Source: a virus. Taken from it: a DNA stretch of 64,000 bases. The translations under genes were made by a program, and so were the position numbers. A model generated the notes under the pieces. That model made no database searches. It was given only the letters and a program-made list of their open reading frames with translations, and was not told the origin of the DNA. Location of the stretch: the IMG/VR virus record IMGVR_UViG_3300044695_006747, positions 122,824 through 186,823 of that record; one strand, given 5' to 3'. Position 1 is the stretch's first letter; the number at the start of each line of letters is the position of its first letter. This document shows, piece after piece, positions 1 to 64,000 of this stretch.

Positions 1-518
1 TTGTCCTCTATATTATCTAATTTAACGGCCCTATCACCAGAACGATTGTAGTCCAGAAAACAGTATAAGTTATCTAGGTTATGATGAGATGCCAATAATG
101 CGGATTCCCATATTGTTCCTTCATTACACTCTCCGTCTCCAATAACAACATATATTTTACCTTCTTCTTTTTTAATTTTTTTTGCTAGAGCCATGCCAAC
201 AGCAATTGGAAATCCATGTCCTAAAGAACCAGTTGATGCTTCTATAACAGAAATATTAGAACAAGGATGACCTCCAAAGTGGGAGTCAAATGAACAAAAG
301 TTATTCAATAAAACTGGATCTATTTTTTTGAAATGTTCTAATATAACATATAATCCAAGGGCGGCGTGTCCTTTCGATAATATAAATCTATCTTTTGGCT
401 GTATAATAGAATAGATATTATATAGTATATCTAAAATAGATAAAGAACTAGGAATGTGTCCTTCTTTATTAATTTGAGCTAGTTCTAATATTCTATTGAT
501 AAGAAATTTTTTATTCAT
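1..518 (-). CDS. Transketolase-like N-terminal (TPP-binding) subunit, truncated by the window edge
   Basis: Hand translation from ATG at 518 (TAATG overlap with the next ORF): MNKKFLINRILELAQINKEGHIPSSLS...FILSKGHAALGLY...STGSLGHG...GDGECNEGTIWE; GDG-x-N TPP motif. Confidence 0.85.
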   Translation of the reverse strand, partial: MNKKFLINRILELAQINKEGHIPSSLSILDILYNIYSIIQPKDRFILSKGHAALGLYVILEHFKKIDPVLLNNFCSFDSHFGGHPCSNISVIEASTGSLGHGFPIAVGMALAKKIKKEEGKIYVVIGDGECNEGTIWESALLASHHNLDNLYCFLDYNRSGDRAVKLDNIED

Positions 519-1669
519 TATAGGCTATCATTAACTATATTACAAATTTTATTAATATCGTTCTCAGATAAAGAAGGATGATTTGGGAGATACATACCAT
601 ATTTGTGAACTAAATCTCCAAAGGCATATTGTTTTTGTCCATATAATTTGGTATAGAATGGTTGTTTCGAAATACTACCGCATACAAGAGGACGACATTC
701 AATATTATTTGCTATCAAATTTTTAACCATATCGTTTCTATTTGGATGTATAATAGGATAAGCAAAATTACTTACAAAATTTTGAGATTTAATTTGCCAA
801 AAATTATTTACTATCATACTGTCATACTGTAAAAAATTTTGATATCTTTTTTTATTTCTACTATCAATAGTTTTTAATTGTTGTATCCCCAAAAAAGACT
901 GTATTTCTGTTGCTCTAACATTAAAGCCAGGATAATAGAATGTATATAAACTATCGAAACTATCAATATTATGTTTATTTCTTAAGAGTTGAGCAGTTTC
1001 ATCCGATAAGTCTCTATCCCATCCATGTGATCTAATGGATAGTAATATTTCATATAGCTCAAAATCATCTGTGGATATAATTCCACCTTCAATCGTAGAA
1101 AAATGGTGTCCAAAATATGTCGAAAAAGTTGACATTAATCCAAAGCATCCAGTCTTAGTGTCATTGTACAATGATCCAACACTCTCACAAGAGTCTTCAA
1201 GCAAAATAACATCATATTTATTACATAATTGTTGTATTTCATCAAAACTATTTGGAAATCCAAGAATATTAGCAACCATTAAACACGAAGGTTTTTCTTG
1301 CTCTAGTAATCTTTCAAGATGATTTGTATCAATTCCTAAATTATTTTTGTCACTATCACATAGTAATATTTCAAAATCAAACTGTATTGCTGGACTTATA
1401 GTTGTTGACCAGCCCAAACAAGGTAGCACAATTTTTTTATTTTTAAGCCTACCAGATAATTTAAGAGCATATAACATTAATAAATTAGCTGATGATCCTG
1501 AGTTTACAAACACAGAGTATTTTCTACCTAACCACTCTGACCATTTATTTTCGAATTGTTTTGTTAATTTATCTTTTGTTAATCTGGGATATGTAGACAA
1601 CCAAGCGCATAGATTATCTATGTCTTTGTTTGTTATTGTATCATAAGCTAGTTTAATTGGTATTGACAT
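518..1669 (-). CDS. DegT/DnrJ/EryC1/StrS PLP-dependent sugar aminotransferase/dehydratase
   Basis: VNSGSSAN, LLEDSCES, FSTYFGHHFSTIEGG (His in place of the usual Lys, as in sugar 3-dehydratases), GFNVR. Confidence 0.9.
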   Translation of the reverse strand: MSIPIKLAYDTITNKDIDNLCAWLSTYPRLTKDKLTKQFENKWSEWLGRKYSVFVNSGSSANLLMLYALKLSGRLKNKKIVLPCLGWSTTISPAIQFDFEILLCDSDKNNLGIDTNHLERLLEQEKPSCLMVANILGFPNSFDEIQQLCNKYDVILLEDSCESVGSLYNDTKTGCFGLMSTFSTYFGHHFSTIEGGIISTDDFELYEILLSIRSHGWDRDLSDETAQLLRNKHNIDSFDSLYTFYYPGFNVRATEIQSFLGIQQLKTIDSRNKKRYQNFLQYDSMIVNNFWQIKSQNFVSNFAYPIIHPNRNDMVKNLIANNIECRPLVCGSISKQPFYTKLYGQKQYAFGDLVHKYGMYLPNHPSLSENDINKICNIVNDSL

Positions 1670-1672
1670 ATT

Positions 1673-2545
1673 TTATCTCAATGGTAATAGACTTGTTTTA
1701 TGTTCTGCTAACAATGATCCATATTTTACAGTGCTGGCTATATTTTCATTTCCTATAAAATCTAATAAAATATTAGCTATTATTTCTTCTGGAGGCCCGA
1801 ACAGATTATTATCAAATTCTTTTATCATTCTTATGATAGCATTCGAATATTTGTTCATTATATGAGACCCACCGTATGCAATTTTATCATTATGAAGTTC
1901 TGGTATATATATTTTATTATTGTCCAACATATCCAATTTAATAACTCTTCTGCATTCTTCGATATCAAAGCGCATATCTGGCCTCAATCTAAATACCCAG
2001 TCATATTTTTTATTATTTTTATATTCGCTCTGTAATTTAAGTAAATTTGCTTTATATATCAAATAAAACATCTTACACGATCCTATAACTCCGTTGTGTA
2101 TTCCTCTTCCATCCCAATTATATTTACATTTTGTTAAAATATTCCATTGAAGAGGAGAAAACTCAGATGCATAAAAAGCATAATCGTTAACTTCTATTTC
2201 TTTAGCTTCAAAATTTTGTATAATATCTTCGACATTAATATCTATATTGTGACTACCTGGTTCTGATAATCCGTGAGCACTAGACCAGCAATTTGCACTA
2301 TTTTGTTTATTCCATGTGGCAATAAAAACATCAATATCTCCATATTGACTTATCAAATTTTTAAATTCTAAATAATTTTTGTGTAAACGTTTATAGTCTC
2401 TAATATGGCCAGATATACAGAAGGCTATAGATAGCTTATCGTCTGTTTTATATTTTATGTCTAGATGTTCAGATATAATATTTTCAGCTTCAATTAGTTG
2501 TTTATAGCGTTTTCTAAAAAATATTTTTTGAATAGTTTTCCACAT
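1673..2545 (-). CDS. Hypothetical glycosyltransferase-like protein
   Basis: IAFCISGHIR, DVFIATW, YDWVFRLRPD motifs; glycosylation-cluster context. Confidence 0.5.
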   Translation of the reverse strand: MWKTIQKIFFRKRYKQLIEAENIISEHLDIKYKTDDKLSIAFCISGHIRDYKRLHKNYLEFKNLISQYGDIDVFIATWNKQNSANCWSSAHGLSEPGSHNIDINVEDIIQNFEAKEIEVNDYAFYASEFSPLQWNILTKCKYNWDGRGIHNGVIGSCKMFYLIYKANLLKLQSEYKNNKKYDWVFRLRPDMRFDIEECRRVIKLDMLDNNKIYIPELHNDKIAYGGSHIMNKYSNAIIRMIKEFDNNLFGPPEEIIANILLDFIGNENIASTVKYGSLLAEHKTSLLPLR

Positions 2546-2555
2546 AATTATAATA

Positions 2556-3917
2556 TTATTGATTAATTTTTAAGAAAATTTCTAAATCTTCTGGTGTTCC
2601 TAAACCATACATGTTTTTAATATGATAAGTTCTAATCTTTTTATTATCCTGTATAGCTTCATTAAATACGGGACAAACATAGAATTCATTATTTATACGA
2701 ATATTTTTCTCTATCATTTGTTGTGCGTAGCGAACGAAATCTTTTCCTTTATTCCAATAATATATGCCAACAGTAGCTATATTAGATATTGGTTTTTTTT
2801 CTGCTACTTCGTTTACAAGATTATGTTCATCTAGTTTAACGAAAGACCATTTAGGGTGTGTTGATTCAAAAGTTAATATGCAACCATCCAGACTAGAATT
2901 TTCCATAGTATACATAAAATCATTACTATTCCAATCTATATATTGATCAGAATTAGCTATTAGTAGAGGATCATTTGTATTTATTAAATCTTTTGTCAGT
3001 AATACTGTGCAGGCAGCGCCTTCTGTGATGTGATCAACACAGATAATTTTGCAGTTGGGCGCAATAAGATTGAGTAAGTATTTTAAATTAAAGTCTTCAT
3101 AATGTTTTTGTTGAACAATAAAAATATAGTTAGCATCTATATTGATATTATCAACAATTCTTTTTATCATTGGTTCGCCATTAACATCTATTAGTGGCTT
3201 TGGAAAAGTATATCCAGCTTTCTCAAACCTAGAAGCTGCACCAGCCATTGGTATAACTATATTTAGTTTATCGTTAGACCATTTATTAGATATGGCTATT
3301 TTATTCATAGTATTAACTTTATTTATTAGTGAACTATTTATATCTTTAGTTCTTTTGACTTTTATAACAAAAGCTCCACTATTCTCTGCCGCCTGTATTC
3401 CTAATGGCGAATCTTCTACAATAATAGTTTCTTTTGGGCAAACTCTTGCAGATATCATACATTTAAGATAAATTTCTGATGATGGTTTTGCAAGCATTAC
3501 ATCCTCATTCGAGTAGAATATATCAATATACTTTATATATCCTGTATAATACAGTGCAGATTTTACGGTTTCTCTTATACTATTTGACGCTACTGCTATT
3601 ATTGCTCCAGATTCCTTTAGTTGTTTGAGCGTCTGAATAATATTGGGATCTCCCTGTAAATTTTCTATATATTTTGATGTTTTTTTCTGTTTATTTAACC
3701 ATATAGTATTATAGGAATTTTCTGGTAGTCCTTTATTTTTAGTCAGTAGTTTTAGTTTATCGAATGTTTTCATTCCATCATATAAGGATATGTGTTCTTC
3801 ATATGATATGATAAAAGATTTATCAAATTCACTTATTGCTTCATTAAGAACATTGAAATGCATGTCTTTCATATCTACAAGCACTCCATCTAGATCAAAA
3901 ATAATTAGTTTAATCAT
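2556..3917 (-). CDS. HAD phosphatase fused to a sugar nucleotidyltransferase
   Basis: N-terminal FDLDGVL...KPS...IVEDS (HAD motifs); C-terminal IPMAGAASRF..GY..PKPLI (NTP transferase). Confidence 0.85.
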   Translation of the reverse strand: MIKLIIFDLDGVLVDMKDMHFNVLNEAISEFDKSFIISYEEHISLYDGMKTFDKLKLLTKNKGLPENSYNTIWLNKQKKTSKYIENLQGDPNIIQTLKQLKESGAIIAVASNSIRETVKSALYYTGYIKYIDIFYSNEDVMLAKPSSEIYLKCMISARVCPKETIIVEDSPLGIQAAENSGAFVIKVKRTKDINSSLINKVNTMNKIAISNKWSNDKLNIVIPMAGAASRFEKAGYTFPKPLIDVNGEPMIKRIVDNINIDANYIFIVQQKHYEDFNLKYLLNLIAPNCKIICVDHITEGAACTVLLTKDLINTNDPLLIANSDQYIDWNSNDFMYTMENSSLDGCILTFESTHPKWSFVKLDEHNLVNEVAEKKPISNIATVGIYYWNKGKDFVRYAQQMIEKNIRINNEFYVCPVFNEAIQDNKKIRTYHIKNMYGLGTPEDLEIFLKINQ

Positions 3918-4365
3918 ATGTATATTCTTTTATATAGTCACTACATATTCCATATGAATTTAATAATTCTTGTTTAGAATAAAAAGATATCTCTGGTAAA
4001 ACACATACTGTCTTCTTGTTTAGTGACGATCCAGGATATGCCCAGCCTATGCTTTTGGAAGTTAATGTATATTTATCTTTTTCATGCCAAAAAAAATGTA
4101 GATCAGGATATTCATTTTGAATCTGTAATAAATAAAATAAACAATCAGAATTTTTACAATGTATCCATATATTGGGATTGGTTAATAATTCTGAAGGCAT
4201 ATCGTATTTAGGCGAATCATGTCCCAACATTAGTTTATTATTTACAAACCATAAATCTATTTCAACATTATATTTTAGATTTAATGCATTATTGATATAG
4301 TTTGGATGATTTTCCTTACTAATATTTTTACCAGTAAGATTTCCTCGATGTGATATATATATCAT
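3910..4365 (-). CDS. PLC/GDPD-like phosphodiesterase
   Basis: YISHRGNL, EN-H-P, VEIDLW, LGHD motifs. Confidence 0.7.
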   Translation of the reverse strand: MIYISHRGNLTGKNISKENHPNYINNALNLKYNVEIDLWFVNNKLMLGHDSPKYDMPSELLTNPNIWIHCKNSDCLFYLLQIQNEYPDLHFFWHEKDKYTLTSKSIGWAYPGSSLNKKTVCVLPEISFYSKQELLNSYGICSDYIKEYTYD

Positions 4366-4979
4366 ATTATTTTTGTAAAATATATTTTAGCTTGATTACC
4401 ATATTGATCTATGGGATAAACATTAGTAATAGCAAATTGATTCAATTTAAGGAAATCTGTAGTCTCTGATAGAGAGTTTTGATTAAGGTATATTGCTTCG
4501 GGAATGATCGAAGCAATAAGACTTCCTTCGTGGACTAAGCTAATATATTTACCTAAACCATGCAAGATATCTAAATCGCTACCGTTAGCGTCTATATTCA
4601 GATAGTCTATACAGTTAATTTTTTCTTCAAGACTATCTATAAAAATATCTAGTCTAGTTACAGAAACTTTTGTGTGTTGTGTAACGATAAAATCGTTTCT
4701 TCCTGGCCATACATTCATACAATTATCAGAAAAATTCAATAAAGAACTTAAATTGTGATTATTTGTACCAGCGATATTAAATTTTGATATAGCTTCATAA
4801 TTAGATACTGCTTTTTGTATAGTATAGCAATTTTTAAGTTGATTATTTTTTATACGCTCATTTAGAGTTTCAATGAGTTGTTCTACTGGTTCAAAAAAAT
4901 AAATCCTATCATTTTCTTCAAATATTTTATTACTAATATAGTTGGATTCTAAGCCAGTTCCAATATCAAATATAATCAT
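4362..4979 (-). CDS. FkbM-family SAM methyltransferase
   Basis: IFDIG, FFEPV, RLD, YLNIDANGSDLDIL. Confidence 0.8.
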   Translation of the reverse strand: MIIFDIGTGLESNYISNKIFEENDRIYFFEPVEQLIETLNERIKNNQLKNCYTIQKAVSNYEAISKFNIAGTNNHNLSSLLNFSDNCMNVWPGRNDFIVTQHTKVSVTRLDIFIDSLEEKINCIDYLNIDANGSDLDILHGLGKYISLVHEGSLIASIIPEAIYLNQNSLSETTDFLKLNQFAITNVYPIDQYGNQAKIYFTKII

Positions 4980-5707
4980 TTTGGTAATAGATCATCAGAT
5001 GTGTATGGGCTTCTATGATTGTTTGTGTGAAAATCTTCTGACGGAACCCATGTACCATCTATTGCCCCTATATTTTGAATTCTAGATATCAATGGTTTAA
5101 TTTGATAAAAATTCATATTATCATTTTGAAATATGTTTTGATCAAGATAGGTGTCCCATGAAGAAGAGTTATTTTCTCTATTACAGTCTTGTGTCCAGTT
5201 TTCCTCAAAGACTTGAAATTTATGTTTCCAAAAAGCACATCCCCAACAAGTAAAATGTTTTTGTCTTAGCGTGTCTGATATAGATAAGTTCTCTAGAGAG
5301 CTTGTTTTATTATATCCAGCAACGCTGATAATCTCTTTGTCGTCATGATATTTTTCTAAACATTCGATAAAAAAAGAGATACAATCTTTAGACAAAACAG
5401 TATCATCCTCTAAGTGTATAGTTGCATCATTTTCTTCTAAAGACATCAGTATTGCTTGTCTAGTATTTGCATTACACCCAATAGAAGGATTATTTACTAC
5501 ATATTTAGTATTAATCCAGTCTATATTTTTAATCATACTAGGTATAGTATTATCAAAATAGTCTATAGAAATATACAGATTTGTTTTTGATATATTAATT
5601 TTACAAAATTCTATGCTAGCTAATAGACTATCTAATACTGTATCTAAATAGTCAGCTCTTTTATAGCATGTTAGAGAAATGCCTATTTTATTATTCTTGT
5701 ATAACAT
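4976..5707 (-). CDS. GT-A fold glycosyltransferase (GT2-like)
   Basis: TCYKRADYL, YISID, IHLEDD, TCWG, SRIQNIG. Confidence 0.75.
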   Translation of the reverse strand: MLYKNNKIGISLTCYKRADYLDTVLDSLLASIEFCKINISKTNLYISIDYFDNTIPSMIKNIDWINTKYVVNNPSIGCNANTRQAILMSLEENDATIHLEDDTVLSKDCISFFIECLEKYHDDKEIISVAGYNKTSSLENLSISDTLRQKHFTCWGCAFWKHKFQVFEENWTQDCNRENNSSSWDTYLDQNIFQNDNMNFYQIKPLISRIQNIGAIDGTWVPSEDFHTNNHRSPYTSDDLLPK

Positions 5708-6149
5708 CTTTTAATGATTTTTTAGTAATATTCTTAAAATATTCTTCTCCATAATTAACAAATATTTCATCGCCAGTTTTAATTGGTTTTTTAGCGATAA
5801 TATCTACATATAACTTAGGAAAATTAAAAGCCGTATCGGCATTATTTTCATCTTGATGATTATATATCATTCCATGTCCAGCAACCATAAAAAATAGAAA
5901 TCCATGATTTTTGCATTCACTACAATCACACAAGGGTTTGGGATAACAGTATTTCCATACGGTTGGTTCTAATTGATATCTTGATCTATTCATTAGAGGT
6001 ATTAATGGACATCTTTCTATAACCTCATGTTCCGATATGTCTGCAACTGCTACAACTCCTCTGCCGTCTATTGGTGACATAAAACATTTGATTTTTGTAG
6101 ATTGAAAATAATCAACAGAAATATCTTTTGAGGCAGTTTCTTTTTCCAT
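5691..6149 (-). CDS. SET-domain protein methyltransferase
   Basis: SPIDGRGVVA, IYNH, AKKPIKTGDEIFVNYG. Confidence 0.85.
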   Translation of the reverse strand: MEKETASKDISVDYFQSTKIKCFMSPIDGRGVVAVADISEHEVIERCPLIPLMNRSRYQLEPTVWKYCYPKPLCDCSECKNHGFLFFMVAGHGMIYNHQDENNADTAFNFPKLYVDIIAKKPIKTGDEIFVNYGEEYFKNITKKSLKDVIQE

Positions 6150-6161
6150 CTTTTTATACCT

Positions 6162-6695
6162 TTATATATTGAAAAAATACCATCTATTATAGTTTTTTAT
6201 ATTATTATCTGAATTAATATAGTTTAAATAATACTTAATATCTTGCCAGTTAGAAAAAATCATTTCGTGAGGAATAGTTCCAAAAAGCCAATCTGGAGCA
6301 AATCTTTTTCCTTGTACCATATGTATTATAATAGGTTTCTTCTGTCTGTTTGCCCAAAAAATTTCTTCATAAGTGCCGCATGGATGCACTTCTAAATCTA
6401 AATTAACTATTAGAAAGTCACTAATGTCTACGAGTCTGAGATCAACAGATCTAATTGTTTTCATTAAATAAGAAAGCTCATCATATTTTTGATCGCTTTT
6501 AAGTTTAATTTTATACTCATGAGTTTTTTGGTCTTCTTGTCCGAGAACTGTTGGTTTTTTTATAGGATTAAAAACAACAATTCCTAAATTTTCTAGAAAT
6601 GGAGTAATATTATCTCTCCATCCATTTCCTCGATCAGCAACCCTGTCCATTGCTCCAGCCAAATATACTCTTTGATTTTTTAATCTACTATTCAT
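6162..6695 (-). CDS. Nucleoside 2-deoxyribosyltransferase-like protein
   Basis: VYLAGAM, VFNP, DL-x-x-V-x-x-SD, GTYEEI, KPII. Confidence 0.75.
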   Translation of the reverse strand: MNSRLKNQRVYLAGAMDRVADRGNGWRDNITPFLENLGIVVFNPIKKPTVLGQEDQKTHEYKIKLKSDQKYDELSYLMKTIRSVDLRLVDISDFLIVNLDLEVHPCGTYEEIFWANRQKKPIIIHMVQGKRFAPDWLFGTIPHEMIFSNWQDIKYYLNYINSDNNIKNYNRWYFFNI

Positions 6696-6770
6696 GATTA
6701 GTAAATAAGACCTTTATAAATACCATATCCTATACTAAATAAAACTACATAGTAATATACATAATTTATT

Positions 6771-7340
6771 TCACTTGACATAGATATACACAGGAATATC
6801 GATCCATATGTCCTCTATTAGATTCTCAATAAAATTCCAATTTCCCCCAGCTAATCCAGAACCAAATTTTGGAGCATGGATTTCATATTTTATATCTTCA
6901 ATATTATTTTTTGATAGAGATAAAATTTTATTTCTAATATCATTCATACAAAAAACCAATGAACCATAATTAAGAGGTCTATGATTTTTTGGATTAATAG
7001 TTCCATTTTGTGCGATCATATTACAAACAATAACTTTTGTTTTTGTCAAATTATTATTTGCTACATTTATATATTGTGTATGACCAAGAACAGACTTATT
7101 GCCAAGAAGATGAAAATTTTCTTTTACTATTGGAAATTTGTCGCCTATGTATTTGGCAAAACCCGCTCCAAATAGATTTATATTATTACAAACATGAGGT
7201 ATGAAAACAGTTGTTGGACTATTAGTTAAGCCAAGCCTGCTAATAGCAGACTCAACAATATCATTTTTTGTATATATAAGCTTATTATTTTGTGTTTTCT
7301 TTTTTGTATAATTAATCATCACCATTTCTCCAAAGGACAT
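6771..7340 (-). CDS. Macrodomain (ADP-ribose processing) protein
   Basis: HVCNNINLFGAGFA, NMIAQ, IHAPKFGSGLAGGNW. Confidence 0.85.
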   Translation of the reverse strand: MSFGEMVMINYTKKKTQNNKLIYTKNDIVESAISRLGLTNSPTTVFIPHVCNNINLFGAGFAKYIGDKFPIVKENFHLLGNKSVLGHTQYINVANNNLTKTKVIVCNMIAQNGTINPKNHRPLNYGSLVFCMNDIRNKILSLSKNNIEDIKYEIHAPKFGSGLAGGNWNFIENLIEDIWIDIPVYIYVK

Positions 7341-7555
7341 TTTTGATCAGCCCAAGCCAATTTATTTAAGAACACTTTTTTTCTTGATAAATTACATCCA
7401 CAAACCAAACATTGGTTATTTTCAAACTTGTCGCATTTTATACATATATCATATCTTTTATTGATTAGATTCTGTGAACTTTTTGGTAGTCCAGCCTGGA
7501 TATGAAAATATAAAGACTTGAGAAAAGTTTTTATTCTACGAAATAGGGTTTTCAT
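7319..7555 (-). CDS. Cys-rich hypothetical protein
   Basis: RYDICIKC...CLVCGC...KCPLEKW. Confidence 0.6.
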   Translation of the reverse strand: MKTLFRRIKTFLKSLYFHIQAGLPKSSQNLINKRYDICIKCDKFENNQCLVCGCNLSRKKVFLNKLAWADQKCPLEKW

Positions 7556-7974
7556 AAATTGGTAAAAAATTATTATCGTTATTTATGTAATACAAAGAAA
7601 CTGTTTTAACCACAGTATTAGCTTTTAACCATCTAACAAAACCATTCCTCATAGATATGCACAATCTAGATCCATCTTTTTTTATATCTGTAGTTATTAA
7701 GAATAACTCATCATTATAGAAAAAGGTTCTTCCGCTAGGTATTTCTTCAATATAGAAATCTCGATCCTGAATCAGATTCCCAATCGTCCCATAGTTCTTG
7801 TGCTCTGAGTTCATTTTTCTTAAGTTTATATTGTTTTTTTTGTTTATTCTGGGCGTACTGTTCTTCTGATATGTCTGTTTTTTTGTTTTTGGTGTTGTTT
7901 TCTACAACTTTTCTTTTTGGTTTTTTGTCTGGTTCTTCAAAGTGATTCATACGATTATCCTATGCTTACGCTAT

Positions 7975-8002
7975 ATTATAGTGATCAATCTGAAACAGTC
8001 AA
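7975..8002 (-). promoter_or_regulatory. Sigma70-like promoter TTGACT-N16-TATAAT
   Basis: Read directly, upstream of ORF 7747..7950. Confidence 0.65.
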
Positions 8003-8059
8003 GGTTGTGAATTGAAAAATTTTTGGTTGACAGCATCACGAAATGCTCTTATAACTTAT

Positions 8060-8965
8060 TCAGAGTTGGCTTATTACTGGTTGTATTAGTGGTACTTTAC
8101 CGTTTAGTTTCTTGTTATGCTTATAGAAAATTTCTAAGAATTCTTTTCTGTTTTTCGGCTTACTTATACTATTAGTATTACAAAAGTCTAGGTATAATGA
8201 AGCGCAACCAACAGCAAATGGATTAGACATACTAGTTCCACTCATTATTGAGTAGTTATTTTTCGGAACACAACTTAGTATATTCTCTCCTGGTGATAAA
8301 AAATCCAATTCTTCACCAAAGCATGTAAAATCAGAAATTTTTAAATCTTCATTTATTGAACCTATTGCTATTGTTTCCTCATATTTTGCTGGATACAAAA
8401 TTGGGTGATCTAATCCCATGTTACCAGCAGCACAAAAAACTAAAACATTATTTTTAATAGCATATTTAATAGCAGAATATACATCTCTTGAGTTTTCTAT
8501 TGATCCTAAAGACATAGTGATAATGTCGCTGGCTCTATCAACAGCCCAGACTATTGCTTTTGCAACAATGTCGTTGTTACCATTGCCTTCTGCGTCTAAT
8601 GCTTTTATTGGTAATATTTTTGTGTCAGGAGCTACTCCGACTATTCCTTTTTTATTATTTGACGCGGCTACTATTCCGGCCACATGAGTTCCATGACCAT
8701 TATCATCTTCTGGATAATTTGAATTATCTATAAAATTATAACCTTGAATTAGATTATTTTTTATATCTTCATGATTAAGATCGCATCCAGTATCTATAAC
8801 AGCAACTTTTATATTCTTACCAGTATATTGTGTCCAATTAGAATCTATATTAAATTTCACTATTTGCCAACCAAACATTTGGCAAGAACTAGTATTTAAA
8901 CCATATATTTTTTCTTCTTTATATGGTAATAATTTACAAAGATCTTTTTTATTTTTTTTTCTCAT
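8060..8965 (-). CDS. Subtilisin-family (S8) serine peptidase
   Basis: Catalytic triad VIDTG / HGTHVAG / GTSMS. Confidence 0.95.
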   Translation of the reverse strand: MRKKNKKDLCKLLPYKEEKIYGLNTSSCQMFGWQIVKFNIDSNWTQYTGKNIKVAVIDTGCDLNHEDIKNNLIQGYNFIDNSNYPEDDNGHGTHVAGIVAASNNKKGIVGVAPDTKILPIKALDAEGNGNNDIVAKAIVWAVDRASDIITMSLGSIENSRDVYSAIKYAIKNNVLVFCAAGNMGLDHPILYPAKYEETIAIGSINEDLKISDFTCFGEELDFLSPGENILSCVPKNNYSIMSGTSMSNPFAVGCASLYLDFCNTNSISKPKNRKEFLEIFYKHNKKLNGKVPLIQPVISQL

Positions 8966-9963
8966 AGAATCTTAGAGGCTATCAAACAGCCTTTAGAAAC
9001 AGCGTGTAAAGGATCACTAGAATGACAGACCTCTTTGACAACCAGTGGAAAATTATTTTGAGTAAGTTTTTCTGTAAATTTTTCTATATAACCCTTTGCT
9101 TGAGAAGTACCTCCGGCTATAACAATTTTTAGAGGATTCTTAAATTTAGGTAATAATTTATGTCCTGTTAATGCTACAGATAATTGTTTTGTTGTATAAT
9201 CTATAAGTCTATCATAGTATGCGGAAACTGCCTCAAGCACAGGATTTTCATTCGGTTCACCGATTTTAAAATCGCCGCCCTCCTTTTCTGCTTGAACAAC
9301 ACTATCAGGCTCTCCGGTCGCTACAGCGCTCATACGATCAATCCAATCTCCAGACTTTGTGGTGCTGAATGTAACTGTTGGTTCACCATTCAACATTACG
9401 CAAACATTTGTCATACCAGCACCACAACTAATAGCGATTCCAGTATAATCCTCATTCTCTAATTCAGCATAACAAAGAGCTTCTGCTTCATTAATTGATC
9501 TTGCATCATAACCACATTCTGCTAATACTGTCTTAACTACGTCTTCGTGATACCCCACATCAAAATCTTCATCTTCTTGATCAACTGGTTGTGCTGGAAC
9601 ACAAAATACTAATTTTTCTCCTGCTTCTGATGCTGTTCCCGCAACTTCTTTTAGAATAAATGCTAATATTCTTTTGGCGTCTTTTTCTTTAGCAGACACG
9701 ACGCCCCTGTACATTGGTCTTTTTGCTGTATCATTTCTTTCTACAGCTTTTTCTATAGCGTCTTTACCAAGAATAATAAAAGATCCGTCTGTATCCTTGA
9801 TAAAAACTTTACCAGACAATCCTTTTTCTATCATTTTCGTGGCTACGGGTGTTGTTGGTTTAATTACATAAAAAGCATCTCTAAAATCTTTATATGCAAT
9901 ACCTCCATCAGTTTCGCTTGATAAAACAATAAAACTTGTACCAACATCTAAACCCTTTGCCAT
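8962..9963 (-). CDS. Actin-like ATPase (MreB/ParM/FtsA superfamily)
   Basis: Phosphate-1 GLDVGTS, connect-1 INEAEA, phosphate-2 SCGAGMTN, adenosine IAGGTS, connect-2 AVSKG. Confidence 0.85.
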   Translation of the reverse strand: MAKGLDVGTSFIVLSSETDGGIAYKDFRDAFYVIKPTTPVATKMIEKGLSGKVFIKDTDGSFIILGKDAIEKAVERNDTAKRPMYRGVVSAKEKDAKRILAFILKEVAGTASEAGEKLVFCVPAQPVDQEDEDFDVGYHEDVVKTVLAECGYDARSINEAEALCYAELENEDYTGIAISCGAGMTNVCVMLNGEPTVTFSTTKSGDWIDRMSAVATGEPDSVVQAEKEGGDFKIGEPNENPVLEAVSAYYDRLIDYTTKQLSVALTGHKLLPKFKNPLKIVIAGGTSQAKGYIEKFTEKLTQNNFPLVVKEVCHSSDPLHAVSKGCLIASKIL

Positions 9964-9966
9964 AAT

Positions 9967-10269
9967 TTATCCTTTCATGTTTTTTAGTTTATTTACTGCA
10001 TCAGAAATATTTTCTTCTGATTTTTTGGTTGTTGATATTGTATCAAATTTTTTCTCAATACCTTTGGTATCTATAGCAACAACATATTTCTTATCATCTA
10101 TACTAATTGCAGCAACCTTCTTCTCCAAGGATTTACTACTATTATTCTTCACAGAATATGTTGGCTCACTAGACATATTTATAGTAAAAATTTTACCTAA
10201 AATATATCCAACAATTAAACTTAATATATTAATATATATTAGTATATGATAGATTAAATTTTCTGTCAT
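9967..10269 (-). CDS. Small protein with an N-terminal transmembrane helix
   Basis: Hydrophobic ILIYINILSLIVGYILG followed by a Lys-rich tail. Confidence 0.6.
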   Translation of the reverse strand: MTENLIYHILIYINILSLIVGYILGKIFTINMSSEPTYSVKNNSSKSLEKKVAAISIDDKKYVVAIDTKGIEKKFDTISTTKKSEENISDAVNKLKNMKG

Positions 10270-10275
10270 TGGTCA

Positions 10276-10584
10276 TTATTTTTGAGGTTTGAGTATATAC
10301 TTACTATAGTATACACTACAATCTTCGACTACATTAATATTCCAGCTTTTGTAGTCCATAAAGTGACCAAATACAATATGACAAGGATCTGAACACAGAG
10401 TAATTAAATTGCTTGGATCTAACTCTCTGTCTGGATTAAGATGCACAGGCTCAATATGATGAACCTCAACGTTTTTTGACCTTCCGCAAGCCGCACATTT
10501 AGGATTTTGTTGTAGATGTTGTTTCCTAATCTTGGGCCATTTGCTTGATCTTGTAGCATATCTTATATTGAATATGCCAAACAT
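10276..10584 (-). CDS. HNH endonuclease
   Basis: CAACG...VEVHHI...NLITLC..CH. Confidence 0.85.
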   Translation of the reverse strand: MFGIFNIRYATRSSKWPKIRKQHLQQNPKCAACGRSKNVEVHHIEPVHLNPDRELDPSNLITLCSDPCHIVFGHFMDYKSWNINVVEDCSVYYSKYILKPQK

Positions 10585-10950
10585 TTATTTTAAAATATCT
10601 AAATATTTTGTTTTATTTTTATATCCTATAATTTTTTTTATCTGTTTACCTTTAGATATTATTCTTGTATCTGGAATAATTGATACATTATTTTCTATTT
10701 TTAATTTTTGATTATTTTCAATATCTATTATACATATAATTTTATTTTCAATATTCATAGTTTCTAAATCTTTTTTTAATATTTCACAATAAGAACATTT
10801 TTCTGAACTAAAAATTAGTAATATATCATGATCTATTTGTTTTTGAAGAACAACAGCTTCTTCCAGACTATTTACATATACTGGAGGATGTGCGTGTGTG
10901 ATAGTTGATAAACAAAATAAGTATACAAAACCTAAAAAATATTTTCTCAT
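10585..10950 (-). CDS. Thioredoxin-like protein with signal peptide
   Basis: Hydrophobic N-terminus, CSYC motif, IIPDT cis-Pro region. Confidence 0.7.
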   Translation of the reverse strand: MRKYFLGFVYLFCLSTITHAHPPVYVNSLEEAVVLQKQIDHDILLIFSSEKCSYCEILKKDLETMNIENKIICIIDIENNQKLKIENNVSIIPDTRIISKGKQIKKIIGYKNKTKYLDILK

Positions 10951-11837
10951 AGTGATCCTATAACCCTTCCTTTGGTTGTACGATTAACAAATCCTTTTCT
11001 AACAAGATATGGCTCTATACTATTTTCGATTGTTTCTATTGCTATGCCAGTGATGGATGAAATAGATTTTAATCCTAATGGGGATCCTTTAGACTTTTTA
11101 AGAACATCAATATACATTCTATCGTAAATATCTAGTCCTAATTTGTCAATTCCTTGTACTTCAAAAATTTTGTCTATACTAGTTTCGGTTGGATTGCACA
11201 ATTTATAGTTTTTATACCATTGTAGTCTAGCATTTAAAATTCTTGGAGTGCCTTTGCTTCTTTTAGCAATTTCCAAAAGGTCTTGATCGTCTATGACTAT
11301 TCCCAACTTATTAGCATTCAATCCTGCTAGTTTAGCTAGATCATTGTCGCTATAAAAAGATAGATGTTCTTTGATTTGAAAACGATCATAAAATGGTTGA
11401 CTTAAACTACCACCGCTAGTTGTCGCTCCCACCAAAGTAAATGCTGGAATTTCAATTTCTTCTGGTTCTGTTTCTAGAACTATATTTACTACAAAATCTT
11501 CCATTACAGGATACAAAAATTCTTCTACAATTTTTGGCAATCTGTGAATTTCGTCAATAAATAGTACTGATCGCTTTGTCATTCTCAGTAGATATGGTAA
11601 AACGCTTTTAACACTTCTTAAATTTGCCGCATTAGCAGTATACAAATTAACATTTAATTCAGACGCAATAGCACTTGCTATTGTTGTTTTTCCAAGACCC
11701 GGAGGACCGTCGATTAAAACGTGAGGAAGTATTGTTTCTTCGTCTTTAGCACCGGCTATAGATACTCTAAGTCTAGAGATAACATCTCCCTGTCCAATAA
11801 TTTCATCAAAGGTTGTTGGTCTAATTTTATTTGACAT
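10947..11837 (-). CDS. ruvB: Holliday junction branch migration helicase RuvB-like AAA+ ATPase (start moved to MSNKIRPT)
   Basis: RPTTFDEIIGQ, GPPGLGKTT, LFIDEIHRL, FTLVGATT, RSKGTPRI, EPYL...RTTKGR. Confidence 0.93.
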   Translation of the reverse strand: MSNKIRPTTFDEIIGQGDVISRLRVSIAGAKDEETILPHVLIDGPPGLGKTTIASAIASELNVNLYTANAANLRSVKSVLPYLLRMTKRSVLFIDEIHRLPKIVEEFLYPVMEDFVVNIVLETEPEEIEIPAFTLVGATTSGGSLSQPFYDRFQIKEHLSFYSDNDLAKLAGLNANKLGIVIDDQDLLEIAKRSKGTPRILNARLQWYKNYKLCNPTETSIDKIFEVQGIDKLGLDIYDRMYIDVLKKSKGSPLGLKSISSITGIAIETIENSIEPYLVRKGFVNRTTKGRVIGSL

Positions 11838-11848
11838 ATTTTCTCCAA

Positions 11849-12259
11849 TTAGTCTGTTTCGGGTTTTTCTTCTTCTTTTATCCAAAATACAAAATCATTC
11901 GCTTCATCGTCAAAAGCTGTTTCTATCAGTCCTTTTTGCACCAAACCACTAACTATATTGCTGACCATCCTATCATTCAGGCGATATATTATATCGGCAA
12001 AAATAGAATCATTTATCGTGTATCGTATTTGATTTGTTTTTTTGTTTTTTTGTTTCTTAACCAGTTCTTTGATAATGACCAATGATTCTTGATGAGATAA
12101 TATCTTATCTAGTTCTTCCTGTTCGCTTTCAACAACATCATCTATTAAGATATCTAAATTATCTGGATTGTTCCAGACTCCAAAATTATTGTAAACTATG
12201 GCTCTGGCTTTATCTGTAAAATTGTCTAAATCTGGAACTACAAACCATGTTTCACTCAT
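11849..12259 (-). CDS. Hypothetical protein
   Basis: ORF packed into the minus-strand gene run. Confidence 0.6.
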   Translation of the reverse strand: MSETWFVVPDLDNFTDKARAIVYNNFGVWNNPDNLDILIDDVVESEQEELDKILSHQESLVIIKELVKKQKNKKTNQIRYTINDSIFADIIYRLNDRMVSNIVSGLVQKGLIETAFDDEANDFVFWIKEEEKPETD

Positions 12260-12267
12260 CTTGATTT

Positions 12268-12672
12268 CTAATTGAGAATATCAAATAGTCCTTTGTAATA
12301 TTTTGGTTGATTAATAAAATGAACAGCATGAGATTGCAAATGTGCTTTGTATGCTGAGTTTATAGGATCAGCAACCCAATATTTTGTTTTCCAAATTGGT
12401 TCATTTGCATAATTGGATCCCAAATACTGGAGTTTGTCTTTTCCTCCAGTATTGGGATTCCAACTATTCACAGGAAACACTATCATCTTATCGAAGTCAT
12501 AATCTTTTTTAAAGATATCGTTGATCATTTTGCTTATCCATTCAGACAACGGAGAGTTTTGATTCATATCAAATTTGAAATAAAACTTATATGGATCATA
12601 CTGATCACTATAATCATTATTATAGTAGTCATCATCGTATTCGTCATCTTCGTCATCGTATGGATCTTGCAT
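12268..12672 (-). CDS. Hypothetical protein with acidic D/E/Y-rich N-terminus
   Basis: MQDPYDDEDDEYDDDYY. Confidence 0.6.
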   Translation of the reverse strand: MQDPYDDEDDEYDDDYYNNDYSDQYDPYKFYFKFDMNQNSPLSEWISKMINDIFKKDYDFDKMIVFPVNSWNPNTGGKDKLQYLGSNYANEPIWKTKYWVADPINSAYKAHLQSHAVHFINQPKYYKGLFDILN

Positions 12673-12675
12673 TTT

Positions 12676-13821
12676 TCATCCTATACAAAATTGGTCACTT
12701 AGTTGGTTAGCAAGGTCTTTGGCCGCACTACTCAGAAAGCGATTGTTGCTGAAATACAACGCTGTGGACGCTTGGTTTAGGTAGTCAACGACCGTTTTTA
12801 AAAGTTTGGTCTGCTGACCGCTCAGATTTAAACAATCGCCTCCACGACACGCTGGCTGAACCATTTCGGGATCACCATAAGCCTTTTCTGGCATACCATC
12901 ATCCTCGTCATTTAGATCATCATTATTGTATGACTTATTGTGAGGATCATTTACTAGTGTGCTAAGAATCTGCTTGGCAACGTCTATTGGCACTGGTAGA
13001 TTATTAGCATCAGCCTGTTTGTAAGCCTTGGCATAACCCTTGTACCATTCGTCGCTGCACTTTGCAGGATCAATAACAATATTGGTTGTTTGACCAGTAA
13101 GAGCAGATTGCAAATCAGCCACATTAATTACATCCCCAGTTGATCCTGGCAGCATACTGGTAAAGTAAGGAGCCTTCCCCTCCCAACCCTTACGCCACCA
13201 AGTATAAGGAACACGATAAATCTGATTGGCCTTGATCGCTCGTGGATCACCACCAAAGTAATTTACTAGTTTCTTCTGTAGGCCATTCCAGTATGTCTTA
13301 TTTTTACCAACAAGTTGTCGAGACTTGTCATCAAAAAGCCAGTAGCACTGATAACCATTACGAGTATCAACTACCCAACTAGGCTTAACCGGAAAGTTGT
13401 TAATCTTTTCAAGAAATCTCTTCTTATGCTGCATCACAACACTAGGCTTAAAGTATTTACCCTCGCTGTCTCGACCAGCATCCATATCACAAAAGCAACA
13501 AGTAAACTGATCGATATGGAAAAGTTTACGACCACCATTCACATAAAAGTAAACATCAGAACCTTTGTTTTGATTAGCATCTAAAACCTCATCAAGACCA
13601 TCATCAAGACTATTAGTATGACTCATGCTACTAATCTTCTTACGAGGATTGCCGTTATAAACCAAGATATTATTTTGCTTGAAAGAAGTCAAAAATTTTT
13701 GACGAGCATGAGCATATCCATTAGCGTGAACATTGTTATTCTTATCAAACGGATTAAAACCAAGATTATCGCTAAACATTTCTTTACCTATTTCTTCTGT
13801 GAACCTATATTGGGGTGGCAA
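12676..13821 (-). CDS. RepB-like DNA primase (primase-polymerase superfamily)
   Basis: YFYVNGG, FCDMD, PSWVVDTRNGYQCYW, GGDP...NQIYRVP. Confidence 0.65.
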   Translation of the reverse strand: MPPQYRFTEEIGKEMFSDNLGFNPFDKNNNVHANGYAHARQKFLTSFKQNNILVYNGNPRKKISSMSHTNSLDDGLDEVLDANQNKGSDVYFYVNGGRKLFHIDQFTCCFCDMDAGRDSEGKYFKPSVVMQHKKRFLEKINNFPVKPSWVVDTRNGYQCYWLFDDKSRQLVGKNKTYWNGLQKKLVNYFGGDPRAIKANQIYRVPYTWWRKGWEGKAPYFTSMLPGSTGDVINVADLQSALTGQTTNIVIDPAKCSDEWYKGYAKAYKQADANNLPVPIDVAKQILSTLVNDPHNKSYNNDDLNDEDDGMPEKAYGDPEMVQPACRGGDCLNLSGQQTKLLKTVVDYLNQASTALYFSNNRFLSSAAKDLANQLSDQFCIG

Positions 13822-13941
13822 CCTCTACCACCATTAGCAATATAAAATAGCGGGAGGGAATCGAACCCTCTCAAATAGCGTGTATATCATTCGATACCAG
13901 AGGCTATTATCTTAGTCCCCAGACTCCACTAATTCTTTTAA

Positions 13942-14817
13942 TCAACCAGGGTACGAGTTGTCGTAATCGTCCTCGTCCTCATAATCCTCATCTTCATCTT
14001 CGTCATCAAACTGATCCCAGTAATCATCACGGATATCATAGTCCTCATCCTCGTCATCATAACCAGCATACTCATCCTCTGAGAATGTTGCCGAATACAA
14101 CGGCTTGAGAAGTTCTCCTTGATATTCACCAACCACAAGATATTCGCATGTGCGAAGTTTCTCACAGTTACAATCACTAGGAACACTCACAACGTCCTTG
14201 GGATTAATCTTGACGATCACAATCTTGTCGCCGCTCTCAAGACTACCATAACCAGCAACATAGTTCAATGCACCAGCATGAAGTCCATCAGAACAACCTC
14301 GACTACGATCATCATCAACCTTTGCTCTGGTCATCTTGCAGATGTTACCAACGCTATTGTCAAATACTCCACGATACTTATCCTTGTAGTCATTCCTGAC
14401 TGCCTTATAAGCAAGGAAACAACCATCCTCAGTAATGGGCAGATGCTCATGCTCAAGGAAATCATACAGTTCCTTTTGACTCTGCATACTAGGATTATCC
14501 ATAAGATTATTCAGGAAATTAACTAGGGGCTGAAAAGGCAGACCCTTGCTCATGAACTCCAGAATACGCTTACTGATACTACCATGAACAACCTCGCCCT
14601 CATAAGTGACTTGGCCGTTCTTAATCTCCACAAGACCATCACTAAAAGTAGCAACAGCCTTTTCAACATCCACAATCTCCAAGAGTTCATCAGCGTTTGC
14701 AGTTGGCAACGCCTCAAGAATCATCTTGTAATTAATATGATCCGGCAAAACCTGATACGTCCTGTTGTTAAGAACAAGCGTAAGATTACCATCAACCCAC
14801 ATAAAAGGAACACTCAT
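13942..14817 (-). CDS. rIIB: rIIB-like protector from prophage-induced early lysis (start moved to MSVPFMW, GGAG RBS)
   Basis: FLAYKAVR, DNSVG, CSDGLHAG, VKINPKDVVSVP, KLRTCEY; directly downstream of rIIA; acidic tail. Confidence 0.8.
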   Translation of the reverse strand: MSVPFMWVDGNLTLVLNNRTYQVLPDHINYKMILEALPTANADELLEIVDVEKAVATFSDGLVEIKNGQVTYEGEVVHGSISKRILEFMSKGLPFQPLVNFLNNLMDNPSMQSQKELYDFLEHEHLPITEDGCFLAYKAVRNDYKDKYRGVFDNSVGNICKMTRAKVDDDRSRGCSDGLHAGALNYVAGYGSLESGDKIVIVKINPKDVVSVPSDCNCEKLRTCEYLVVGEYQGELLKPLYSATFSEDEYAGYDDEDEDYDIRDDYWDQFDDEDEDEDYEDEDDYDNSYPG

Positions 14818-14843
14818 TTGTTTTCTCCTGTTCTCCTGTGAAA

Positions 14844-17489
14844 TCAACCTATAATTTGACCGAATTGAACCCTCAACTTATCAACATCATTAATCACACT
14901 AAACCAACCATTGACATTACTACCATAATAATCACGATTTCTATCATTTTGCTTGAGAGGATTAACATTTCTCAATTCTCTCAAATTGCCACTAACAGGC
15001 ATAACACATATAGTATACTTCAGTATCGGATTGTTGTCAAGTTCCGCTTTAATCGTTTTTCTAAGATCAGCGATCTTTGGAGCAACATACTCATTGTCAG
15101 AATCTGCCTTCTTAAAAATTTTCTTGTATTGTGAAACCTTTTCGTTTTCATAGATACTATCAATGATACGATTGATCTGATTATAGATAACATTAGCATC
15201 TTTAATCTTGGCACTATCAAGACCATTGATTCCAAAATCGCTCAATAGTTTAGTCATGTGACCATAGTAGTCATCCTTATTAAACTTTTTGATATCAAAT
15301 TCGCTACGATGAATAGTATCAGCAAAGAACTCCAAAGTCATCAGACTATCTAGAGTTTGCACAATATCCTTGTTATTGATAAAGTCAGCATACTCAAGTC
15401 CGAACATATTAAGCATATGAAATAGGAACTGTCGATCCACATATCCTTGACCATAGCCATGATTCATCTTATCATCTGAGTTATATTCAGAACGACACTG
15501 TTCTACAAGATTATTAAACTGATAAATATCCTTGAACTTACTATCATTAAGTTTCTTCAAGCGAGTCTTGAACCAAGTGTTAAAATCCACAAGGTTGTAC
15601 CCCTCCTTGATTAAACGATCCACCACTCCATGCTTGATAGCATAAATATTTGTATCATCAAATATCTTGTACTTCTCAAAGAAGTCTTTGTGGCTATACA
15701 AACCGTTGATGGAAGGATAATCAGTAGTAGCAGTAGCATATCTCAGGATAGGAATATACACAATCTCGTCTGCATCTTCTAGATCATTAAGACTATCAAC
15801 ACTAAGACTGTGCATATAGGAAGCATCATTATAGTCATAGTTTAGCGGACTAGTATTCTTCAGATCACCAAAGATCAAGAAAATATCTTGGTCACTAACA
15901 CTACCCTTACTACCCTTACTACCCTTGGCTTTAGGAGTTGACTTAATAAGATCACGATACTCTGACACATCTAGAATATTCTTTTCACCAACATCAGCAA
16001 CAAGATCAGCAAAGTTATTCTTTACATCAGTATGATCTTTAGCATTAACCATAAGATATGCGAAACAATCATTCTGATTGCAATACTTTGTCACAATCTT
16101 TTTGGCTGTTTCAGTAGCACTAATGTCGCACCAGAAGAAAATCATCTGACCAGACTTTCTGCCGGAAGTGTTCCAATAGTTATATCCCTTGCCAGTAAGA
16201 GTATCGTGGTGGATTCTGTCTGTCATATAAACCATACGACGAGAACGATAGCCCGATGTTCTGTAATTGAACACATACAGATTCTCATCCTTCTTGAGTT
16301 TATACTCAATATCTTGACCACTAGAAATATCGTGAATTTTGCCAGCGGGATCAGTCCAACTAGCACCAACTCCCCAACCACCAGCAAGATCGTTCATCTG
16401 ATAATAAGTGCTGATCGCTTCGATCTTGGTCTTGGCGGTAGCAATCTTGTCGCTAAAATTCTTCTTGAGTTCCAAGAAAATATCTTGGGTCTTTTCCCTA
16501 AGAGCCTTTACAACACCCTTAGTATACTGTAGACCCTCTCGACTAACATCCATCTCAAGTTCACCAATATTGAAATCAAGTTCAAGATAAAGACCCTGAC
16601 CAATGATTTCACCAACGAAAGCCTTCCACGAAGCAATGTCGGCCTTATTGAAAGCACGATTCCACTTAGCGATATGATCTGGTGTTTCGGCCTTTTCCTC
16701 ACCAATAAGATGAGAAACCTCAACAGGATATGCGATATTACCCATCAGAGCAATAACGCCACTCTGAATACGATGGTAATTGTTCGGAAACTTATTATTA
16801 TCGTTATTGAGTCGGCAAACACGCCACCCATCACCATCAATAACAACATTTCGCTGGCTATATTCCTTGGTAAAATCCCAATGAACGCCGCCATTAATAA
16901 TGGGCTTCATTCGGAAATAATGAAAAACCCTAATAGCCTTCTGACTAAACTCTTGGAAATCATATTGCTTAACAGCAAAACTAATCTCCAAACCATTAGG
17001 CTCAGTAGTATCTGTAGAATGAATAAGATTCAACGTAGGCACACCCGCATCATCAATAGCAGCAATATAAGTATACTGCTTACCATTGAAATAAGAGGTT
17101 GTGGTAAAACTCTTAGTATAAGCAAACGGACTCTTAGACCCTAGACCAAGACAGCCCACAAAATCGTTACTATCATTTTTATTGCTAGCACCATAAGTAG
17201 TATACAGACTCTCCATGTCTGCCTGACTAAGACCAGTGCCGTAATCACGCACACTGAAATTAGGATCAGCAGCAGTTGGCAACTTTACAAGAAAAGGATT
17301 CTTGTTGCCTGCACCAACATGAGAGTCATAAGCATTTGTGGCAAGTTCACGAATAACTGCCATTACTTTGTCGGAATAAAGAGAATCCGACAAAATCTTA
17401 AACATTTTGCTAGTTTGAGCAATCGTAAACTGATTCGACGCACTAATACCAGCACTGTGAACCTCAACCGTTCGATCCGCAAGTTTCAT
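14844..17489 (-). CDS. rIIA: rIIA-like protein with an N-terminal GHKL/Hsp90-type ATPase domain
   Basis: IRELATNAYDS, VRDYGTGLS, GCLGLGSKS, SREGLQY; paired with rIIB. Confidence 0.85.
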   Translation of the reverse strand: MKLADRTVEVHSAGISASNQFTIAQTSKMFKILSDSLYSDKVMAVIRELATNAYDSHVGAGNKNPFLVKLPTAADPNFSVRDYGTGLSQADMESLYTTYGASNKNDSNDFVGCLGLGSKSPFAYTKSFTTTSYFNGKQYTYIAAIDDAGVPTLNLIHSTDTTEPNGLEISFAVKQYDFQEFSQKAIRVFHYFRMKPIINGGVHWDFTKEYSQRNVVIDGDGWRVCRLNNDNNKFPNNYHRIQSGVIALMGNIAYPVEVSHLIGEEKAETPDHIAKWNRAFNKADIASWKAFVGEIIGQGLYLELDFNIGELEMDVSREGLQYTKGVVKALREKTQDIFLELKKNFSDKIATAKTKIEAISTYYQMNDLAGGWGVGASWTDPAGKIHDISSGQDIEYKLKKDENLYVFNYRTSGYRSRRMVYMTDRIHHDTLTGKGYNYWNTSGRKSGQMIFFWCDISATETAKKIVTKYCNQNDCFAYLMVNAKDHTDVKNNFADLVADVGEKNILDVSEYRDLIKSTPKAKGSKGSKGSVSDQDIFLIFGDLKNTSPLNYDYNDASYMHSLSVDSLNDLEDADEIVYIPILRYATATTDYPSINGLYSHKDFFEKYKIFDDTNIYAIKHGVVDRLIKEGYNLVDFNTWFKTRLKKLNDSKFKDIYQFNNLVEQCRSEYNSDDKMNHGYGQGYVDRQFLFHMLNMFGLEYADFINNKDIVQTLDSLMTLEFFADTIHRSEFDIKKFNKDDYYGHMTKLLSDFGINGLDSAKIKDANVIYNQINRIIDSIYENEKVSQYKKIFKKADSDNEYVAPKIADLRKTIKAELDNNPILKYTICVMPVSGNLRELRNVNPLKQNDRNRDYYGSNVNGWFSVINDVDKLRVQFGQIIG

Positions 17490-17520
17490 TTTGTTTCTCC
17501 AAGTGTCCTGTGATGCTCCT

Positions 17521-17548
17521 AGTATACATCGTCAATCCGCGTTGTCAA
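17521..17548 (-). promoter_or_regulatory. Promoter TTGACA-N16-TATACT upstream of rIIA
   Basis: TTGACA ACGCGGATTGACGATG TATACT. Confidence 0.75.
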
Positions 17549-17815
17549 CATTACGCTTTCTGGATTGCAAGATTTCTTTCATTTTCATTGTCGCAAAAGT
17601 TCCCGCAAACGCACCTAAAAATAGTGGAATAACATAGATCATATTTTGACTAAAACTAACCACACCAAATGCTGACAAAGAAGTTATCATTCCGGCCATA
17701 AAAGATGACATTAAATTTTGTCTAGATTCTATGCAAAGTATATAATAAGCATAGAACATATCCAATATAAAATATGTAGCAAATATTAGTAGAGCAATAT
17801 TTATATCAAATTGAT
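17532..17815 (-). CDS. Small multi-pass membrane protein (start approximate)
   Basis: Three hydrophobic segments within the MTITNQF...ATMK part of ORF 17532..17882. Confidence 0.55.
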
Positions 17816-18160
17816 TCGTTATTGTCATCTTCCCAAAAGTCATCCTCTTTTGATGCCCAATGTTCATCGCTATCATTATCATAATTATCTTCTAAATCCT
17901 CATCATCTTCTTCTTCTGCTAACATAATAGTAAAGTTATTTAATATTTCAAGCATCATATCAACTTTAAATGATATATCTTTAACCTGCTTTTTGACATC
18001 ATTTATTTCCTTTAATATTTTTTCGTGATCTTTTTCCAGATTCGTAATGTCTCTAACAAATAATTTATCAGACTGATTGATTTTTTTAATTACATCATCA
18101 AATTCTTTTGACATCACATTCTCCTTATTTAAGGAAATATTATCTCACTAATTAATACAC

Positions 18161-18694
18161 CTAATCAATACAATCACACTCATACTTTTCACAGTATGAA
18201 CATTTTGGGCCAGGATCGGGATTTGCCCAAGCATTACTATTGCCATCGAAACTTTCTTTGCCAGTATCTATGCACACAACTCGTTTCTTTCTACCTCTTT
18301 TTACAACCCCGACATTATACCAATGACAATCCCAGAATTTTAGTCCAGTTTTAGTATAAATTTCATCTACTAAACATTGAATATCGGCCATACTAATTTT
18401 GGTATTAGCAGTATGAGTTTTAGCCAATTCTGTTACATATCCCCAATCACTAGGTTCTGGTTGATAAAGATCATCTTCTGGTGCAAATTCTAGTCTACAG
18501 ATTTCGCTATAGATTTTTGGCGCTAGATCAAATTTGGCTAATTTCTTATGATATCTATAAGATTCTTGTGCTTTCTTTTTATTACGAAACTCTTTGAATA
18601 CTAAATCTTTCTTATCTTTAATAGGATATACTTGACAATACCCACCCTCATCAAACCAATCGCTATAATCTATTAGATAATCAGAATTAATCAT
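18161..18694 (-). CDS. Protein-kinase-like fold protein
   Basis: Gly-rich EGGYCQVY, VFKEF lysine, DCHWYNV catalytic loop, CIDTG. Confidence 0.7.
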   Translation of the reverse strand: MINSDYLIDYSDWFDEGGYCQVYPIKDKKDLVFKEFRNKKKAQESYRYHKKLAKFDLAPKIYSEICRLEFAPEDDLYQPEPSDWGYVTELAKTHTANTKISMADIQCLVDEIYTKTGLKFWDCHWYNVGVVKRGRKKRVVCIDTGKESFDGNSNAWANPDPGPKCSYCEKYECDCID

Positions 18695-19623
18695 AAGTTT
18701 TATCTACTATAATAGAACCCATAATTTCTTGAGCCACATGAATGGCTTCATTTAAGTCAGATGTTTCACATAACTTAATTGGGCCTTTTGGAATATCAAT
18801 CCAGTATGATCCATATACTCCATAAAAAACATTTCCCAAAGCATGATCGTGCATTAGAAAATCAGTAGCGTCATGGAAAATATCCAAATACCATTCCCCA
18901 TACTCATCCTGAACTTCTTTTACTGTATCAACTAAAAGAAAGCGAAAATTAGGATGTTTAAAATCTGGATCACTATAAACTACTCCTCTATAAAATTTAT
19001 TTGGTAAACTTACCATAGTGATTGTATCCCTTCCAATCTCCGGTTAAAAATTCTTGTCTATTAGAATAGAGAGGCACAACTTTCTCATCGGCGTTATGAG
19101 GATTATCCATTATTCTCAAATCGTAAAGATCGTGTCTTTCATTTATAAGACCATAAGCAACAGGGTTATCAAACACAGCAAGAAGTTTATTGTATTCTTG
19201 TTTTAGTCTGCTAAGTTCTTGTTCACAACTAAACCATCTTTGTGAATCACTACTATCTTCTCTGAGTTTTTGTAGTTCATCTTTAGCATTATTTACCACA
19301 AAACGATCAGCACCACTTGCCCAAGCAAATTCGATTAGAAAATCAATAGGATTGGCATTTTCATTCATTTCAGACAAATCCTATGCGAGTTTTTTCTGTG
19401 GTAACAACAGCCTCTATCTCAGAAGAGTTAAAAGTTTCCGTACAATATGATCGACCATTCCACCAACCACACTTATAAGTAATAGAATGATTGGGGCCGA
19501 TACTAACACAAATAATACTTCCATGAACATCATCTGTCAACTTAACTTTGGTTCCAATATTGTAAAATTCTAGAGAGTTTTTGCTCATTTGTTTTCCTTG
19601 TTCTTCAAAGGTTTTGAAATAAG

Positions 19624-19696
19624 TAGGAGCGATGGGATTCGAACCCATACTTGCGAAATTTTAAGTCTCGTGTCTCTGCCGTTGGACTACGCTCCC
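19624..19696 (-). tRNA. tRNA-Leu(UAA) with a short variable loop
   Basis: GGGAGCG/CGCTCCT acceptor, A73, loop CT-TAA-AA, T-arm ATGGG TTCGAAT CCCAT. Confidence 0.85.
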
Positions 19697-19700
19697 ATAA

Positions 19701-19781
19701 GGTAATCGACTACAACAATACAAGTCTGAGGTTGATTATGCTTGTGTGCCTCATCCATTATAACTGTTGTAGCCGACTACC
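19701..19781 (-). ncRNA. Candidate structured RNA closed by a 19-bp stem
   Basis: GGTAGTCGGCTACAACAGT pairs fully with ATTGTTGTAGTCGATTACC, including 3 G-U pairs that work only on the minus strand. Confidence 0.55.
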
Positions 19782-19802
19782 GTTTATTTAAACAATCGAC
19801 TC

Positions 19803-20090
19803 TCAGCCGTTATTGTGAGCCTTGAGGCGACGAACAATCTCAGCCATAGCCTCGACGTTATCAACCGTCCTAGCAGGCTTCGCACGTTCCATAGCGGGCA
19901 GTTCAATACCCTTCTTAGCAAGATCGGCCTTTACGCGAGCGTAACGAGCCGCTGTGCTTGCAACCTTCTGACCAGTCTTAGTAGCAATCTCAGCATAAGT
20001 CTTGCTGCTAAAAACAGCCTCAAGAAATGCCTCATCGCTGCAACGAACACGGGTCTGCTTCTCAACATTAGTAACTTCAGCCATAATCAA
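19803..20090 (-). CDS. Hypothetical helical (possibly HTH-like) protein
   Basis: Own promoter at 20163-20190 and GGAGG RBS. Confidence 0.65.
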   Translation of the reverse strand: MIMAEVTNVEKQTRVRCSDEAFLEAVFSSKTYAEIATKTGQKVASTAARYARVKADLAKKGIELPAMERAKPARTVDNVEAMAEIVRRLKAHNNG

Positions 20091-20162
20091 CCTCCAAATC
20101 TTAAAACATCAACAGTCTTTGCGAGTCAGTCACGCGACCGATCCTCTCGCTTGGACTCTCCT

Positions 20163-20190
20163 ATTCTATCATCTTTCATCGGCTTGTCAA
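20163..20190 (-). promoter_or_regulatory. Promoter TTGACA-N16-TAGAAT
   Basis: TTGACA AGCCGATGAAAGATGA TAGAAT. Confidence 0.7.
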
Positions 20191-20955
20191 CTGCTCAACT
20201 TGAATTTTCGAAAATTCACAATATTTTTTGTATAACTCAGATATCTTACAATTTTTATCTATACTTAGATGTTTTTCGCTATCTGACCATGTGGATGTAT
20301 ATAAATGAATACAGTATGTTTTTTCAGATATCTTTATATTTGATGATAATAAATATTCTTTAACTTTCCAATATTCAAAAGGACAAAAAGTAATTGGTGA
20401 ATATATTTTTGGATTTAATTTTAAATCCTTAATTTTTTTATCCAAAAATTTTGGACCAATTTTACCCCAAGGAACATTGCCTTCATAATGATTGAAGATA
20501 CGATAAGACTCATCGAAACAAATCTTAAAAAACTCAGAATTTGGAGGAGACTTTATAATACCATTACATAAACAAGAAACTCCTTTAGAAGAATAATGTT
20601 CAGCAAAAACATATTCATCATCTATATCAAACTTATTTATACAGCAACTATCTGTGTCGTGCCACCATCCACCATTTATAGATAAAAGCCTATATCGAAA
20701 CATATCAGAAAAACTACCATATTTCCAACTAGAACTAATATTATTAGTATAAATAGTGCATTGTTTAAATTTTTTTATATCAATAATTGCATTTGCATCC
20801 TTAATACAAGTATCTTTTGGTGCATTATCTATGTCATTATAAGTATATAAATGATATTCATAATTATTTTTGATAAAACTATTAATACATAATATTTCAG
20901 TGTCTAATAATTTTTTTCCATACCAAAAAGATTGAATAATTTTATTCTGATTCAT
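20176..20955 (-). CDS. GT32-like DXD glycosyltransferase
   Basis: IIQSFW, SDMFRY, GGWWHDTD, WGKIGP, YCIHLY. Confidence 0.8.
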   Translation of the reverse strand: MNQNKIIQSFWYGKKLLDTEILCINSFIKNNYEYHLYTYNDIDNAPKDTCIKDANAIIDIKKFKQCTIYTNNISSSWKYGSFSDMFRYRLLSINGGWWHDTDSCCINKFDIDDEYVFAEHYSSKGVSCLCNGIIKSPPNSEFFKICFDESYRIFNHYEGNVPWGKIGPKFLDKKIKDLKLNPKIYSPITFCPFEYWKVKEYLLSSNIKISEKTYCIHLYTSTWSDSEKHLSIDKNCKISELYKKYCEFSKIQVEQLTSR

Positions 20956-21616
20956 AGTATTTTTTTAAGGAGTCAATTAATAATTCTTGATATATTTTTA
21001 TATTCTCAAAATATCCAAAATTTTTCCTGTTAGAAGCACTCAAATAGTCTATAAATTTATAGTCTCCACCGATAATATTATTACTAATAACAAGTCTTTG
21101 ACAAGGAATACCGTATGCTTCGGCTATTATTAGTCCATGTAGACTGGAACTCAAAATATTTTCACAAGATTTTACTTCTTCGATAAAGTTTTTCCAGTTT
21201 TGAATTACATTAATTTTATATCCAGAACCACTATATCTTCCTTGATCTATATAGTGTTCTATAATTCCTATTTTATATTTTTTTTCTATTTTTGGATTAT
21301 AGATAAGAGGCAATAATATTGCTGGATCAGATAACGTATCACAACTAGAACTTAGATTTTTAGCTGTTAATTTACCTCGTAATGCTAAAATTTTACATTT
21401 AGGAACGTTATATTTTTCATTTTTTATAAGTCCAGAACCCCAAACAATATCATTTTCTTTTAATGCCCAACTAATTATGCTACCAACGCCCAGTAATTTA
21501 GAAGAGTAATTTGCAGAAACATTTTGTGTCCTGGTATTTAATATATTTTCAATTAATGGTTTTGTTAATGTATCTCCTACATTTTTATTACCATCACATT
21601 GATATATCTTAATCAT
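20942..21616 (-). CDS. Polysaccharide pyruvyl transferase
   Basis: NVGD, GVGSI, VWGSG, LRGKLT, DPAILL, SSSLHGLIIAEAYGIP. Confidence 0.88.
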   Translation of the reverse strand: MIKIYQCDGNKNVGDTLTKPLIENILNTRTQNVSANYSSKLLGVGSIISWALKENDIVWGSGLIKNEKYNVPKCKILALRGKLTAKNLSSSCDTLSDPAILLPLIYNPKIEKKYKIGIIEHYIDQGRYSGSGYKINVIQNWKNFIEEVKSCENILSSSLHGLIIAEAYGIPCQRLVISNNIIGGDYKFIDYLSASNRKNFGYFENIKIYQELLIDSLKKYYESE

Positions 21617-22019
21617 TTTGAAGTTTTAGAATTATTTTTTTTTCTAAAAATACGTTCATAGTTTTTTTCCCAAGTTTTATTATCTACATTTTTGGGTCTT
21701 CTTTTATCCCCTTTTCCATTTTGACTCATATTTATGACTCCAGAACAAAACTCCAGTAACGACTATCATCTTTCTGAACTACCCATAAAAAATGTTTCGT
21801 TAGTCATAAAACCCAACATAAATCCTGCTGATAACAATCCTAAAAATGGATCATTCGACCATAAACACGAAAATATAAAAATGCCAGCAGCGAGATACAC
21901 AATAATTAATTTTTGTTTTTGCTGTCTATTCATAAAAAGTTCCTAACTCATTATAGCATTATTGAAATTTTAAGCAACTAATCTCTCAGTTGGTGTATAT
22001 CTTATGTATGGGGTATACT

Positions 22020-22688
22020 ATGAAAAAATGTGGAATATATAAAATAATTAATACTAAAAACGACTTCTATTACATAGGGTCTAGCGTTGACATAACTTCC
22101 AGATTTGGTAATCATAGATCTAGTCTACGCAAAAATATTCATAATAATCCTAAACTGCAAAATGCTTGGAATAAATATGGTGAACATTGTTTTAATTTTG
22201 AAATAGTTGAATTGTGTGATCCTAAAAAACTGTATCGTATAGAGCAAAAATATCTAAATAAAATTAGGAATTGTAGTAAAACTTATAATATAGTTTTCAT
22301 TATTGGTGGTTTTCCAGATAGTGCTGGACATAAAAATCCTAGATGGATTAATGTTAGCCACAATAAGAAAAAGATTATTAAGCGATATTGGCAAGAGCAT
22401 CATACTGTAAAAACTATTCAATTTATGAAAGATGAGTTTGGATATGGGGGTTCTATTGCCAGAAGAATTATCAAAGAAATTAAAGATGAACTCAATATGC
22501 CTAATAGGATGAAAGATAATACTATTTATCATTTAAAGAATCTCAAAACTGGAGAAAATTTTAAGGGTACTAGGCAACATTTTATTAAACAATATAATAT
22601 ATGTTATACAACGGTTAGTGAATTGGTACTTGGCAAAATACTGCAAACTAGATCTGGATGGATAGTGTCTCAATCTTCCAAAACATAA
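22020..22688 (+). CDS. Free-standing GIY-YIG endonuclease
   Basis: CGIYKIIN...YYIGSS...R...H, HNNPKLQNAWNKYG, E..YL; antisense to its neighbours. Confidence 0.9.
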   Translation: MKKCGIYKIINTKNDFYYIGSSVDITSRFGNHRSSLRKNIHNNPKLQNAWNKYGEHCFNFEIVELCDPKKLYRIEQKYLNKIRNCSKTYNIVFIIGGFPDSAGHKNPRWINVSHNKKKIIKRYWQEHHTVKTIQFMKDEFGYGGSIARRIIKEIKDELNMPNRMKDNTIYHLKNLKTGENFKGTRQHFIKQYNICYTTVSELVLGKILQTRSGWIVSQSSKT

Positions 22689-23386
22689 GACCAATATCGA
22701 CTATCGTCCTTACCCTGCAAATGATCCCAATAAGCACACCTAGCAACATAGGATGGGATTTTGTTTTTCCCACAATTAACACTCCAATGCTGTTCAGCCT
22801 GCTTATATTGCTTAATACCACTATTGCTCTTATTATACTTCAAATGCTCCATATCGTACAAACGAAGCATATGAACATCCAAACACAATACTCTTGCCTC
22901 ATTAGGATGAATCATTTCAAGAGCAAAACTAACTTTAGCCAGCCCAATACCGCTAATTTTATTCACAATAGAATCACGCTTCTTAACATGACCCTTCTTT
23001 GATGTAAAATAAAAATCTTTAGGATTATCCCAAAACTTTGTGGCAAAATCCCAAATATACTTTGTACGATTGTTGTGTAGACCAACTCCGCTTTTGTGAA
23101 GTTTTTCTCTCAAAAGATTCTCGTCATCAAGCCATTCATCAAAATTCTTGATAGCATTGTATCCGGCACAGTTGCCCTTCCAAGTAGTATGCACAGAGCA
23201 ATATGCAAAAAGATAACGACGAAAAATATCCTCCACATTTTGTGGACGCACACTCTCCCAATATTCCTTATATGAAACTACCTTATCTTTAGGAAAAGTA
23301 GCAAAGAAAATATCGGCCTTGGTCTTATCAAGAGTTGTATTCTGAACTGGAATAACAGTGTTTTCAACAATCATGGTTTTCTCCAA
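22670..23386 (-). CDS. HhH DNA N-glycosylase/AP lyase (8-oxoG glycosylase-like)
   Basis: HhH ISGIGLAKVSF, catalytic LDVHMLR. Confidence 0.7.
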   Translation of the reverse strand: MEKTMIVENTVIPVQNTTLDKTKADIFFATFPKDKVVSYKEYWESVRPQNVEDIFRRYLFAYCSVHTTWKGNCAGYNAIKNFDEWLDDENLLREKLHKSGVGLHNNRTKYIWDFATKFWDNPKDFYFTSKKGHVKKRDSIVNKISGIGLAKVSFALEMIHPNEARVLCLDVHMLRLYDMEHLKYNKSNSGIKQYKQAEQHWSVNCGKNKIPSYVARCAYWDHLQGKDDSRYWSYVLED

Positions 23387-23399
23387 TGGGTATGCTACG

Positions 23400-23428
23400 A
23401 TTCTACACTACTGGTATCGGTTTGTCAA
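23400..23428 (-). promoter_or_regulatory. Promoter TTGACA-N17-TAGAAT with CCGATA core
   Basis: TTGACA AACCGATACCAGTAGTG TAGAAT. Confidence 0.75.
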
Positions 23429-23439
23429 GACTCGTTTCT

Positions 23440-24753
23440 TTAAACGGTTCTCGCAGCACCATGTAGAATTTTAAATGTTGGAAAACGCAAACTAATTCCA
23501 CCGTCTTGATTTTTAGTTTCCTCAAAATATTGAACGGTAATAATCTTTCCAAGAATCTTATTGGGATCTTGATAAAATTCTTGACGCTGCTCAATAGTGA
23601 AACCACTACCAACTCGTACAATATTGTTCTTATGTTGAATCATAACACAACTCAACATTGTTTCTTCCCACTCAGCACTATCTTTAACATATCTGAAATC
23701 GCCCATTTCAGTATCAATTACTTCATACTCATCATCAAAAAACTTCTTAACTTTGAGTAGGTCTTTGGATCGCTTACCTTTATATGGTTCGTCTGCTCGC
23801 AGCATCACACCCTCCCAAAAAGAATCGGCTGCTTCTTTGACCCACTCTTGAAAATGCTCATCATTATGAATCAATTCTTGCTCAAGCAGAGTGAGGCATG
23901 GACATTCGTTCTTAGTCATAATCTCTGTCAGATTTGCCAAACGAATAGAATACGGACGATTCCGCTCACCCTTCTTGCTATAAAATTCATCATGCGTAAT
24001 CATATCAAAAATCTTAAATGATGGATTAGGAATAGTATGATCCTTCTTCTTGAGTTGTTTCATTACTCCTTGAAAATCTTCGTTACCATCATCGTCTACA
24101 AGACAAAGTTCACCATCAAACACTACATTAGTAATGTTAAGAGCCTTAATCCCATCCCTAACGACGCCAAGAGTATCAAACTCTTTTCCCGTGCGGGAAT
24201 AGAAGGTAGTATCACCATTACTATCAACAATCCCAATACATCTAGCACCATCAATTTTTCTGCTAACATACCATCCGTCCTTCCAATCTACAAGTTTAGG
24301 CTCATATTTATCTGCCAGAGCAACGCTAAACTCTGGAATATGGTCAGGAATAGCCTTGTTGATAATCTTGTCACCAGCACGGGTTTTCAAATCCTTGTCA
24401 ATAATACAATGGATAAGTTCCTCGTATTCAGAATAATGCTCAATAAAACTATTCACAGCAGAGATAGCGTCATGTCCAGTAATCTTTCGACTCTTTAGAG
24501 CATCCAGTAGATCAAAGAAATTTTTGTATTCGTTCTTTCTGGCTACAAGATGATTCTTCTTCTTGAGATTATCACTAGTGACATTGTATTGCCACAACGG
24601 ATGATAGGTATAAAGCAAAATACTCTTGGTGAAAGATGCTGCGGCACTACTGTGTCCACAATAATCCAAAATAATTCCTTCCTTATCCTTAGTGCTACTA
24701 GTGGCCCTAAGATCACGAACCATTCCCATCACATAATTGAAATCGTGAATCAT
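23440..24753 (-). CDS. ATP-dependent DNA ligase
   Basis: Motif I KIDGAR, III FDGEL, IIIa IFD, IV EGVMLR, V LKVKK, C-terminal LRFPTF. Confidence 0.95.
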   Translation of the reverse strand: MIHDFNYVMGMVRDLRATSSTKDKEGIILDYCGHSSAAASFTKSILLYTYHPLWQYNVTSDNLKKKNHLVARKNEYKNFFDLLDALKSRKITGHDAISAVNSFIEHYSEYEELIHCIIDKDLKTRAGDKIINKAIPDHIPEFSVALADKYEPKLVDWKDGWYVSRKIDGARCIGIVDSNGDTTFYSRTGKEFDTLGVVRDGIKALNITNVVFDGELCLVDDDGNEDFQGVMKQLKKKDHTIPNPSFKIFDMITHDEFYSKKGERNRPYSIRLANLTEIMTKNECPCLTLLEQELIHNDEHFQEWVKEAADSFWEGVMLRADEPYKGKRSKDLLKVKKFFDDEYEVIDTEMGDFRYVKDSAEWEETMLSCVMIQHKNNIVRVGSGFTIEQRQEFYQDPNKILGKIITVQYFEETKNQDGGISLRFPTFKILHGAARTV

Positions 24754-24999
24754 CTAAAAATTCTCCTGTGTTTCCTAGAGTATATCACACAGCAATCCCA
24801 TTGTCAAGTATCGACAACCTAGTGTCGTTTCTTGAATCGTTTACTTAATTTACCTACTAAATCACTTCCTGCTGTTGGGAAAAAACACGGCAAAATAGAA
24901 TGAACAATTAGATAAAAACCAGCCAGTAAACAAGAACATCCATAAAATAGAGCAAATATCATATGCTCTATGTATGTCATATTATTTTCTTTTAAATGG

Positions 25000-25650
25000 T
25001 TAATCCACTTTTTCTTTAAAGTCATAAAAGTACATCTCTTCATCGCTTTCGCTAACCCATCTGCTACCAGTATGCTCACAACTAAATTCTTTGCTAAAAA
25101 CTTTCCAATCCGGTTTTGTTAATTTTCTGCTTATAAAAGATCCGCCATCCATCCACAATACCCTATTATTTGGTTGAATAAAATATTGACCGCCTTCTCC
25201 TGCGAATACATGGCCGCACTTATGACCAGCCGCCATTTCTCCGTATCCAGAATGATATTGTGGCCCCAAACACCAATCTATAGTAAACATATATTCACAT
25301 TTATGTTTTTGCTTATTTTTTAATAAAATATTTGCTGCTCTATTTTTTAGATACTCTACTATTTGAACACTAGCATAGTAACTCATACTATCCCAAAGTT
25401 GAACCCAATCCAGAGGAAATTCTGTACCTCCTTTTTCAATAGAATGGAGATAATGCACAGGAACTCTAGCGTGTTGACTTCCATATTCTGTCATAATGCT
25501 AAAAAGACCACATCTTTGTGGTATACTAGTAAAATTAAAAACTTCTACTACTAGTCTTTCATTATCAACACTTGGTTCATCATCATATAAAAAGGCTTTG
25601 TCTAAATAAGCAACAAATGTAGGAATATTAATATTAAGATAGTTACTCAT
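25000..25650 (-). CDS. Hypothetical protein
   Basis: 216-aa ORF in operon; QPNNRVLW. Confidence 0.65.
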   Translation of the reverse strand: MSNYLNINIPTFVAYLDKAFLYDDEPSVDNERLVVEVFNFTSIPQRCGLFSIMTEYGSQHARVPVHYLHSIEKGGTEFPLDWVQLWDSMSYYASVQIVEYLKNRAANILLKNKQKHKCEYMFTIDWCLGPQYHSGYGEMAAGHKCGHVFAGEGGQYFIQPNNRVLWMDGGSFISRKLTKPDWKVFSKEFSCEHTGSRWVSESDEEMYFYDFKEKVD

Positions 25651-25651
25651 T

Positions 25652-26410
25652 TTATTTTTTCAATTTTTGTTTTGATTCTTTTATCCAGTCTAAAAATTTG
25701 GAGACTCTTGTGTGTCCTGATTCTTCACCGTATTTTGACATTGGTGATCTTCCAACAGCCATAACGCAAGAATTTATACCAGCTAATTTACCATCTATAA
25801 ATAGTCCACCACCACTATCTCCGCTACCAATCATATACTCTAATACACTATGATCTGTATTTCCCCATTTGGATGGTGAGCAGATTAGCATATCCTTATC
25901 TACTCCATCAACAATATTCGACCCTGCTCTTAGTTTATTGTCCGATTTATGTGTTCCAGTATTAAAATTTCCTGTTAATCCCCATCCTGCTATTGATGCT
26001 ACTTTGCCTGTTTCATTCTCATCTGTATATAGAGGCGGAAAATTTTTAAGATCAAATCCTTGTTCACAATATCCTAAAGCAATATCTCCTGTCCCAAATT
26101 CTCCCCCAAAATCTTTGTGAATAACTATATCTGTTAATAAGAATTTTTTATCATCTACTCTAACATAGCAAGTCTTGTAGCCTTGTACAACATGGGCTGC
26201 TGTTAGAACAAAATGTTTTTCTATAATAACTCCAGAAGCACAAAATAAAGAATCATCTTGATAATTGCCACATACTTTAACAACACAGTAGAACTGTGAG
26301 CCAAAATCTAGATATTTTTGATCTGGGATATTTGGATCTATTGTTCCTCCATAAGAAAGAGAGCAAAATCCTAGAAACGCAATAAGAAAAATCTTTTTAA
26401 TTGCAACCAT
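25652..26410 (-). CDS. Trypsin-like (S1) serine protease with signal peptide
   Basis: LTAAHV, GDIAL, GDSGGG triad. Confidence 0.92.
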   Translation of the reverse strand: MVAIKKIFLIAFLGFCSLSYGGTIDPNIPDQKYLDFGSQFYCVVKVCGNYQDDSLFCASGVIIEKHFVLTAAHVVQGYKTCYVRVDDKKFLLTDIVIHKDFGGEFGTGDIALGYCEQGFDLKNFPPLYTDENETGKVASIAGWGLTGNFNTGTHKSDNKLRAGSNIVDGVDKDMLICSPSKWGNTDHSVLEYMIGSGDSGGGLFIDGKLAGINSCVMAVGRSPMSKYGEESGHTRVSKFLDWIKESKQKLKK

Positions 26411-26455
26411 AATAAAGCCCTCCGTTGAAAAGTGGCTTTATTATATTACACTATT

Positions 26456-27700
26456 TTAGAATAATTCCTTAATAACTTTTCCACTATTTGCTATCTTCAT
26501 AGGTCGCCCATTTTTAGAGGTAAAAGTAGTCTCAAGAGAAATACCTAAACTACTCAAAACGCTGGCCATTAAATCTTGAGAAGTATAGGGATCGGTAACT
26601 ATCTCTTTTCCATCCTCATTTGTTTCTCCAACAACAACTCCACCCTTAAATCCTGCCCCGCCAACCACCACACTCCAACTTCTGGCCCAATGATCACGAC
26701 CACCATTACCATTAATATTTGGTGTGCGACCAAATTCTCCCATCCAAATAATAGCAGTATCTTGTAGCAGTCCACGATCACTTAAATCTTCCACCAAAGC
26801 ACTCATAGCCTTATCCAACTCTGGAAGTTTTTGATTTTCTAATGTGGCAAAAATACCAGCATGATTATCCCAACCACCCATATCTACTTCTACGAATGGG
26901 ACTCCCATTTCTACTAATCGTCGTGCCATTAAACAACCTCGACCAAAACCAGTGTTACCATATCGTTCTCTAACTTCTGCTGGTTCTTTTGATACTTTGA
27001 ACGCTTCCATCTGTTTGCTAGTCATTAATTTAACTGTTTTATCAAGCACCTTGTTGTGATCTAGTGCTGATCCACCACGAGATTCTTTGATAAACTTATT
27101 TTCGATTGCTGCTAACATTTCTAGTCTTTGAGATAATCTTGATGGATCAATTCCCATATTAAGATCACGAATATTACCATTGCTATCCACAACAAATGGT
27201 GAATAAGTCATACCCAAAAATCCTGGGCCAACACTAGCACCACCAACACTAACAAACGGAGGAATTTCTAGTTCTGGAACTTGATCTATTAATTCGTGAG
27301 ATATAACGCTACCATAACTAGGATAGTCTACTGTTGGACTAGGAACATAACCTGTGTGCATATAATAGCGACCTCTAGTATGGTCAGCCTCTCTTGTACT
27401 CATGCTTCGCACAATACTTAACTTATCCATATTTTTAGCGATCAATGGAAGATGCTCGCAGATTTGAACTCCATCAGCATTAGTATTGATTGGCTTAAAT
27501 GGACCACCTGTTGGTGTTCCGGATTTTAAATCCCAAAGATCAATAGTGCTTGGGCCTCCACCCATCCATAAAAGTATAGCGCTCTTATGTCTTTTCTTTA
27601 GATCAGAAGCATTTGCTAAAATAGTATTGGTAAAATTTGTAGCCGGAATAGTTAGCGATGATGCTGCGGCTAAATGAGATAAGAAATGTCGTCTGTTCAT
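26456..27700 (-). CDS. DUF1501-family protein with Tat signal
   Basis: MNRRHFL Tat motif; LLWMGGGPS, WD-x-K, FGRGCLMARRLVE-GV, GGWDNH, MGEFGRTP, GRDHW. Confidence 0.9.
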   Translation of the reverse strand: MNRRHFLSHLAAASSLTIPATNFTNTILANASDLKKRHKSAILLWMGGGPSTIDLWDLKSGTPTGGPFKPINTNADGVQICEHLPLIAKNMDKLSIVRSMSTREADHTRGRYYMHTGYVPSPTVDYPSYGSVISHELIDQVPELEIPPFVSVGGASVGPGFLGMTYSPFVVDSNGNIRDLNMGIDPSRLSQRLEMLAAIENKFIKESRGGSALDHNKVLDKTVKLMTSKQMEAFKVSKEPAEVRERYGNTGFGRGCLMARRLVEMGVPFVEVDMGGWDNHAGIFATLENQKLPELDKAMSALVEDLSDRGLLQDTAIIWMGEFGRTPNINGNGGRDHWARSWSVVVGGAGFKGGVVVGETNEDGKEIVTDPYTSQDLMASVLSSLGISLETTFTSKNGRPMKIANSGKVIKELF

Positions 27701-29586
27701 ATTTTATCTATCTTTCTTTGTGGTTTAGGAATTAGTTTTGGTTTGGCTTTATCATCTGATTGATTATTATTACCTCCACCACCATTGTTTGGTTTTGGTG
27801 GCTCCTCATAATCTTCATACCATTTATACGAGATTGGAGTATTAAGTTCTTCATTTGCTATTAATGCCCAAGGAGTATCTGGATAATTGTCTACTACAAA
27901 TCTTAAATATTTTTGAGATCCTTCATAACATTTTTTGAGTAAACTATTATTTAGATCGAAGTCCTTAGATGGCATTAGTATCCATATATTAGATTTTGGA
28001 TCTTTCTTTTTCAAGCCGGTTTTCGCTTCTGCTAAAACCAGATTATAACTCTCTATTCTACATTTTGTAGATAGTATACGCCCCATAGCAAGAGCGTATG
28101 AAACTTTCCATCTATCTTCTAGTGTAGAATATGATGATTCGCCACTTAGTAATGTAGTGTAGATTTGATTAATTTTAGGTTCAAGTTTAGCAGAAAATCT
28201 TTGTGCCATATTTAGTTCATTTACAAAACTACCCTCATCAAATGCTTTGAATCGTAGTGTTTGTTCACCAGAAATATTAAGGGGAATTGATGATGCTTGA
28301 ACTAGTGCTTTTTTACTAGCATGAGACTGTGCTTCTTTATTTTGTATACCATACGATCTATAGTCTGGTCTATACTTAGTCATAATTTCGTGATCAAAAA
28401 ATCTGGAAATGTATGATGATAGTGGGCTAATCTGTTTTTTATCTACTCTAGTATTTCCCCTATTAGGATGCACACTAAAATATAAGCCTCCAGTGTCCAA
28501 ACAAAGTTTCGACAAAGCAAACGGGCCAAACCCACTGTCTAATGTTTCTTTATCAATTGGTAAACTATTAATATCTAAAATCATATCATATAAAGATTCT
28601 GGGCCTTGATTAATTTCTACCCATTTTTCAGTTTGATCGTACTTAGGATCAAATTCCACAAACTTAAATTGTGCTGTATTTTTGCCAAATGGTGCGGGGT
28701 TTCCAACAACATAAATCATAGTCGCTTTCGATCTTGCTAGATTAGATACTACATCTAAATATTGAAAATCATCACCAACTTCGTCTGTAAATACAATCAC
28801 TAATAATCTGGAACCAAAAACGTATTCGGATTTGCATACTTCACCAATAGCAGAGAATGTATTTTCGATTCCGCTTTCATCTAGCACGATTGATTCTACT
28901 GCTGTCTTTAGTGTTGACGGATCATCTGTGAGTTGTCTTGTGATTTTGGTAAATTTTTGCCCAAAACTATAAATTCCATGTTTAATATTATAAGTAGTAT
29001 TAGCAAATTCTAGTTCTTGTAATATCTTTTGAAAACGATCAGCAATTAATTGTCTTTGATGACTCAAACTAACGCTGGCATCTAGTAGCCAAATAACGTT
29101 TGTGTCTTTAGATTCCCCGCTTTTGATAATCTCAACAGTCAATCTGTCCAATGCTCCACCACTAGATGATTGTGATGAAAATCCTGAACCTAAATTTGAA
29201 GAGACTCCAGATAATGTTTGACCAACTAAATCAGACGAAAATTCTGAGCCAACTTCTTCCATAGGTTCAACGGTTAAATTAGAAGGAACATCAATATCAT
29301 TAACAGATATAGATGAATCCTGTTGTTGTTCAACTATTACTTCTTCAGTTAACGAAGAATTTTTATCATCAAATGTGAAAGTTTCTGGAATATTAACAGG
29401 AATCTCAAAATCTACGTTTTCTTCAATGACGCTTGATGATGTTATTGTTAAAGGTTGTTCTGAGTCCAGTGCTTTTCCTATCATTAGTGATAGCAATAAC
29501 AGAGCCATGCTGTTAATCACAAATGCTATACAATAGTGTTCTGTTGTTTCTGAGGATAACATATCCCTAATTTGACGAATCATCAT
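27697..29586 (-). CDS. Membrane-anchored von Willebrand factor A domain protein
   Basis: N-terminal TM helix, MIDAS-like WLLDASVS, VFTDEVGDD, C-terminal YPDTPWA. Confidence 0.8.
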   Translation of the reverse strand: MMIRQIRDMLSSETTEHYCIAFVINSMALLLLSLMIGKALDSEQPLTITSSSVIEENVDFEIPVNIPETFTFDDKNSSLTEEVIVEQQQDSSISVNDIDVPSNLTVEPMEEVGSEFSSDLVGQTLSGVSSNLGSGFSSQSSSGGALDRLTVEIIKSGESKDTNVIWLLDASVSLSHQRQLIADRFQKILQELEFANTTYNIKHGIYSFGQKFTKITRQLTDDPSTLKTAVESIVLDESGIENTFSAIGEVCKSEYVFGSRLLVIVFTDEVGDDFQYLDVVSNLARSKATMIYVVGNPAPFGKNTAQFKFVEFDPKYDQTEKWVEINQGPESLYDMILDINSLPIDKETLDSGFGPFALSKLCLDTGGLYFSVHPNRGNTRVDKKQISPLSSYISRFFDHEIMTKYRPDYRSYGIQNKEAQSHASKKALVQASSIPLNISGEQTLRFKAFDEGSFVNELNMAQRFSAKLEPKINQIYTTLLSGESSYSTLEDRWKVSYALAMGRILSTKCRIESYNLVLAEAKTGLKKKDPKSNIWILMPSKDFDLNNSLLKKCYEGSQKYLRFVVDNYPDTPWALIANEELNTPISYKWYEDYEEPPKPNNGGGGNNNQSDDKAKPKLIPKPQRKIDKI

Positions 29587-29926
29587 GTTTCCTATTTTTG
29601 GCCATAATTAAATAGTTTACAGCCTTAATTACACCATCCAGATCATCTCCTAATTTTCCTAGGCCGGTATTACATGGTTCACATAACCAACCTCTAAAAC
29701 TGTCATCGTTATGATCGTGATCCAAACACCATTTGCGTGGAACTTTTCCACAACATTCGCAAAGTTCTGGTTTATTTGGTGCTTTTTTATGAAGTTTGCT
29801 TCTTACTTTGCTGTGTTTTCTAACACAACTTCTGCATCTACTATCAAGATTATCTTTGTACATACTGTGTTTGGGAAAACTTTTAGGATTTTTTCGTTTT
29901 CCACAATAAGTACAAATTTTTCTCAT
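29567..29926 (-). CDS. Endonuclease VII-like (His-Me finger) nuclease
   Basis: CECCG...LDHDH...RGWLCEPCNTGLG. Confidence 0.85.
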   Translation of the reverse strand: MRKICTYCGKRKNPKSFPKHSMYKDNLDSRCRSCVRKHSKVRSKLHKKAPNKPELCECCGKVPRKWCLDHDHNDDSFRGWLCEPCNTGLGKLGDDLDGVIKAVNYLIMAKNRKHDDSSN

Positions 29927-30042
29927 TTGTATTTCTTGAGTTTCTTTTTAAGTTTTTTTAGATATTTATCTTCTTGCAATTTTTCAGAATCTTTATCTTC
30001 TTCTTTCTTTAGTTTTTTCCAAAACTTTTTCCATACGCTCAT
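29923..30042 (-). CDS. 39-aa Lys-rich peptide (below the ORF-track cut-off)
   Basis: MSVWKKFWKKLKKEEDKDSEKLQEDKYLKKLKKKLKKYK; ATGA coupling to the next gene. Confidence 0.5.
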   Translation of the reverse strand: MSVWKKFWKKLKKEEDKDSEKLQEDKYLKKLKKKLKKYK

Positions 30043-30059
30043 ATTATTCTTTCTTTAAG

Positions 30060-30413
30060 TGGAGGCGGGGGAAGTCGAATCCCCGTCTTGTGATAACTTT
30101 AATATAATCTCTACAAGTTTATTTTGTTCATAAATTTTGAGAAAGATTAAAGAACAAACAACATTCATCTTTCCGTACCAACTAATCTCAGGCTAGAACC
30201 CGTTGGCTATTCTAGCAGCCGAAGGATTTTACGACAATCTTTTGAACGCTACCTTCATCGCTTTCTAAGATTGTTGCTGTTATTTAATTAAGCAGCAAGG
30301 GCTAACTGATTTGTGCCAGTTAAAGCATTTGGTAGATTTTTAAAGTGGCCTTTCCACCAACCACTACTTGCTAATTATACCAAATTTTATCCAATCGATA
30401 CCGTTACGCCCCC
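30060..30413 (-). ncRNA. ssrA: tmRNA; tag peptide (A)GTNQLALAA at 30288-30317
   Basis: Acceptor GGGGGCG/CGCCTCC with G3-U70 and A73, T-loop TTCGACT, resume context TTAACT-GGC, tag ending LAA. Confidence 0.93.
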
Positions 30414-30689
30414 TAATCTTTATTATTATACACAAAATCCTTATTTTGTAAAGTCTCTAGTTTGAGATAGAGATATTCAAAAAATACTCTATACATCATC
30501 TTCTCTTTTTCTAGAAGTTTGATTTCCTCATATTGTAAAATATTAAACCCAATTGATATTGATAACAAACCAATTATGAAAGTATAATACGGTAGGTGTT
30601 TTGAGCGATTAGTCATATAATATTTACTTGTCTTGAATCGAATATGGTGTATGATACTTTATCAAAGTTATAACAAGGAGATTCGGCTT

Positions 30690-31199
30690 ATGAGTCAATG
30701 CGTCAACTGTTTCAAAGAAACAAATAATCCAAAGTTTTGTTCCAGATCATGCGGTGTGTCATACAATAATCGAATAAAGCCTAAAAGAATTGCAACAAAA
30801 AAATATTTTAAGTGTTTATATTGTAAGAAGAAAACTCAATTTTATACTAATAATCCAAGAAAATATTGTTCAAAAAGTTGTAGGATAATACATAATAGAA
30901 ATACTTCAGACAGTCTCATAGAAGTGAATGGGTTTGGCAGTGGTCATTATCATAATGCAACAATCAGAAAATATTTGATAAGAAAACATGGGAATAACTG
31001 TATGATCTGCGGACAATCTGGAGACAATTGGAATGGTAAACCTATTACGCTTATTGTGGATCATATTGATGGAAAGTCCAACAATAATATGCTTGATAAT
31101 CTCCGTATTGTTTGTCCAAACTGCGATTGTCAATTGCCTACTTATAAGGCTAAAAACAAAGGCAACAGTTCTAGATCATATTTTATAGTTCAAAAATAA
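30690..31199 (+). CDS. Free-standing HNH endonuclease with N-terminal zinc motifs
   Basis: AAGGAG RBS; CxxC/FCSRSC repeats; LIVDHIDG..NN...NLRIVCPNC. Confidence 0.9.
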   Translation: MSQCVNCFKETNNPKFCSRSCGVSYNNRIKPKRIATKKYFKCLYCKKKTQFYTNNPRKYCSKSCRIIHNRNTSDSLIEVNGFGSGHYHNATIRKYLIRKHGNNCMICGQSGDNWNGKPITLIVDHIDGKSNNNMLDNLRIVCPNCDCQLPTYKAKNKGNSSRSYFIVQK

Positions 31200-31200
31200 A

Positions 31201-31472
31201 TAGCGCGTGTTGGAGTCGAACCAACCTTTTGAATACCTTATCTTACCACTATAACTTTCGTTACCCAAATGGTTTGTGGTCTGGACTTTATCTTTACCAT
31301 AACTTTAGTTTTAGGTACTGCCTGTCAAGTCTCTACACCTTACTATTTAATAGTCTTGGCTCGGTATTAGCATTTTAAAGCCTTCACCGAATTTAAGCAG
31401 TTCTACTCTACTGGTTTCCCAGTAGGCACTCATAATTTTAAGAGTATGTGCAACTACCGGCTGCAACGCGCC
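31201..31472 (-). tRNA. tRNA-Ile(UAU) split by a group I intron (exons 31472-31440 and 31241-31201)
   Basis: Spliced 74 nt: acceptor GGCGCGT/ACGCGCT with A73, anticodon stem ATACT/GGTAT, loop CT-T^AT-AA, T-arm GTTGG TTCGACT CCAAC; D-arm short and atypical. Confidence 0.8.
31242..31439 (-). mobile_element. Group I self-splicing intron (IC3-like, 198 nt, no ORF)
   Basis: P1 CUU/GAG with U-G, P2 CTACTGG-GAAA-CCAGTAG, P3 CTGCTT/AGGCAG, P4 TCGGT/ACCGA, R GTAGAGACTTGAC, S AAGATAAAGTCCA, P9 GTAAC-GAAA-GTTAT, terminal G, P10 TTAT/ATAA. Confidence 0.9.
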
Positions 31473-31503
31473 ATATTGTAAAAGATCAACCACCAACTCT
31501 CGT

Positions 31504-31532
31504 ATTATACCTTATCGACCAATCCCTGTCAA
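31504..31532 (-). promoter_or_regulatory. Promoter TTGACA-N17-TATAAT for the intron-containing tRNA
   Basis: TTGACA GGGATTGGTCGATAAGG TATAAT; shares ATTGGTCGATAAGGTATA with the promoter at 62648-62676. Confidence 0.8.
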
Positions 31533-32074
31533 CCCTTGAGAAATTTTTCGTAATAGTGGCGATAAAAACCCATAATTATGCCACTAGTTGTTCCAACATT
31601 TAAAGACCTAACACTTCCATAAGTAGGAATAGTTAAAACACAACTACAAGCCATAAGAATCTTTTCTGATAAACCAGCATTTTCTTCTCCAAAAATAAAA
31701 ATTGGTTCATCAACATTGGAGAAATCAAAATTAAAAGGATCGAATGTAATATCTTTGTATTCTGGAATATTATTTTCAATAGCAATTAATGTACGACCAC
31801 TTGACGAATGTGATTTAATAAAATCTTCTTCAGTTTTATGATGATACATTGGGGTATAGTGGTGGGTTCCTACACTACCTCTTTTATCCCATTTCTTTTT
31901 GCCTACATAATGAACGCTACGAAATCCAAAAAAATTAGCATTACGAACCATAGTGCTAAGATTAAAATCTCCACTGATATTAATCATTGCAACACTAGCG
32001 GGAATACTTTTATCCTGACAATATTTGGCAATATCTGGTATAGCCAAGTCTTTCAAACTATCAAGCACGTTCAT
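31529..32074 (-). CDS. SpoU/TrmH-family (TrmL-like) RNA 2'-O-methyltransferase
   Basis: NLSTMVRNA, IAIE, FIFGEENAGLS, IPTYGSVRSLNV. Confidence 0.88.
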   Translation of the reverse strand: MNVLDSLKDLAIPDIAKYCQDKSIPASVAMINISGDFNLSTMVRNANFFGFRSVHYVGKKKWDKRGSVGTHHYTPMYHHKTEEDFIKSHSSSGRTLIAIENNIPEYKDITFDPFNFDFSNVDEPIFIFGEENAGLSEKILMACSCVLTIPTYGSVRSLNVGTTSGIIMGFYRHYYEKFLKG

Positions 32075-32872
32075 CTTTTTCCAATTTTCTTTGTAAGCCT
32101 TTTAATTCTTGTTCTAATCTAACTATCTTGTCATACATATCAGAACAACGTTGACATATATCGGAACTAATATAGGCTCTTGTTTCCCATATTTCTTCTT
32201 TTAAAAAAGATACTCTATCAAGAATCTTTTCTCTTTCGTTTTCGCTTGGGTTTGTCATTTTTTGGAGTCTCCTTTTGCCAAAAAACCATTTCATTAAGTT
32301 CATCGTCCCAAGCACATTCAACCAAATCTTGTGCTGCCAGTTTAGCCAAACCAATATTATGAATCCAAATCGTTATCTCATCAAAAATTTTTTGATTAGC
32401 ATCTTCGTTTAGTAGTGGGTAATTATTATCGTCATAACCAAGGCAATTACTTTTAACTAAACCAACCATTTGATTGATACTGATATAGTCATCCAAATTA
32501 TCCTCATGACTATTTTCACTAATATTTTTAGCCGCAGCCTCTCTCATTTGAGAAACATAACCATCGAGATTATTAATAGCGTAAATTTCTTCGCTCATGA
32601 TTTCTCCAATTACTTGATAAATTTAGATACACCAGCAGATTCTTCAGAATCATCTTTAATACGGTCAATCGTATCTTGTAGAGTTACCTCGCCTCTTGGT
32701 AGCCATTTTACATCATTATACAGTGCTGTCAATATCTGAGGCATCCAGTGCTGATAAGCATCTGAATATTGGTCTGGAAAATAAATCTGTAGCACAGCGT
32801 CTATTTTTTTAAGAGATTCTGCTATTTCTTCTCTCAAATCAAGCAAATCATTTATTTTTGATTGATTATTCA

Positions 32873-33298
32873 TTAAACGAGTTCTCTGGCCGACTCCTGA
32901 TGGTCTTTCCTTTTCAGTTTAAGAATCTTGTGCTTAACCTTCCAAACTCCAGTCTCAGGATTCTGGTAATCTGGCCCCATATAAATATGAGCAAACCCTG
33001 CGTTCTTGTCCAAACCCCAAGCATGAATACCCTTACTATCAATCTTCTCAACAACAAACTTACCTCTATAACCCATAGGAATAAGTTCGCCACTGTGGAG
33101 GAAATATGGGCCTCCTCCAACCTTAATCTTGTCTCCCTTTTCCAGTTCCTTCCAATTAAAATCTTTTACAATTTTAAGTGTTCGCTTCTCCTTATTGGTT
33201 ATTTTAAAAGAGAAAACATGGTTGCAGTTTTTGCAAACATAGGCTCGCGGCCCAACCATATTGGAACAATTCGGACAAGTCTTTTTACCCTTTGGCAT
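32873..33298 (-). CDS. Hypothetical protein with an N-terminal zinc ribbon
   Basis: CPNC...CKNC; own promoter at 33332-33359. Confidence 0.65.
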   Translation of the reverse strand: MPKGKKTCPNCSNMVGPRAYVCKNCNHVFSFKITNKEKRTLKIVKDFNWKELEKGDKIKVGGGPYFLHSGELIPMGYRGKFVVEKIDSKGIHAWGLDKNAGFAHIYMGPDYQNPETGVWKVKHKILKLKRKDHQESARELV

Positions 33299-33834
33299 CG
33301 GTAGTCTCCTGTGTTGGTGTTGAATACTCTATGTATATCACACTTATCGGCGTTGTCAAGCGGTTTTCTTTAGACCATCCACGATTGTGAGTTTACCAGG
33401 AACATAATGACAAAAATAACTAGAATGAATTTTTCGTTTAATTAGATTATCTTCTTCAATTTCTGTATAAACATTAATTCTATAGCGATTCTCCCAAACA
33501 TTAATAATCTTAGTCATAAGATGATTTCTAGGCTTAGGCACTTGCTTAAAAAGCAGACTTTCAATTTCAAGATCCATTAGTTGTTTTCTCCATCAGAGCG
33601 TGTTGCAATAGTAATATAAAGATTATGAAATTTTGGATCATTCATTTGGAGTAAATCTGCTTCGTAGAATTCACCAAGATATTTGTCGAATACCACAACT
33701 TTTTCTTGCCAATCAAACTTACCAAATCCTTTAATATCATTTGCTTGTTGGTGAAGAAAATTATATAGATCAAGCCAATTCATTTATCTAGCCCTCCGAA
33801 AAATAATTAGTTTTGTGGATACAATCGGTTAAGA

Positions 33835-34053
33835 TTATCTAGCACGACGATTAGCACGATGAAGAATTCTAAGTGTTTCTGTAGCATTTGCAGGACAAAC
33901 GATTAGGTCTGGTGCAGTTTTGTGAGAAAAATTCATAAAACCCACAGCACGATTTTCTACGCTACAATCTTTGCAAATCATTTTGCGACCAGTTTCAACC
34001 AGAAACTCGTAGCGATCAAAATCAATATCGTTTTGACAATAAATACAGTTCAT
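33835..34053 (-). CDS. DksA/TraR-like C4 zinc-finger protein
   Basis: CIYC...I...R...CKDC spacing. Confidence 0.55.
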   Translation of the reverse strand: MNCIYCQNDIDFDRYEFLVETGRKMICKDCSVENRAVGFMNFSHKTAPDLIVCPANATETLRILHRANRRAR

Positions 34054-34074
34054 TGGTATCCTCCTGTCAACGGA

Positions 34075-34533
34075 TTATACCATAGTTGTCGGCATTGTCA
34101 ACTCGTCGGCTGAAATCAAAATTCCAAAGTTGTCACTAAAATTGCCACAATCTGTGCTATAATAAACATCGTTTAATCCAACACTCTGCAATAGTTTATT
34201 ACAATTTTCACAAGGCTTACTCCCTAAGATCAATCCTTTTCTGTTAATACGCATAACAACAATTGACCAACTAGGATCAATGGTATTATAACTATCAAGC
34301 AATTTAGAAACCAAATGACTTTCAGCATGAAAAAATGGATACTCCTTGTATTTAGGAAGATTAAAATCTTCACCTATTCTATAAGCACCAGTATGAGTTT
34401 TAATAGGATTGTTTTGTGTGAAACCAATAAGTTTTGTTCCATCATATGCAGCAGCATAGTGGTAGCATCTAATTAGTCTGGTCGGATTCCAGTTGTTGTA
34501 TGCTCGTCGTATTGTCTTGTCTATTATTTTCAT
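34075..34533 (-). CDS. Zn-dependent cytidine/adenosine deaminase-fold protein
   Basis: HAE and SKPCENC, VYYST. Confidence 0.8.
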   Translation of the reverse strand: MKIIDKTIRRAYNNWNPTRLIRCYHYAAAYDGTKLIGFTQNNPIKTHTGAYRIGEDFNLPKYKEYPFFHAESHLVSKLLDSYNTIDPSWSIVVMRINRKGLILGSKPCENCNKLLQSVGLNDVYYSTDCGNFSDNFGILISADELTMPTTMV

Positions 34534-34821
34534 TATTTCTTGCCAATACTGGCGGGCCTAGATTTGTATCGTGTACTTCCCAGATTTCATTATCAGTTAA
34601 TGGAATTCTTTTTGGTTCTTTAATTCTTGGGTTATCTGTTAGTGGTATTCGTTTTGGTTCTTTCATAAAATATCCTTATTTTGATGCTAACATATATAAG
34701 CCGACATTGGCAAAAGCATAGCCAATATATGTAATTAACATAGCAATATTTTTATGCACAATATATTGCTCTAATGCGACATATAAATAAACACATCCAG
34801 TAAAAGCAATCAACCATGCGC

Positions 34822-35739
34822 TCATACAATAACTCCTTTACAGATTTCGGCGTGATGCTCTATAGCATAATCTTTTGCTTTCAACTCCATGTCAATATCA
34901 AATTCTAATCCATAGTTGTCAAATGGATTTTCAGCATAGTCAGCATGAGCCCTTGGATTATTTCCGGGCTTGCTTTCACTGTAATGAAATAGTGGACGAT
35001 ATTCTCCCCATGTAAGATAACAAGACTCCAATGCTTCTTGTTCCTCCATATTATCTGGATTACACTTGTGATGCAGATAGTCAAAGGTAATTGGTATGTT
35101 TGTGGCTGGATTAAAATGTTCGATAAGTTCTTTCACACTCCAGCAGTTAATTTTGTCATCATTTTCAATAACCAGTCTGCTCCTGCAATTAGAATCAAGA
35201 CGATTAAAATTTTGAATAAAGCGACTAATGATCTCAGAGTGTGTTCCATTTTTATTGTGTACATGAAGGTTCATCGGAGCATTATAGTTTGCCGGTAGAC
35301 CAATACGATCAAAAAACCAACTATAGAAATTGAGTTCAATAATAGTTTTATTAACAGCCTTATCGTTCATAGATGCAAGAACATTAAATTCGCTTGGATG
35401 ACAAGTAACACGAACATTCGTGTTCTTGATAGACGATGCGATATTATCGAATTCATTATTGATAGAATCGTAATTAGGCAAATCTTCCAACTTTACATTT
35501 GCTTCGTCATAAGTAATTAGTGGAAAAATATCACTACTAACACGATAAACATAGTTATTTTCAGCACAAAATTGTATGGTCTTGTCTGTGACCATAAGAT
35601 TGTTCTGGATTCTGCCTCCAAGAATGGTTAGTGCTTCTTCTCTTGGTAGCGAATTAAATCGCTTGTAAGTCATAGTTTGATGACTAAAACCCTGCTCTTT
35701 GAGTTTGAGGCTAATGCAGCAAAGACCGTATCTGTTCAT
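34822..35739 (-). CDS. uvsE: UV DNA damage endonuclease (start moved to MNRYGLCC, AAGGAG RBS)
   Basis: YRVSSDIFP, HPSEFNVL, NLHV, LVIENDDK, FDYLHH, FHYSES, AHADY, ELKAKD. Confidence 0.93.
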   Translation of the reverse strand: MNRYGLCCISLKLKEQGFSHQTMTYKRFNSLPREEALTILGGRIQNNLMVTDKTIQFCAENNYVYRVSSDIFPLITYDEANVKLEDLPNYDSINNEFDNIASSIKNTNVRVTCHPSEFNVLASMNDKAVNKTIIELNFYSWFFDRIGLPANYNAPMNLHVHNKNGTHSEIISRFIQNFNRLDSNCRSRLVIENDDKINCWSVKELIEHFNPATNIPITFDYLHHKCNPDNMEEQEALESCYLTWGEYRPLFHYSESKPGNNPRAHADYAENPFDNYGLEFDIDMELKAKDYAIEHHAEICKGVIV

Positions 35740-35756
35740 AGAATCTCCTTGGTCAC

Positions 35757-35784
35757 AGTATATCACAGTATCGGCCAGAGTCAA
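35757..35784 (-). promoter_or_regulatory. Promoter TTGACT-N16-TATACT with GCCGATA core
   Basis: TTGACT CTGGCCGATACTGTGA TATACT, directly upstream of uvsE. Confidence 0.75.
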
Positions 35785-35961
35785 GCCGCTTCTTGAGAGA
35801 TTTCTTCAACAGATAGAATCTTTACGAGAGAAAATTCTATACAAGGAAAATGTAACTTAAAATTAGACAGTGCTTCTTCTGATGAGCATCCGTCATATAC
35901 TTGATTAATTAATAGATTTTGTTTTGATAGGTCATTGTTCTTGAAAACTTGTGCGGTAATA

Positions 35962-36483
35962 TTAAATATTCTCATAAATATCCTTCATAAAAGTATTTAT
36001 ATCTTCCAATCGTTTGTACTGAATCTCGTATCGACTTTGATCGTAAGTAAAATTATTGGTTTGTGTTCCAGCAGGAGCAAAATTTGCTAGGTTAAAAAAG
36101 TTTTCTTTAGATATGATCCCACATATCCATGCTATGCTAAAATCATTTTTAACTCTACTAAATATATAATAGTCTGTGTTTCTTGATTTTTGTTCCTCAT
36201 AAAGAGTAGCAGAAAAATAATCTAATGGCTTGGAGTTACATCCCTGTGCTTTAGAGTCCAGAGTAATATCATTAAATATAAAATCAACAACATCGCTGTC
36301 GCTATATTTTATATCTGGAAATAATGAACGAACACAAGCCTCTGCCAAATAGCCAGTCATTCTTTGTCTGTCTTTATTTGTTCTATGTGTTCCAATATTT
36401 CCAAATTTATTTTTATAGGCAAGATTCCTATTAGATGCTTCGTCAAAGATTTGACGAGTTATTTTTACTGGTACTATCGCCAC
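35962..36483 (-). CDS. Hypothetical protein (possible restriction-endonuclease-like fold)
   Basis: GYLAE...VDF...DSK spacing. Confidence 0.45.
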   Translation of the reverse strand: MAIVPVKITRQIFDEASNRNLAYKNKFGNIGTHRTNKDRQRMTGYLAEACVRSLFPDIKYSDSDVVDFIFNDITLDSKAQGCNSKPLDYFSATLYEEQKSRNTDYYIFSRVKNDFSIAWICGIISKENFFNLANFAPAGTQTNNFTYDQSRYEIQYKRLEDINTFMKDIYENI

Positions 36484-37109
36484 GACAATGCCTCAGATAT
36501 AATGGGGAATTGTTCTGAAAAAATTTCCTTACAACTGTTAGCAATATCCATGTGTTCTTTTTGAGTTCCGTTAGATGATCGCAGCTCAATATAATGCACC
36601 CACGAGCGAATTGATCCGCTCATATAAAGTCTAGTTGGAGTAGCAAGAGGTAAAACAAACCTAGCACACTCTTTTGCTATACCATCTCTAATCATTTGTT
36701 CATACAATAATTGAGCATTTCTAAAATGATCTGATATTCTTGCATACCAATATTTCTTTTCATAGTCATCAACGCTATCTATACTATTTTGTCTATTTTT
36801 TGTATCTTGTTTTCGCAAATCAAATAAAGGTATTTCTTCCGCTAAAAGAGTAGCGTCAGCATATCTTTGACTAAATTCTTGAAAAGTAAAACTACGATGA
36901 CGTAAAATTTGTGCGGCCAATCCTCTTGTAGTATTTATTTCGAGAGTCATATAAGCCATTTCAAATATAGACCAATGTTTATGATCTATACAATACTTGA
37001 GTAGTCTACTTATATTATCATTATCTTGATTCTTTGGATTGCTTACTCTTGCACAGTATGCTATTTGTTTTTCTGCGTCAGGAGTTACACTAATTAATTT
37101 TACGTTCAT
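36474..37109 (-). CDS. thyX: FAD-dependent thymidylate synthase
   Basis: HWSIFE, QILRHRSFTFQEFSQRY, KECARFVLP, HYIELR. Confidence 0.97.
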   Translation of the reverse strand: MNVKLISVTPDAEKQIAYCARVSNPKNQDNDNISRLLKYCIDHKHWSIFEMAYMTLEINTTRGLAAQILRHRSFTFQEFSQRYADATLLAEEIPLFDLRKQDTKNRQNSIDSVDDYEKKYWYARISDHFRNAQLLYEQMIRDGIAKECARFVLPLATPTRLYMSGSIRSWVHYIELRSSNGTQKEHMDIANSCKEIFSEQFPIISEALSWR

Positions 37110-37943
37110 TATTCCACCATTTCATAGTTCTATCCCATACTGGTTTAAAAAAATACGCTGTAATCACGCTAGAAATACCACCAATAATACCATTAGCAAC
37201 TGCTACTGGCACAACTACGCATGTGTAAACAATATTTTTCTTTTTAATAGTCACTTACGTTTGCTTTTTTAATTTCTAAATTATCACGATATTCTTTTTG
37301 ATGATCCAGCCATTTATTATCTGTGATATGATTATAAATAGCAATAGCAAGTTTACTAACACTTTTGGCAACACCACTAGCATCTGGCTCAGTAGAATCT
37401 AATTTAGCCCAATAATATTGATTGTCTTCTTTATCTTTGATAGTTTCATAGCCTTTAGATTTTGCCCAAGAACGAACCTCAGTCCATAGCATTTGTTTTC
37501 TCCTAACAACTCATATTACCAGATTTGGGCGGCTTGTCAACGTATTGCCTTATATTAGGATCATAATTTTCTATGGGTTTATCATAATGCTTCCATGCTG
37601 CTTTATGCTTGTATGCTATTATTTCCATTCTTTGTTCTTTGATTTCATTCATCTGATAAACTATAAGATCATACATTTCTATTAAAAGTTTGGCTATACT
37701 ATCATCAGAACAAGACTTTATTTTATCTGATAAACCATCAAGACATTCGTATTTTAGTGGAATATGTTCTTTCATTTTTGTAATTGTTCTTCACTAGAAT
37801 ATTTTATTTTAGACTGAAAACCAGCAGCATATCCTACCATGTATACTTTTTTATATGATTCAAAAGTGTTGCCAAATACTCCATAAATCAGAGAATAATT
37901 TTCTTTAAACCATTCATTAAAAGATTTTTCTTCATCACATAAT

Positions 37944-38567
37944 TCATCTGAGTTTTCTGTCATGTTTTCTGTACCTTTTGTAAATAGATAATATACCATT
38001 AATTAGACTGGGATCAAGATTAGTACGAATAAAATCATCATCATTATCGGTGATATATGCTTGAAGTTCATCGTTCAACACACTTTTATCATAACCTCTT
38101 TTAAGTATATGTTTAGATACTTTAAGAAAGCCCTTTTTATTTTTAGATATAAAATTATCTATTTCATTCTTATATCTAGAATCATATCCATACATAGCAT
38201 GAGATAGTTCATGTCTTAATGTGCTATTATTTTGTGCTCCTATAATATAAAATGTATCATGTCTATATTTTAGTAGTCCTAGTAGTTCTTTTTCTTGAGA
38301 AGTTAATGGATCAAACAGTCCTTGTTTAAACGGAATTAAAACTGAACTAGGAAAATTAAATCCTATCCAAAGATCACTGTATAGATCAGCACCGTATTGT
38401 AAACTGTAATAGTTTTTGATATCTCCAAGTGTAAATATCTTGTTACGATACTTTCTGCTCGGACTTTCATAGTATTCTTGGAAACGAATAAAAGTTTCAC
38501 CTAATTCTTTTTGAGAATCGGCACTAATCCAAATACTATTATATGGTTGTTTTTTAAGTTTTAACAC
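37944..38567 (-). CDS. Hypothetical protein with HExxH (zincin-like) motif
   Basis: LRHELSHAMY, downstream DELQAY. Confidence 0.55.
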   Translation of the reverse strand: MLKLKKQPYNSIWISADSQKELGETFIRFQEYYESPSRKYRNKIFTLGDIKNYYSLQYGADLYSDLWIGFNFPSSVLIPFKQGLFDPLTSQEKELLGLLKYRHDTFYIIGAQNNSTLRHELSHAMYGYDSRYKNEIDNFISKNKKGFLKVSKHILKRGYDKSVLNDELQAYITDNDDDFIRTNLDPSLINGILSIYKRYRKHDRKLR

Positions 38568-38568
38568 A

Positions 38569-39303
38569 TTATGTCCATAGGTGATGTCTTAGATTGATTA
38601 ATTCAATCATCATAGCCGTATCCTCATTGTCTTGATCTAGTTCCATTTGATAGGTTTTTTCGAATAACTTTTGCTTTTCTTTTGCTTTTTTGTTATCTAG
38701 AACATCATCAATATCTAAACCAAAAGTTTCTTCACTATATGGATCTTTTCTATTTGGCCTGTCATTTTTCCACCATTCATATAGTTTTTTAATCTTACGA
38801 GATGCTTTTGCTTGTTCTGTTAATTTTCCCTTGCTTTTTAGATTACAAGCCCAATCAAAATAATCATAGGACGCTTCAACACACCTACCATGCTTAAATT
38901 TGTATTTTTTATTTCGATCCCAAAGGCTTAGGTGAGACAGTTCTATCTCAACAAAATCTACTAACTCATTAAACAAACCATAAAGAATACGAGTATCAAG
39001 ATCGTAGTATTCTCCCGGTTTTAATCCAGTATTTAAGTAATGAGTTTTATCAAAATAACGATTACGAATATAAACTTTAACTGTTCGATAAATATCATAT
39101 GGAAAATACAGAATATCTTGTAGTTTTTGTAAACCAGTATCGCTTAACCAAAATCTATATGGTCTTTCTTTTCGCTGTTTATCTTTCCATTCATCCCATT
39201 CTCTAAGTCCAAGAGCGTGTGGCTTTTTCTCTCCGCGAATCCAGTCGGAAAATTTAGAACAACTCCAATAATTTATTCTAGTTTTTAATATACTACCAAA
39301 CAT
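38569..39303 (-). CDS. Hypothetical protein
   Basis: 244-aa ORF in operon. Confidence 0.65.
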   Translation of the reverse strand: MFGSILKTRINYWSCSKFSDWIRGEKKPHALGLREWDEWKDKQRKERPYRFWLSDTGLQKLQDILYFPYDIYRTVKVYIRNRYFDKTHYLNTGLKPGEYYDLDTRILYGLFNELVDFVEIELSHLSLWDRNKKYKFKHGRCVEASYDYFDWACNLKSKGKLTEQAKASRKIKKLYEWWKNDRPNRKDPYSEETFGLDIDDVLDNKKAKEKQKLFEKTYQMELDQDNEDTAMMIELINLRHHLWT

Positions 39304-41354
39304 TTCTATAAATACCCTTTGGTAATTTTTGTTCGTAAGGTTTGATTGTCCAACCTATTTTCATTAAATCCAAACTAATTTCATCAGTGACTACACTTTC
39401 TGGCACATATCCAGTACGATCACTAGTTCCAGAACAATACCATACCGTATAATCTTCTCCGCAGTCTCTTAAATCAGCAACTAATCCCCCAGCAAACCGC
39501 CACGAACAAGTCCATTCTTCTTTGCCATAGAAAAATTTATTATTACACAATGCTGCGTATAGATTTTGACTATAAATTTCACTATACTTGCATTTGTCTG
39601 CTATACAATCACTTTTACAAAGATCAAGTTCTAAATTTGGTTTCATCGGTAAATCACCACTGGTTGCATAATCCATTGTGTATAAGGTCTGGTTACTACT
39701 GTTTGTGTTCTACAAAATAGTTTTTGTTGTTCAACGATCACATTTTGTTGAACTACATAAGGAACCCATTGATAAATCACAATTGGTTGTGGTTGCTGAA
39801 CATAAACTACTTGAGTTTGAACAACTGGTTGAACTGGTTCTTGATATGCTATCCATTCTTGAGCATATAGGTTTGATCCAACACTTATAATCATTAGCAT
39901 TACAAAGCATCGTGCTAAATTGTACATATTATCTCCTTAATTAACTTTTATCTTTTCCACACCATTCTGGAAAATCAGTAATTTCTAAATTTCCCAATAG
40001 AAGCATGGAGGGTTTAGTAGCAAGATTACGAATAGCATAACATTTGTGGTTATCAGAATCATATCCACAGTCTATTATATCATACTCTGTGACGCTGTGC
40101 AACATTTTAATTAATTGTTCTATGTTTAGATTCACAGTATCGCTCCTCCGTAAAATAATTCTAATCCAATAATATATTTAGAATCAGAATTTGGATTAAT
40201 AATTATATGAGTATCATCTATTTCTGATATATCTTCTGTTGTCCATAAAACATGGCTAACTTTCATACTATCATCAAAAAAGAAAATATTTTGTCCACTA
40301 AACTTCCATCTTGTATAGTCATGACTTTTACCATCATGGATTAATCGTATCATAACAACGCCCGAAAATTTATCTTTATCTTGTAAATATCTTGCTAAAG
40401 TAGTCATTCTACATCATAAAGTTCTGGAAAAATGTCAAGATATAAATCAGCAAATGGGGCGTTAATCCCATCGTTAATTTGTATTCCGTAAATTGGACAT
40501 TCAGAGTTTTGTTCTTCGGAATTTGTCATATAATTTATTAAATGCAAAAAGTACAAAATTAGCGAATAGGATACCTAGCGATATTTCTAATACTTTGAGT
40601 AGGCTCATGATTATATCTAGGTTTTTTATATCCACAAAATACTTGGCTTGTGATTACGCCCATACCAGCCATTAGGGTAACTGTAACTCCGACACAAAAA
40701 ATAACAAGATTACTCATTAGAGAGATTTCCCAAAGATAGAATACTAGGAACCCACAATCCCACAAAAATAGCCTGATCTCTTGATAGTTCGCTATCTCCC
40801 ATAAACCAAAGACTAACGCTAAAAACAAAACTAGCAAAAGCGGCCACAAGAAAATAATACTTACTCATATCTATTCCTATCTATTTGTAAAAGTTTAATT
40901 AAGCCCTACCGTCTTTAATCATATTTAAAAGTTCCACAACATATCGTGCTGTATCTGGAACATTATTTCCACCAAGATAATAACTACCAACAAAATCATA
41001 CATACGTTGTAGATTGTTGTCCTTGGTGAACTCACTATAGTATTCTGAACCATACTCCATGTAAATGTATGATCCCACGCTATCTAAAAAATTTGAGATT
41101 TTTCGGTAAATTTCTGTGTTCATGAATAAGTATCAATCTTAGCATCATGGTCTGTATAATCTCTATACTGATCCAGTTTAAAACACTGGGTCATCGTATC
41201 CATCAACTTATTTGCTTGGATTGTGAGCATCACTCTCAGCCCCTCAATACCGTTAACAATCTCATCCCTGCTCAAATCATGCTCAAGAATCCCCTCGCTC
41301 AGAGTACCAAGATTTTCAGCAAAGTTGTATAATGCTGAGATTTCGTTTTCTAAA

Positions 41355-42038
41355 TCAAATCGGTCTTTCATATTTTATCTCCACAATTCCAGAGTTAATA
41401 GTAATAAAAGAACATGAATTTTCTGTCCAACAGCCACAGTTATGGTATTGTACCATATCGGATAGTTTTGTCAATACTGAGTGTGTATGTCCACAGATAA
41501 CAACATCACAATCTTTATCTTTACAATATTGTATTGCACGATCCGCTATTTGTTCTGAACATCGCAGAAATGTTTTACTATTTCTTTTTGCTAAATTAGA
41601 ATAGTAGTATTCATTATTGTGAAATCTATCGTACCTTTGAATGAGTCTATAAATTTTATCAGCAAACTTTGTGAATATTGGATATTTGGAAATAAAATTA
41701 TCAAAAATATCTCCATGAAGAATAACTATCTTTTTATCTCCGCTATCAGTAAAATATTCATCAACAAAATCCACACCGATAAGGTGACTAACTAATTCTG
41801 CTGGCCCGTCATGATTACCACTAATCCAAACTACTTTTATATTATCGGACAGTTGGCGTAGTTTCTTTAATATTTTCCAGTGGTCTTTGCGTAGTCGCCT
41901 AAAATCCCAACTGTCAAATAAGTCCCCATTAATAATTAGAGTTTGAGTGGATAGTTTGTCAAGAAATTTAGATAGTTGCTCAACCTGACAAACATCACTA
42001 CCCAAATGAATGTCACTAATTACAACAATTTCATTCAT
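41355..42038 (-). CDS. Calcineurin-like metallophosphoesterase (LpxH-like)
   Basis: ISDIHLG, NGDLFD, GNHD, LHGD, CGHTH. Confidence 0.85.
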   Translation of the reverse strand: MNEIVVISDIHLGSDVCQVEQLSKFLDKLSTQTLIINGDLFDSWDFRRLRKDHWKILKKLRQLSDNIKVVWISGNHDGPAELVSHLIGVDFVDEYFTDSGDKKIVILHGDIFDNFISKYPIFTKFADKIYRLIQRYDRFHNNEYYYSNLAKRNSKTFLRCSEQIADRAIQYCKDKDCDVVICGHTHSVLTKLSDMVQYHNCGCWTENSCSFITINSGIVEIKYERPI

Positions 42039-42323
42039 CGTGATTTTTTAATTACCCATTCAACACAAGTAATTAACATTTCGCAGCATACGAAGTAGAA
42101 GATTATATTCTGTATCATTTGTCTATAATAACTAAGCTAAATATGAAACTTAATATCCATGTTACTATCATAATATAAAAAGATGCGGTAAATACCCAAT
42201 AAGCATCTTTGTTGTGGTTGAGTTGAAAAATATCAACAACATATTTGAGAATAAACAAACTCAACACTCCAACAAAAACTGATATTGCCGATGCTACTAT
42301 AAATCCGCCTATTAGTTTTAGTA

Positions 42324-42440
42324 TCATTTTATTTTGGTGCTACCTTTAACATATCTTGGAGAGTAAGGACAGTTAACACATTTTTTGCCACAGCATACTT
42401 TTCTGCTTACAAGAAATTCTCTACTTAGTGGTTGGGTCAT
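42324..42440 (-). CDS. 38-aa Cys-rich peptide (DUF5522-like), not in the ORF track
   Basis: MTQPLSREFLVSRKVCCGKKCVNCPYSPRY. Confidence 0.55.
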   Translation of the reverse strand: MTQPLSREFLVSRKVCCGKKCVNCPYSPRYVKGSTKIK

Positions 42441-45023
42441 TCCATACTCTTTCTAAATAATCCAGAGTAAATCTTACTGTTCCATCGTCATAGAAACAAT
42501 CGTAGTCTCCACCAGATATTTCTTTATACTTTTCAGGCCAAACTTGATGCAATACATTCATAACAACCTGACCATGACGAAGTTCAAATTCGTTTTCATA
42601 ATAAACTTTGTCAACGAGATTTAAAAATTGATCAAAAGTCATACAAATAACCTGTCCTGTAGTAATTCTGAGATAGTTTTATTAATATTGATTCCGTTTA
42701 TAACTATCTCTTTGTCAGAATCATATTCATCAATTTCCATATATTTCATAGCATTGTTAAAGCACCAATAAATAGCAAACTTTTGTTCTTTAGTAAGATT
42801 ATTCATATCCTATTTCCCAGTTAATATCTTTGAAATCTTTTAATCCGGTATCGCTGTGTATCATAGGATAATATCCCCACAGATATATAACCTCACCCTT
42901 TGTCCAACCACATTCATCTGGAATATAAAACCATATAGGACTACCTTGTTGTAAAGTATAATGTTGACAGAGTGGTATAAGCAATATGAGCGAATAAATA
43001 TATCTCATTAAATATATGTTTGTCCATCAAGAGGATCGTTATCATGAGGATAGTTAAATGGGCCTAATACTTTGCGTCTTTTGTCTTTGATAAAGTTTAT
43101 AACATCAAAAAAACAAGTTTCACAAAGATCGATACTATACTTTGTGCCATCATCGTTTGATCCATATCCCCAGCAACTTTCAAGAGTTGCATAATCTGGC
43201 CCAATATCGCTATAATTAGTGGTGCTTTTTCCACAAGCGTCACAACTAACATCATCGACTACTTTTGTGGTTTTTGTTTTCCAAGTTCTCATTTATTGTA
43301 CCAAGTTACATCTTTATATTTTGGATATGGATAATCGACCGGCCAATATTTTTTTGGTTCAGCATTTTGTGACAGACTTTCTACTTTAGTTATTAGTTCC
43401 TTAACCTTTTGCTCAAGATTAACTAATGATTCTATTACAATATCAATCTTTTGTTTTTTCGGTTTGCTCTTGATCTTTTTCTTTTTCATATCATTTTTTC
43501 CACAGTTCCACTTGGCCCATTAATAATCTCAAGAATAACCCTCATAGCCATATCAACATCATAACACAATGTAGCAACTTTTTCATTGTTATAATCAAAC
43601 TTCGCTGCTATTTGCTGAATTTCTTCAGCAACAATCTTTATGTCGTTTATATCTTCTTGGTTGAGGTTTCGCATAATATCAATTTTGATCCATCTTTAAA
43701 TTGTAGAGTAAGAGTCTCTGGCTTACTAAAAGACAGAATATAACTAACAATATCTTTATGTTGACGTAAAATTTCTAGTAACTTATCCATAAACTACCAG
43801 TGATGAATAATATTAGCAACAATGAATCCGCAAGTAATAAAGTTAACCAATATAATACTTAATTTAATACTAAATGCTGTCCATGCTTCATATTGAGTTA
43901 AGATAGGAATGTCAGGAGCATCATAATCGTCCTGACCAACCCTATGATCTATTGCTCTGGCTAGTATTAATAGTTTTCTATTCATTCGGTAGTTGGTGTT
44001 TTATTTACTGGAATATACTTTTGGAGCGTAGCCAACTTGCTATCAGCATCATCAAGAATATCCACATACTTCTTTAGTTCTTCCAGAATATCTGAATGTT
44101 CACCGATACCAACACTATTATTCATATAAAGATTAAGAGTAGCAACTGCTTCACTAATCTTAGAATTGTAATGATCGACCAGAGCCTTTAGAAAAAGATT
44201 CATATTATCTCCTTAATTGTTAACTATTTTCTTGAGTTTTTTATTTAACGATTCAATTACCTTATTCACAGATGTACTAACATTGTAGTCTTTTTTGTAA
44301 GCATCAAGAGCATCTAACATTCTCCATGCTTCTTGCTTGCTAATTGTTATTGTGGTATTGTTTGACAAGTTTTTTCCCTACAACTTTCACATAGAGTAGT
44401 AATCCAGCCACCTTTATTTGGTTTGCCAGAGTTTCCACAAACTTCGCACACTTTATAAGAGTATTCTTCTGCCATACTAACAATACCATCTACATAATCA
44501 TCACCACCAGTAAAATAAATGCGAAGTCCACCATACTTTTCTTTTATTTGGTCAAACTTAACAGGAAAATACTCTAGTTCCGCCTTAATCTTTTCTGGTT
44601 GATCTGCTAGAATTCTTTTTCTGTCCTCTATATTTTTTTCGTGCTGAGATATTCGCCAGCAAACAGATGACAATAATTCATACCACCCGTTTCCAACCTC
44701 ACACCCCCAACACATACACGATTCCATACGACTTTTATTCCTATTAGAGAATAAGTCGGGATATTTTTCGTACAGTTGGTTTTGAAGTTCAGCGTCCATT
44801 TTACTTTTGTTTATACTTCTTTTGATTTTGAAGCGTGGAAAGAATACTCATATACTTTTCAGCATCACTCTTGTTGTTAAATTCAGTCACAATAGCCTGA
44901 CCATCACTCTTGGGAAGATTAATTGGTTGACCATTCTGAGTAACAACAAACTTACCATTCTTTTCCGCAACGCCAAGACTCATACTATCTCCTAGATAAA
45001 AAGTAAAAAGGCAACTATCAAGT

Positions 45024-45051
45024 ATTATACCAGACTATCGGCAGTTGTCAA
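45024..45051 (-). promoter_or_regulatory. Promoter TTGACA-N16-TATAAT with GCCGATA core
   Basis: TTGACA ACTGCCGATAGTCTGG TATAAT; near-identical copy at 46844-46871. Confidence 0.75.
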
Positions 45052-46885
45052 ATCAGACTTTACCATTTTTCCATCACGAACCACATAAATATGAACACCA
45101 GTATATGATGATCTAATATATTCTCGTCCACCATCAATCATGTTTCCATTATCAAAAACTTTGCACTCATGACGAAACTGAGAATATTGAAGATCACCAT
45201 CGTCATCCTCAACCAATCCAAAAGTACAATCCTCTATAGCGTCTGCATTTAAAATATATACATTACCACCATATACTCTAATAGAAAAATATCTATTACC
45301 AAATGTTGGATGCGGAGTCTCTCTATAGAAAATATCTTCTGGAGCATCAGTATAATGCAAATCGGTTGTACAAACATATGTTACGGGTACATTATCTTTA
45401 GCAGAATAATGCTCAATAACCTTATCGGTATTTGTAATTGGGAAGTGTTTAATCATTTTTTAAGTAGATCTAGAATATTTGGTGATGAAATTATAACTGG
45501 ACTTGGTGGTTTTTCTTCTGTTGGTTTTTCCATACAAGGACAATTGAAATGATGTATAAAATATCCGCCATGAGATAGAATAAACAAATGTTCGTCATGT
45601 AATACTGTGGTCAAATAAAAAGACTGACTAATAGTATGCTTATCTCTATCCTCTTGGTTTTGTTTACGTTCTTCACAACCGCAAAATAGTAAACAAAAAA
45701 GCATCATCCATGAATACTTCATATTTCATCACATATCTTCTTGTTGGAGATATTCATCAATATCAATCTGAAACTTTTCTGTTTCTCCTAAAACTACAGC
45801 AGCATGATAAAGAATATGATCGCGTGGATCATTTCCATCCACAATATATTCTTCATAACTCAACTGCTCACTATCGCTATCCCAAATATATCTAGCACAT
45901 TCCATAGCAGCATCAGTATAAGAGAGTTCGGTTTGGCTTTTCATTAGATATTCTCCATATTCTTTTCGATAATGTTAGCAATAGTATTAAACTTACGTCC
46001 AATATCATTCAAATCTGCCAGACAAAAAAAATCATTATCGGTATCAAAATCTCCTAAAGATGTTTGAACACCCGACCATTCTCTAACAACTTTTGGCAAC
46101 CCTTGAGATTGATTGCCAAAGTAAACAAAACCAGCCTCAAATCCATCTACACTTCTAGTTTCTAGAGATTTCTTATGGTTCTTTTTCATTGATTCATTAT
46201 ACAGTTCGCAAAGAACACCCAGACAACAGTGTTGCTCTTGTCCCTTTTTATTATACTGTTTCAGCCAACTCTTACCCTGCTTATATTTACCACTACGCAG
46301 AGCCTTAATCCACTTTTTAGCAACGTCTTTTTTCATCCGAATTGTGTCCACTTTCTTTCAGAGATAATGTCCTTAAATTTTTCACCAGCAGGAGTTAGTT
46401 GCACCATTCCTTCAACGCAGAAAACGCAACCCTCTTTATCGCCGGGATTATCATATCTATCCCCACCTTCTTCATCATAACTATCAAAATAAAGAGTAAG
46501 TCCAGTATTCTTACTAAAAGCATTTTTCAGATCGGTAACGAGTTTATCATAGTCCTGAAAAATATCTTCCACAATCTGATCCTCACTCAATTCAAGTCGG
46601 ATAACAGGCTTAGATTTATCCTCAATAACACCATCATGCAAAGCGTCAATAATTTGGTCAGAATCATCCCATGCCAACCAGCGACCAATATTACCCCAAC
46701 CAACATTTTTGAAATACTTGGCCTTTTCAATAGCCTTGATTTCATCTGGACAGATTTTCTTTAAGTCCTTATACTCGATAACATATCCGCCAACAGCAAA
46801 ACTACCCATTCCCATACTTCATTTCTCCAAGGGTGATAGCACCAATATACCATAGTATCGGCAGTTGTCAACAGCACCTTTAAGA

Positions 46886-47434
46886 TTATTTGGTGCTTCG
46901 TGGATGGCCTTTTGGCAATAAATCATTATCCTGTTTATAGTTCGGATTAGATGGGCGACCATTTCTTAGTAAATATAAAAATGCGTTAACTCTTGCTATT
47001 GCCCATCCATCTCTACTCATTTTAGGAGCATGACTAGTGCTAAATGCTCCTGCTCCCCTTCTGTATACAGCCTTTAACATACCAAGAGTAGCCTTACTTC
47101 CTTTATCTTTTTTATTATGTTCTGTGACTAATGCTCGTAGTCTTTTGGTTAAACTCTCATCAAAACTTATGTTTCCTTTGTCATCTTTAGCACTATCTGG
47201 TTTATTTTTCTTTGATCCTTTTTTTTGATCTTTTTTAGGGGCCGGAGTTTTTCGTGGATCATTTGGCCCAGGTTTTCCATACTGTAATGCTTCTGCTGTT
47301 TCGCCTTTACCGTGCTTACAATGCTGGCGACAACTAAAGCCGGGAACTTGATTTGGCTTTCCACAATTACAATAACTCATATCCTTAGCGGATAAGTATT
47401 CTTTTATTGCTTCTAGATATTTGTTTGTTCGCAT
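46886..47434 (-). CDS. Basic hypothetical protein
   Basis: KAVYRRGAGAFSTSH...WAIARVNAFL; Cys-rich N-terminus. Confidence 0.6.
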   Translation of the reverse strand: MRTNKYLEAIKEYLSAKDMSYCNCGKPNQVPGFSCRQHCKHGKGETAEALQYGKPGPNDPRKTPAPKKDQKKGSKKNKPDSAKDDKGNISFDESLTKRLRALVTEHNKKDKGSKATLGMLKAVYRRGAGAFSTSHAPKMSRDGWAIARVNAFLYLLRNGRPSNPNYKQDNDLLPKGHPRSTK

Positions 47435-47463
47435 AGTATCCTCACATAATACTATACACCAAA

Positions 47464-47841
47464 TTAATAGGTCAAGTTTGTAAAAACTATTCCCTTTTTC
47501 TTGAGATACGGTATGGGTTCATCAAATTTTTCAATATCGCTCACAACCCAACCATATTTAGATTTGTTTGGATTCCAACTGTAAAATTCATCTAGTTCTT
47601 CTACTTTGTGTCTATTATAGTCATCTACCCAAGATTGTTTGTCTGGATATTGAAAACTATGACTAAAAGTAATCGTACCAATGATACGAGACTTAAATTG
47701 ACTATATTTTCCCGGAGTTTCAATTATTGCTAACTCAACCCCTTCATACTTTTCTGGTAGAGGATATGAGCGTGTTTCCACACTTTTGTCGCCATTAATT
47801 AAAAAAGTTGACCAAGGAATCTGAATATTTAAACCAGTCAT
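47464..47841 (-). CDS. ASCH-domain protein
   Basis: LNIQIPWSTFLINGDKSVETR, IIGTITF, YGWVV. Confidence 0.8.
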   Translation of the reverse strand: MTGLNIQIPWSTFLINGDKSVETRSYPLPEKYEGVELAIIETPGKYSQFKSRIIGTITFSHSFQYPDKQSWVDDYNRHKVEELDEFYSWNPNKSKYGWVVSDIEKFDEPIPYLKKKGIVFTNLTY

Positions 47842-50800
47842 TAAGTGTCCAAAAATTTATTAAAGAAATCGGCCATTCCCTTTAATTCTTCCCTAGTAAG
47901 TTTCATCTTCATCCAATCCCAAGAAATACTATTACTAATAGTTAGATTAACAATACTTCCAAACTTCTCAAGATCAAAAGTAAAAATATCTGCTTTATGA
48001 GTATCTTTCTGAACAATATCGTTCATTTGGTAGCCTCTTTCAAATCTCTTGACAAAGTTTGTGACGCTTCTCGTACAGTAGGAAGCCAATAAATATTGTA
48101 GATTTCATCCCATGATGGAAAAGAATAGAAAGGATCACCATCATTCATACAATTCCCCTCACTATCATAAACATCATAAAAAACAACATTTCTCTTGTCA
48201 AAATCTTCCACAGAGTCATAACAAGCATAAACATTATAATAACCAAAACTAATTGATTGGTCATAAACATATTTAGCAACGAGTTCGTTCATTTTTCCTC
48301 CGCAAAACTGTTATCAAAACTCTGAAAAAGACCATCAACATCTTCAACATTCCAAGCATATGGACTATTGTTATTGTTCTTGATATGTTCGCTCAAACAT
48401 TCAAGAGCATCCAAAATCATTTGCATATCATGTTTTTCAATGTAGTAGTTCATTTTTCCTCCACAGAAAGAATGTGACAGTTATTGGGGTAAGCATTTTC
48501 GCACTGTTCAATAGCGTGTTCTTTATCGTCTGCCATGCAGTAGAAAGCGTAAACTTCGTGATGGTTTTTAGGCCAATAGTATTTTACAAGATATTGTCTC
48601 ATGTTGTCTCCGTTGTGTGTTTTGCTAGTATATCACGCTTATCGGCTATCGTCAAGAGCAACTTTTAGTCAGAACACCAACCACCAACAGCATAATGAAT
48701 TTTATCCCCATTCTTAAAAGGAACACCCAAAGGATCATTCCATTTTTCATGCTTTGTTTCGATATAATCAACAGCCTTATCTTCGCTATCAAACGGATCA
48801 ATATTAACCCACTTGATATTATTTTCCATTGTGTTGATTTGACCAGTATAGCCTAGATCATCAACCGCCTCATAATAAGCAGCATCATAATCAAAGTCCT
48901 CATCATCCTCATCATAATTATCGCTGATATAATCATGAGGATAACTTTCTTCAATTTCGTCTTTATCCTCAATCCACAAAGACTGAATCTCGTTTTTGTT
49001 ATCGGTTTCGTAAACTCTGTAATCAAATGAGGCGCCCATTGTTTTCTCCCGCTGTATTAATAAAATTTGCCAATAATTTTAGATCATCTTTACTAAAACG
49101 TATCTGATAAGGCTCATTATCAAACGTGTATATCTCAACCAAAAATGGTTTGTATTTTAGATTAGGATTGTGCTGAATACGCACCATACTATCATCAAGA
49201 TATATTTCACTAGTCATTCTAGTCCCAGTTCTTGATCGAGTTCGCTCAATTTATCTAATGCTTGATTTCTTTGAAAATTTAATCCGGCCACAAACCCACA
49301 CTCAAAATAATAGAAATCATTAGGAGTTCCCTCATGATCTCCATCTATCCATATTGTTTTTGCTAACTCTCTAGAACGAGAATATCCAGTCTTTATAGCC
49401 TCTAGTTGTTTTCTTTTAAGATTTTCACTCATCTTTTTCTCTATAAAATATTACCACATTACTACTATAATCTGTAGTTACCATAATTTTTCGCTCGTCG
49501 TATTCTAAATCATGCTTATAACAGAAATCTTCTGCTTCTCGTAACAGTTGTTTTAAAGAAAGACCAGAAGCGTATAGTTCTTTTTGTATCATTATAGATC
49601 AATATTTAGTTTAAATTCTTCCACCGCCCAATAAAATGTTTCTCTAATCTCATTCAAAGCATGGTCAGCATCCTTAAAGTCATGGCCATGTTTTTGGTTA
49701 CTTCTAAGATACTCAGAAAAATTCTGTATCATACCAAGCATATTTTCTGCCTGATTATGAATTTCGTATTCTCTATTATCTTCTGGAATATTGAATTCAA
49801 GTATGGCTTTCATTTCTTTTCCCCAAAATCCAAATGGTCAGGGTTAATTAGGTCGATCATATAATCTTTTGCTGCCGCAAGCATAACTTCATCACCACAA
49901 TTAACTAGCAAATCGGTAAGATCAAATACTATTTTATCAACCAACTCACACACTTTAGTAAAGTCTGATCGGTCTAAATTTTCTAGTTCTTTTTTGATAT
50001 TTACTTCACTCATTTGTGTTCTCCAAGTGTCTTAAAATATCAACAGCAATACTTAAAAGATAAGTAGATTGACCATTACTCATTGGCCTAAGAACGGGGA
50101 GTGCATTAGCCTGTTCATAAACGGCTAAAAAATTATGTACGATTTCTTTGAGTTCTTTAGTCATTATTTTCCCCAATTTCTTCACCAGTATGGTAATCAA
50201 TAACTGGCTTATTACAAGACTCTATCATTTTAGAAAGAACATTCTTTAAACCCTCAAGATCATCACTAATAGCATAAGTTGGATTTTCAGATATATTCAC
50301 AATATCCCCATTCTCATCAGTATAAACTGAATGAACTCCATAACTAATATCAATATTCCCAAGAGGAATTTTAGTTACATATTTAACAACTCTATAACTC
50401 CAACTCATTTCTTTTCACCAATAGTCTCATAAACAATTTCAGAGTCTAAAATAGAATCGAACCAGCAACTTTTTACACTTTTATTTGGGATTTTTATTTT
50501 TGCAACTTCTGCATACTCTTTAATCAAATCCATATACGGCGATGGTATGGTAATTTCTTCTTTACCATCTTGAAAAACAATAGCAATAGTATATCTTCCA
50601 ATTTTTTTGAGTCCTATTTTCCTAATATCGTTCATATTATTCTCCTATCTGCTCCATAATCTTATATAAAAAATCCGCTAATTTCCTAAGTTCTTTAGTA
50701 TTGCATTGAAAAATAACATCTTTGCCCTTTAAATCATCATAAATTGAAATATGATGATATTTACCATCTTCACTAGTAAGAACATCAATACTAATGTCCT

Positions 50801-52806
50801 CATCAATCTTAAATTGATTTTTTATAGTATTCATTTCTTTTCTCCATCATACCATGTTACTGTTTTTTTCAAAATGGTTTTTAATGGTTTCTTTTAGGTC
50901 ATCCACTGTCGTTGGGCTGTAATAATCCACAGATGCTTCTATGCTTTTAATACACTCGTCAATAATTGCTTTAGCGAAATCTTCATAAGATGATGGGAAT
51001 ATACTATACGAACAAGATTCTGTATCAAGATCTTCAAAACGATTTGCTATTGATTTAATCAATTTATTCATTCTTTTCCCCAATAGTCTTATAAAGTACA
51101 TTAGATAAAATAACGTGTTGAATGAAATATACTATTTTAGTTTTCACTATTTTTCTCCAATGGTTTTGTAAATAAAATCGGCCAAACCCTTTAGATTATC
51201 TCTAGTAGTTTGAAAGGCCACAGAACTATCGTTTCGATCATTGTAGACGGAAAAATAACAAGAATATTCGTTTGGCATAAATATTTCCACACTAATATCT
51301 TTATCAATAGTATAAGTAGGATTATTAAGGCTAGTCATATAATCATCCTTCATACTCATTTGTTTTCTCCAATAGTTTCTTCCAGTAGACCAATAGCAGT
51401 TTCCAAAAATAAATCACAAGTTGCCCAATTAGCATCCTCAATAGTATTATCCCAACTAACAATAAAGTCACGAATTCTGTTCTTAAGTTCGTCAGTCATT
51501 AGTTTTTTCCACAGAAAGAATATCACTATTCAAAATATTAATTTTAACACTATCGTAAGATTGAACACTTAAAAAATCAGTAAATTCTTCCACAGAAATA
51601 TCCTCTGGCAATACTGCTTCTATTTCGATAGCCATCTTAACTTTAGTCATTGTTTCCTCAAAAGTGTTATTCAAATAATTGACCAAATTCCCCACTTCTT
51701 CCTCAGTCCACACATAAGCATTACCATTCTTTTTCCCATGCTCAATATCTTGTTGATAACTCTCCAGAGCATCAAGAATTAGGCCAACATCATGTTTGTC
51801 AAGATTAATGTTCATTTGTCATTTTCCAAATACTTGTAAATAAAATCGGCCAATCAATTTATTCCATCATCTGTATTTTTTAGAATCACAGAAAGAATTC
51901 TTCAAAAAACTTTTCATTATCAACCTTCAATGAATCAGCAACACTATCGGAAAATTCAATAATTTCTTTAATTAGAGAGTTATATTTATCTTTGATAGCA
52001 TTTTCTTGCTTTTCTAAATCTTCCCAATCTAAGTTATATTTGCAATAATTTCCCTGACTACTATCAGGACTTAAAAAACCTGTGATTCCATCCGACCAAC
52101 AAAAACGCGGTTTATCACGAAGTTTAATGTTGATATCAACAGAAATTCCTTCTTCCATCATTTTATTTGATAAATCAATATAATAGTCTAACTTAGTCTT
52201 TGTTTCAGCATCAAGCGAACTAATATCAATCTTAGTAGTCATTATTTTTCTCCAAAAAAAAGTAGTTTGAGGGTTTCTTGCCCAATTTTATTTGATTCTT
52301 TTGATTTCTTTCCCATTACTGCCCTATTTACCATAATTGAAGAATTGATTATTAGAAAGTAGGGGCTTGATTTCCCTGAGTCTGTTATGAATAATGGTCA
52401 AATTTCGTGCTTGAGGAACGATTTTCTCATGTAGAGTTTGGCTAATAATAGTCTTGAGGAGAGCGATTTCTTTATCGGTCAAGAGAACATTCCTATACAT
52501 TTTTACCTTTACCTATTAAGAAAAATACCATTACTACTAGTAACCAGTATACCAGACAAACCAGTGGTTGTCAAGAGGGTTTATCGGCCATTTCCTATTG
52601 TGGCCTTTAGCCAAATTTACATACGGGCCAATTTAATAAGTAAATTTCGCCAATTTTTGTGAACAAATAGAGCATATACGCTACGAAACCACAACCATTA
52701 TGTTTCTTTATGATTCATCTTGTTGATTTTGGTATGGTTCATGGTGGGAATATGACAAAAAATGTGGGATAAAATATGATTCTCTTTAAATAAAACCATA
52801 ATAATA

Positions 52807-53418
52807 CTAGAAAGTTCCCTCTTTCACGCTGCTATGAACAAAACAATCATCAACTTCTAATTGTTTGTCGAAAATGTATCCTTGAGATTCTAGCAACTGT
52901 CGAACCTGTTGTCTCTTGGTTGTCTCATGATTGTGTTCGTAAGTTATGCAGCCAAAAGTATATTTGTGAAAAGGAAAAACGGACAATATCTCATACTCAC
53001 TACCCTCAGTATCCAAAGACAGGTATTGTATCTTACTGGGAAAGTTGTGTTTGATAAGATAATGCTCAAGGGGATAGGCCATAATTCTAACACGGTCGGC
53101 CTTTATAACATTAGGATTGTTTTTACCACTATTCATGGTATCAGATATGCCGCCCCAATCTCCCGCACAAATAAATTCTATTTCTTTTTGTTCCTTGTAT
53201 ACGCAACCAATCTCAACAGTGGTATTTGTTCTGTGAGAATAATTTCGTGGAAAAGGGTCAATGCCCAAACCCTTCCATCCTAAAGCATCTAATACGCTTG
53301 TGTTACTTAATGCTGTTCCATCATTGAATCCCACATCCACAAACATTCCGTTTTGAAAATATGACAATACCCATAAGTCTTGTTTGAATTGTGAGTATGC
53401 TACTACTTGTTTGTTCAT
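52807..53418 (-). CDS. FkbM-family methyltransferase
   Basis: YSQFKQD, FVDVGFNDG...SNT, YLSLDTEGSEYEIL. Confidence 0.88.
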   Translation of the reverse strand: MNKQVVAYSQFKQDLWVLSYFQNGMFVDVGFNDGTALSNTSVLDALGWKGLGIDPFPRNYSHRTNTTVEIGCVYKEQKEIEFICAGDWGGISDTMNSGKNNPNVIKADRVRIMAYPLEHYLIKHNFPSKIQYLSLDTEGSEYEILSVFPFHKYTFGCITYEHNHETTKRQQVRQLLESQGYIFDKQLEVDDCFVHSSVKEGTF

Positions 53419-54408
53419 TTGTGTTGTGATGAATATTCTACTTTGACCGGACTTGGAACCAGACTATCCTTGTAGTATCTAATAACATAGTGACTAAAAA
53501 TCATGAAACCGATAGTTAAACATCCGGCAAAAATTAAACTCTTTAAGAAAGGTTTGTGATATTCCTCATTCATCGTTATCAATCTCCCCATATTCTTGTG
53601 CTAAAAAAACATATGTGCTCATATAAAATATGATACAGAAAAATATAATTAGAAATCCATAGTCCTTAAAATAACCCAGATCATTCATTGTTGTTAAAAT
53701 TTTTCCAAACGTATGCTGCTAGTTCCACTGTTCCTGTTACTACTGCTAATCCTAATACTATGAAAATTATTGTGTTCATAAAACTGACTGACTGTGGGCA
53801 TCATGGCGAACCGATAGGTTTAGCAAAAACAAAAGGGCTTCCACATATACTAGACTAATGAACATAGTGGTCAAGTTGGTTTGTGTTCTATCTTAAGAAT
53901 ATGAGATGTACTTTCAGAAGTTATTTCTTGAAGTTTAATAACTAGCATCAATGATACATTGGGCCTCGCTTCTTTCTGTATCATATTCTGAATGTCTTGT
54001 AATAACTTTTCTCCATTAATCTGTTGATGCAAAGAATATGCTAACATAGTAAAATCTCGCTGACTACATCCAAAAATCCGAATAGATTATATTAGGTAAA
54101 ACAAAAATAATCACACTTGTATCCAACACACTCCTCAAAACTCAGATATGATAAATCTGTACAAAGAGGCGGCAAGCAAAAGACAGCACAAACTCGCTGA
54201 CTACCACCAAAAAAACGATCCGATAGGATCGGCTGAGACTATTCTTCTTTCAGAATAGAATATAGCGTGGATATTAATCCCACAACAAACAAAATACCAA
54301 CTATAAAAATAAGAACAGATCCCGTGTTCACGCTCATAACTTGATCTGTTATAACCTTGTTGGTACAGTCTCAGAGATTTAAAAAATTGGCCCCATAAGT
54401 TGCCACGA

Positions 54409-54481
54409 AGCGTGAGAAGGGATTTGAACCCTCAACATTCAGGATGGAAACCTGACACTCTGCCAATTGAGTTACTCACGC
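54409..54481 (-). tRNA. tRNA-Gly(UCC)
   Basis: GCGTGAG/CTCACGC, U73, TCAGG-TT TCC AT-CCTGA. Confidence 0.92.
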
Positions 54482-56163
54482 GATGTTTTGTCTAAAATTA
54501 TTTCTAATTGAGAAGAAATATATTCTTCGGTTGTAATGTAATTATATTCAAGTGTGTTCTTGTTGTTTTGTGGTTGACAGTGCTTATAGTTTGTGGTATA
54601 GTCGAGTTTGTTAAAAGAATAGTCTTCAAGATTAACTGTGGGCAAACCTACTATAACCGCAACGCTAATAGCGCTTTCAATAAACATAACTCACTGAGTC
54701 AAGCCTGTGTAAAAGCCATAAGCAACACCAAAGCAAATACAAAAAGCAAAAATAAAACACCCCACTTTGGAAAGGTAAAATGCCGTCCTAACACTAACAC
54801 TATTGTAACACAAAGGCGAGCAAGACGCAAACCCTTGGTATCAAATAACTTACAAGCGAAACCTCGATTGTGTAAATTTTTATACCTTGACGACTATAGC
54901 AGGAGAACTTATATATTATTCAGCCGGGGCAGATATAATACTTATAAGCATCTATCTCTCTATGATTTCCTGATTGACAACTTTGTCCACCCTGCTACAA
55001 TACTATGAGTCTCTAGGACTTACTGATCCTTTGGTTTTTTATCCAAAAATTTTTTGAGTTTAGCAGCATATGTGTTCCAGAATTCACACTCCTCTTCTAG
55101 ATTCCATATTTCTGCTGTAACATCTGTCACATCATTTGGCAACCAATCAGAGTTATCATTAACCCATTGGTAAAATTTATCGAAAATTAACTTACGATGA
55201 TTGTTGATCACAGACACGAGAATGTTCCAGATCTTTAATTAGAATACTAATATAGGAACTACTAGCCTGTTCACTAGGATTATATTGCCGATAAAATTCC
55301 AGAGCATTTAGGATAATATCCATATCCACTCTAGGAAATCTGTAACTATCATATTCAGGATCATACTTCATAGTAGTCATTATTCCTTGATGCAAAGTAA
55401 CAAAAAGTAAAATAGGCTAACAGAATATATAAACTCATTCAAACTCCGATATGCTAGTAATATTCTCAGGACCAAAATCCCCAAAGAATTCAGGGTCTGT
55501 ATAGAGTTTACTATTCAAATAGTCAACAATACAATCCTTGTTATAAACACCCTCAATCATTTTGCAAGTATCATCATCAATAACAAGTTCAATTTGTACT
55601 TTCACAAGTTTCATGTTTCTGCTCCATGATAAGTTGGTTCATATAATAACCAGCAACAGATTGCCACTCTTTACACTGGTCCATATATCTTTTTTCACCA
55701 GTAATACCATACCAGTTAAGATTATGAGAACAGCAATCTAACGCATGATTAATAGCACTAATAATTTCATCCATTTTTAATCTCCTCTTCTGCATCATCA
55801 ATATACCACTCATATTCACCATCTCTAGCAAACCCGATCAAATCTTCACTGAGACTATCAATAGCAAAATCTGCTTCTGGACTATTAACGTCAGTAATCT
55901 CAGGAAAATCAAAAACAACATAAACTTTCATAGTGACCCTTTCTTTCGCTGACTATCGCCAAGACTGCAAATCCGTAGGATTAGGTAAGACGGGCTGAAT
56001 AGGTCGATCATTATCATCTGATTTTATAGAAGAGATTTCCATTAATCATCTCTACTAATATTAGTCGTAAACCCTTGACAGATAACGACTTACGCCTCCA
56101 TTGTATCGTCTAGCCTCTGGAGTAGCAAGCAACCTTTTTGAGATTCTTTGACAAAATCTCGAT

Positions 56164-56207
56164 CTGCCATCTTGACAGGTGCCGCGGGCGATCTGCCGTT
56201 TTGGCAG
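56164..56207. repeat. 44-bp double-palindrome element, copy 1 (inverted)
   Basis: CTGCCATCTTGACAG gtgccgcgggcgat CTGCCGTTTTGGCAG. Confidence 0.85.
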
Positions 56208-56264
56208 ACTCAATGTATGCTACGGCTTGCACTAAGTCAGTTAATGTATTATATAGTTTACATT

Positions 56265-56306
56265 AAATAAAAGAACCGCCGCAGGGCATTACCCCTACGG
56301 CGGCTC
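56265..56306 (-). terminator. Intrinsic terminator downstream of DUF932
   Basis: GAGCCGCCGTAGGG-GTAATG-CCCTGCGGCGGTTC followed by TTTTATTT. Confidence 0.88.
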
Positions 56307-56328
56307 TCACCACGCCACGAAAGGAAGA

Positions 56329-57279
56329 CTAGATCGCGTTGGCAAACTCTAGGGCAGATTCCAACGCCTTGTTGTTCTCATTAGCGTTCTGGCCGAACCA
56401 GAGGCTATCGAGTCGGTTGTCGGTCGTGCGACCCTTACCATAGTTCAGATATTCATTGAACCCGTTATAGGCAGCCCACCAAGTACCGCGAACATTAGCC
56501 GCAGTTTGCTTTGGGCCTTCGATACGAGCCAGAATATCGTCCATAATATTACGGGTACGAGTCTTGATATCCTCGTCAGCACCCTTAATATTCAGCACAA
56601 CCTTAACATACTTCTCAATATCCTTCTGGTTGAAACTCTTGCTAGCAAGGAACCGATACTGTTCCGCAGTAGCCTCAAAACCAGCGTTAATATTATCCAT
56701 AATATCGCGGACTTGTTCCAGATTTTTCTGGCTGGAGCGAGTGTGACGAATACGGATCAGTTTGCTATCATTATGCTTGTGAGCATACGACAGCGTGTTC
56801 ACGCAGACCACGCGAATCGGAGTGTATCCGACACGAATAGCCGTTGTACCGTCGTGACTATTACTCAGCAGGATAAACTTGCTAACCTCATCACCCGGAA
56901 CAATCTCACTATTGTCACGGTTGAGTTGAGCAAGCACCCAGACCTTTTGGCCGAGATGCAGCGATCCGGCAGTATGGATCGAACACTCGTTAGCATCAAG
57001 GAAAGGCTGGAACCAATCAAACGCATCCTTATTCTGGAGGGGAGTATAACGAGGGCCAACAACGCCAAGAATACTACCATCACTCTTGCGGTATGTCGCA
57101 CGATGATTCACGGGCGTACCGTCAACGGTCTGCAAATCCTTCAGACCAACTTCCCAATCCAGACCAGCAGCGACGATAGCATCATTCACATTGATACCCT
57201 CGTCAACGCTATTACCAAGGCCATGCCAAGGCGTCTCACCAACAAACATCATCTTTTCAACAGCAGCAGGCATAATCAA
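56329..57279 (-). CDS. DUF932-family phage/plasmid protein
   Basis: PWHGLG, AGLDWEV, YTPLQN.DAF, TAGSL..G.KVW, NSHDG, TPIRVVC.NTL, GTWWAAYN. Confidence 0.9.
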   Translation of the reverse strand: MIMPAAVEKMMFVGETPWHGLGNSVDEGINVNDAIVAAGLDWEVGLKDLQTVDGTPVNHRATYRKSDGSILGVVGPRYTPLQNKDAFDWFQPFLDANECSIHTAGSLHLGQKVWVLAQLNRDNSEIVPGDEVSKFILLSNSHDGTTAIRVGYTPIRVVCVNTLSYAHKHNDSKLIRIRHTRSSQKNLEQVRDIMDNINAGFEATAEQYRFLASKSFNQKDIEKYVKVVLNIKGADEDIKTRTRNIMDDILARIEGPKQTAANVRGTWWAAYNGFNEYLNYGKGRTTDNRLDSLWFGQNANENNKALESALEFANAI

Positions 57280-57373
57280 ACTCCTTCGTGGGTGTTAACT
57301 TCTTTCGTTCCGATACGCTGATTCTACAGTATGTATTCGGCTTGTCAAGCGTTAGAAATCCAGAAAATCTTTT

Positions 57374-57417
57374 CTGCCATTTTGGCAGGCGGGCCGCGGA
57401 TGCTGCCATTGTGGCAG
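57374..57417. repeat. 44-bp double-palindrome element, copy 2
   Basis: CTGCCATTTTGGCAG gcgggccgcggatg CTGCCATTGTGGCAG; abuts the PRTase stop codon. Confidence 0.92.
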
Positions 57418-57918
57418 TCACCCAATATTTAACAGCGAAACCCCAAGATCACGCTTGCACAGTTTAGAACCATCCTCGTCGTTACGATAAGCACATTCGT
57501 TAGGCAGATAGCAATAGACCCCAACACAATGAGAACGCGAATACTCATCCTTGATAACCTTTTTGATATGCCGAACGGTCGAACCAGAACAGATTAAATC
57601 GTCTAATATAATATATTGAAAAGGGGCCACTCCCTCGGTACGAAACTCTGAATAGCATCGTTCCCCCTTTCTTACCACAACAATATTCTTGTTGAGTATT
57701 TCTGCGATTTGTGGAACCACCATCAATCCACTTACACCGCAGCAGGCAATGCTATCAAAACTATCTGCTATTTTTCTCAAATCACAAACAGCCTTAATAA
57801 TAATCTTATTACGAGCCTTATGATTCAAAACGTGACAAGTGTGGCTAGCCCCTTGGATATATTTTCCATCAGCGGTCTTGCGAACATCTTCAACTTTTTG
57901 ATTTAAAATATTGCTCAT
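57418..57918 (-). CDS. Type I phosphoribosyltransferase
   Basis: PRPP-binding IILDDLICSGST; GVSGL, VVVRK. Confidence 0.85.
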   Translation of the reverse strand: MSNILNQKVEDVRKTADGKYIQGASHTCHVLNHKARNKIIIKAVCDLRKIADSFDSIACCGVSGLMVVPQIAEILNKNIVVVRKGERCYSEFRTEGVAPFQYIILDDLICSGSTVRHIKKVIKDEYSRSHCVGVYCYLPNECAYRNDEDGSKLCKRDLGVSLLNIG

Positions 57919-57923
57919 AAAAA

Positions 57924-58015
57924 CGATGGACGGTACGATTCGAACGTACTAAGAAAGGATAGATAAAGCGTTATGCTTAGGTATAGAATACTTGTCCCAC
58001 CAAGTTGCGTCCATC
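57924..58015 (-). ncRNA. 92-nt tRNA-like element with 8-bp acceptor and 5-bp T-stem, no clear anticodon arm
   Basis: GATGGACG/CGTCCATC then G; GTACG TTCGAAT CGTAC; ACTTG/CAAGT D-like stem. Confidence 0.5.
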
Positions 58016-58028
58016 AGACGAGAAAGGG

Positions 58029-58196
58029 CTATTCGTTGTCTAGTTCATCTACTACATTATGATAGTAGTGTTCATACTCTTTTTCATCCTCAAAATCATC
58101 ATAATCTGGTTCGTCAGAATAGTCAGCATATTCATAGAGTTCTTCTGCATCCTCTGCAACGCGATCATAGTCAAACTCATATTCATCTTCAAACAT
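58029..58196 (-). CDS. 55-aa extremely acidic protein (different frame from track ORF 58052..58282)
   Basis: MFEDEYEFDYDRVAEDAEELYEYADYSDEPDYDDFEDEKEYEHYYHNVVDELDNE. Confidence 0.65.
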   Translation of the reverse strand: MFEDEYEFDYDRVAEDAEELYEYADYSDEPDYDDFEDEKEYEHYYHNVVDELDNE

Positions 58197-58241
58197 AGCC
58201 ACTTTCTCCTTTTCTCTATCTTACACCAAACCAAACAACTG

Positions 58242-58655
58242 TCAAGACCCAAGAACTTTTTCAATCTCATAATCACAAGCAAGATTAATCTTATCTTTTT
58301 GATTATTTTTTGGAGACTCTTTTCTTAGATTAAATAAGGTATTATTTTCTGTCAGTATATCTGAGGATACTAGATATACTTTACCATCTTCTAGATCGTA
58401 TGCGGCAAAGTAGTCAAACATTGAAGCATCATAATAAAACTGATAGTTTGGGCCACTCTTTTTTAGAGGTATTTTAATACAACCATCTACAGGTGTTATT
58501 GCTTTAGATTGTATCTTTATTAGTTTACCATCTTTTTCAGCAATAATATCTATTTTAGAGATATCTCCTTCTTCTGTGAATACGGAGTATCCCAGTTTAG
58601 TCAATGCTAAACCAACACCAAACTGCCCTATATTACCTTTTCTTTTACTGTGCAT
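58242..58655 (-). CDS. PD-(D/E)XK endonuclease, I-Ssp6803I-like (free-standing)
   Basis: KGNIGQ...LGYSV...IDII...LIKIQSK...FDYFAAY; directly downstream of tRNA-Lys. Confidence 0.75.
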   Translation of the reverse strand: MHSKRKGNIGQFGVGLALTKLGYSVFTEEGDISKIDIIAEKDGKLIKIQSKAITPVDGCIKIPLKKSGPNYQFYYDASMFDYFAAYDLEDGKVYLVSSDILTENNTLFNLRKESPKNNQKDKINLACDYEIEKVLGS

Positions 58656-58713
58656 TATTATCTCCTAGAGTAGTTTACTAGTAATCTGCTACTCTAGTTA
58701 TACACCATATTAG

Positions 58714-58786
58714 TGGAGGCGGTGGGACTCGAACCCACGGTTTTCGGTTTAAAAGACCGCTACTTTAGCCACTAAGTTACGCCTCC
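58714..58786 (-). tRNA. tRNA-Lys(UUU)
   Basis: GGAGGCG/CGCCTCC, A73, loop CT-TTT-AA. Confidence 0.9.
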
Positions 58787-58838
58787 TTGTTCATCTACTA
58801 TACCATACGTTATCGGCTTGTCAACCCCAAAACTTTAG

Positions 58839-58919
58839 TGGTGGGTGAGGGACTCGAACCCCCGAAGTTAAAAACACCTGATCTACAGTCAGGCCCATTT
58901 GCCGCTTTGGTAACCCACC
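58839..58919 (-). tRNA. tRNA-Tyr(GUA)
   Basis: GGTGGGT/ACCCACC, CCTGA-CT GTA GA-TCAGG, long variable region. Confidence 0.92.
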
Positions 58920-58970
58920 ATTTTTCGCTGACTACAACCACCCTAACCGAATCCATAGGATTAGCTAAGA

Positions 58971-59057
58971 CGGAATCTGAGGGATTCGAACCCACGGAGG
59001 ATTTTAACCCTCGGCGGTTTAGTAAACCGCTGCCTTAAACCACTCGGCCAAGATTCC
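58971..59057 (-). tRNA. tRNA-Ser(ACU), A34 anticodon
   Basis: GGAATCT/AGATTCC, G73, GCGGT-TT ACT AA-ACCGC, long variable arm. Confidence 0.88.
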
Positions 59058-59060
59058 AAA

Positions 59061-59133
59061 CTGCCCAGGTAGGACTCGAACCTACAACCCAGCGGTTAAC
59101 AGCCGCTTGCATCTACCATTGTGCTACTGGGCA
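59061..59133 (-). tRNA. tRNA-Asn(GUU)
   Basis: TGCCCAG/CTGGGCA, G73, AGCGG-CT GTT AA-CCGCT. Confidence 0.92.
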
Positions 59134-59162
59134 ACTCTCGTAACTCTAACGTCAGCCTCCGA

Positions 59163-59233
59163 TTCCGAGACTACGATTCGAACGTAGAATAAAGGATCCA
59201 AAGTCCTCTGTGATACCGTTTCACCATCTCGGA
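59163..59233 (-). tRNA. tRNA-Gln(UUG)
   Basis: TCCGAGA/TCTCGGA, GAGGA-CT TTG GA-TCCTT. Confidence 0.9.
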
Positions 59234-59234
59234 G

Positions 59235-59307
59235 AGCCGATGGAGGGATTTGAACCCCCGACAAACGGTTTACAAAACCGCTACTCTACCAACTGAGTTA
59301 CATCGGC
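59235..59307 (-). tRNA. tRNA-Thr(UGU)
   Basis: GCCGATG/CATCGGC, GCGGT-TT TGT AA-ACCGT. Confidence 0.92.
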
Positions 59308-59773
59308 AAGACTACATATCATACTCTTGCTGCCACTCTTTGTCAATATCTCGTCGTGTACGTCGCCTTTTTGGACGACTATCCATAGCGGTATCACGAT
59401 ACTCTTTGTGACCCGTAGACACTTCCCAAGGCTTTTTAACCTTGAGTTTAATAGCGTTGCCGTACTTCCGCCGTGGTCGCGTATCGTCGTTGTTGGGGAG
59501 CGTAATCATGCCATTGTCCATTTTCGTGCAAGTAGAAAACCTTATCCAAGTTAGGGTCGTAAGCCATTAAACAATATTGTATCGGGTGTTTTACAACTGT
59601 CAAGGGCTTTTGTATTTGTGGGATTTTAATATCACCCTTTTGATAATCCTTAAATCCAGTATAGGCCAATCCCAAAACCGTTACCAGAACTCCTATCCAT
59701 TGTATCATATTCGATCCTCGTGTCAATACTCTTGCCATGATATGTTTATCGACCATCCCGGCCTAAAACTTTA

Positions 59774-59817
59774 ATGCCATTTTGGCAGTTGGGCCGCGGA
59801 GGCTGCCACTATGGCAG
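59774..59817. repeat. 44-bp double-palindrome element, copy 3
   Basis: ATGCCATTTTGGCAG ttgggccgcggagg CTGCCACTATGGCAG; contains the stop codon of ORF 59809..60051. Confidence 0.9.
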
Positions 59818-60303
59818 ATCTTCCTCCCTCTCTTTAGCACGAATCATAACCTTGGGCGTTTTAATAACCTGAGTTAAACTATCAGCATTTTTATAATCGC
59901 GGAATCCACGTTCGTCAACATAGAAATATTCGTCAAAAATATCAAACTCATTAGTATCATTAAATACCGCAATAGCAGCGTCCATAGGACTACTTTCAGG
60001 AATACTAATAACCTTTTCAACCGTATTACTTTTTACATACCATTTGCTCATGGCTCAACTCCCTAGACTAATACGAACGGACGTAACATCAAGGCTACCA
60101 TCATCAAGTTTTGTAACGTCAATATCATTATCTTCCAGAATCATCCACAAGTCTGGCAAAGCCACAAGAGTATCATAGTTATTACCGAAACTCAAATCGC
60201 TATCACAAACCATTTCCATAACATCGGTATAGTCTAGATTATTATGGTCGCAATAATCTTTGAGAGTAACGCAAGTGTGAGTAAAAGTCTGCATTATAGC
60301 CTT

Positions 60304-61008
60304 TCAATGGGCAGGGAATAGAACATTAGCCAAACCGCGAACACACAGGTCACATGATATACTATCTTTCGTGCCGGTGCAAGTGATTTCCGACCGACCA
60401 CGACGGATTTCCGGACACGTTACAAACTTGCTACCATTCAGCACAACAAGTTTAGGCAACGCTTTCCGCCATGCTTCCGCCTTGACTTTACTCTTTGGAC
60501 GCTTCGGGGCGATTTTCATATCACTATCACACCACGCAAACAACTTGAAACCTTGTGCCAGTGCTTCGCCCATGTCATTATCATCGTGGACACTAGCATA
60601 TACATTCATATACTTTTCCAGACTAACAAGCCGACTATCATAAATATGGGTATAAAACCACATATCGGGCAGACTATCACCATCGGCAAGAATACTCTCA
60701 CACGCCCACGTTACATTAGCAACATAGTCTAGGTCAAGTTCGCCATTGAGAAACCAGTCGCCACGTTCGTGCCAGCGAATAGACTTTTTACGCTTTTTAG
60801 CGTCAAGAATCATAGCACGGATTTTATGCTTTTCCGTGACTATGTTAGCAAACCCGGCAACGCGAGCGTTCTTATACTGATTTTCCGTAGCCTCAGCATA
60901 GCAACCGTTATTTAGATAATCGCAGTCGCTTGGGCAAGTATCGCCAACCGGACGCGAAACCACAATGCAACCCTTACCCAACTTATCGTTACCGTCTGCC
61001 GTTTTCAT
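60304..61008 (-). CDS. GP88-like Cys-rich phage protein
   Basis: TCPSDC...CYA, IRWHERGDW, WFYTH, CP...C...CDLC. Confidence 0.7.
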   Translation of the reverse strand: MKTADGNDKLGKGCIVVSRPVGDTCPSDCDYLNNGCYAEATENQYKNARVAGFANIVTEKHKIRAMILDAKKRKKSIRWHERGDWFLNGELDLDYVANVTWACESILADGDSLPDMWFYTHIYDSRLVSLEKYMNVYASVHDDNDMGEALAQGFKLFAWCDSDMKIAPKRPKSKVKAEAWRKALPKLVVLNGSKFVTCPEIRRGRSEITCTGTKDSISCDLCVRGLANVLFPAH

Positions 61009-61030
61009 GGTTATCTCCTCGTGTCTACCG

Positions 61031-61058
61031 ATTCTACACTATGGTATCGGGTTGTCAA
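61031..61058 (-). promoter_or_regulatory. Promoter TTGACA-N16-TAGAAT with CCGATA core
   Basis: TTGACA ACCCGATACCATAGTG TAGAAT; 24 bp from element copy 4. Confidence 0.78.
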
Positions 61059-61082
61059 CAGGAAAAACTTCAAGAAAAATAA

Positions 61083-61126
61083 CTGCCACTTTGGCAGATC
61101 GGCCGCGGAGCCTGCCGTTTTGGCAG
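61083..61126. repeat. 44-bp double-palindrome element, copy 4
   Basis: CTGCCACTTTGGCAG atcggccgcggagc CTGCCGTTTTGGCAG; 6 nt after the tRNA-Arg 3' end. Confidence 0.92.
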
Positions 61127-61132
61127 ACAGAA

Positions 61133-61204
61133 TAGCCCCAGGAGGAATCGAACCTCCAATAACCGCTTAGAAGGCGGTTGTTATATCCATTTAACTATGG
61201 GGCC
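61133..61204 (-). tRNA. tRNA-Arg(UCU)
   Basis: GGCCCCA/TGGGGCT, ACCGC-CT TCT AA-GCGGT. Confidence 0.92.
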
Positions 61205-61749
61205 ATAAAAACCGATAGCCGCCAGTTCGACACTAGCGGTCTATCGGATATTATAGCAGTTATGCTAGGCTCAGGCAACGGCCTCAACTTCCTTGGCAAC
61301 CTTGCCATTGTGGGCATCACCAGCAGCCTTGGCAGTCACGCCAGTGACCCTAGCACGCCAGACCTTATAACCCTGCTCGCTGAAAGCCTTGACCTCTCCA
61401 GCCTTGACATTCGCGTGAACGTCGGCAGGCAGAGCATCGGTCAGACAGGTGGAGATCGAATCCACCACAACCTCACGGTCAAGATCATCGGCAACAATAT
61501 CGACAACAAAAGAAAACTTCTTCATGGCAAACCCTTTCAAGTTAGTGTTATCAAACCTTACAAAACCAATCTTATCACGCAATCATCACTTGTCAAGAGC
61601 CAATCCGAACTTTTGTTTTATCGTGATCGGTTGGCGTCTTGTCGTGTGATGCTATCAGTATACCACTGTTATCGTCACTGTCAACCACGCTCCTGAATGT
61701 TTTTTTGGATTTTTCCTAAGTGTATGGTATCAAAGAAGTTACGTTCAGT

Positions 61750-61793
61750 CTGCCATTTTGGCAGTTGGGCCGCGGCGCCTGCCGCTTTGGCAG
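61750..61793. repeat. 44-bp double-palindrome element, copy 5
   Basis: CTGCCATTTTGGCAG ttgggccgcggcgc CTGCCGCTTTGGCAG; abuts the stop codon at 61794. Confidence 0.92.
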
Positions 61794-62162
61794 TTATGAG
61801 AGATAACCCTCACAACCCAAAGAGGTCAGGTCACGCAGCAACCCTTCGGCCGCATCGGGAGTCTTAGCGGTCATAGTGATGGGATTACCACCACCACGCC
61901 AATATCCGCTCTCGTCGTAGCGACCAACCATACCATCGGTCCAATCCTTCGCTTCCTTGAGTCCCCAGCCTGTGTGCTGTCGAACAGCCTTGATGCAAGA
62001 AATGCGGTTATTGGTATCCATACCCTTGGTGATCGTAACCCTACGCTTCTGGTTTACGCCCAATGCAACCTCAAAAGCGGTCACGATACGCTCGTAAACA
62101 TTCTGGTGGCAGTTAGCAGCCAGATCCATAGCCTCACGAACACTCAGTTCCAACTTGATCAT
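61794..62162 (-). CDS. Protein containing a ribosomal L7/L12 C-terminal-like domain
   Basis: RISCIKAVRQHTGWGLKEAKDWTD...A..L...L...G. Confidence 0.75.
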   Translation of the reverse strand: MIKLELSVREAMDLAANCHQNVYERIVTAFEVALGVNQKRRVTITKGMDTNNRISCIKAVRQHTGWGLKEAKDWTDGMVGRYDESGYWRGGGNPITMTAKTPDAAEGLLRDLTSLGCEGYLS

Positions 62163-62641
62163 ACGCCAAAACTTTCTGTATACTTAGGGGTGATTTCTTG
62201 AATACCGTCAAAACTACCGTTACGCTCTTCTAGAATATAAACTTGCTTACCATCAGTAATCAAGGTGTCATATTCTGTTCCATCCCAAACAAACTCGTTA
62301 TTGTCGCTTTCTCGTCGCCAGTGTGGATCACGAAGTGGATTATAAAACAACTTCTCAAGATTGTCAACAGGCAGAGCGGGATAAAAATCCTTCCTCAACA
62401 TAACTTCTTCACATCGCACCCACCCACTAACATCATGCACACCAGCCTCAAATACCTGTTTAGCCTTATTCGGCCGGTTCCACAACTTACAACCCCGCAT
62501 CTCTAACTGATATTTTTTGGGGTCAACGTAGTATACATCAACTGTTTCCCCACCCTGCTTAACCTTTATTTGCCAGTGCATATAATGCTGGCCATTACTC
62601 AGGTGAAATCGAACTTCGCCATGTAGTTTGTTCTGTTTCAT
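62159..62641 (-). CDS. Hypothetical protein
   Basis: VRFHL..G.HYMHWQIK; promoter at 62648-62676. Confidence 0.65.
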   Translation of the reverse strand: MKQNKLHGEVRFHLSNGQHYMHWQIKVKQGGETVDVYYVDPKKYQLEMRGCKLWNRPNKAKQVFEAGVHDVSGWVRCEEVMLRKDFYPALPVDNLEKLFYNPLRDPHWRRESDNNEFVWDGTEYDTLITDGKQVYILEERNGSFDGIQEITPKYTESFGV

Positions 62642-62872
62642 GCTTATACTATACCTTATCGACCAATCGTTGTCAAGACCTTTAAACTTTCGCTGACTAC
62701 AGCCACACTAGCCAAATCCGGAGGATTAGGAAAAACAATGTCGGCTTCCGCCATACTCGACCAACATTTCAGATAGCCTCTTTTGATATCATTGTGGCTA
62801 TCCCCGTCCATTGTTTCCCTAAGTATACCATTAGTATCGGCACTGTCAATACCAATCTATAAGAAAAATATT

Positions 62873-62916
62873 CTGCCATTTTGGCAGTTCGGCCGCGGCA
62901 ACCGCCATTTTGGCAG
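62873..62916. repeat. 44-bp double-palindrome element, copy 6
   Basis: CTGCCATTTTGGCAG ttcggccgcggcaa CCGCCATTTTGGCAG; abuts the stop codon at 62917. Confidence 0.92.
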
Positions 62917-63042
62917 TTAATCGTTGTCGATATACCACCAATGGCATTGCTGGCAGAAGTTCCAAATGATTCCATAATCATCATACTTCCATACCAACAC
63001 ATCACACGCCCCACACGGGCAAATATCACTAAGAGTTTTCAT
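62917..63042 (-). CDS. 41-aa zinc-ribbon peptide (different frame from track ORF 62769..63029)
   Basis: MKTLSDICPCGACDVLVWKYDDYGIIWNFCQQCHWWYIDND. Confidence 0.6.
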   Translation of the reverse strand: MKTLSDICPCGACDVLVWKYDDYGIIWNFCQQCHWWYIDND

Positions 63043-63573
63043 ATACTAACCTTACATATTCATCTGCCAGTTCTTTTGTAGTTATATTATGAATCCTCAT
63101 TACATCTGCTACTTTAGTCACAACGTTTCTATTCATTGCGCTTATTCGTGAGTTAAAAAAGTTCAACAAATAAATAATCGCTTGTGAACGAGTCATTTTA
63201 TCAGCGTCAATACTATTTAAGTCACTAAAGTTTTTAGCCATTAGGATAATCCTCTGGGTAATCTGTTACTGGTCGTTCTGGTTTAGGCTGTCCCTCATAT
63301 GGCATCCACCAAGGAGCATCCATACGATCCACAAGACCCGGACTTTCTTCACAAATAAGAATATGCGGACTCACAGGATCATCACGATGAATCTCATACC
63401 GTCCACGCCACACGCCAATATCTGGCCCAAAGTAGTAAACCTTCTGGCCGTTGATAGGGCGACGATAACCAAAAAAACTAAGCCATTCCATTTTGCTTTC
63501 CTTTTCCGTCATTATACCAATCATTCTGTATCTGTCAAGAGTATTAAAATACCGGCTGTTAATAGATCGACTT

Positions 63574-63649
63574 AGTGGATAGATGGATTCGAACCATCAA
63601 CTCCTCTTGTATTTAAACAAGTGGAACTCTACCTTTGAGTTATACCCAC
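63574..63649 (-). tRNA. tRNA-like gene with extended anticodon arm, anticodon undetermined
   Basis: Normal acceptor GTGGGTA/TATCCAC, D-arm ACTC/GAGT and T-arm GATGG TTCGAAT CCATC, but anticodon arm CC-A-CTTGT-TTAAAT-ACAAG-A-GG. Confidence 0.6.
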
Positions 63650-64000
63650 CGATAGTTTTACAAATAATGTCCGGTATCACGCATTACTTAACCCTAACGG
63701 CTCTCGCAGTCTTAGGTTTCTATCCGACCCCTGTTTGTAACCAGCGGAATCATTTACGCCCCGATTCCTATAATCCATACGATTGTCCGTTGTCTGGATC
63801 GGATGGAAACCGCCCACGGAAACCTCCCTAGAATCTTTATGATTCATCTGGCTCTTGGTGACGGTTACTGATTGTATTGGTCGTGGTGAGGACGCTATCC
63901 CCCATAGATTAGCATTACTATACAGCGTATAAGCCCGCTGTCAACCCCACGCTGCATAACAGCCGTAGGTTTATCGTAATGGCTTATCCTAATCTAGTCC

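Follow-up and report, generated by a model that had tools for sequence, protein, structure and literature searches.

The locus examined here raises the question of whether a phage tRNA-Ile gene whose anticodon is interrupted by a group I intron can still supply a decoder for AUA codons, and whether the intron acts as a switch or travels as a passenger. The stretch of DNA that was analysed (the window, 64,000 nt) belongs to an IMG/VR virus record of 186,823 bp, which has direct terminal repeats, is rated complete and has 34% G+C; among its genes are those for rIIA, endonuclease VII and an ATP-dependent DNA ligase. The intronless form of the tRNA found no match among 50,697 deposited phage genomes, and therefore no cultured relative; the source is an uncultured T4-like phage of ~187 kb without a close cultured relative. 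From the fold of the intron, its junctions, the conservation of the tRNA family, the pattern of indels among relatives and the codon use, all of which are observed, we conclude that the locus is very probably a phage tRNA-Ile(UAU) gene that is split between U34 and A35 by a group I intron and spliced to give an AUA decoder, with the intron as a mobile passenger. The parts of the locus are as follows.

31472..31201, minus strand: split tRNA-Ile(UAU) gene, intron after U34
31440..31472, minus strand: 5' exon of the tRNA, 33 nt, G1-U34, placed by ARAGORN and family variants; acceptor 5' strand, shifted D-arm, anticodon stem 5' strand, C32 U33 U34
31242..31439, minus strand: group I intron, 198 nt, ORF-less (Rfam RF00028)
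31201..31241, minus strand: 3' exon of the tRNA, 41 nt, A35-A73; A35 U36 A37 A38, anticodon stem 3' strand, 7-nt variable region, T-arm, acceptor 3' strand, discriminator A73
31504..31532, minus strand: sigma-70-type promoter, TTGACA-17 nt-TATAAT, 12/12 consensus matches, 5' of the pre-tRNA
31473..31503, minus strand: leader from the promoter to the tRNA 5' end, holding the ~24-nt stretch GTTGGTGGTTGATCTTTTACAATAT
30633..31199, plus strand: free-standing HNH endonuclease ORF (PHROG 1271, E 6e-22), convergent with the tRNA
31198..30619: ~580-bp cassette holding the HNH gene, absent in close relatives

The tRNA gene does not encode CCA at its 3' end. The same TTGACA-17-TATAAT promoter precedes the intronless alleles L185 and L207 of related viral contigs. 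Downstream of the tRNA, at a distance of 800 bp, is a phage-encoded tmRNA (30057-30413, minus strand; Rfam RF00023, 117.5 bits), which keeps this position in many related viral contigs. A module that runs from a small ORF through a SpoU methylase gene (in some cases), tRNA-Ile(UAU), a second small ORF and the tmRNA to endonuclease VII is common to dozens of viral contigs.

The initial annotation had described the insert as a 198-nt ORF-less group I intron with a complete set of core helices, to be checked against the Rfam group I model with Infernal. This description holds. The RF00028 match, at 31451..31264 (minus strand) and model positions 1-253, reaches 58.7 bits where the gathering score is 50 (E 2e-14), and no ORF of 50 aa or more is present inside the intron. 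The match was obtained with equal score from a 501-nt slice and from a search of the phage's own genome, in which it is the sole group I intron. Rfam scans of the whole window, run with gathering and with E-value thresholds, returned no intron; this miss is a filter artefact, caused by the speed filters of Infernal. Helices were assigned by hand from the cmscan alignment and checked by pair counts over eight homologous introns. They are listed below by intron position, all on the minus strand, where the window coordinate equals 31440 minus the intron position.

G9-G11: guide sequence
15-32: P2, with a GAAA loop at 22-25
39-44/118-123: P3
49-54/75-80: P4
58-60/69-71: P5
81-102: P6/P6a
107-112/153-157: P7
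125-143: P8
160-164/191-195: P9.0
177-188: P9, with a GAAA loop at 181-184
198 (window 31242): terminal G198, closing the intron 3' end ...GUGGUAAG

Two pairings between intron and exons place the splice sites. In P1, exon residues C32-U33-U34 pair with intron G11-A10-G9, ending in the wobble U34•G9 and extended by an A1-U8 pair within the intron. P1 is short (3 exon pairs and 1 intron pair), and the cmscan alignment favours another P1 register, in which the splice site has no U•G pair. In P10, intron U5-U6-A7-U8 pairs with exon A35-U36-A37-A38. Both pairings had been proposed from the letters alone, as CUU/GAG with the U-G pair and as TTAT with ATAA; both are present, and together with the terminal G198 they are kept in 8/8 homologous Ile introns. 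The P10 guide UUAU replaces the AUUU found in phage Leu(UAA) introns, matching the exon sequence AUAA in place of AAAA. Given these features, the compact peripheral helices, the GAAA loops on P2 and P9 and the 80.6% identity to a tRNA-Leu(UAA) intron, the insert in tRNA-Ile(UAU) is read as a compact group I intron, probably IC3-like and so of the type known from bacterial tRNAs.

Removal of the intron in silico gives a product that ARAGORN reports as tRNA-Ile(tat) of 74-76 nt. The precursor itself is reported as Ile(tat) i(35,198) by ARAGORN -i at lowered thresholds (-ps90 or -ps95) only; at default stringency no tRNA is called on it. In the spliced product the anticodon stem has the 5 bp (ATACT/GGTAT) and the loop the 7 nt (CTTATAA) that had been anticipated. 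The loop C-U-U-A-U-A-A, with U33 and A37, and the discriminator A73 are kept in 12/12 family variants. As read from this gene, the UAU anticodon exists only after splicing.

The junctions are fixed independently by natural genes that carry no intron. Scanning IMG/VR with the pattern CTCTTATAAGGT...GGTTCGA recovered the uninterrupted sequence CTCTTATAAGGT in at least 120 contigs, and ARAGORN calls tRNA-Ile(tat) for 118 of the 120 contigs among the matches listed. The commonest intronless allele (10 contigs, among the matches listed) equals our spliced product except for one compensatory pair, G3-C70 instead of C3-G70, and it is this near-identity that establishes the junctions. The junction CTCTT^ATAAGG, whose departure from this form the initial annotation had named as a refutation, is identical to the uninterrupted sequence of at least 120 intronless viral contigs. 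The site, U34^A35, is also that of the tRNA-Leu(UAA) introns, as had been suggested. Thus the splice junction predicted from the intron pairings is the exact sequence of a natural intronless gene, far beyond chance. A separate candidate, that the gene is a mutated tRNA-Leu(UAA), was ruled out: there is no long variable arm, and the gene is a member of a large Ile(UAU) family.

The tRNA core is odd. The acceptor and anticodon stems are just 18 nt apart, with U8 alone 5' of a 4-bp D-stem (GCAG/UUGC) and two bases 3' of it; G1 stands opposite U72, and the variable region has 7 nt. With the RF00005 model, whose cut-off is 29, a near-identical intronless allele reaches 28.4 bits, since its D-arm fails to align. 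The gene might accordingly be disabled, the intron no longer splicing or the tRNA being a decaying relic, so that the host alone decodes AUA; the non-canonical D-arm, the sub-threshold score and the very short P1 speak for this reading. The same D-arm is, however, the form of the whole intronless family. Among 12 intronless variants of this form (type A), the acceptor, D and anticodon stems are 100% paired, the T stem has 1/60 cells unpaired, and all four show double compensatory changes, e.g. A-U to C-G in the D-stem. By this comparison the short D-arm is a conserved family trait and not decay, which answers the earlier worry that a tRNA with such an arm might not function. Additionally, the exons are intact, with the compensatory pair at 3-70 as the lone difference from the commonest allele among the matches listed, and the consensus promoter is kept. 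Together with the state of the ribozyme described below, this makes a disabled gene extremely unlikely.

Other forms of the tRNA occur beside type A. A type B form of Ile(UAU) has the highly conserved D-region AAGGTAAGCCGGTTGCATCCG, which gives no normal D-arm fold; it is represented by L125, L128, L072, L263, L264 and L267 and by many intronless loci, and its intron-bearing genes are miscalled by ARAGORN, either as Arg(acg) or as 'Stop(tta)'. The viral contigs also include Ile(UAU) genes with a canonical cloverleaf. In our phage, an ORF for a SpoU-family RNA 2'-O-methyltransferase (31529-32074, minus strand; Pfam PF00588, E 4.5e-24) ends within the tRNA promoter; its likeness to RlmB, TrmH and TrmL is weak. 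Among viral relatives, a SpoU gene lies upstream in 15/35 type A Ile(UAU) genes, 0/46 type B genes and 0/22 others. Judged from this distribution, the methylase is a possible tRNA-modifying partner of the type A tRNA; the linkage may reflect lineage only.

Intron-split Ile(UAU) genes were found by scanning viral and metagenome contigs for the P7/3' end of the intron followed by ATAA. The intron-bearing alleles comprise L274 and L266 of type A; L125/L128, L072, L263, L264 and L267 of type B; L256 of another form; and the canonical tRNAs L129, L248, L251 and L273, which have longer introns. Our intron was aligned with seven others at 79-99.5% identity. Across these eight Ile(UAU) introns the core pairs of P3, P4 and P7 are near-invariant, double compensatory changes occur in P2, P5, P6a, P9 and P9.0, and the P2 pair 18-29 takes four pair types. 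The covariation of the helices and the invariant junction pairings suggest that the RNA has been kept able to splice, from which we infer activity. In line with this, all core elements of our copy are intact and its helices are of the kind held by covariation, contrary to what a disabled gene would lead one to expect. The preferred reading, an intron that is spliced out to yield a tRNA, is thus retained in what follows.

The demand for such a tRNA is evident from codon use. ATA makes up 43% of Ile codons in 172 long ORFs (34.5 per 1000 codons). The split gene is the phage's sole Ile tRNA gene, and neither TilS nor an IleRS-family class I synthetase was found in the genome. The genome's other tRNAs point the same way: all ten with an assignable anticodon pair with A- or U-ending codons (10/10), serving UUA, AGA, GGA, AAA, CAA, GAA, ACA and others, and an eleventh has an anticodon that ARAGORN left unassigned. 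Two of the tRNA genes are unusual in themselves: ARAGORN reports a tRNA-Ser(ACU) at 58969-59058 (minus strand) with A34, unusual for bacteria-type systems, and a tRNA-like gene '???(aa)' at 63573-63650 (minus strand), which scores 45.7 bits with the Rfam tRNA model. The proposal of a phage-supplied, lysidine-independent AUA decoder fits these genome data and would depend on a host IleRS that accepts UAU. E. coli IleRS is reported to be poor at charging UAU tRNAs, and a UAU anticodon that lacks modification can misread AUG (PMC3575796). A phage tRNA-Ile(UAU) therefore raises the question of how a lysidine-independent decoder is charged, and excluded from AUG, in ordinary hosts.

We infer splicing, charging, decoding and the route of mobility to proceed along the following lines. 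The pre-tRNA would be transcribed from its own consensus sigma-70 promoter. The intron would fold, its guide GAG pairing with exon CUU so that U34 stands opposite G, and free guanosine would cut at U34. P10 (UUAU with AUAA) would align the 3' exon, and the exons would be joined after the terminal G, giving the loop CUUAUAA. Host enzymes would trim the 74-nt product, with its family-typical shifted D-arm, and add CCA; host IleRS presumably charges it, and the tRNA would then read AUA, the codon of 43% of the phage's isoleucines. The intron itself probably spread by recombination between co-infecting phages, with the HNH gene helping in some lineages. The initial annotation had termed the decoder splicing-dependent; this stands for the present gene and does not extend to its close relatives, which have the same tRNA without the intron.

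Those relatives show how the intron comes and goes. L185, L205 and L229 are ~88% identical to our phage in the flanks, and the blastn alignment blocks skip exactly the intron. The HNH cassette (580 bp) is likewise an indel relative to L185, L205, L229, L207 and L223, which have 12 nt in its place. In the opposite direction, L274, which comes from a contig of 185 kb, carries our intron with 196/197 identity and lacks the HNH cassette; its adjacent small ORF and tmRNA are 79% and 86% identical to those of our phage. Since the intron is near-identical in a distant phage and absent from closer ones, it has either moved laterally in recent time or been lost repeatedly. On these sequence comparisons the intron is best read as a mobile, largely neutral passenger and not as a switch.

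The leader differs along the same line. Its stretch GTTGGTGGTTGATCTTTTACAATAT is missing from the closest intronless relatives among the matches listed, in which the tRNA starts 10 nt past the -10 box; it occurs in 5 distinct intron-bearing alleles versus 3/120 intronless ones among the matches listed, and may be a co-conversion tract. This linkage of the leader to several intron-bearing alleles could also be taken to mean that splicing is a control step, in which the ribozyme (through its need for guanosine, Mg2+ and folding) or the linked leader gates or times phage translation. The tRNA is the sole phage-encoded AUA decoder in a genome with heavy ATA use, and no part of the locus is better conserved between this phage and L274 than the intron; both facts would suit such a role. 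Yet the tRNA occurs without the intron in at least 120 viral contigs, among them the closest relatives, which share promoter and synteny, so the intron is dispensable; the same intron family occupies many unrelated tRNA species and protein-coding genes, as expected of a selfish element, and the host presumably has an AUA decoder of its own. Because nearly all relatives do without the intron, a regulatory role is very unlikely, and we continue to regard the intron as a passenger.

One possible means by which the passenger moves is suggested by the neighbouring HNH gene. The two marks of a homing pair, an adjacent endonuclease and an ORF-less intron, are both found at this locus, where 1 nt separates the HNH stop codon from the end of the tRNA. 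Among the matches listed, an HNH homologue abuts the tRNA in 4/12 distinct intron-bearing alleles versus 1/112 intronless alleles with enough flank (Fisher p 2.5e-4, a value that is optimistic because the alleles are related and not phylogenetically independent). HNH homologues adjoin the intron-bearing L125/L128, L267 and L266, whereas L274, L072, L263, L129, L248, L251, L273 and L256 have the intron without HNH; conversely, L224 alone among the matches listed has HNH without the intron, its homologue being 68% identical and adjoining an intronless type A tRNA-Ile(UAU). These data would accommodate collaborative homing, in which the HNH enzyme cuts the intronless tRNA-Ile(UAU) of rival phages at or near the anticodon loop, the intron disrupts the site in its own genome, and repair carries the intron over, alone or together with the HNH gene; such a process would supplement the main explanation and not replace it. 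Besides the tight abutment and the biased co-occurrence, it would account for the fact that intron and HNH cassette are both indels relative to relatives with ~88% identical flanks, and for the near-identical intron in a more divergent phage. Against it, the two elements are often separate (eight intron-only alleles, and the HNH-only L224), and the HNH enzyme might target the spacer beside the tRNA, with the intron dragged along by co-conversion. Given that intron and HNH are also found separately, collaborative homing is a reasonable though unproven supplement to the passenger reading, and a somewhat unlikely one. A broader version, in which the intron, the HNH gene and perhaps the leader form a composite homing system aimed at the anticodon region of phage tRNAs, is suggested by the same arrangement and is more doubtful again. 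Were it true, the nuclease would destroy the intronless tRNA-Ile(UAU) of co-infecting competitors as the ribozyme immunises its own copy, phage tRNA genes would join protein genes as arenas of homing-endonuclease warfare, and the spread of the intron family into many phage tRNA species could be accounted for.

The breadth of that spread is apparent from the exact 18-nt core motif AAGGTGTAGAGACTTGAC, which is present in at least 119 viral contigs. Host tRNAs of these introns were placed by ARAGORN, some placements being unreliable; among the matches listed they comprise Leu(UAA) at 34 loci, Arg(UCU) at 13, Lys(UUU) and Glu(UUC) at 5 each, Ser(UGA) at 3, and Thr, Pro, Gln and putative suppressor tRNAs at 1-2 loci each. 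Overall, the core-motif loci L006-L124 represent about a dozen phage tRNA species, and the family is also found in protein-coding genes, e.g. pelagiphage capsid genes. A quick tree groups the Ile introns in a clade of their own (support 0.985), which is not nested within the Leu clade; deeper nodes are weak, with supports of 0.43-0.89. A hop of the intron from Leu genes was considered and is unsupported, as the Ile clade falls outside the Leu clade and the deeper nodes are weak. Among prokaryotes, sampled as one genome per species, a narrow intron-end/ATAA pattern gave 10 hits, 0 of them with an intron core or a tRNA; a bacterial Ile(UAU) intron of the same subfamily was not found with this pattern. 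A cultured jumbo phage, Agrobacterium phage Atu_ph07 (L003, MF403008.1 112676-113611), carries a split, unannotated tRNA-Leu(UAA) gene, whose group I intron of 278 nt follows U34 (RF00028, 48.9 bits); it is a bench-tractable example of a phage tRNA intron.

Taken together, these findings place a ribozyme of the textbook bacterial tRNA type inside the anticodon of a phage tRNA. Standard tRNA finders and default-filter Rfam runs overlook both the intron and the tRNA, and inventories of phage tRNAs and analyses of codon supply are therefore biased. In addition, the natural set of alleles with and without intron and with and without HNH makes intron mobility between phages directly testable; L224, in which HNH is present and the intron absent, is a useful allele for the homing model.

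Bacterial tRNA introns are established in Leu(UAA), fMet, Ile(CAU) and Arg(CCU). The survey of Williams (2020, bioRxiv 10.1101/2020.01.27.920355), which covers cellular genomes, distinguishes 21 classes; within its seed alignment, tRNA-Ile is represented by Ile2.5Ug and Ile2.2Ug (Ile2(CAU)) only, and Ile.3Ug is absent. According to a 2014 review, every phage group I intron known at that date interrupted a protein-coding gene, although phages have many tRNA genes (PMC3984707). Devoto et al. (2019) described introns in phage tRNAs as previously unreported, and theirs are not group I (PMC6784885). Our literature search found no paper on a group I intron in a phage tRNA gene or in tRNA-Ile(UAU).

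The closest known system is the tRNA-Leu(UAA) intron of cyanobacteria, plastids and other bacteria ('Leu.3Ug' in Williams 2020, bioRxiv 10.1101/2020.01.27.920355), which occupies the same U34/A35 site (CUU|A). Our intron shares with it the guide GAG followed by UGC, an ORF-less length of ~200 nt, GAAA loops on P2 and P9 and the 3' end ...GUGGUAAG; its best match in the phage collection is the Leu(UAA) intron of a 735-kb megaphage, with 80.6% identity over 169 nt. Unlike the Leu(UAA) system, ours lies in a class I tRNA-Ile(UAU) with an atypical D-arm, in a phage genome, and its P10 guide is UUAU, not AUUU. A further parallel is the Azoarcus tRNA-Ile intron, a small self-splicing intron of subgroup IC3 within the anticodon loop of a tRNA that reads AUA; its architecture, P2-P9 with two GNRA loops, is comparable to that of our intron. 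That intron, however, lies 3' of the anticodon (loop position 5 in the Williams numbering) of a CAU tRNA requiring lysidine, whereas ours lies inside the anticodon of a UAU tRNA that would not need TilS. The same anticodon and the same proposed AUA role are found in tRNA-Ile2(UAU) of Mycoplasma mobile and other bacteria lacking tilS (Taniguchi 2013, PMC3575796); in M. mobile the gene is uninterrupted, and the IleRS (Arg865) and the ribosome are adapted (PMC3575796). In contrast, our tRNA is phage-borne, intron-split and shifted in its D-arm, and would depend on the IleRS and ribosome of the host.

For the intron together with its neighbouring nuclease, the nearest parallels lie in T4-like phages. 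F-CphI, next to the psbA intron of cyanophage S-PM2, is reportedly a case of collaborative homing between an ORF-less intron and a free-standing endonuclease, and SegB is said to be an endonuclease within the T4 tRNA cluster. Our locus resembles these in combining an ORF-less group I intron with an adjoining free-standing homing-type endonuclease in the tRNA region of a T4-like phage. It differs from the S-PM2 pair in that the interrupted gene is a tRNA and not a protein gene, and in that intron and HNH are often separate. What is new at this locus is therefore the host gene, tRNA-Ile(UAU), and the type of genome, a phage; the ribozyme class and its mechanism are familiar.

Follow-up and report, generated by a model that had tools for sequence, protein, structure and literature searches.

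A 44-bp double palindrome bounds exchangeable gene cassettes in the early region of a large uncultured phage, mostly on the upstream side of a strong promoter and in a sequence that is conserved across dozens of related genomes. In our best reading these palindromes are paired binding sites for a putative regulator. We hold the chances to be evenly balanced that they belong to a mobile regulatory cassette resembling PeSL, with palindromes recognised by sequence by a putative factor, and are not plain terminators. PeSLs are the promoter-early stem-loops of the T4-type phages RB49 and phi1 (Arbiol et al., 2010; PMC2839356). The window referred to below is the whole 64-kb stretch of DNA that was analysed, and the search was extended from it to the complete phage genome and to relatives.

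Element anatomy and copies in the window

The unit consists of two copies of CTGCCA-TTT-TGGCAG placed 29 bp apart, with a variable, G+C-rich spacer of 14 nt between them. With up to two mismatches allowed, CTGCCA-N3-TGGCAG matches the window 13 times, and 12 of these matches are the half-sites of six units; shuffling the window gave 0.87 half-site matches, and 13 were reached in 0 of 100 shuffles. The six units that the original prediction had placed at 56164, 57374, 59774, 61083, 61750 and 62873 were all recovered there (Table 1). Its description of their surroundings also holds, in that stop codons adjoin three units (57418, 61794 and 62917) and fall inside a fourth (59809), the end of tRNA-Arg is separated from another by 6 nt, and one copy, the leftmost, follows a terminator. 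The window genes and promoters near the elements lie on the minus strand, which corrects that account.

The spacer and the polarity of the unit had to be reinterpreted. CCGCGG, previously taken as a conserved spacer feature, is only one spacer variant, and what is kept across 216 copies is an S-rich core with the consensus GCGC; none of the readings discussed here offers an explanation for this G+C-rich core. Polarity had wrongly been derived from CCGCGG and is set by the T-rich palindrome centres. These point the same way in 14 of 14 copies, so the leftmost copy is not inverted, as had been proposed, and differs only in its spacer variant.

Table 1. Positions of the double-palindrome elements, their partner promoters and a neighbouring terminator in the window
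Feature	Position	Strand	Remarks
Element copy 1 (CTGCCATCTTGACAG / 14-nt spacer / CTGCCGTTTTGGCAG)	56164..56207		outermost, most degenerate; ~64 nt beyond the canonical DUF932-gene terminator
Element copy 2	57374..57417		adjoins stop codon of PRTase-like gene 57418-57918 (minus strand); promoter 26 nt on
Element copy 3	59774..59817		stop codon of ORF 59809-60051 (minus strand) inside unit
Element copy 4	61083..61126		6 nt past 3' end of tRNA-Arg 61132-61205 (minus strand)
Element copy 5	61750..61793		adjoins stop codon of L7/L12-like ORF 61794-62162 (minus strand)
Element copy 6	62873..62916		adjoins stop codon of ORF 62917-63042 (minus strand)
Canonical intrinsic terminator, DUF932 gene	56271..56308	-	16-bp stem, then T run; element copy still beyond
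Sigma70-type promoter TTGACA-16-TAGAAT, partner of copy 2	57321..57348	-	drives DUF932 gene (56329-57279)
Sigma70-type promoter TTGACA-16-TACAAT, partner of copy 3	59699..59726	-	
Sigma70-type promoter TTGACA-16-TAGAAT, partner of copy 4	61031..61058	-	drives GP88/DUF7227-like gene 60304-61008
Sigma70-type promoter TTGACA-16-TATACT, partner of copy 5	61657..61684	-	
Sigma70-type promoter TTGACA-16-TATACT, partner of copy 6	62822..62849	-	

Coupling to sigma70 promoters

Each copy was originally thought to lie 23–65 bp before a sigma70 -35 box. This stands for five window copies, which are found 24–66 nt from a strong minus-strand TTGACA-N16-TAnnnT promoter that agrees with the consensus at 11 of 12 positions, but not for copy 1, which has a weak promoter only. 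Beyond the window, a sigma70-like promoter occurs within 160 nt downstream (in gene direction) in 151 of 206 copies (~73%) and upstream in 10 of 206, and the distance from the unit to the -35 hexamer peaks sharply at 23–25 nt. The intervening stretch is A/T-rich. Read in gene direction, the repeated early-promoter module, 45–110 bp long, starts with the unit as its upstream edge and continues through an A/T-rich, UP-like tract to the sigma70 -35 and -10 hexamers.

Distribution in the genome and among relatives

The 186.8-kb phage genome carries 14 copies, all of them in a single 16-kb stretch where the leftward early block begins. The six window units, while all real, are the outer and slightly degenerate part of a larger family than first described; the eight further copies lie at genome positions 557–7833, just beyond the window end in the circular record. 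Five complete relatives have 8–18 copies each, in a single cluster of 9–20 kb and with uniform polarity in all copies, and 52 IMG/VR contigs contributed 202 further distinct copies. The phages that bear the element are uncultured, 138–224 kb in size and unrelated to the T4-type PeSL phages. The element was not found in 185,579 species genomes, except on one 1.8-kb MAG contig. Rfam 15 covariance models matched only tRNAs in window positions 55000–64000 and genome positions 1–10000, and most cassette proteins are without a family match.

Conservation pattern

Across the 216 copies, both 15-mers including the TTT centre are 86–100% conserved, position 1 excepted, whereas the spacer varies freely. 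Of the palindrome pairs, 321 have a period of exactly 29 bp, 2 one of 28 bp and 3 one of 31 bp. Two 6-bp stems with 3-nt loops can fold on either strand; compensatory changes are almost nil among 2,340 stem pairs, with pairs 3:13 and 5:11 invariant and pairs 4:12 and 6:10 tolerating change. One arm of each palindrome is about three times more variable than the other. In a sister clade the same place is taken by another palindrome, CCTTAC-N6-GTAAGG, and the two types never occur in one genome. The conservation pattern points to a factor that would bind the DNA or the hairpin. A symmetric dimer on duplex DNA would account for neither the fixed TTT direction nor the unequal variation of the arms.

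Cassette exchange at the element

The proposal that the elements are cassette boundaries was borne out by synteny, as the gene content of relatives changes exactly at the elements. Homology breakpoints between relatives fall within 5 nt of an element edge in 85 of 411 cases, against 8.1 expected and a maximum of 18 in 1,000 randomisation runs, and 66 of the 85 coincide exactly with one edge. The left-hand breakpoint ends are scattered over the promoter module, and some breakpoints fall at element-free promoters. Compared with the relatives L061, L023 and L055, the phage shows indels that comprise a single cassette together with a single element; L058 has its cassettes in swapped order. Cassettes are thus gained, lost and permuted at the elements. 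Because every cassette border has this module, the phage's general recombination probably employs it as a linker.

A dedicated recombinase, the mechanism suggested earlier, found no support: six-frame Pfam searches of the whole phage returned no tyrosine recombinase (PF00589), serine recombinase or HUH transposase (including the Y1 type, PF01797). The absence of a PF01797 match, and the near absence of the element from the species genomes searched, likewise led us to reject a REP/BIME repeat mobilised by RAYT.

Sigma54 boxes and the early/late switch

A canonical sigma54 -24/-12 box lies 4–6 nt from the unit in 33% of copies. All 68 of these adjoining boxes are on the T-centre strand, 4–6 nt before the unit, a constant arrangement that would place the start site inside the first palindrome centre. 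The sigma54-adjacent copies are nearly perfect and the best conserved of the set, and they are located near the early/late switch. Directly after the last sigma54 box (genome 8566) come a hairpin plus T7 and then the late block, whose first gene is sigma-factor-like. On the T-centre strand, the other two thirds of the copies, all six window copies among them, show neither a sigma54 box nor any other visible promoter. In the sister clade, sigma54 boxes occur on either strand and on the opposite side of the hairpin. The fusion of the element to sigma54 promoter arrays suggests that host sigma54 takes part in the early/late switch of these phages, a role for which we found no description in the literature.

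The layout differs from that of a sigma54 enhancer. NtrC-type enhancers consist of two dyad sites separated by roughly three helical turns and placed 80–150 bp upstream of the promoter. The present unit resembles them in having two dyads, each with 6–7-bp arms around a 3-bp centre, in the vicinity of sigma54 promoters, but it starts 4–6 nt past the -12 box, over and downstream of the start site and not at enhancer distance. With a period of 29 bp and no match to the AAA+ activator domain PF00158 in the phage, the enhancer interpretation was rejected. An improbable but more specific idea is that the double palindrome is the docking site of a phage factor acting directly on host sigma54 holoenzyme waiting at the adjoining -24/-12 boxes. 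Such a factor, possibly a clade-specific small Sm/SH3-like beta-barrel protein, would lock these promoters or open them without a classical AAA+ enhancer-binding protein, for example through hairpin extrusion at the start site. It would thereby time the switch from sigma70-driven early genes to the late operon, with its sites doubling as cassette-exchange linkers.

Interpretation and alternatives

As a mobile regulatory cassette, the unit would be a boundary site of the insulator or operator type, read by sequence by a factor whose two units would sit in fixed register on either duplex DNA or an extruded hairpin. The main competitor, which we think rather unlikely, is a plain structural terminator or attenuator: two hairpins in the leftward mRNA would curb read-through into the next promoter, and their uniformity would come from recombinational copying of the module. 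The position of the unit after gene ends and a tRNA and directly before promoters fits this, as do copies 4 and 6 (two of six), which pass a simple terminator scan. The PeSL stem-loops of RB49 and phi1 are effective terminators in a reporter assay, which makes a structural role plausible here by analogy (PMC2839356), and other, unrelated small hairpin repeats hold the same place before element-free promoters, which favours a generic structural role over the reading we prefer. However, the stems have only 6 bp with a 3-nt loop, a consensus AAAA (~4 nt) separates stem and T run, copy 1 is already preceded by a strong canonical terminator, and two independent hairpins would need no exact 29-bp period. 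In the gene-sense RNA, pairing is broken by about three times as many variants as preserve it, mostly through A.C mismatches, towards which variants of the sister-clade hairpin tend likewise. Arms and TTT centres are constant while spacers differ between copies, so module copying alone is insufficient to explain the uniformity. A distinctly improbable variant places the functional RNA in the opposite sense, at the 5' end of sigma54 transcripts directed toward the late operon, antisense to the early cassettes; it could be a stabiliser, a processing site, or a device for antitermination or attenuation through the alternative pairings 1:2/3:4 and 2:3. The strand of the 68 adjoining boxes, the superior conservation of the copies beside them and the passage from the last box through a hairpin to the late block all speak for it, and tolerated stem variants retain G.U pairing on the T-centre strand in 73 cases as against 24 on the gene-sense strand. 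Yet wobble-keeping changes are not tolerated in the 3' arms, so that the G.U bias may only mean that one arm is less constrained, and this RNA has to contend with the many copies that show no promoter on its strand and with the sister clade's placement of sigma54 boxes.

The remaining alternatives appear weaker still. An attC-like site, at which some unrecognised phage recombinase would cut and rejoin DNA and so move the cassettes, is very improbable: paired palindromes do look like recombinase core sites, and the breakpoints exactly at element edges and the permuted cassettes speak for it, but the genome lacks a candidate enzyme of the tyrosine, serine or HUH type, the cassettes have promoters of their own, and the scatter of left-hand ends and the breakpoints at element-free promoters are as homologous exchange would give. 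Least probable of all are a template-strand DNA hairpin promoter for an N4-like phage RNA polymerase and an RNA decoy for a hairpin-binding CRISPR nuclease of the Cas6f type. With its 6-bp stem, its 3-nt loop and a template strand that tolerates G.T, the element is reminiscent of N4 early promoters, whereas strong sigma70 promoters already serve the cassettes and no T7-like RNA polymerase domain was matched in a search whose control gave no match either. The decoy draws on the 5-bp stem CUGCC/GGCAG, which we take to be identical to the hairpin stem of type I-F repeats; against it, Cas6f was not found in the phage, the I-F repeat flanks are absent and the period is 29, not 60.

For the factor itself, a small beta-barrel family (F2) is a weak lead. 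The HTH protein encoded at the switch (F3), which is small and arginine-rich with a three-helix HTH fold, has 334 relatives in IMG/VR and an invariant recognition helix that also occurs in many phages without the element; it does not track the element across phages, which speaks against it as the binder. Another candidate (F0) is disfavoured by its occurrence in both clades.

Comparison with known systems

The element was initially said to resemble neither PeSL nor attC. Its sequence and double-palindrome geometry are indeed new, but its architecture and evolutionary behaviour are PeSL-like (PMC2839356). In both, repeated intergenic modules pair a strong sigma70 promoter with an A/T-rich tract and a stem-loop-forming sequence. 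They cluster where small ORFan genes make up a hyperplastic region, they delimit the insertions, deletions and replacements that distinguish related phages, and they need no recombinase. PeSL copies also exchange with each other to give mini-circles. Unlike PeSLs, the present modules contain a fixed pair of identical 15-bp palindromes with an exact 29-bp period, sequence-conserved across dozens of phages, the unit is always at the upstream edge, and one third of the copies are fused to sigma54 boxes. Integron attC sites, too, are imperfect palindromes; they come after ORFs and delimit cassettes that can be exchanged. They conserve structure and not sequence, vary in length, require IntI and attI, and accompany promoterless cassettes, whereas here the sequence is near-invariant, cassettes carry promoters and PF00589 is unmatched; attC was therefore rejected.

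Other dispersed sites are more distant. The stoperators of cluster A mycobacteriophages, the P1 C1 sites and the IncP KorB sites are single, genome-wide and read by known repressors. They likewise comprise many copies of a short intergenic site, with stoperators oriented with transcription and the others near many promoters, but the present palindromes are paired and occur only in a single early region of 16 kb. Lambda nut boxB and HK022 put are RNA hairpins of early transcripts, downstream of the promoter. Similarities include hairpins of 15 nt with an A-rich loop, carried by early transcripts, and a first leftward gene encoding a small arginine-rich protein; the elements here stand before the promoters, where units have their 3' ends, and the arginine-rich protein is the HTH protein F3, which does not track the element.

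Significance

While the cassette behaviour is already known from PeSLs, these phages show that mobile regulatory cassettes may be not only a matter of T4-type coliphages but also of a large uncultured clade, for which F3 is the marker protein. Because the shared linker is sharply defined and easy to scan for, metagenomic cassette flux can be traced base by base, and the two clade-specific palindromes constitute a natural specificity swap for finding the factor. If true, docking on the sigma54 holoenzyme would amount to a new way of controlling sigma54 and would make these phages a rare case of a programme built on sigma54.

Distribution and orientation of the units

The ends of the 186,823-bp IMG/VR record, which is of lake metagenomic origin and of which the window is the final 64 kb, overlap by 126 bp, and the assembly is therefore circular. 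Scanning the whole phage genome for the unit, a 44-bp double palindrome made of two copies of CTGCCA-TTT-TGGCAG and a 14-nt spacer, located 14 units, six in the window at exactly the positions originally noted and eight beyond the record junction, where a handful of additional single palindromes also occur. Nothing comparable was found in the other 170 kb. Genes run rightward from about 9 to 77 kb and leftward elsewhere, as judged by ORF strand coverage, so that the units occupy the 16 kb of leftward genes nearest to the divergent switch at about 8.9 kb. The G+C content is 41–47% in the cassette region (window 56001–64000) versus 28–38% in window 1–56000, and the composition of the cassette pool, the small early-gene groups between units, differs from that of the phage backbone.

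An exact-match scan of IMG/VR recovered 64 stretches in 52 contigs, giving a family of 216 copies including the phage's own. An element first noticed in six copies is borne out and enlarged by the motif scan of the full genome and its relatives: besides the 14 units here, five complete relatives of 138–224 kb carry 8–18 each, always in a single 9–20-kb cluster. The T-rich centres share one orientation in 14/14 copies here and inside each of the five complete relatives. The leftmost copy had been read as inverted; it is co-oriented with the others and differs solely in its spacer variant. Similarly, the CCGCGG taken as a feature of the unit is merely one common spacer variant.

Coordinates of the features discussed. 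L073 denotes the locus numbered in this phage's own genome coordinates; the loci listed from L080 to L151 are those of the sister clade.
Feature	Position	Strand	Remarks
Six units in window	genome 178987–185739		
Eight units beyond record junction	genome 557, 2184, 3138, 3777, 4498, 5554, 6979, 7833		
Sigma54 boxes, outside window	L073 4479, 5533, 6916, 6936 (minus strand), 6959, 7813, 8566		
Last sigma54 box with C-rich/G-rich hairpin and T7 run	L073 8566–8625		
F3 gene	genome 8699–8929	-	76 aa; at divergent early/late switch
First conserved rightward gene	L073 9133–9774	+	
Second intergenic repeat, about 45 nt	window 62690–62740, about 58925–58965; genome 1850, 3478, 5117		
CCCCCAC-N-GGGGG hairpins	L073 5205–5226, 6308–6332, 6592–6615		
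tRNA	window 63573–63650	-	anticodon undetermined by ARAGORN; Rfam tRNA score 45.7 bits
Further tRNA	genome 1906–1977	-	
CCTTAC-N6-GTAAGG	L080, L083, L094, L109, L117, L119, L142, L151 and others		

Rfam searches of window 55000–64000 and genome 1–10000 returned tRNAs as the only matches. Across 185,579 species genomes the double unit turned up solely on a 1.8-kb contig of one MAG that is otherwise free of the palindrome, and a host origin of the unit was rejected. No cultured relative was found among 50,697 phage records, either by DNA or by the proteins of families F0 and F4. One cargo gene, of the DUF1501 family, is similar to proteins from Planctomycetota, which hints weakly at the host.

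Conservation of the unit

Across the 216 copies, per-position conservation is 86–100% in both 15-mers, except at position 1 (78%), and 88–98% in the central TTT. The 14-nt spacer is free, with two exceptions: its core is S-only (consensus GCGC) and its edges are W-rich. Adjacent palindromes keep a period of 29 bp in 321 pairs, with 28 bp in two and 31 bp in three. Among the 195 distinct units, compensatory changes are nearly absent; stem pairs 3:13 and 5:11 are invariant, while 4:12, 6:10 and the terminal pair tolerate change. This pattern favours recognition of the sequence and not of its shape alone.

The main rival explanation is that the unit is a plain terminator. Folding gave the expected small hairpins on either strand, with unremarkable energies. 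The tolerated changes that retain a G.U/G.T pair number 73 on the T-centre strand (the strand reading TTT) against 24 on the gene-sense strand, a bias that argues against a hairpin selected for mRNA stability. Seen by arm, the same bias is a roughly threefold difference in variability between the two arms of each palindrome. It is not accounted for by a symmetric dimer on duplex DNA either. Double changes are too few in the covariation count to separate the pairings 1:2/3:4 from 2:3/1:4.

Promoter context

All genes of the unit region lie on the minus strand, which has a dozen promoters there of the form TTGACA-N16/17-TATAAT, matching 11 or 12 of 12 positions. Five of the six window units stand 24–66 nt upstream of such a promoter. 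In the family, a sigma70-like promoter lies within 160 nt in the gene direction at 151 of 206 units and on the other side at 10 of 206; the gap from unit to -35 hexamer is A/T-rich and peaks sharply at 23–25 nt. Abutment of units on stop codons, as originally described, is striking in the window, but is exact in only 21/216 family copies; with 87/216 copies at least 40 nt away from a stop, ribosome-coupled attenuation via abutting stops was rejected.

Two other kinds of hairpin element were observed in the region. A second intergenic repeat, roughly 45 nt long and containing two small hairpins (AATCC-nnn-GGATT, GCTG-TAGT-CAGC), precedes early promoters that have no double palindrome. Further, there are CCCCCAC-N-GGGGG hairpins that share sequence with the 3' ends of small leftward genes; they stand some 20 nt before the following -35 hexamer and recall the GGGG...CCCC stem-loops of PeSL, the promoter-early stem-loop module, in the T4-type phage RB49.

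The genome contains four strict and two near matches to the sigma54 (-24/-12) box TGGCAC-N5-TTGCT, all on the plus strand, and a genome scan found no box of such quality outside genome 4479–8581. Every plus-strand box faces the late operon and is antisense to the early cassettes; two of the sigma54 boxes together form a 35-bp inverted repeat, and four boxes end 4–6 nt before a unit. The same spacing of 4–6 nt recurs in 68/208 family units, invariably on the T-centre strand. Non-Watson-Crick stem pairs make up 1.9% in these units versus 8.8% in sigma70-spaced units, defined as those 21–27 nt (peak 23–25) from a sigma70 promoter. The six units of the window lack a sigma54 box and are among the outer copies, which are more degenerate. 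An internal sigma54-like promoter in the unit itself (TGGCAG-N5-nnGC) was dropped, since the GC is correctly spaced in no more than 40–64% of copies and the -12 box lacks its T's. The unit may, with low probability, act in sigma54-dependent transcription.

Directly after the last sigma54 box come a C-rich/G-rich hairpin (CCCCACC-TAT-GGGGGGG) and a T7 run, then the small leftward gene F3, then the rightward block. The hairpin DNA is conserved across 19 contigs, in which it was picked up as a spurious ORF family, F17. Lying ahead of the late operon, this DNA could serve as a leader terminator or encode a tiny RNA. A possible phage late sigma factor is encoded by the first conserved gene of the rightward block; it has a PHROG assignment as RNA polymerase sigma factor and a weak, below-cut-off Pfam match to sigma70 region 2 (E 1e-4). 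No Pfam match to an AAA+ enhancer-binding protein was found in six frames of the phage.

Exchange of cassettes at units

Clustering the ORFs of all loci into families and drawing gene maps revealed a common layout, with gene sets that differ between units. In one relative (L058) the order of two cassettes is swapped; relative to three others (L061, L023, L055), indels comprise exactly one cassette and one unit, and the relative's single unit aligns with both flanking units of this phage. In this region of the 52 contigs, 85 of 411 homology breakpoints fall within 5 nt of a unit edge, where 8.1 were expected and 1,000 randomisations gave a maximum of 18. The right-hand ends of 66 breakpoints coincide exactly with the gene-proximal unit edge, the left-hand ends are scattered over the adjoining promoter module, and some breakpoints lie at promoters without a unit. 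Units thus hold up as cassette boundaries, as predicted, in that gene content changes at them in relatives. Six-frame Pfam searches of the phage gave no match to tyrosine recombinases, serine recombinases or HUH transposases. In RB49 and phi1, ORFans are shuffled and mini-circles arise when the repeated promoter/stem-loop modules recombine with one another (PMC2839356), and the pattern of exchange seen here matches the published one.

Sister clade and candidate binders

F3 is a three-helix HTH protein by fold, whose invariant tail, MVRRQRRK...KxRGR, resembles an AT-hook or arginine-rich motif. With 334 relatives in IMG/VR it is a good marker of this phage group; its profile matched nothing significant among PDB sequences. 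As cognate binder it was rejected, the unit being present at only 6 of its best 80 relatives' loci with the helix unchanged. At 35 of these 80 loci a single palindrome, CCTTAC-N6-GTAAGG, occupies the equivalent place in the promoter module of sister-clade phages, 33 nt before the sigma70 -10 hexamer TATAAT. Conservation extends to its stem but not to its loop, and its arm bias runs in the same direction as that of the unit. About 35 of 69 copies are preceded by a sigma54 box, on one strand or the other, at a distance of no more than 60 nt. No genome carries both palindrome types.

F0 (106 aa), which faces an antisense ORF (F9) with third codon positions common to both frames, occurs in both clades and was discarded as a specific binder. 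Cas6f was set aside, with no Pfam match in six frames of the phage, as was a T7-type RNA polymerase, for which the same search is a weak negative, its control having given no signal. F2, a small beta-barrel family with several paralogues, among them those at genome 7449–7700 and 8243–8479 (model pLDDT 86), is confined by tblastn to loci with the unit, and its profile picks up diverged relatives in the sister clade. The folds nearest to the model, at weak E-values, are bL19, RimP, Sm/LSm/Hfq and chromo-like domains. F2 is a candidate binder in the sense of a lead, no more.

Implications

The unit system is best read as a PeSL-like mobile regulatory cassette, in which the stem-loop part of the module would have become a fixed double palindrome in these phages. 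The double palindrome is probably recognised by a factor, and homologous exchange at the repeated module would move cassettes.
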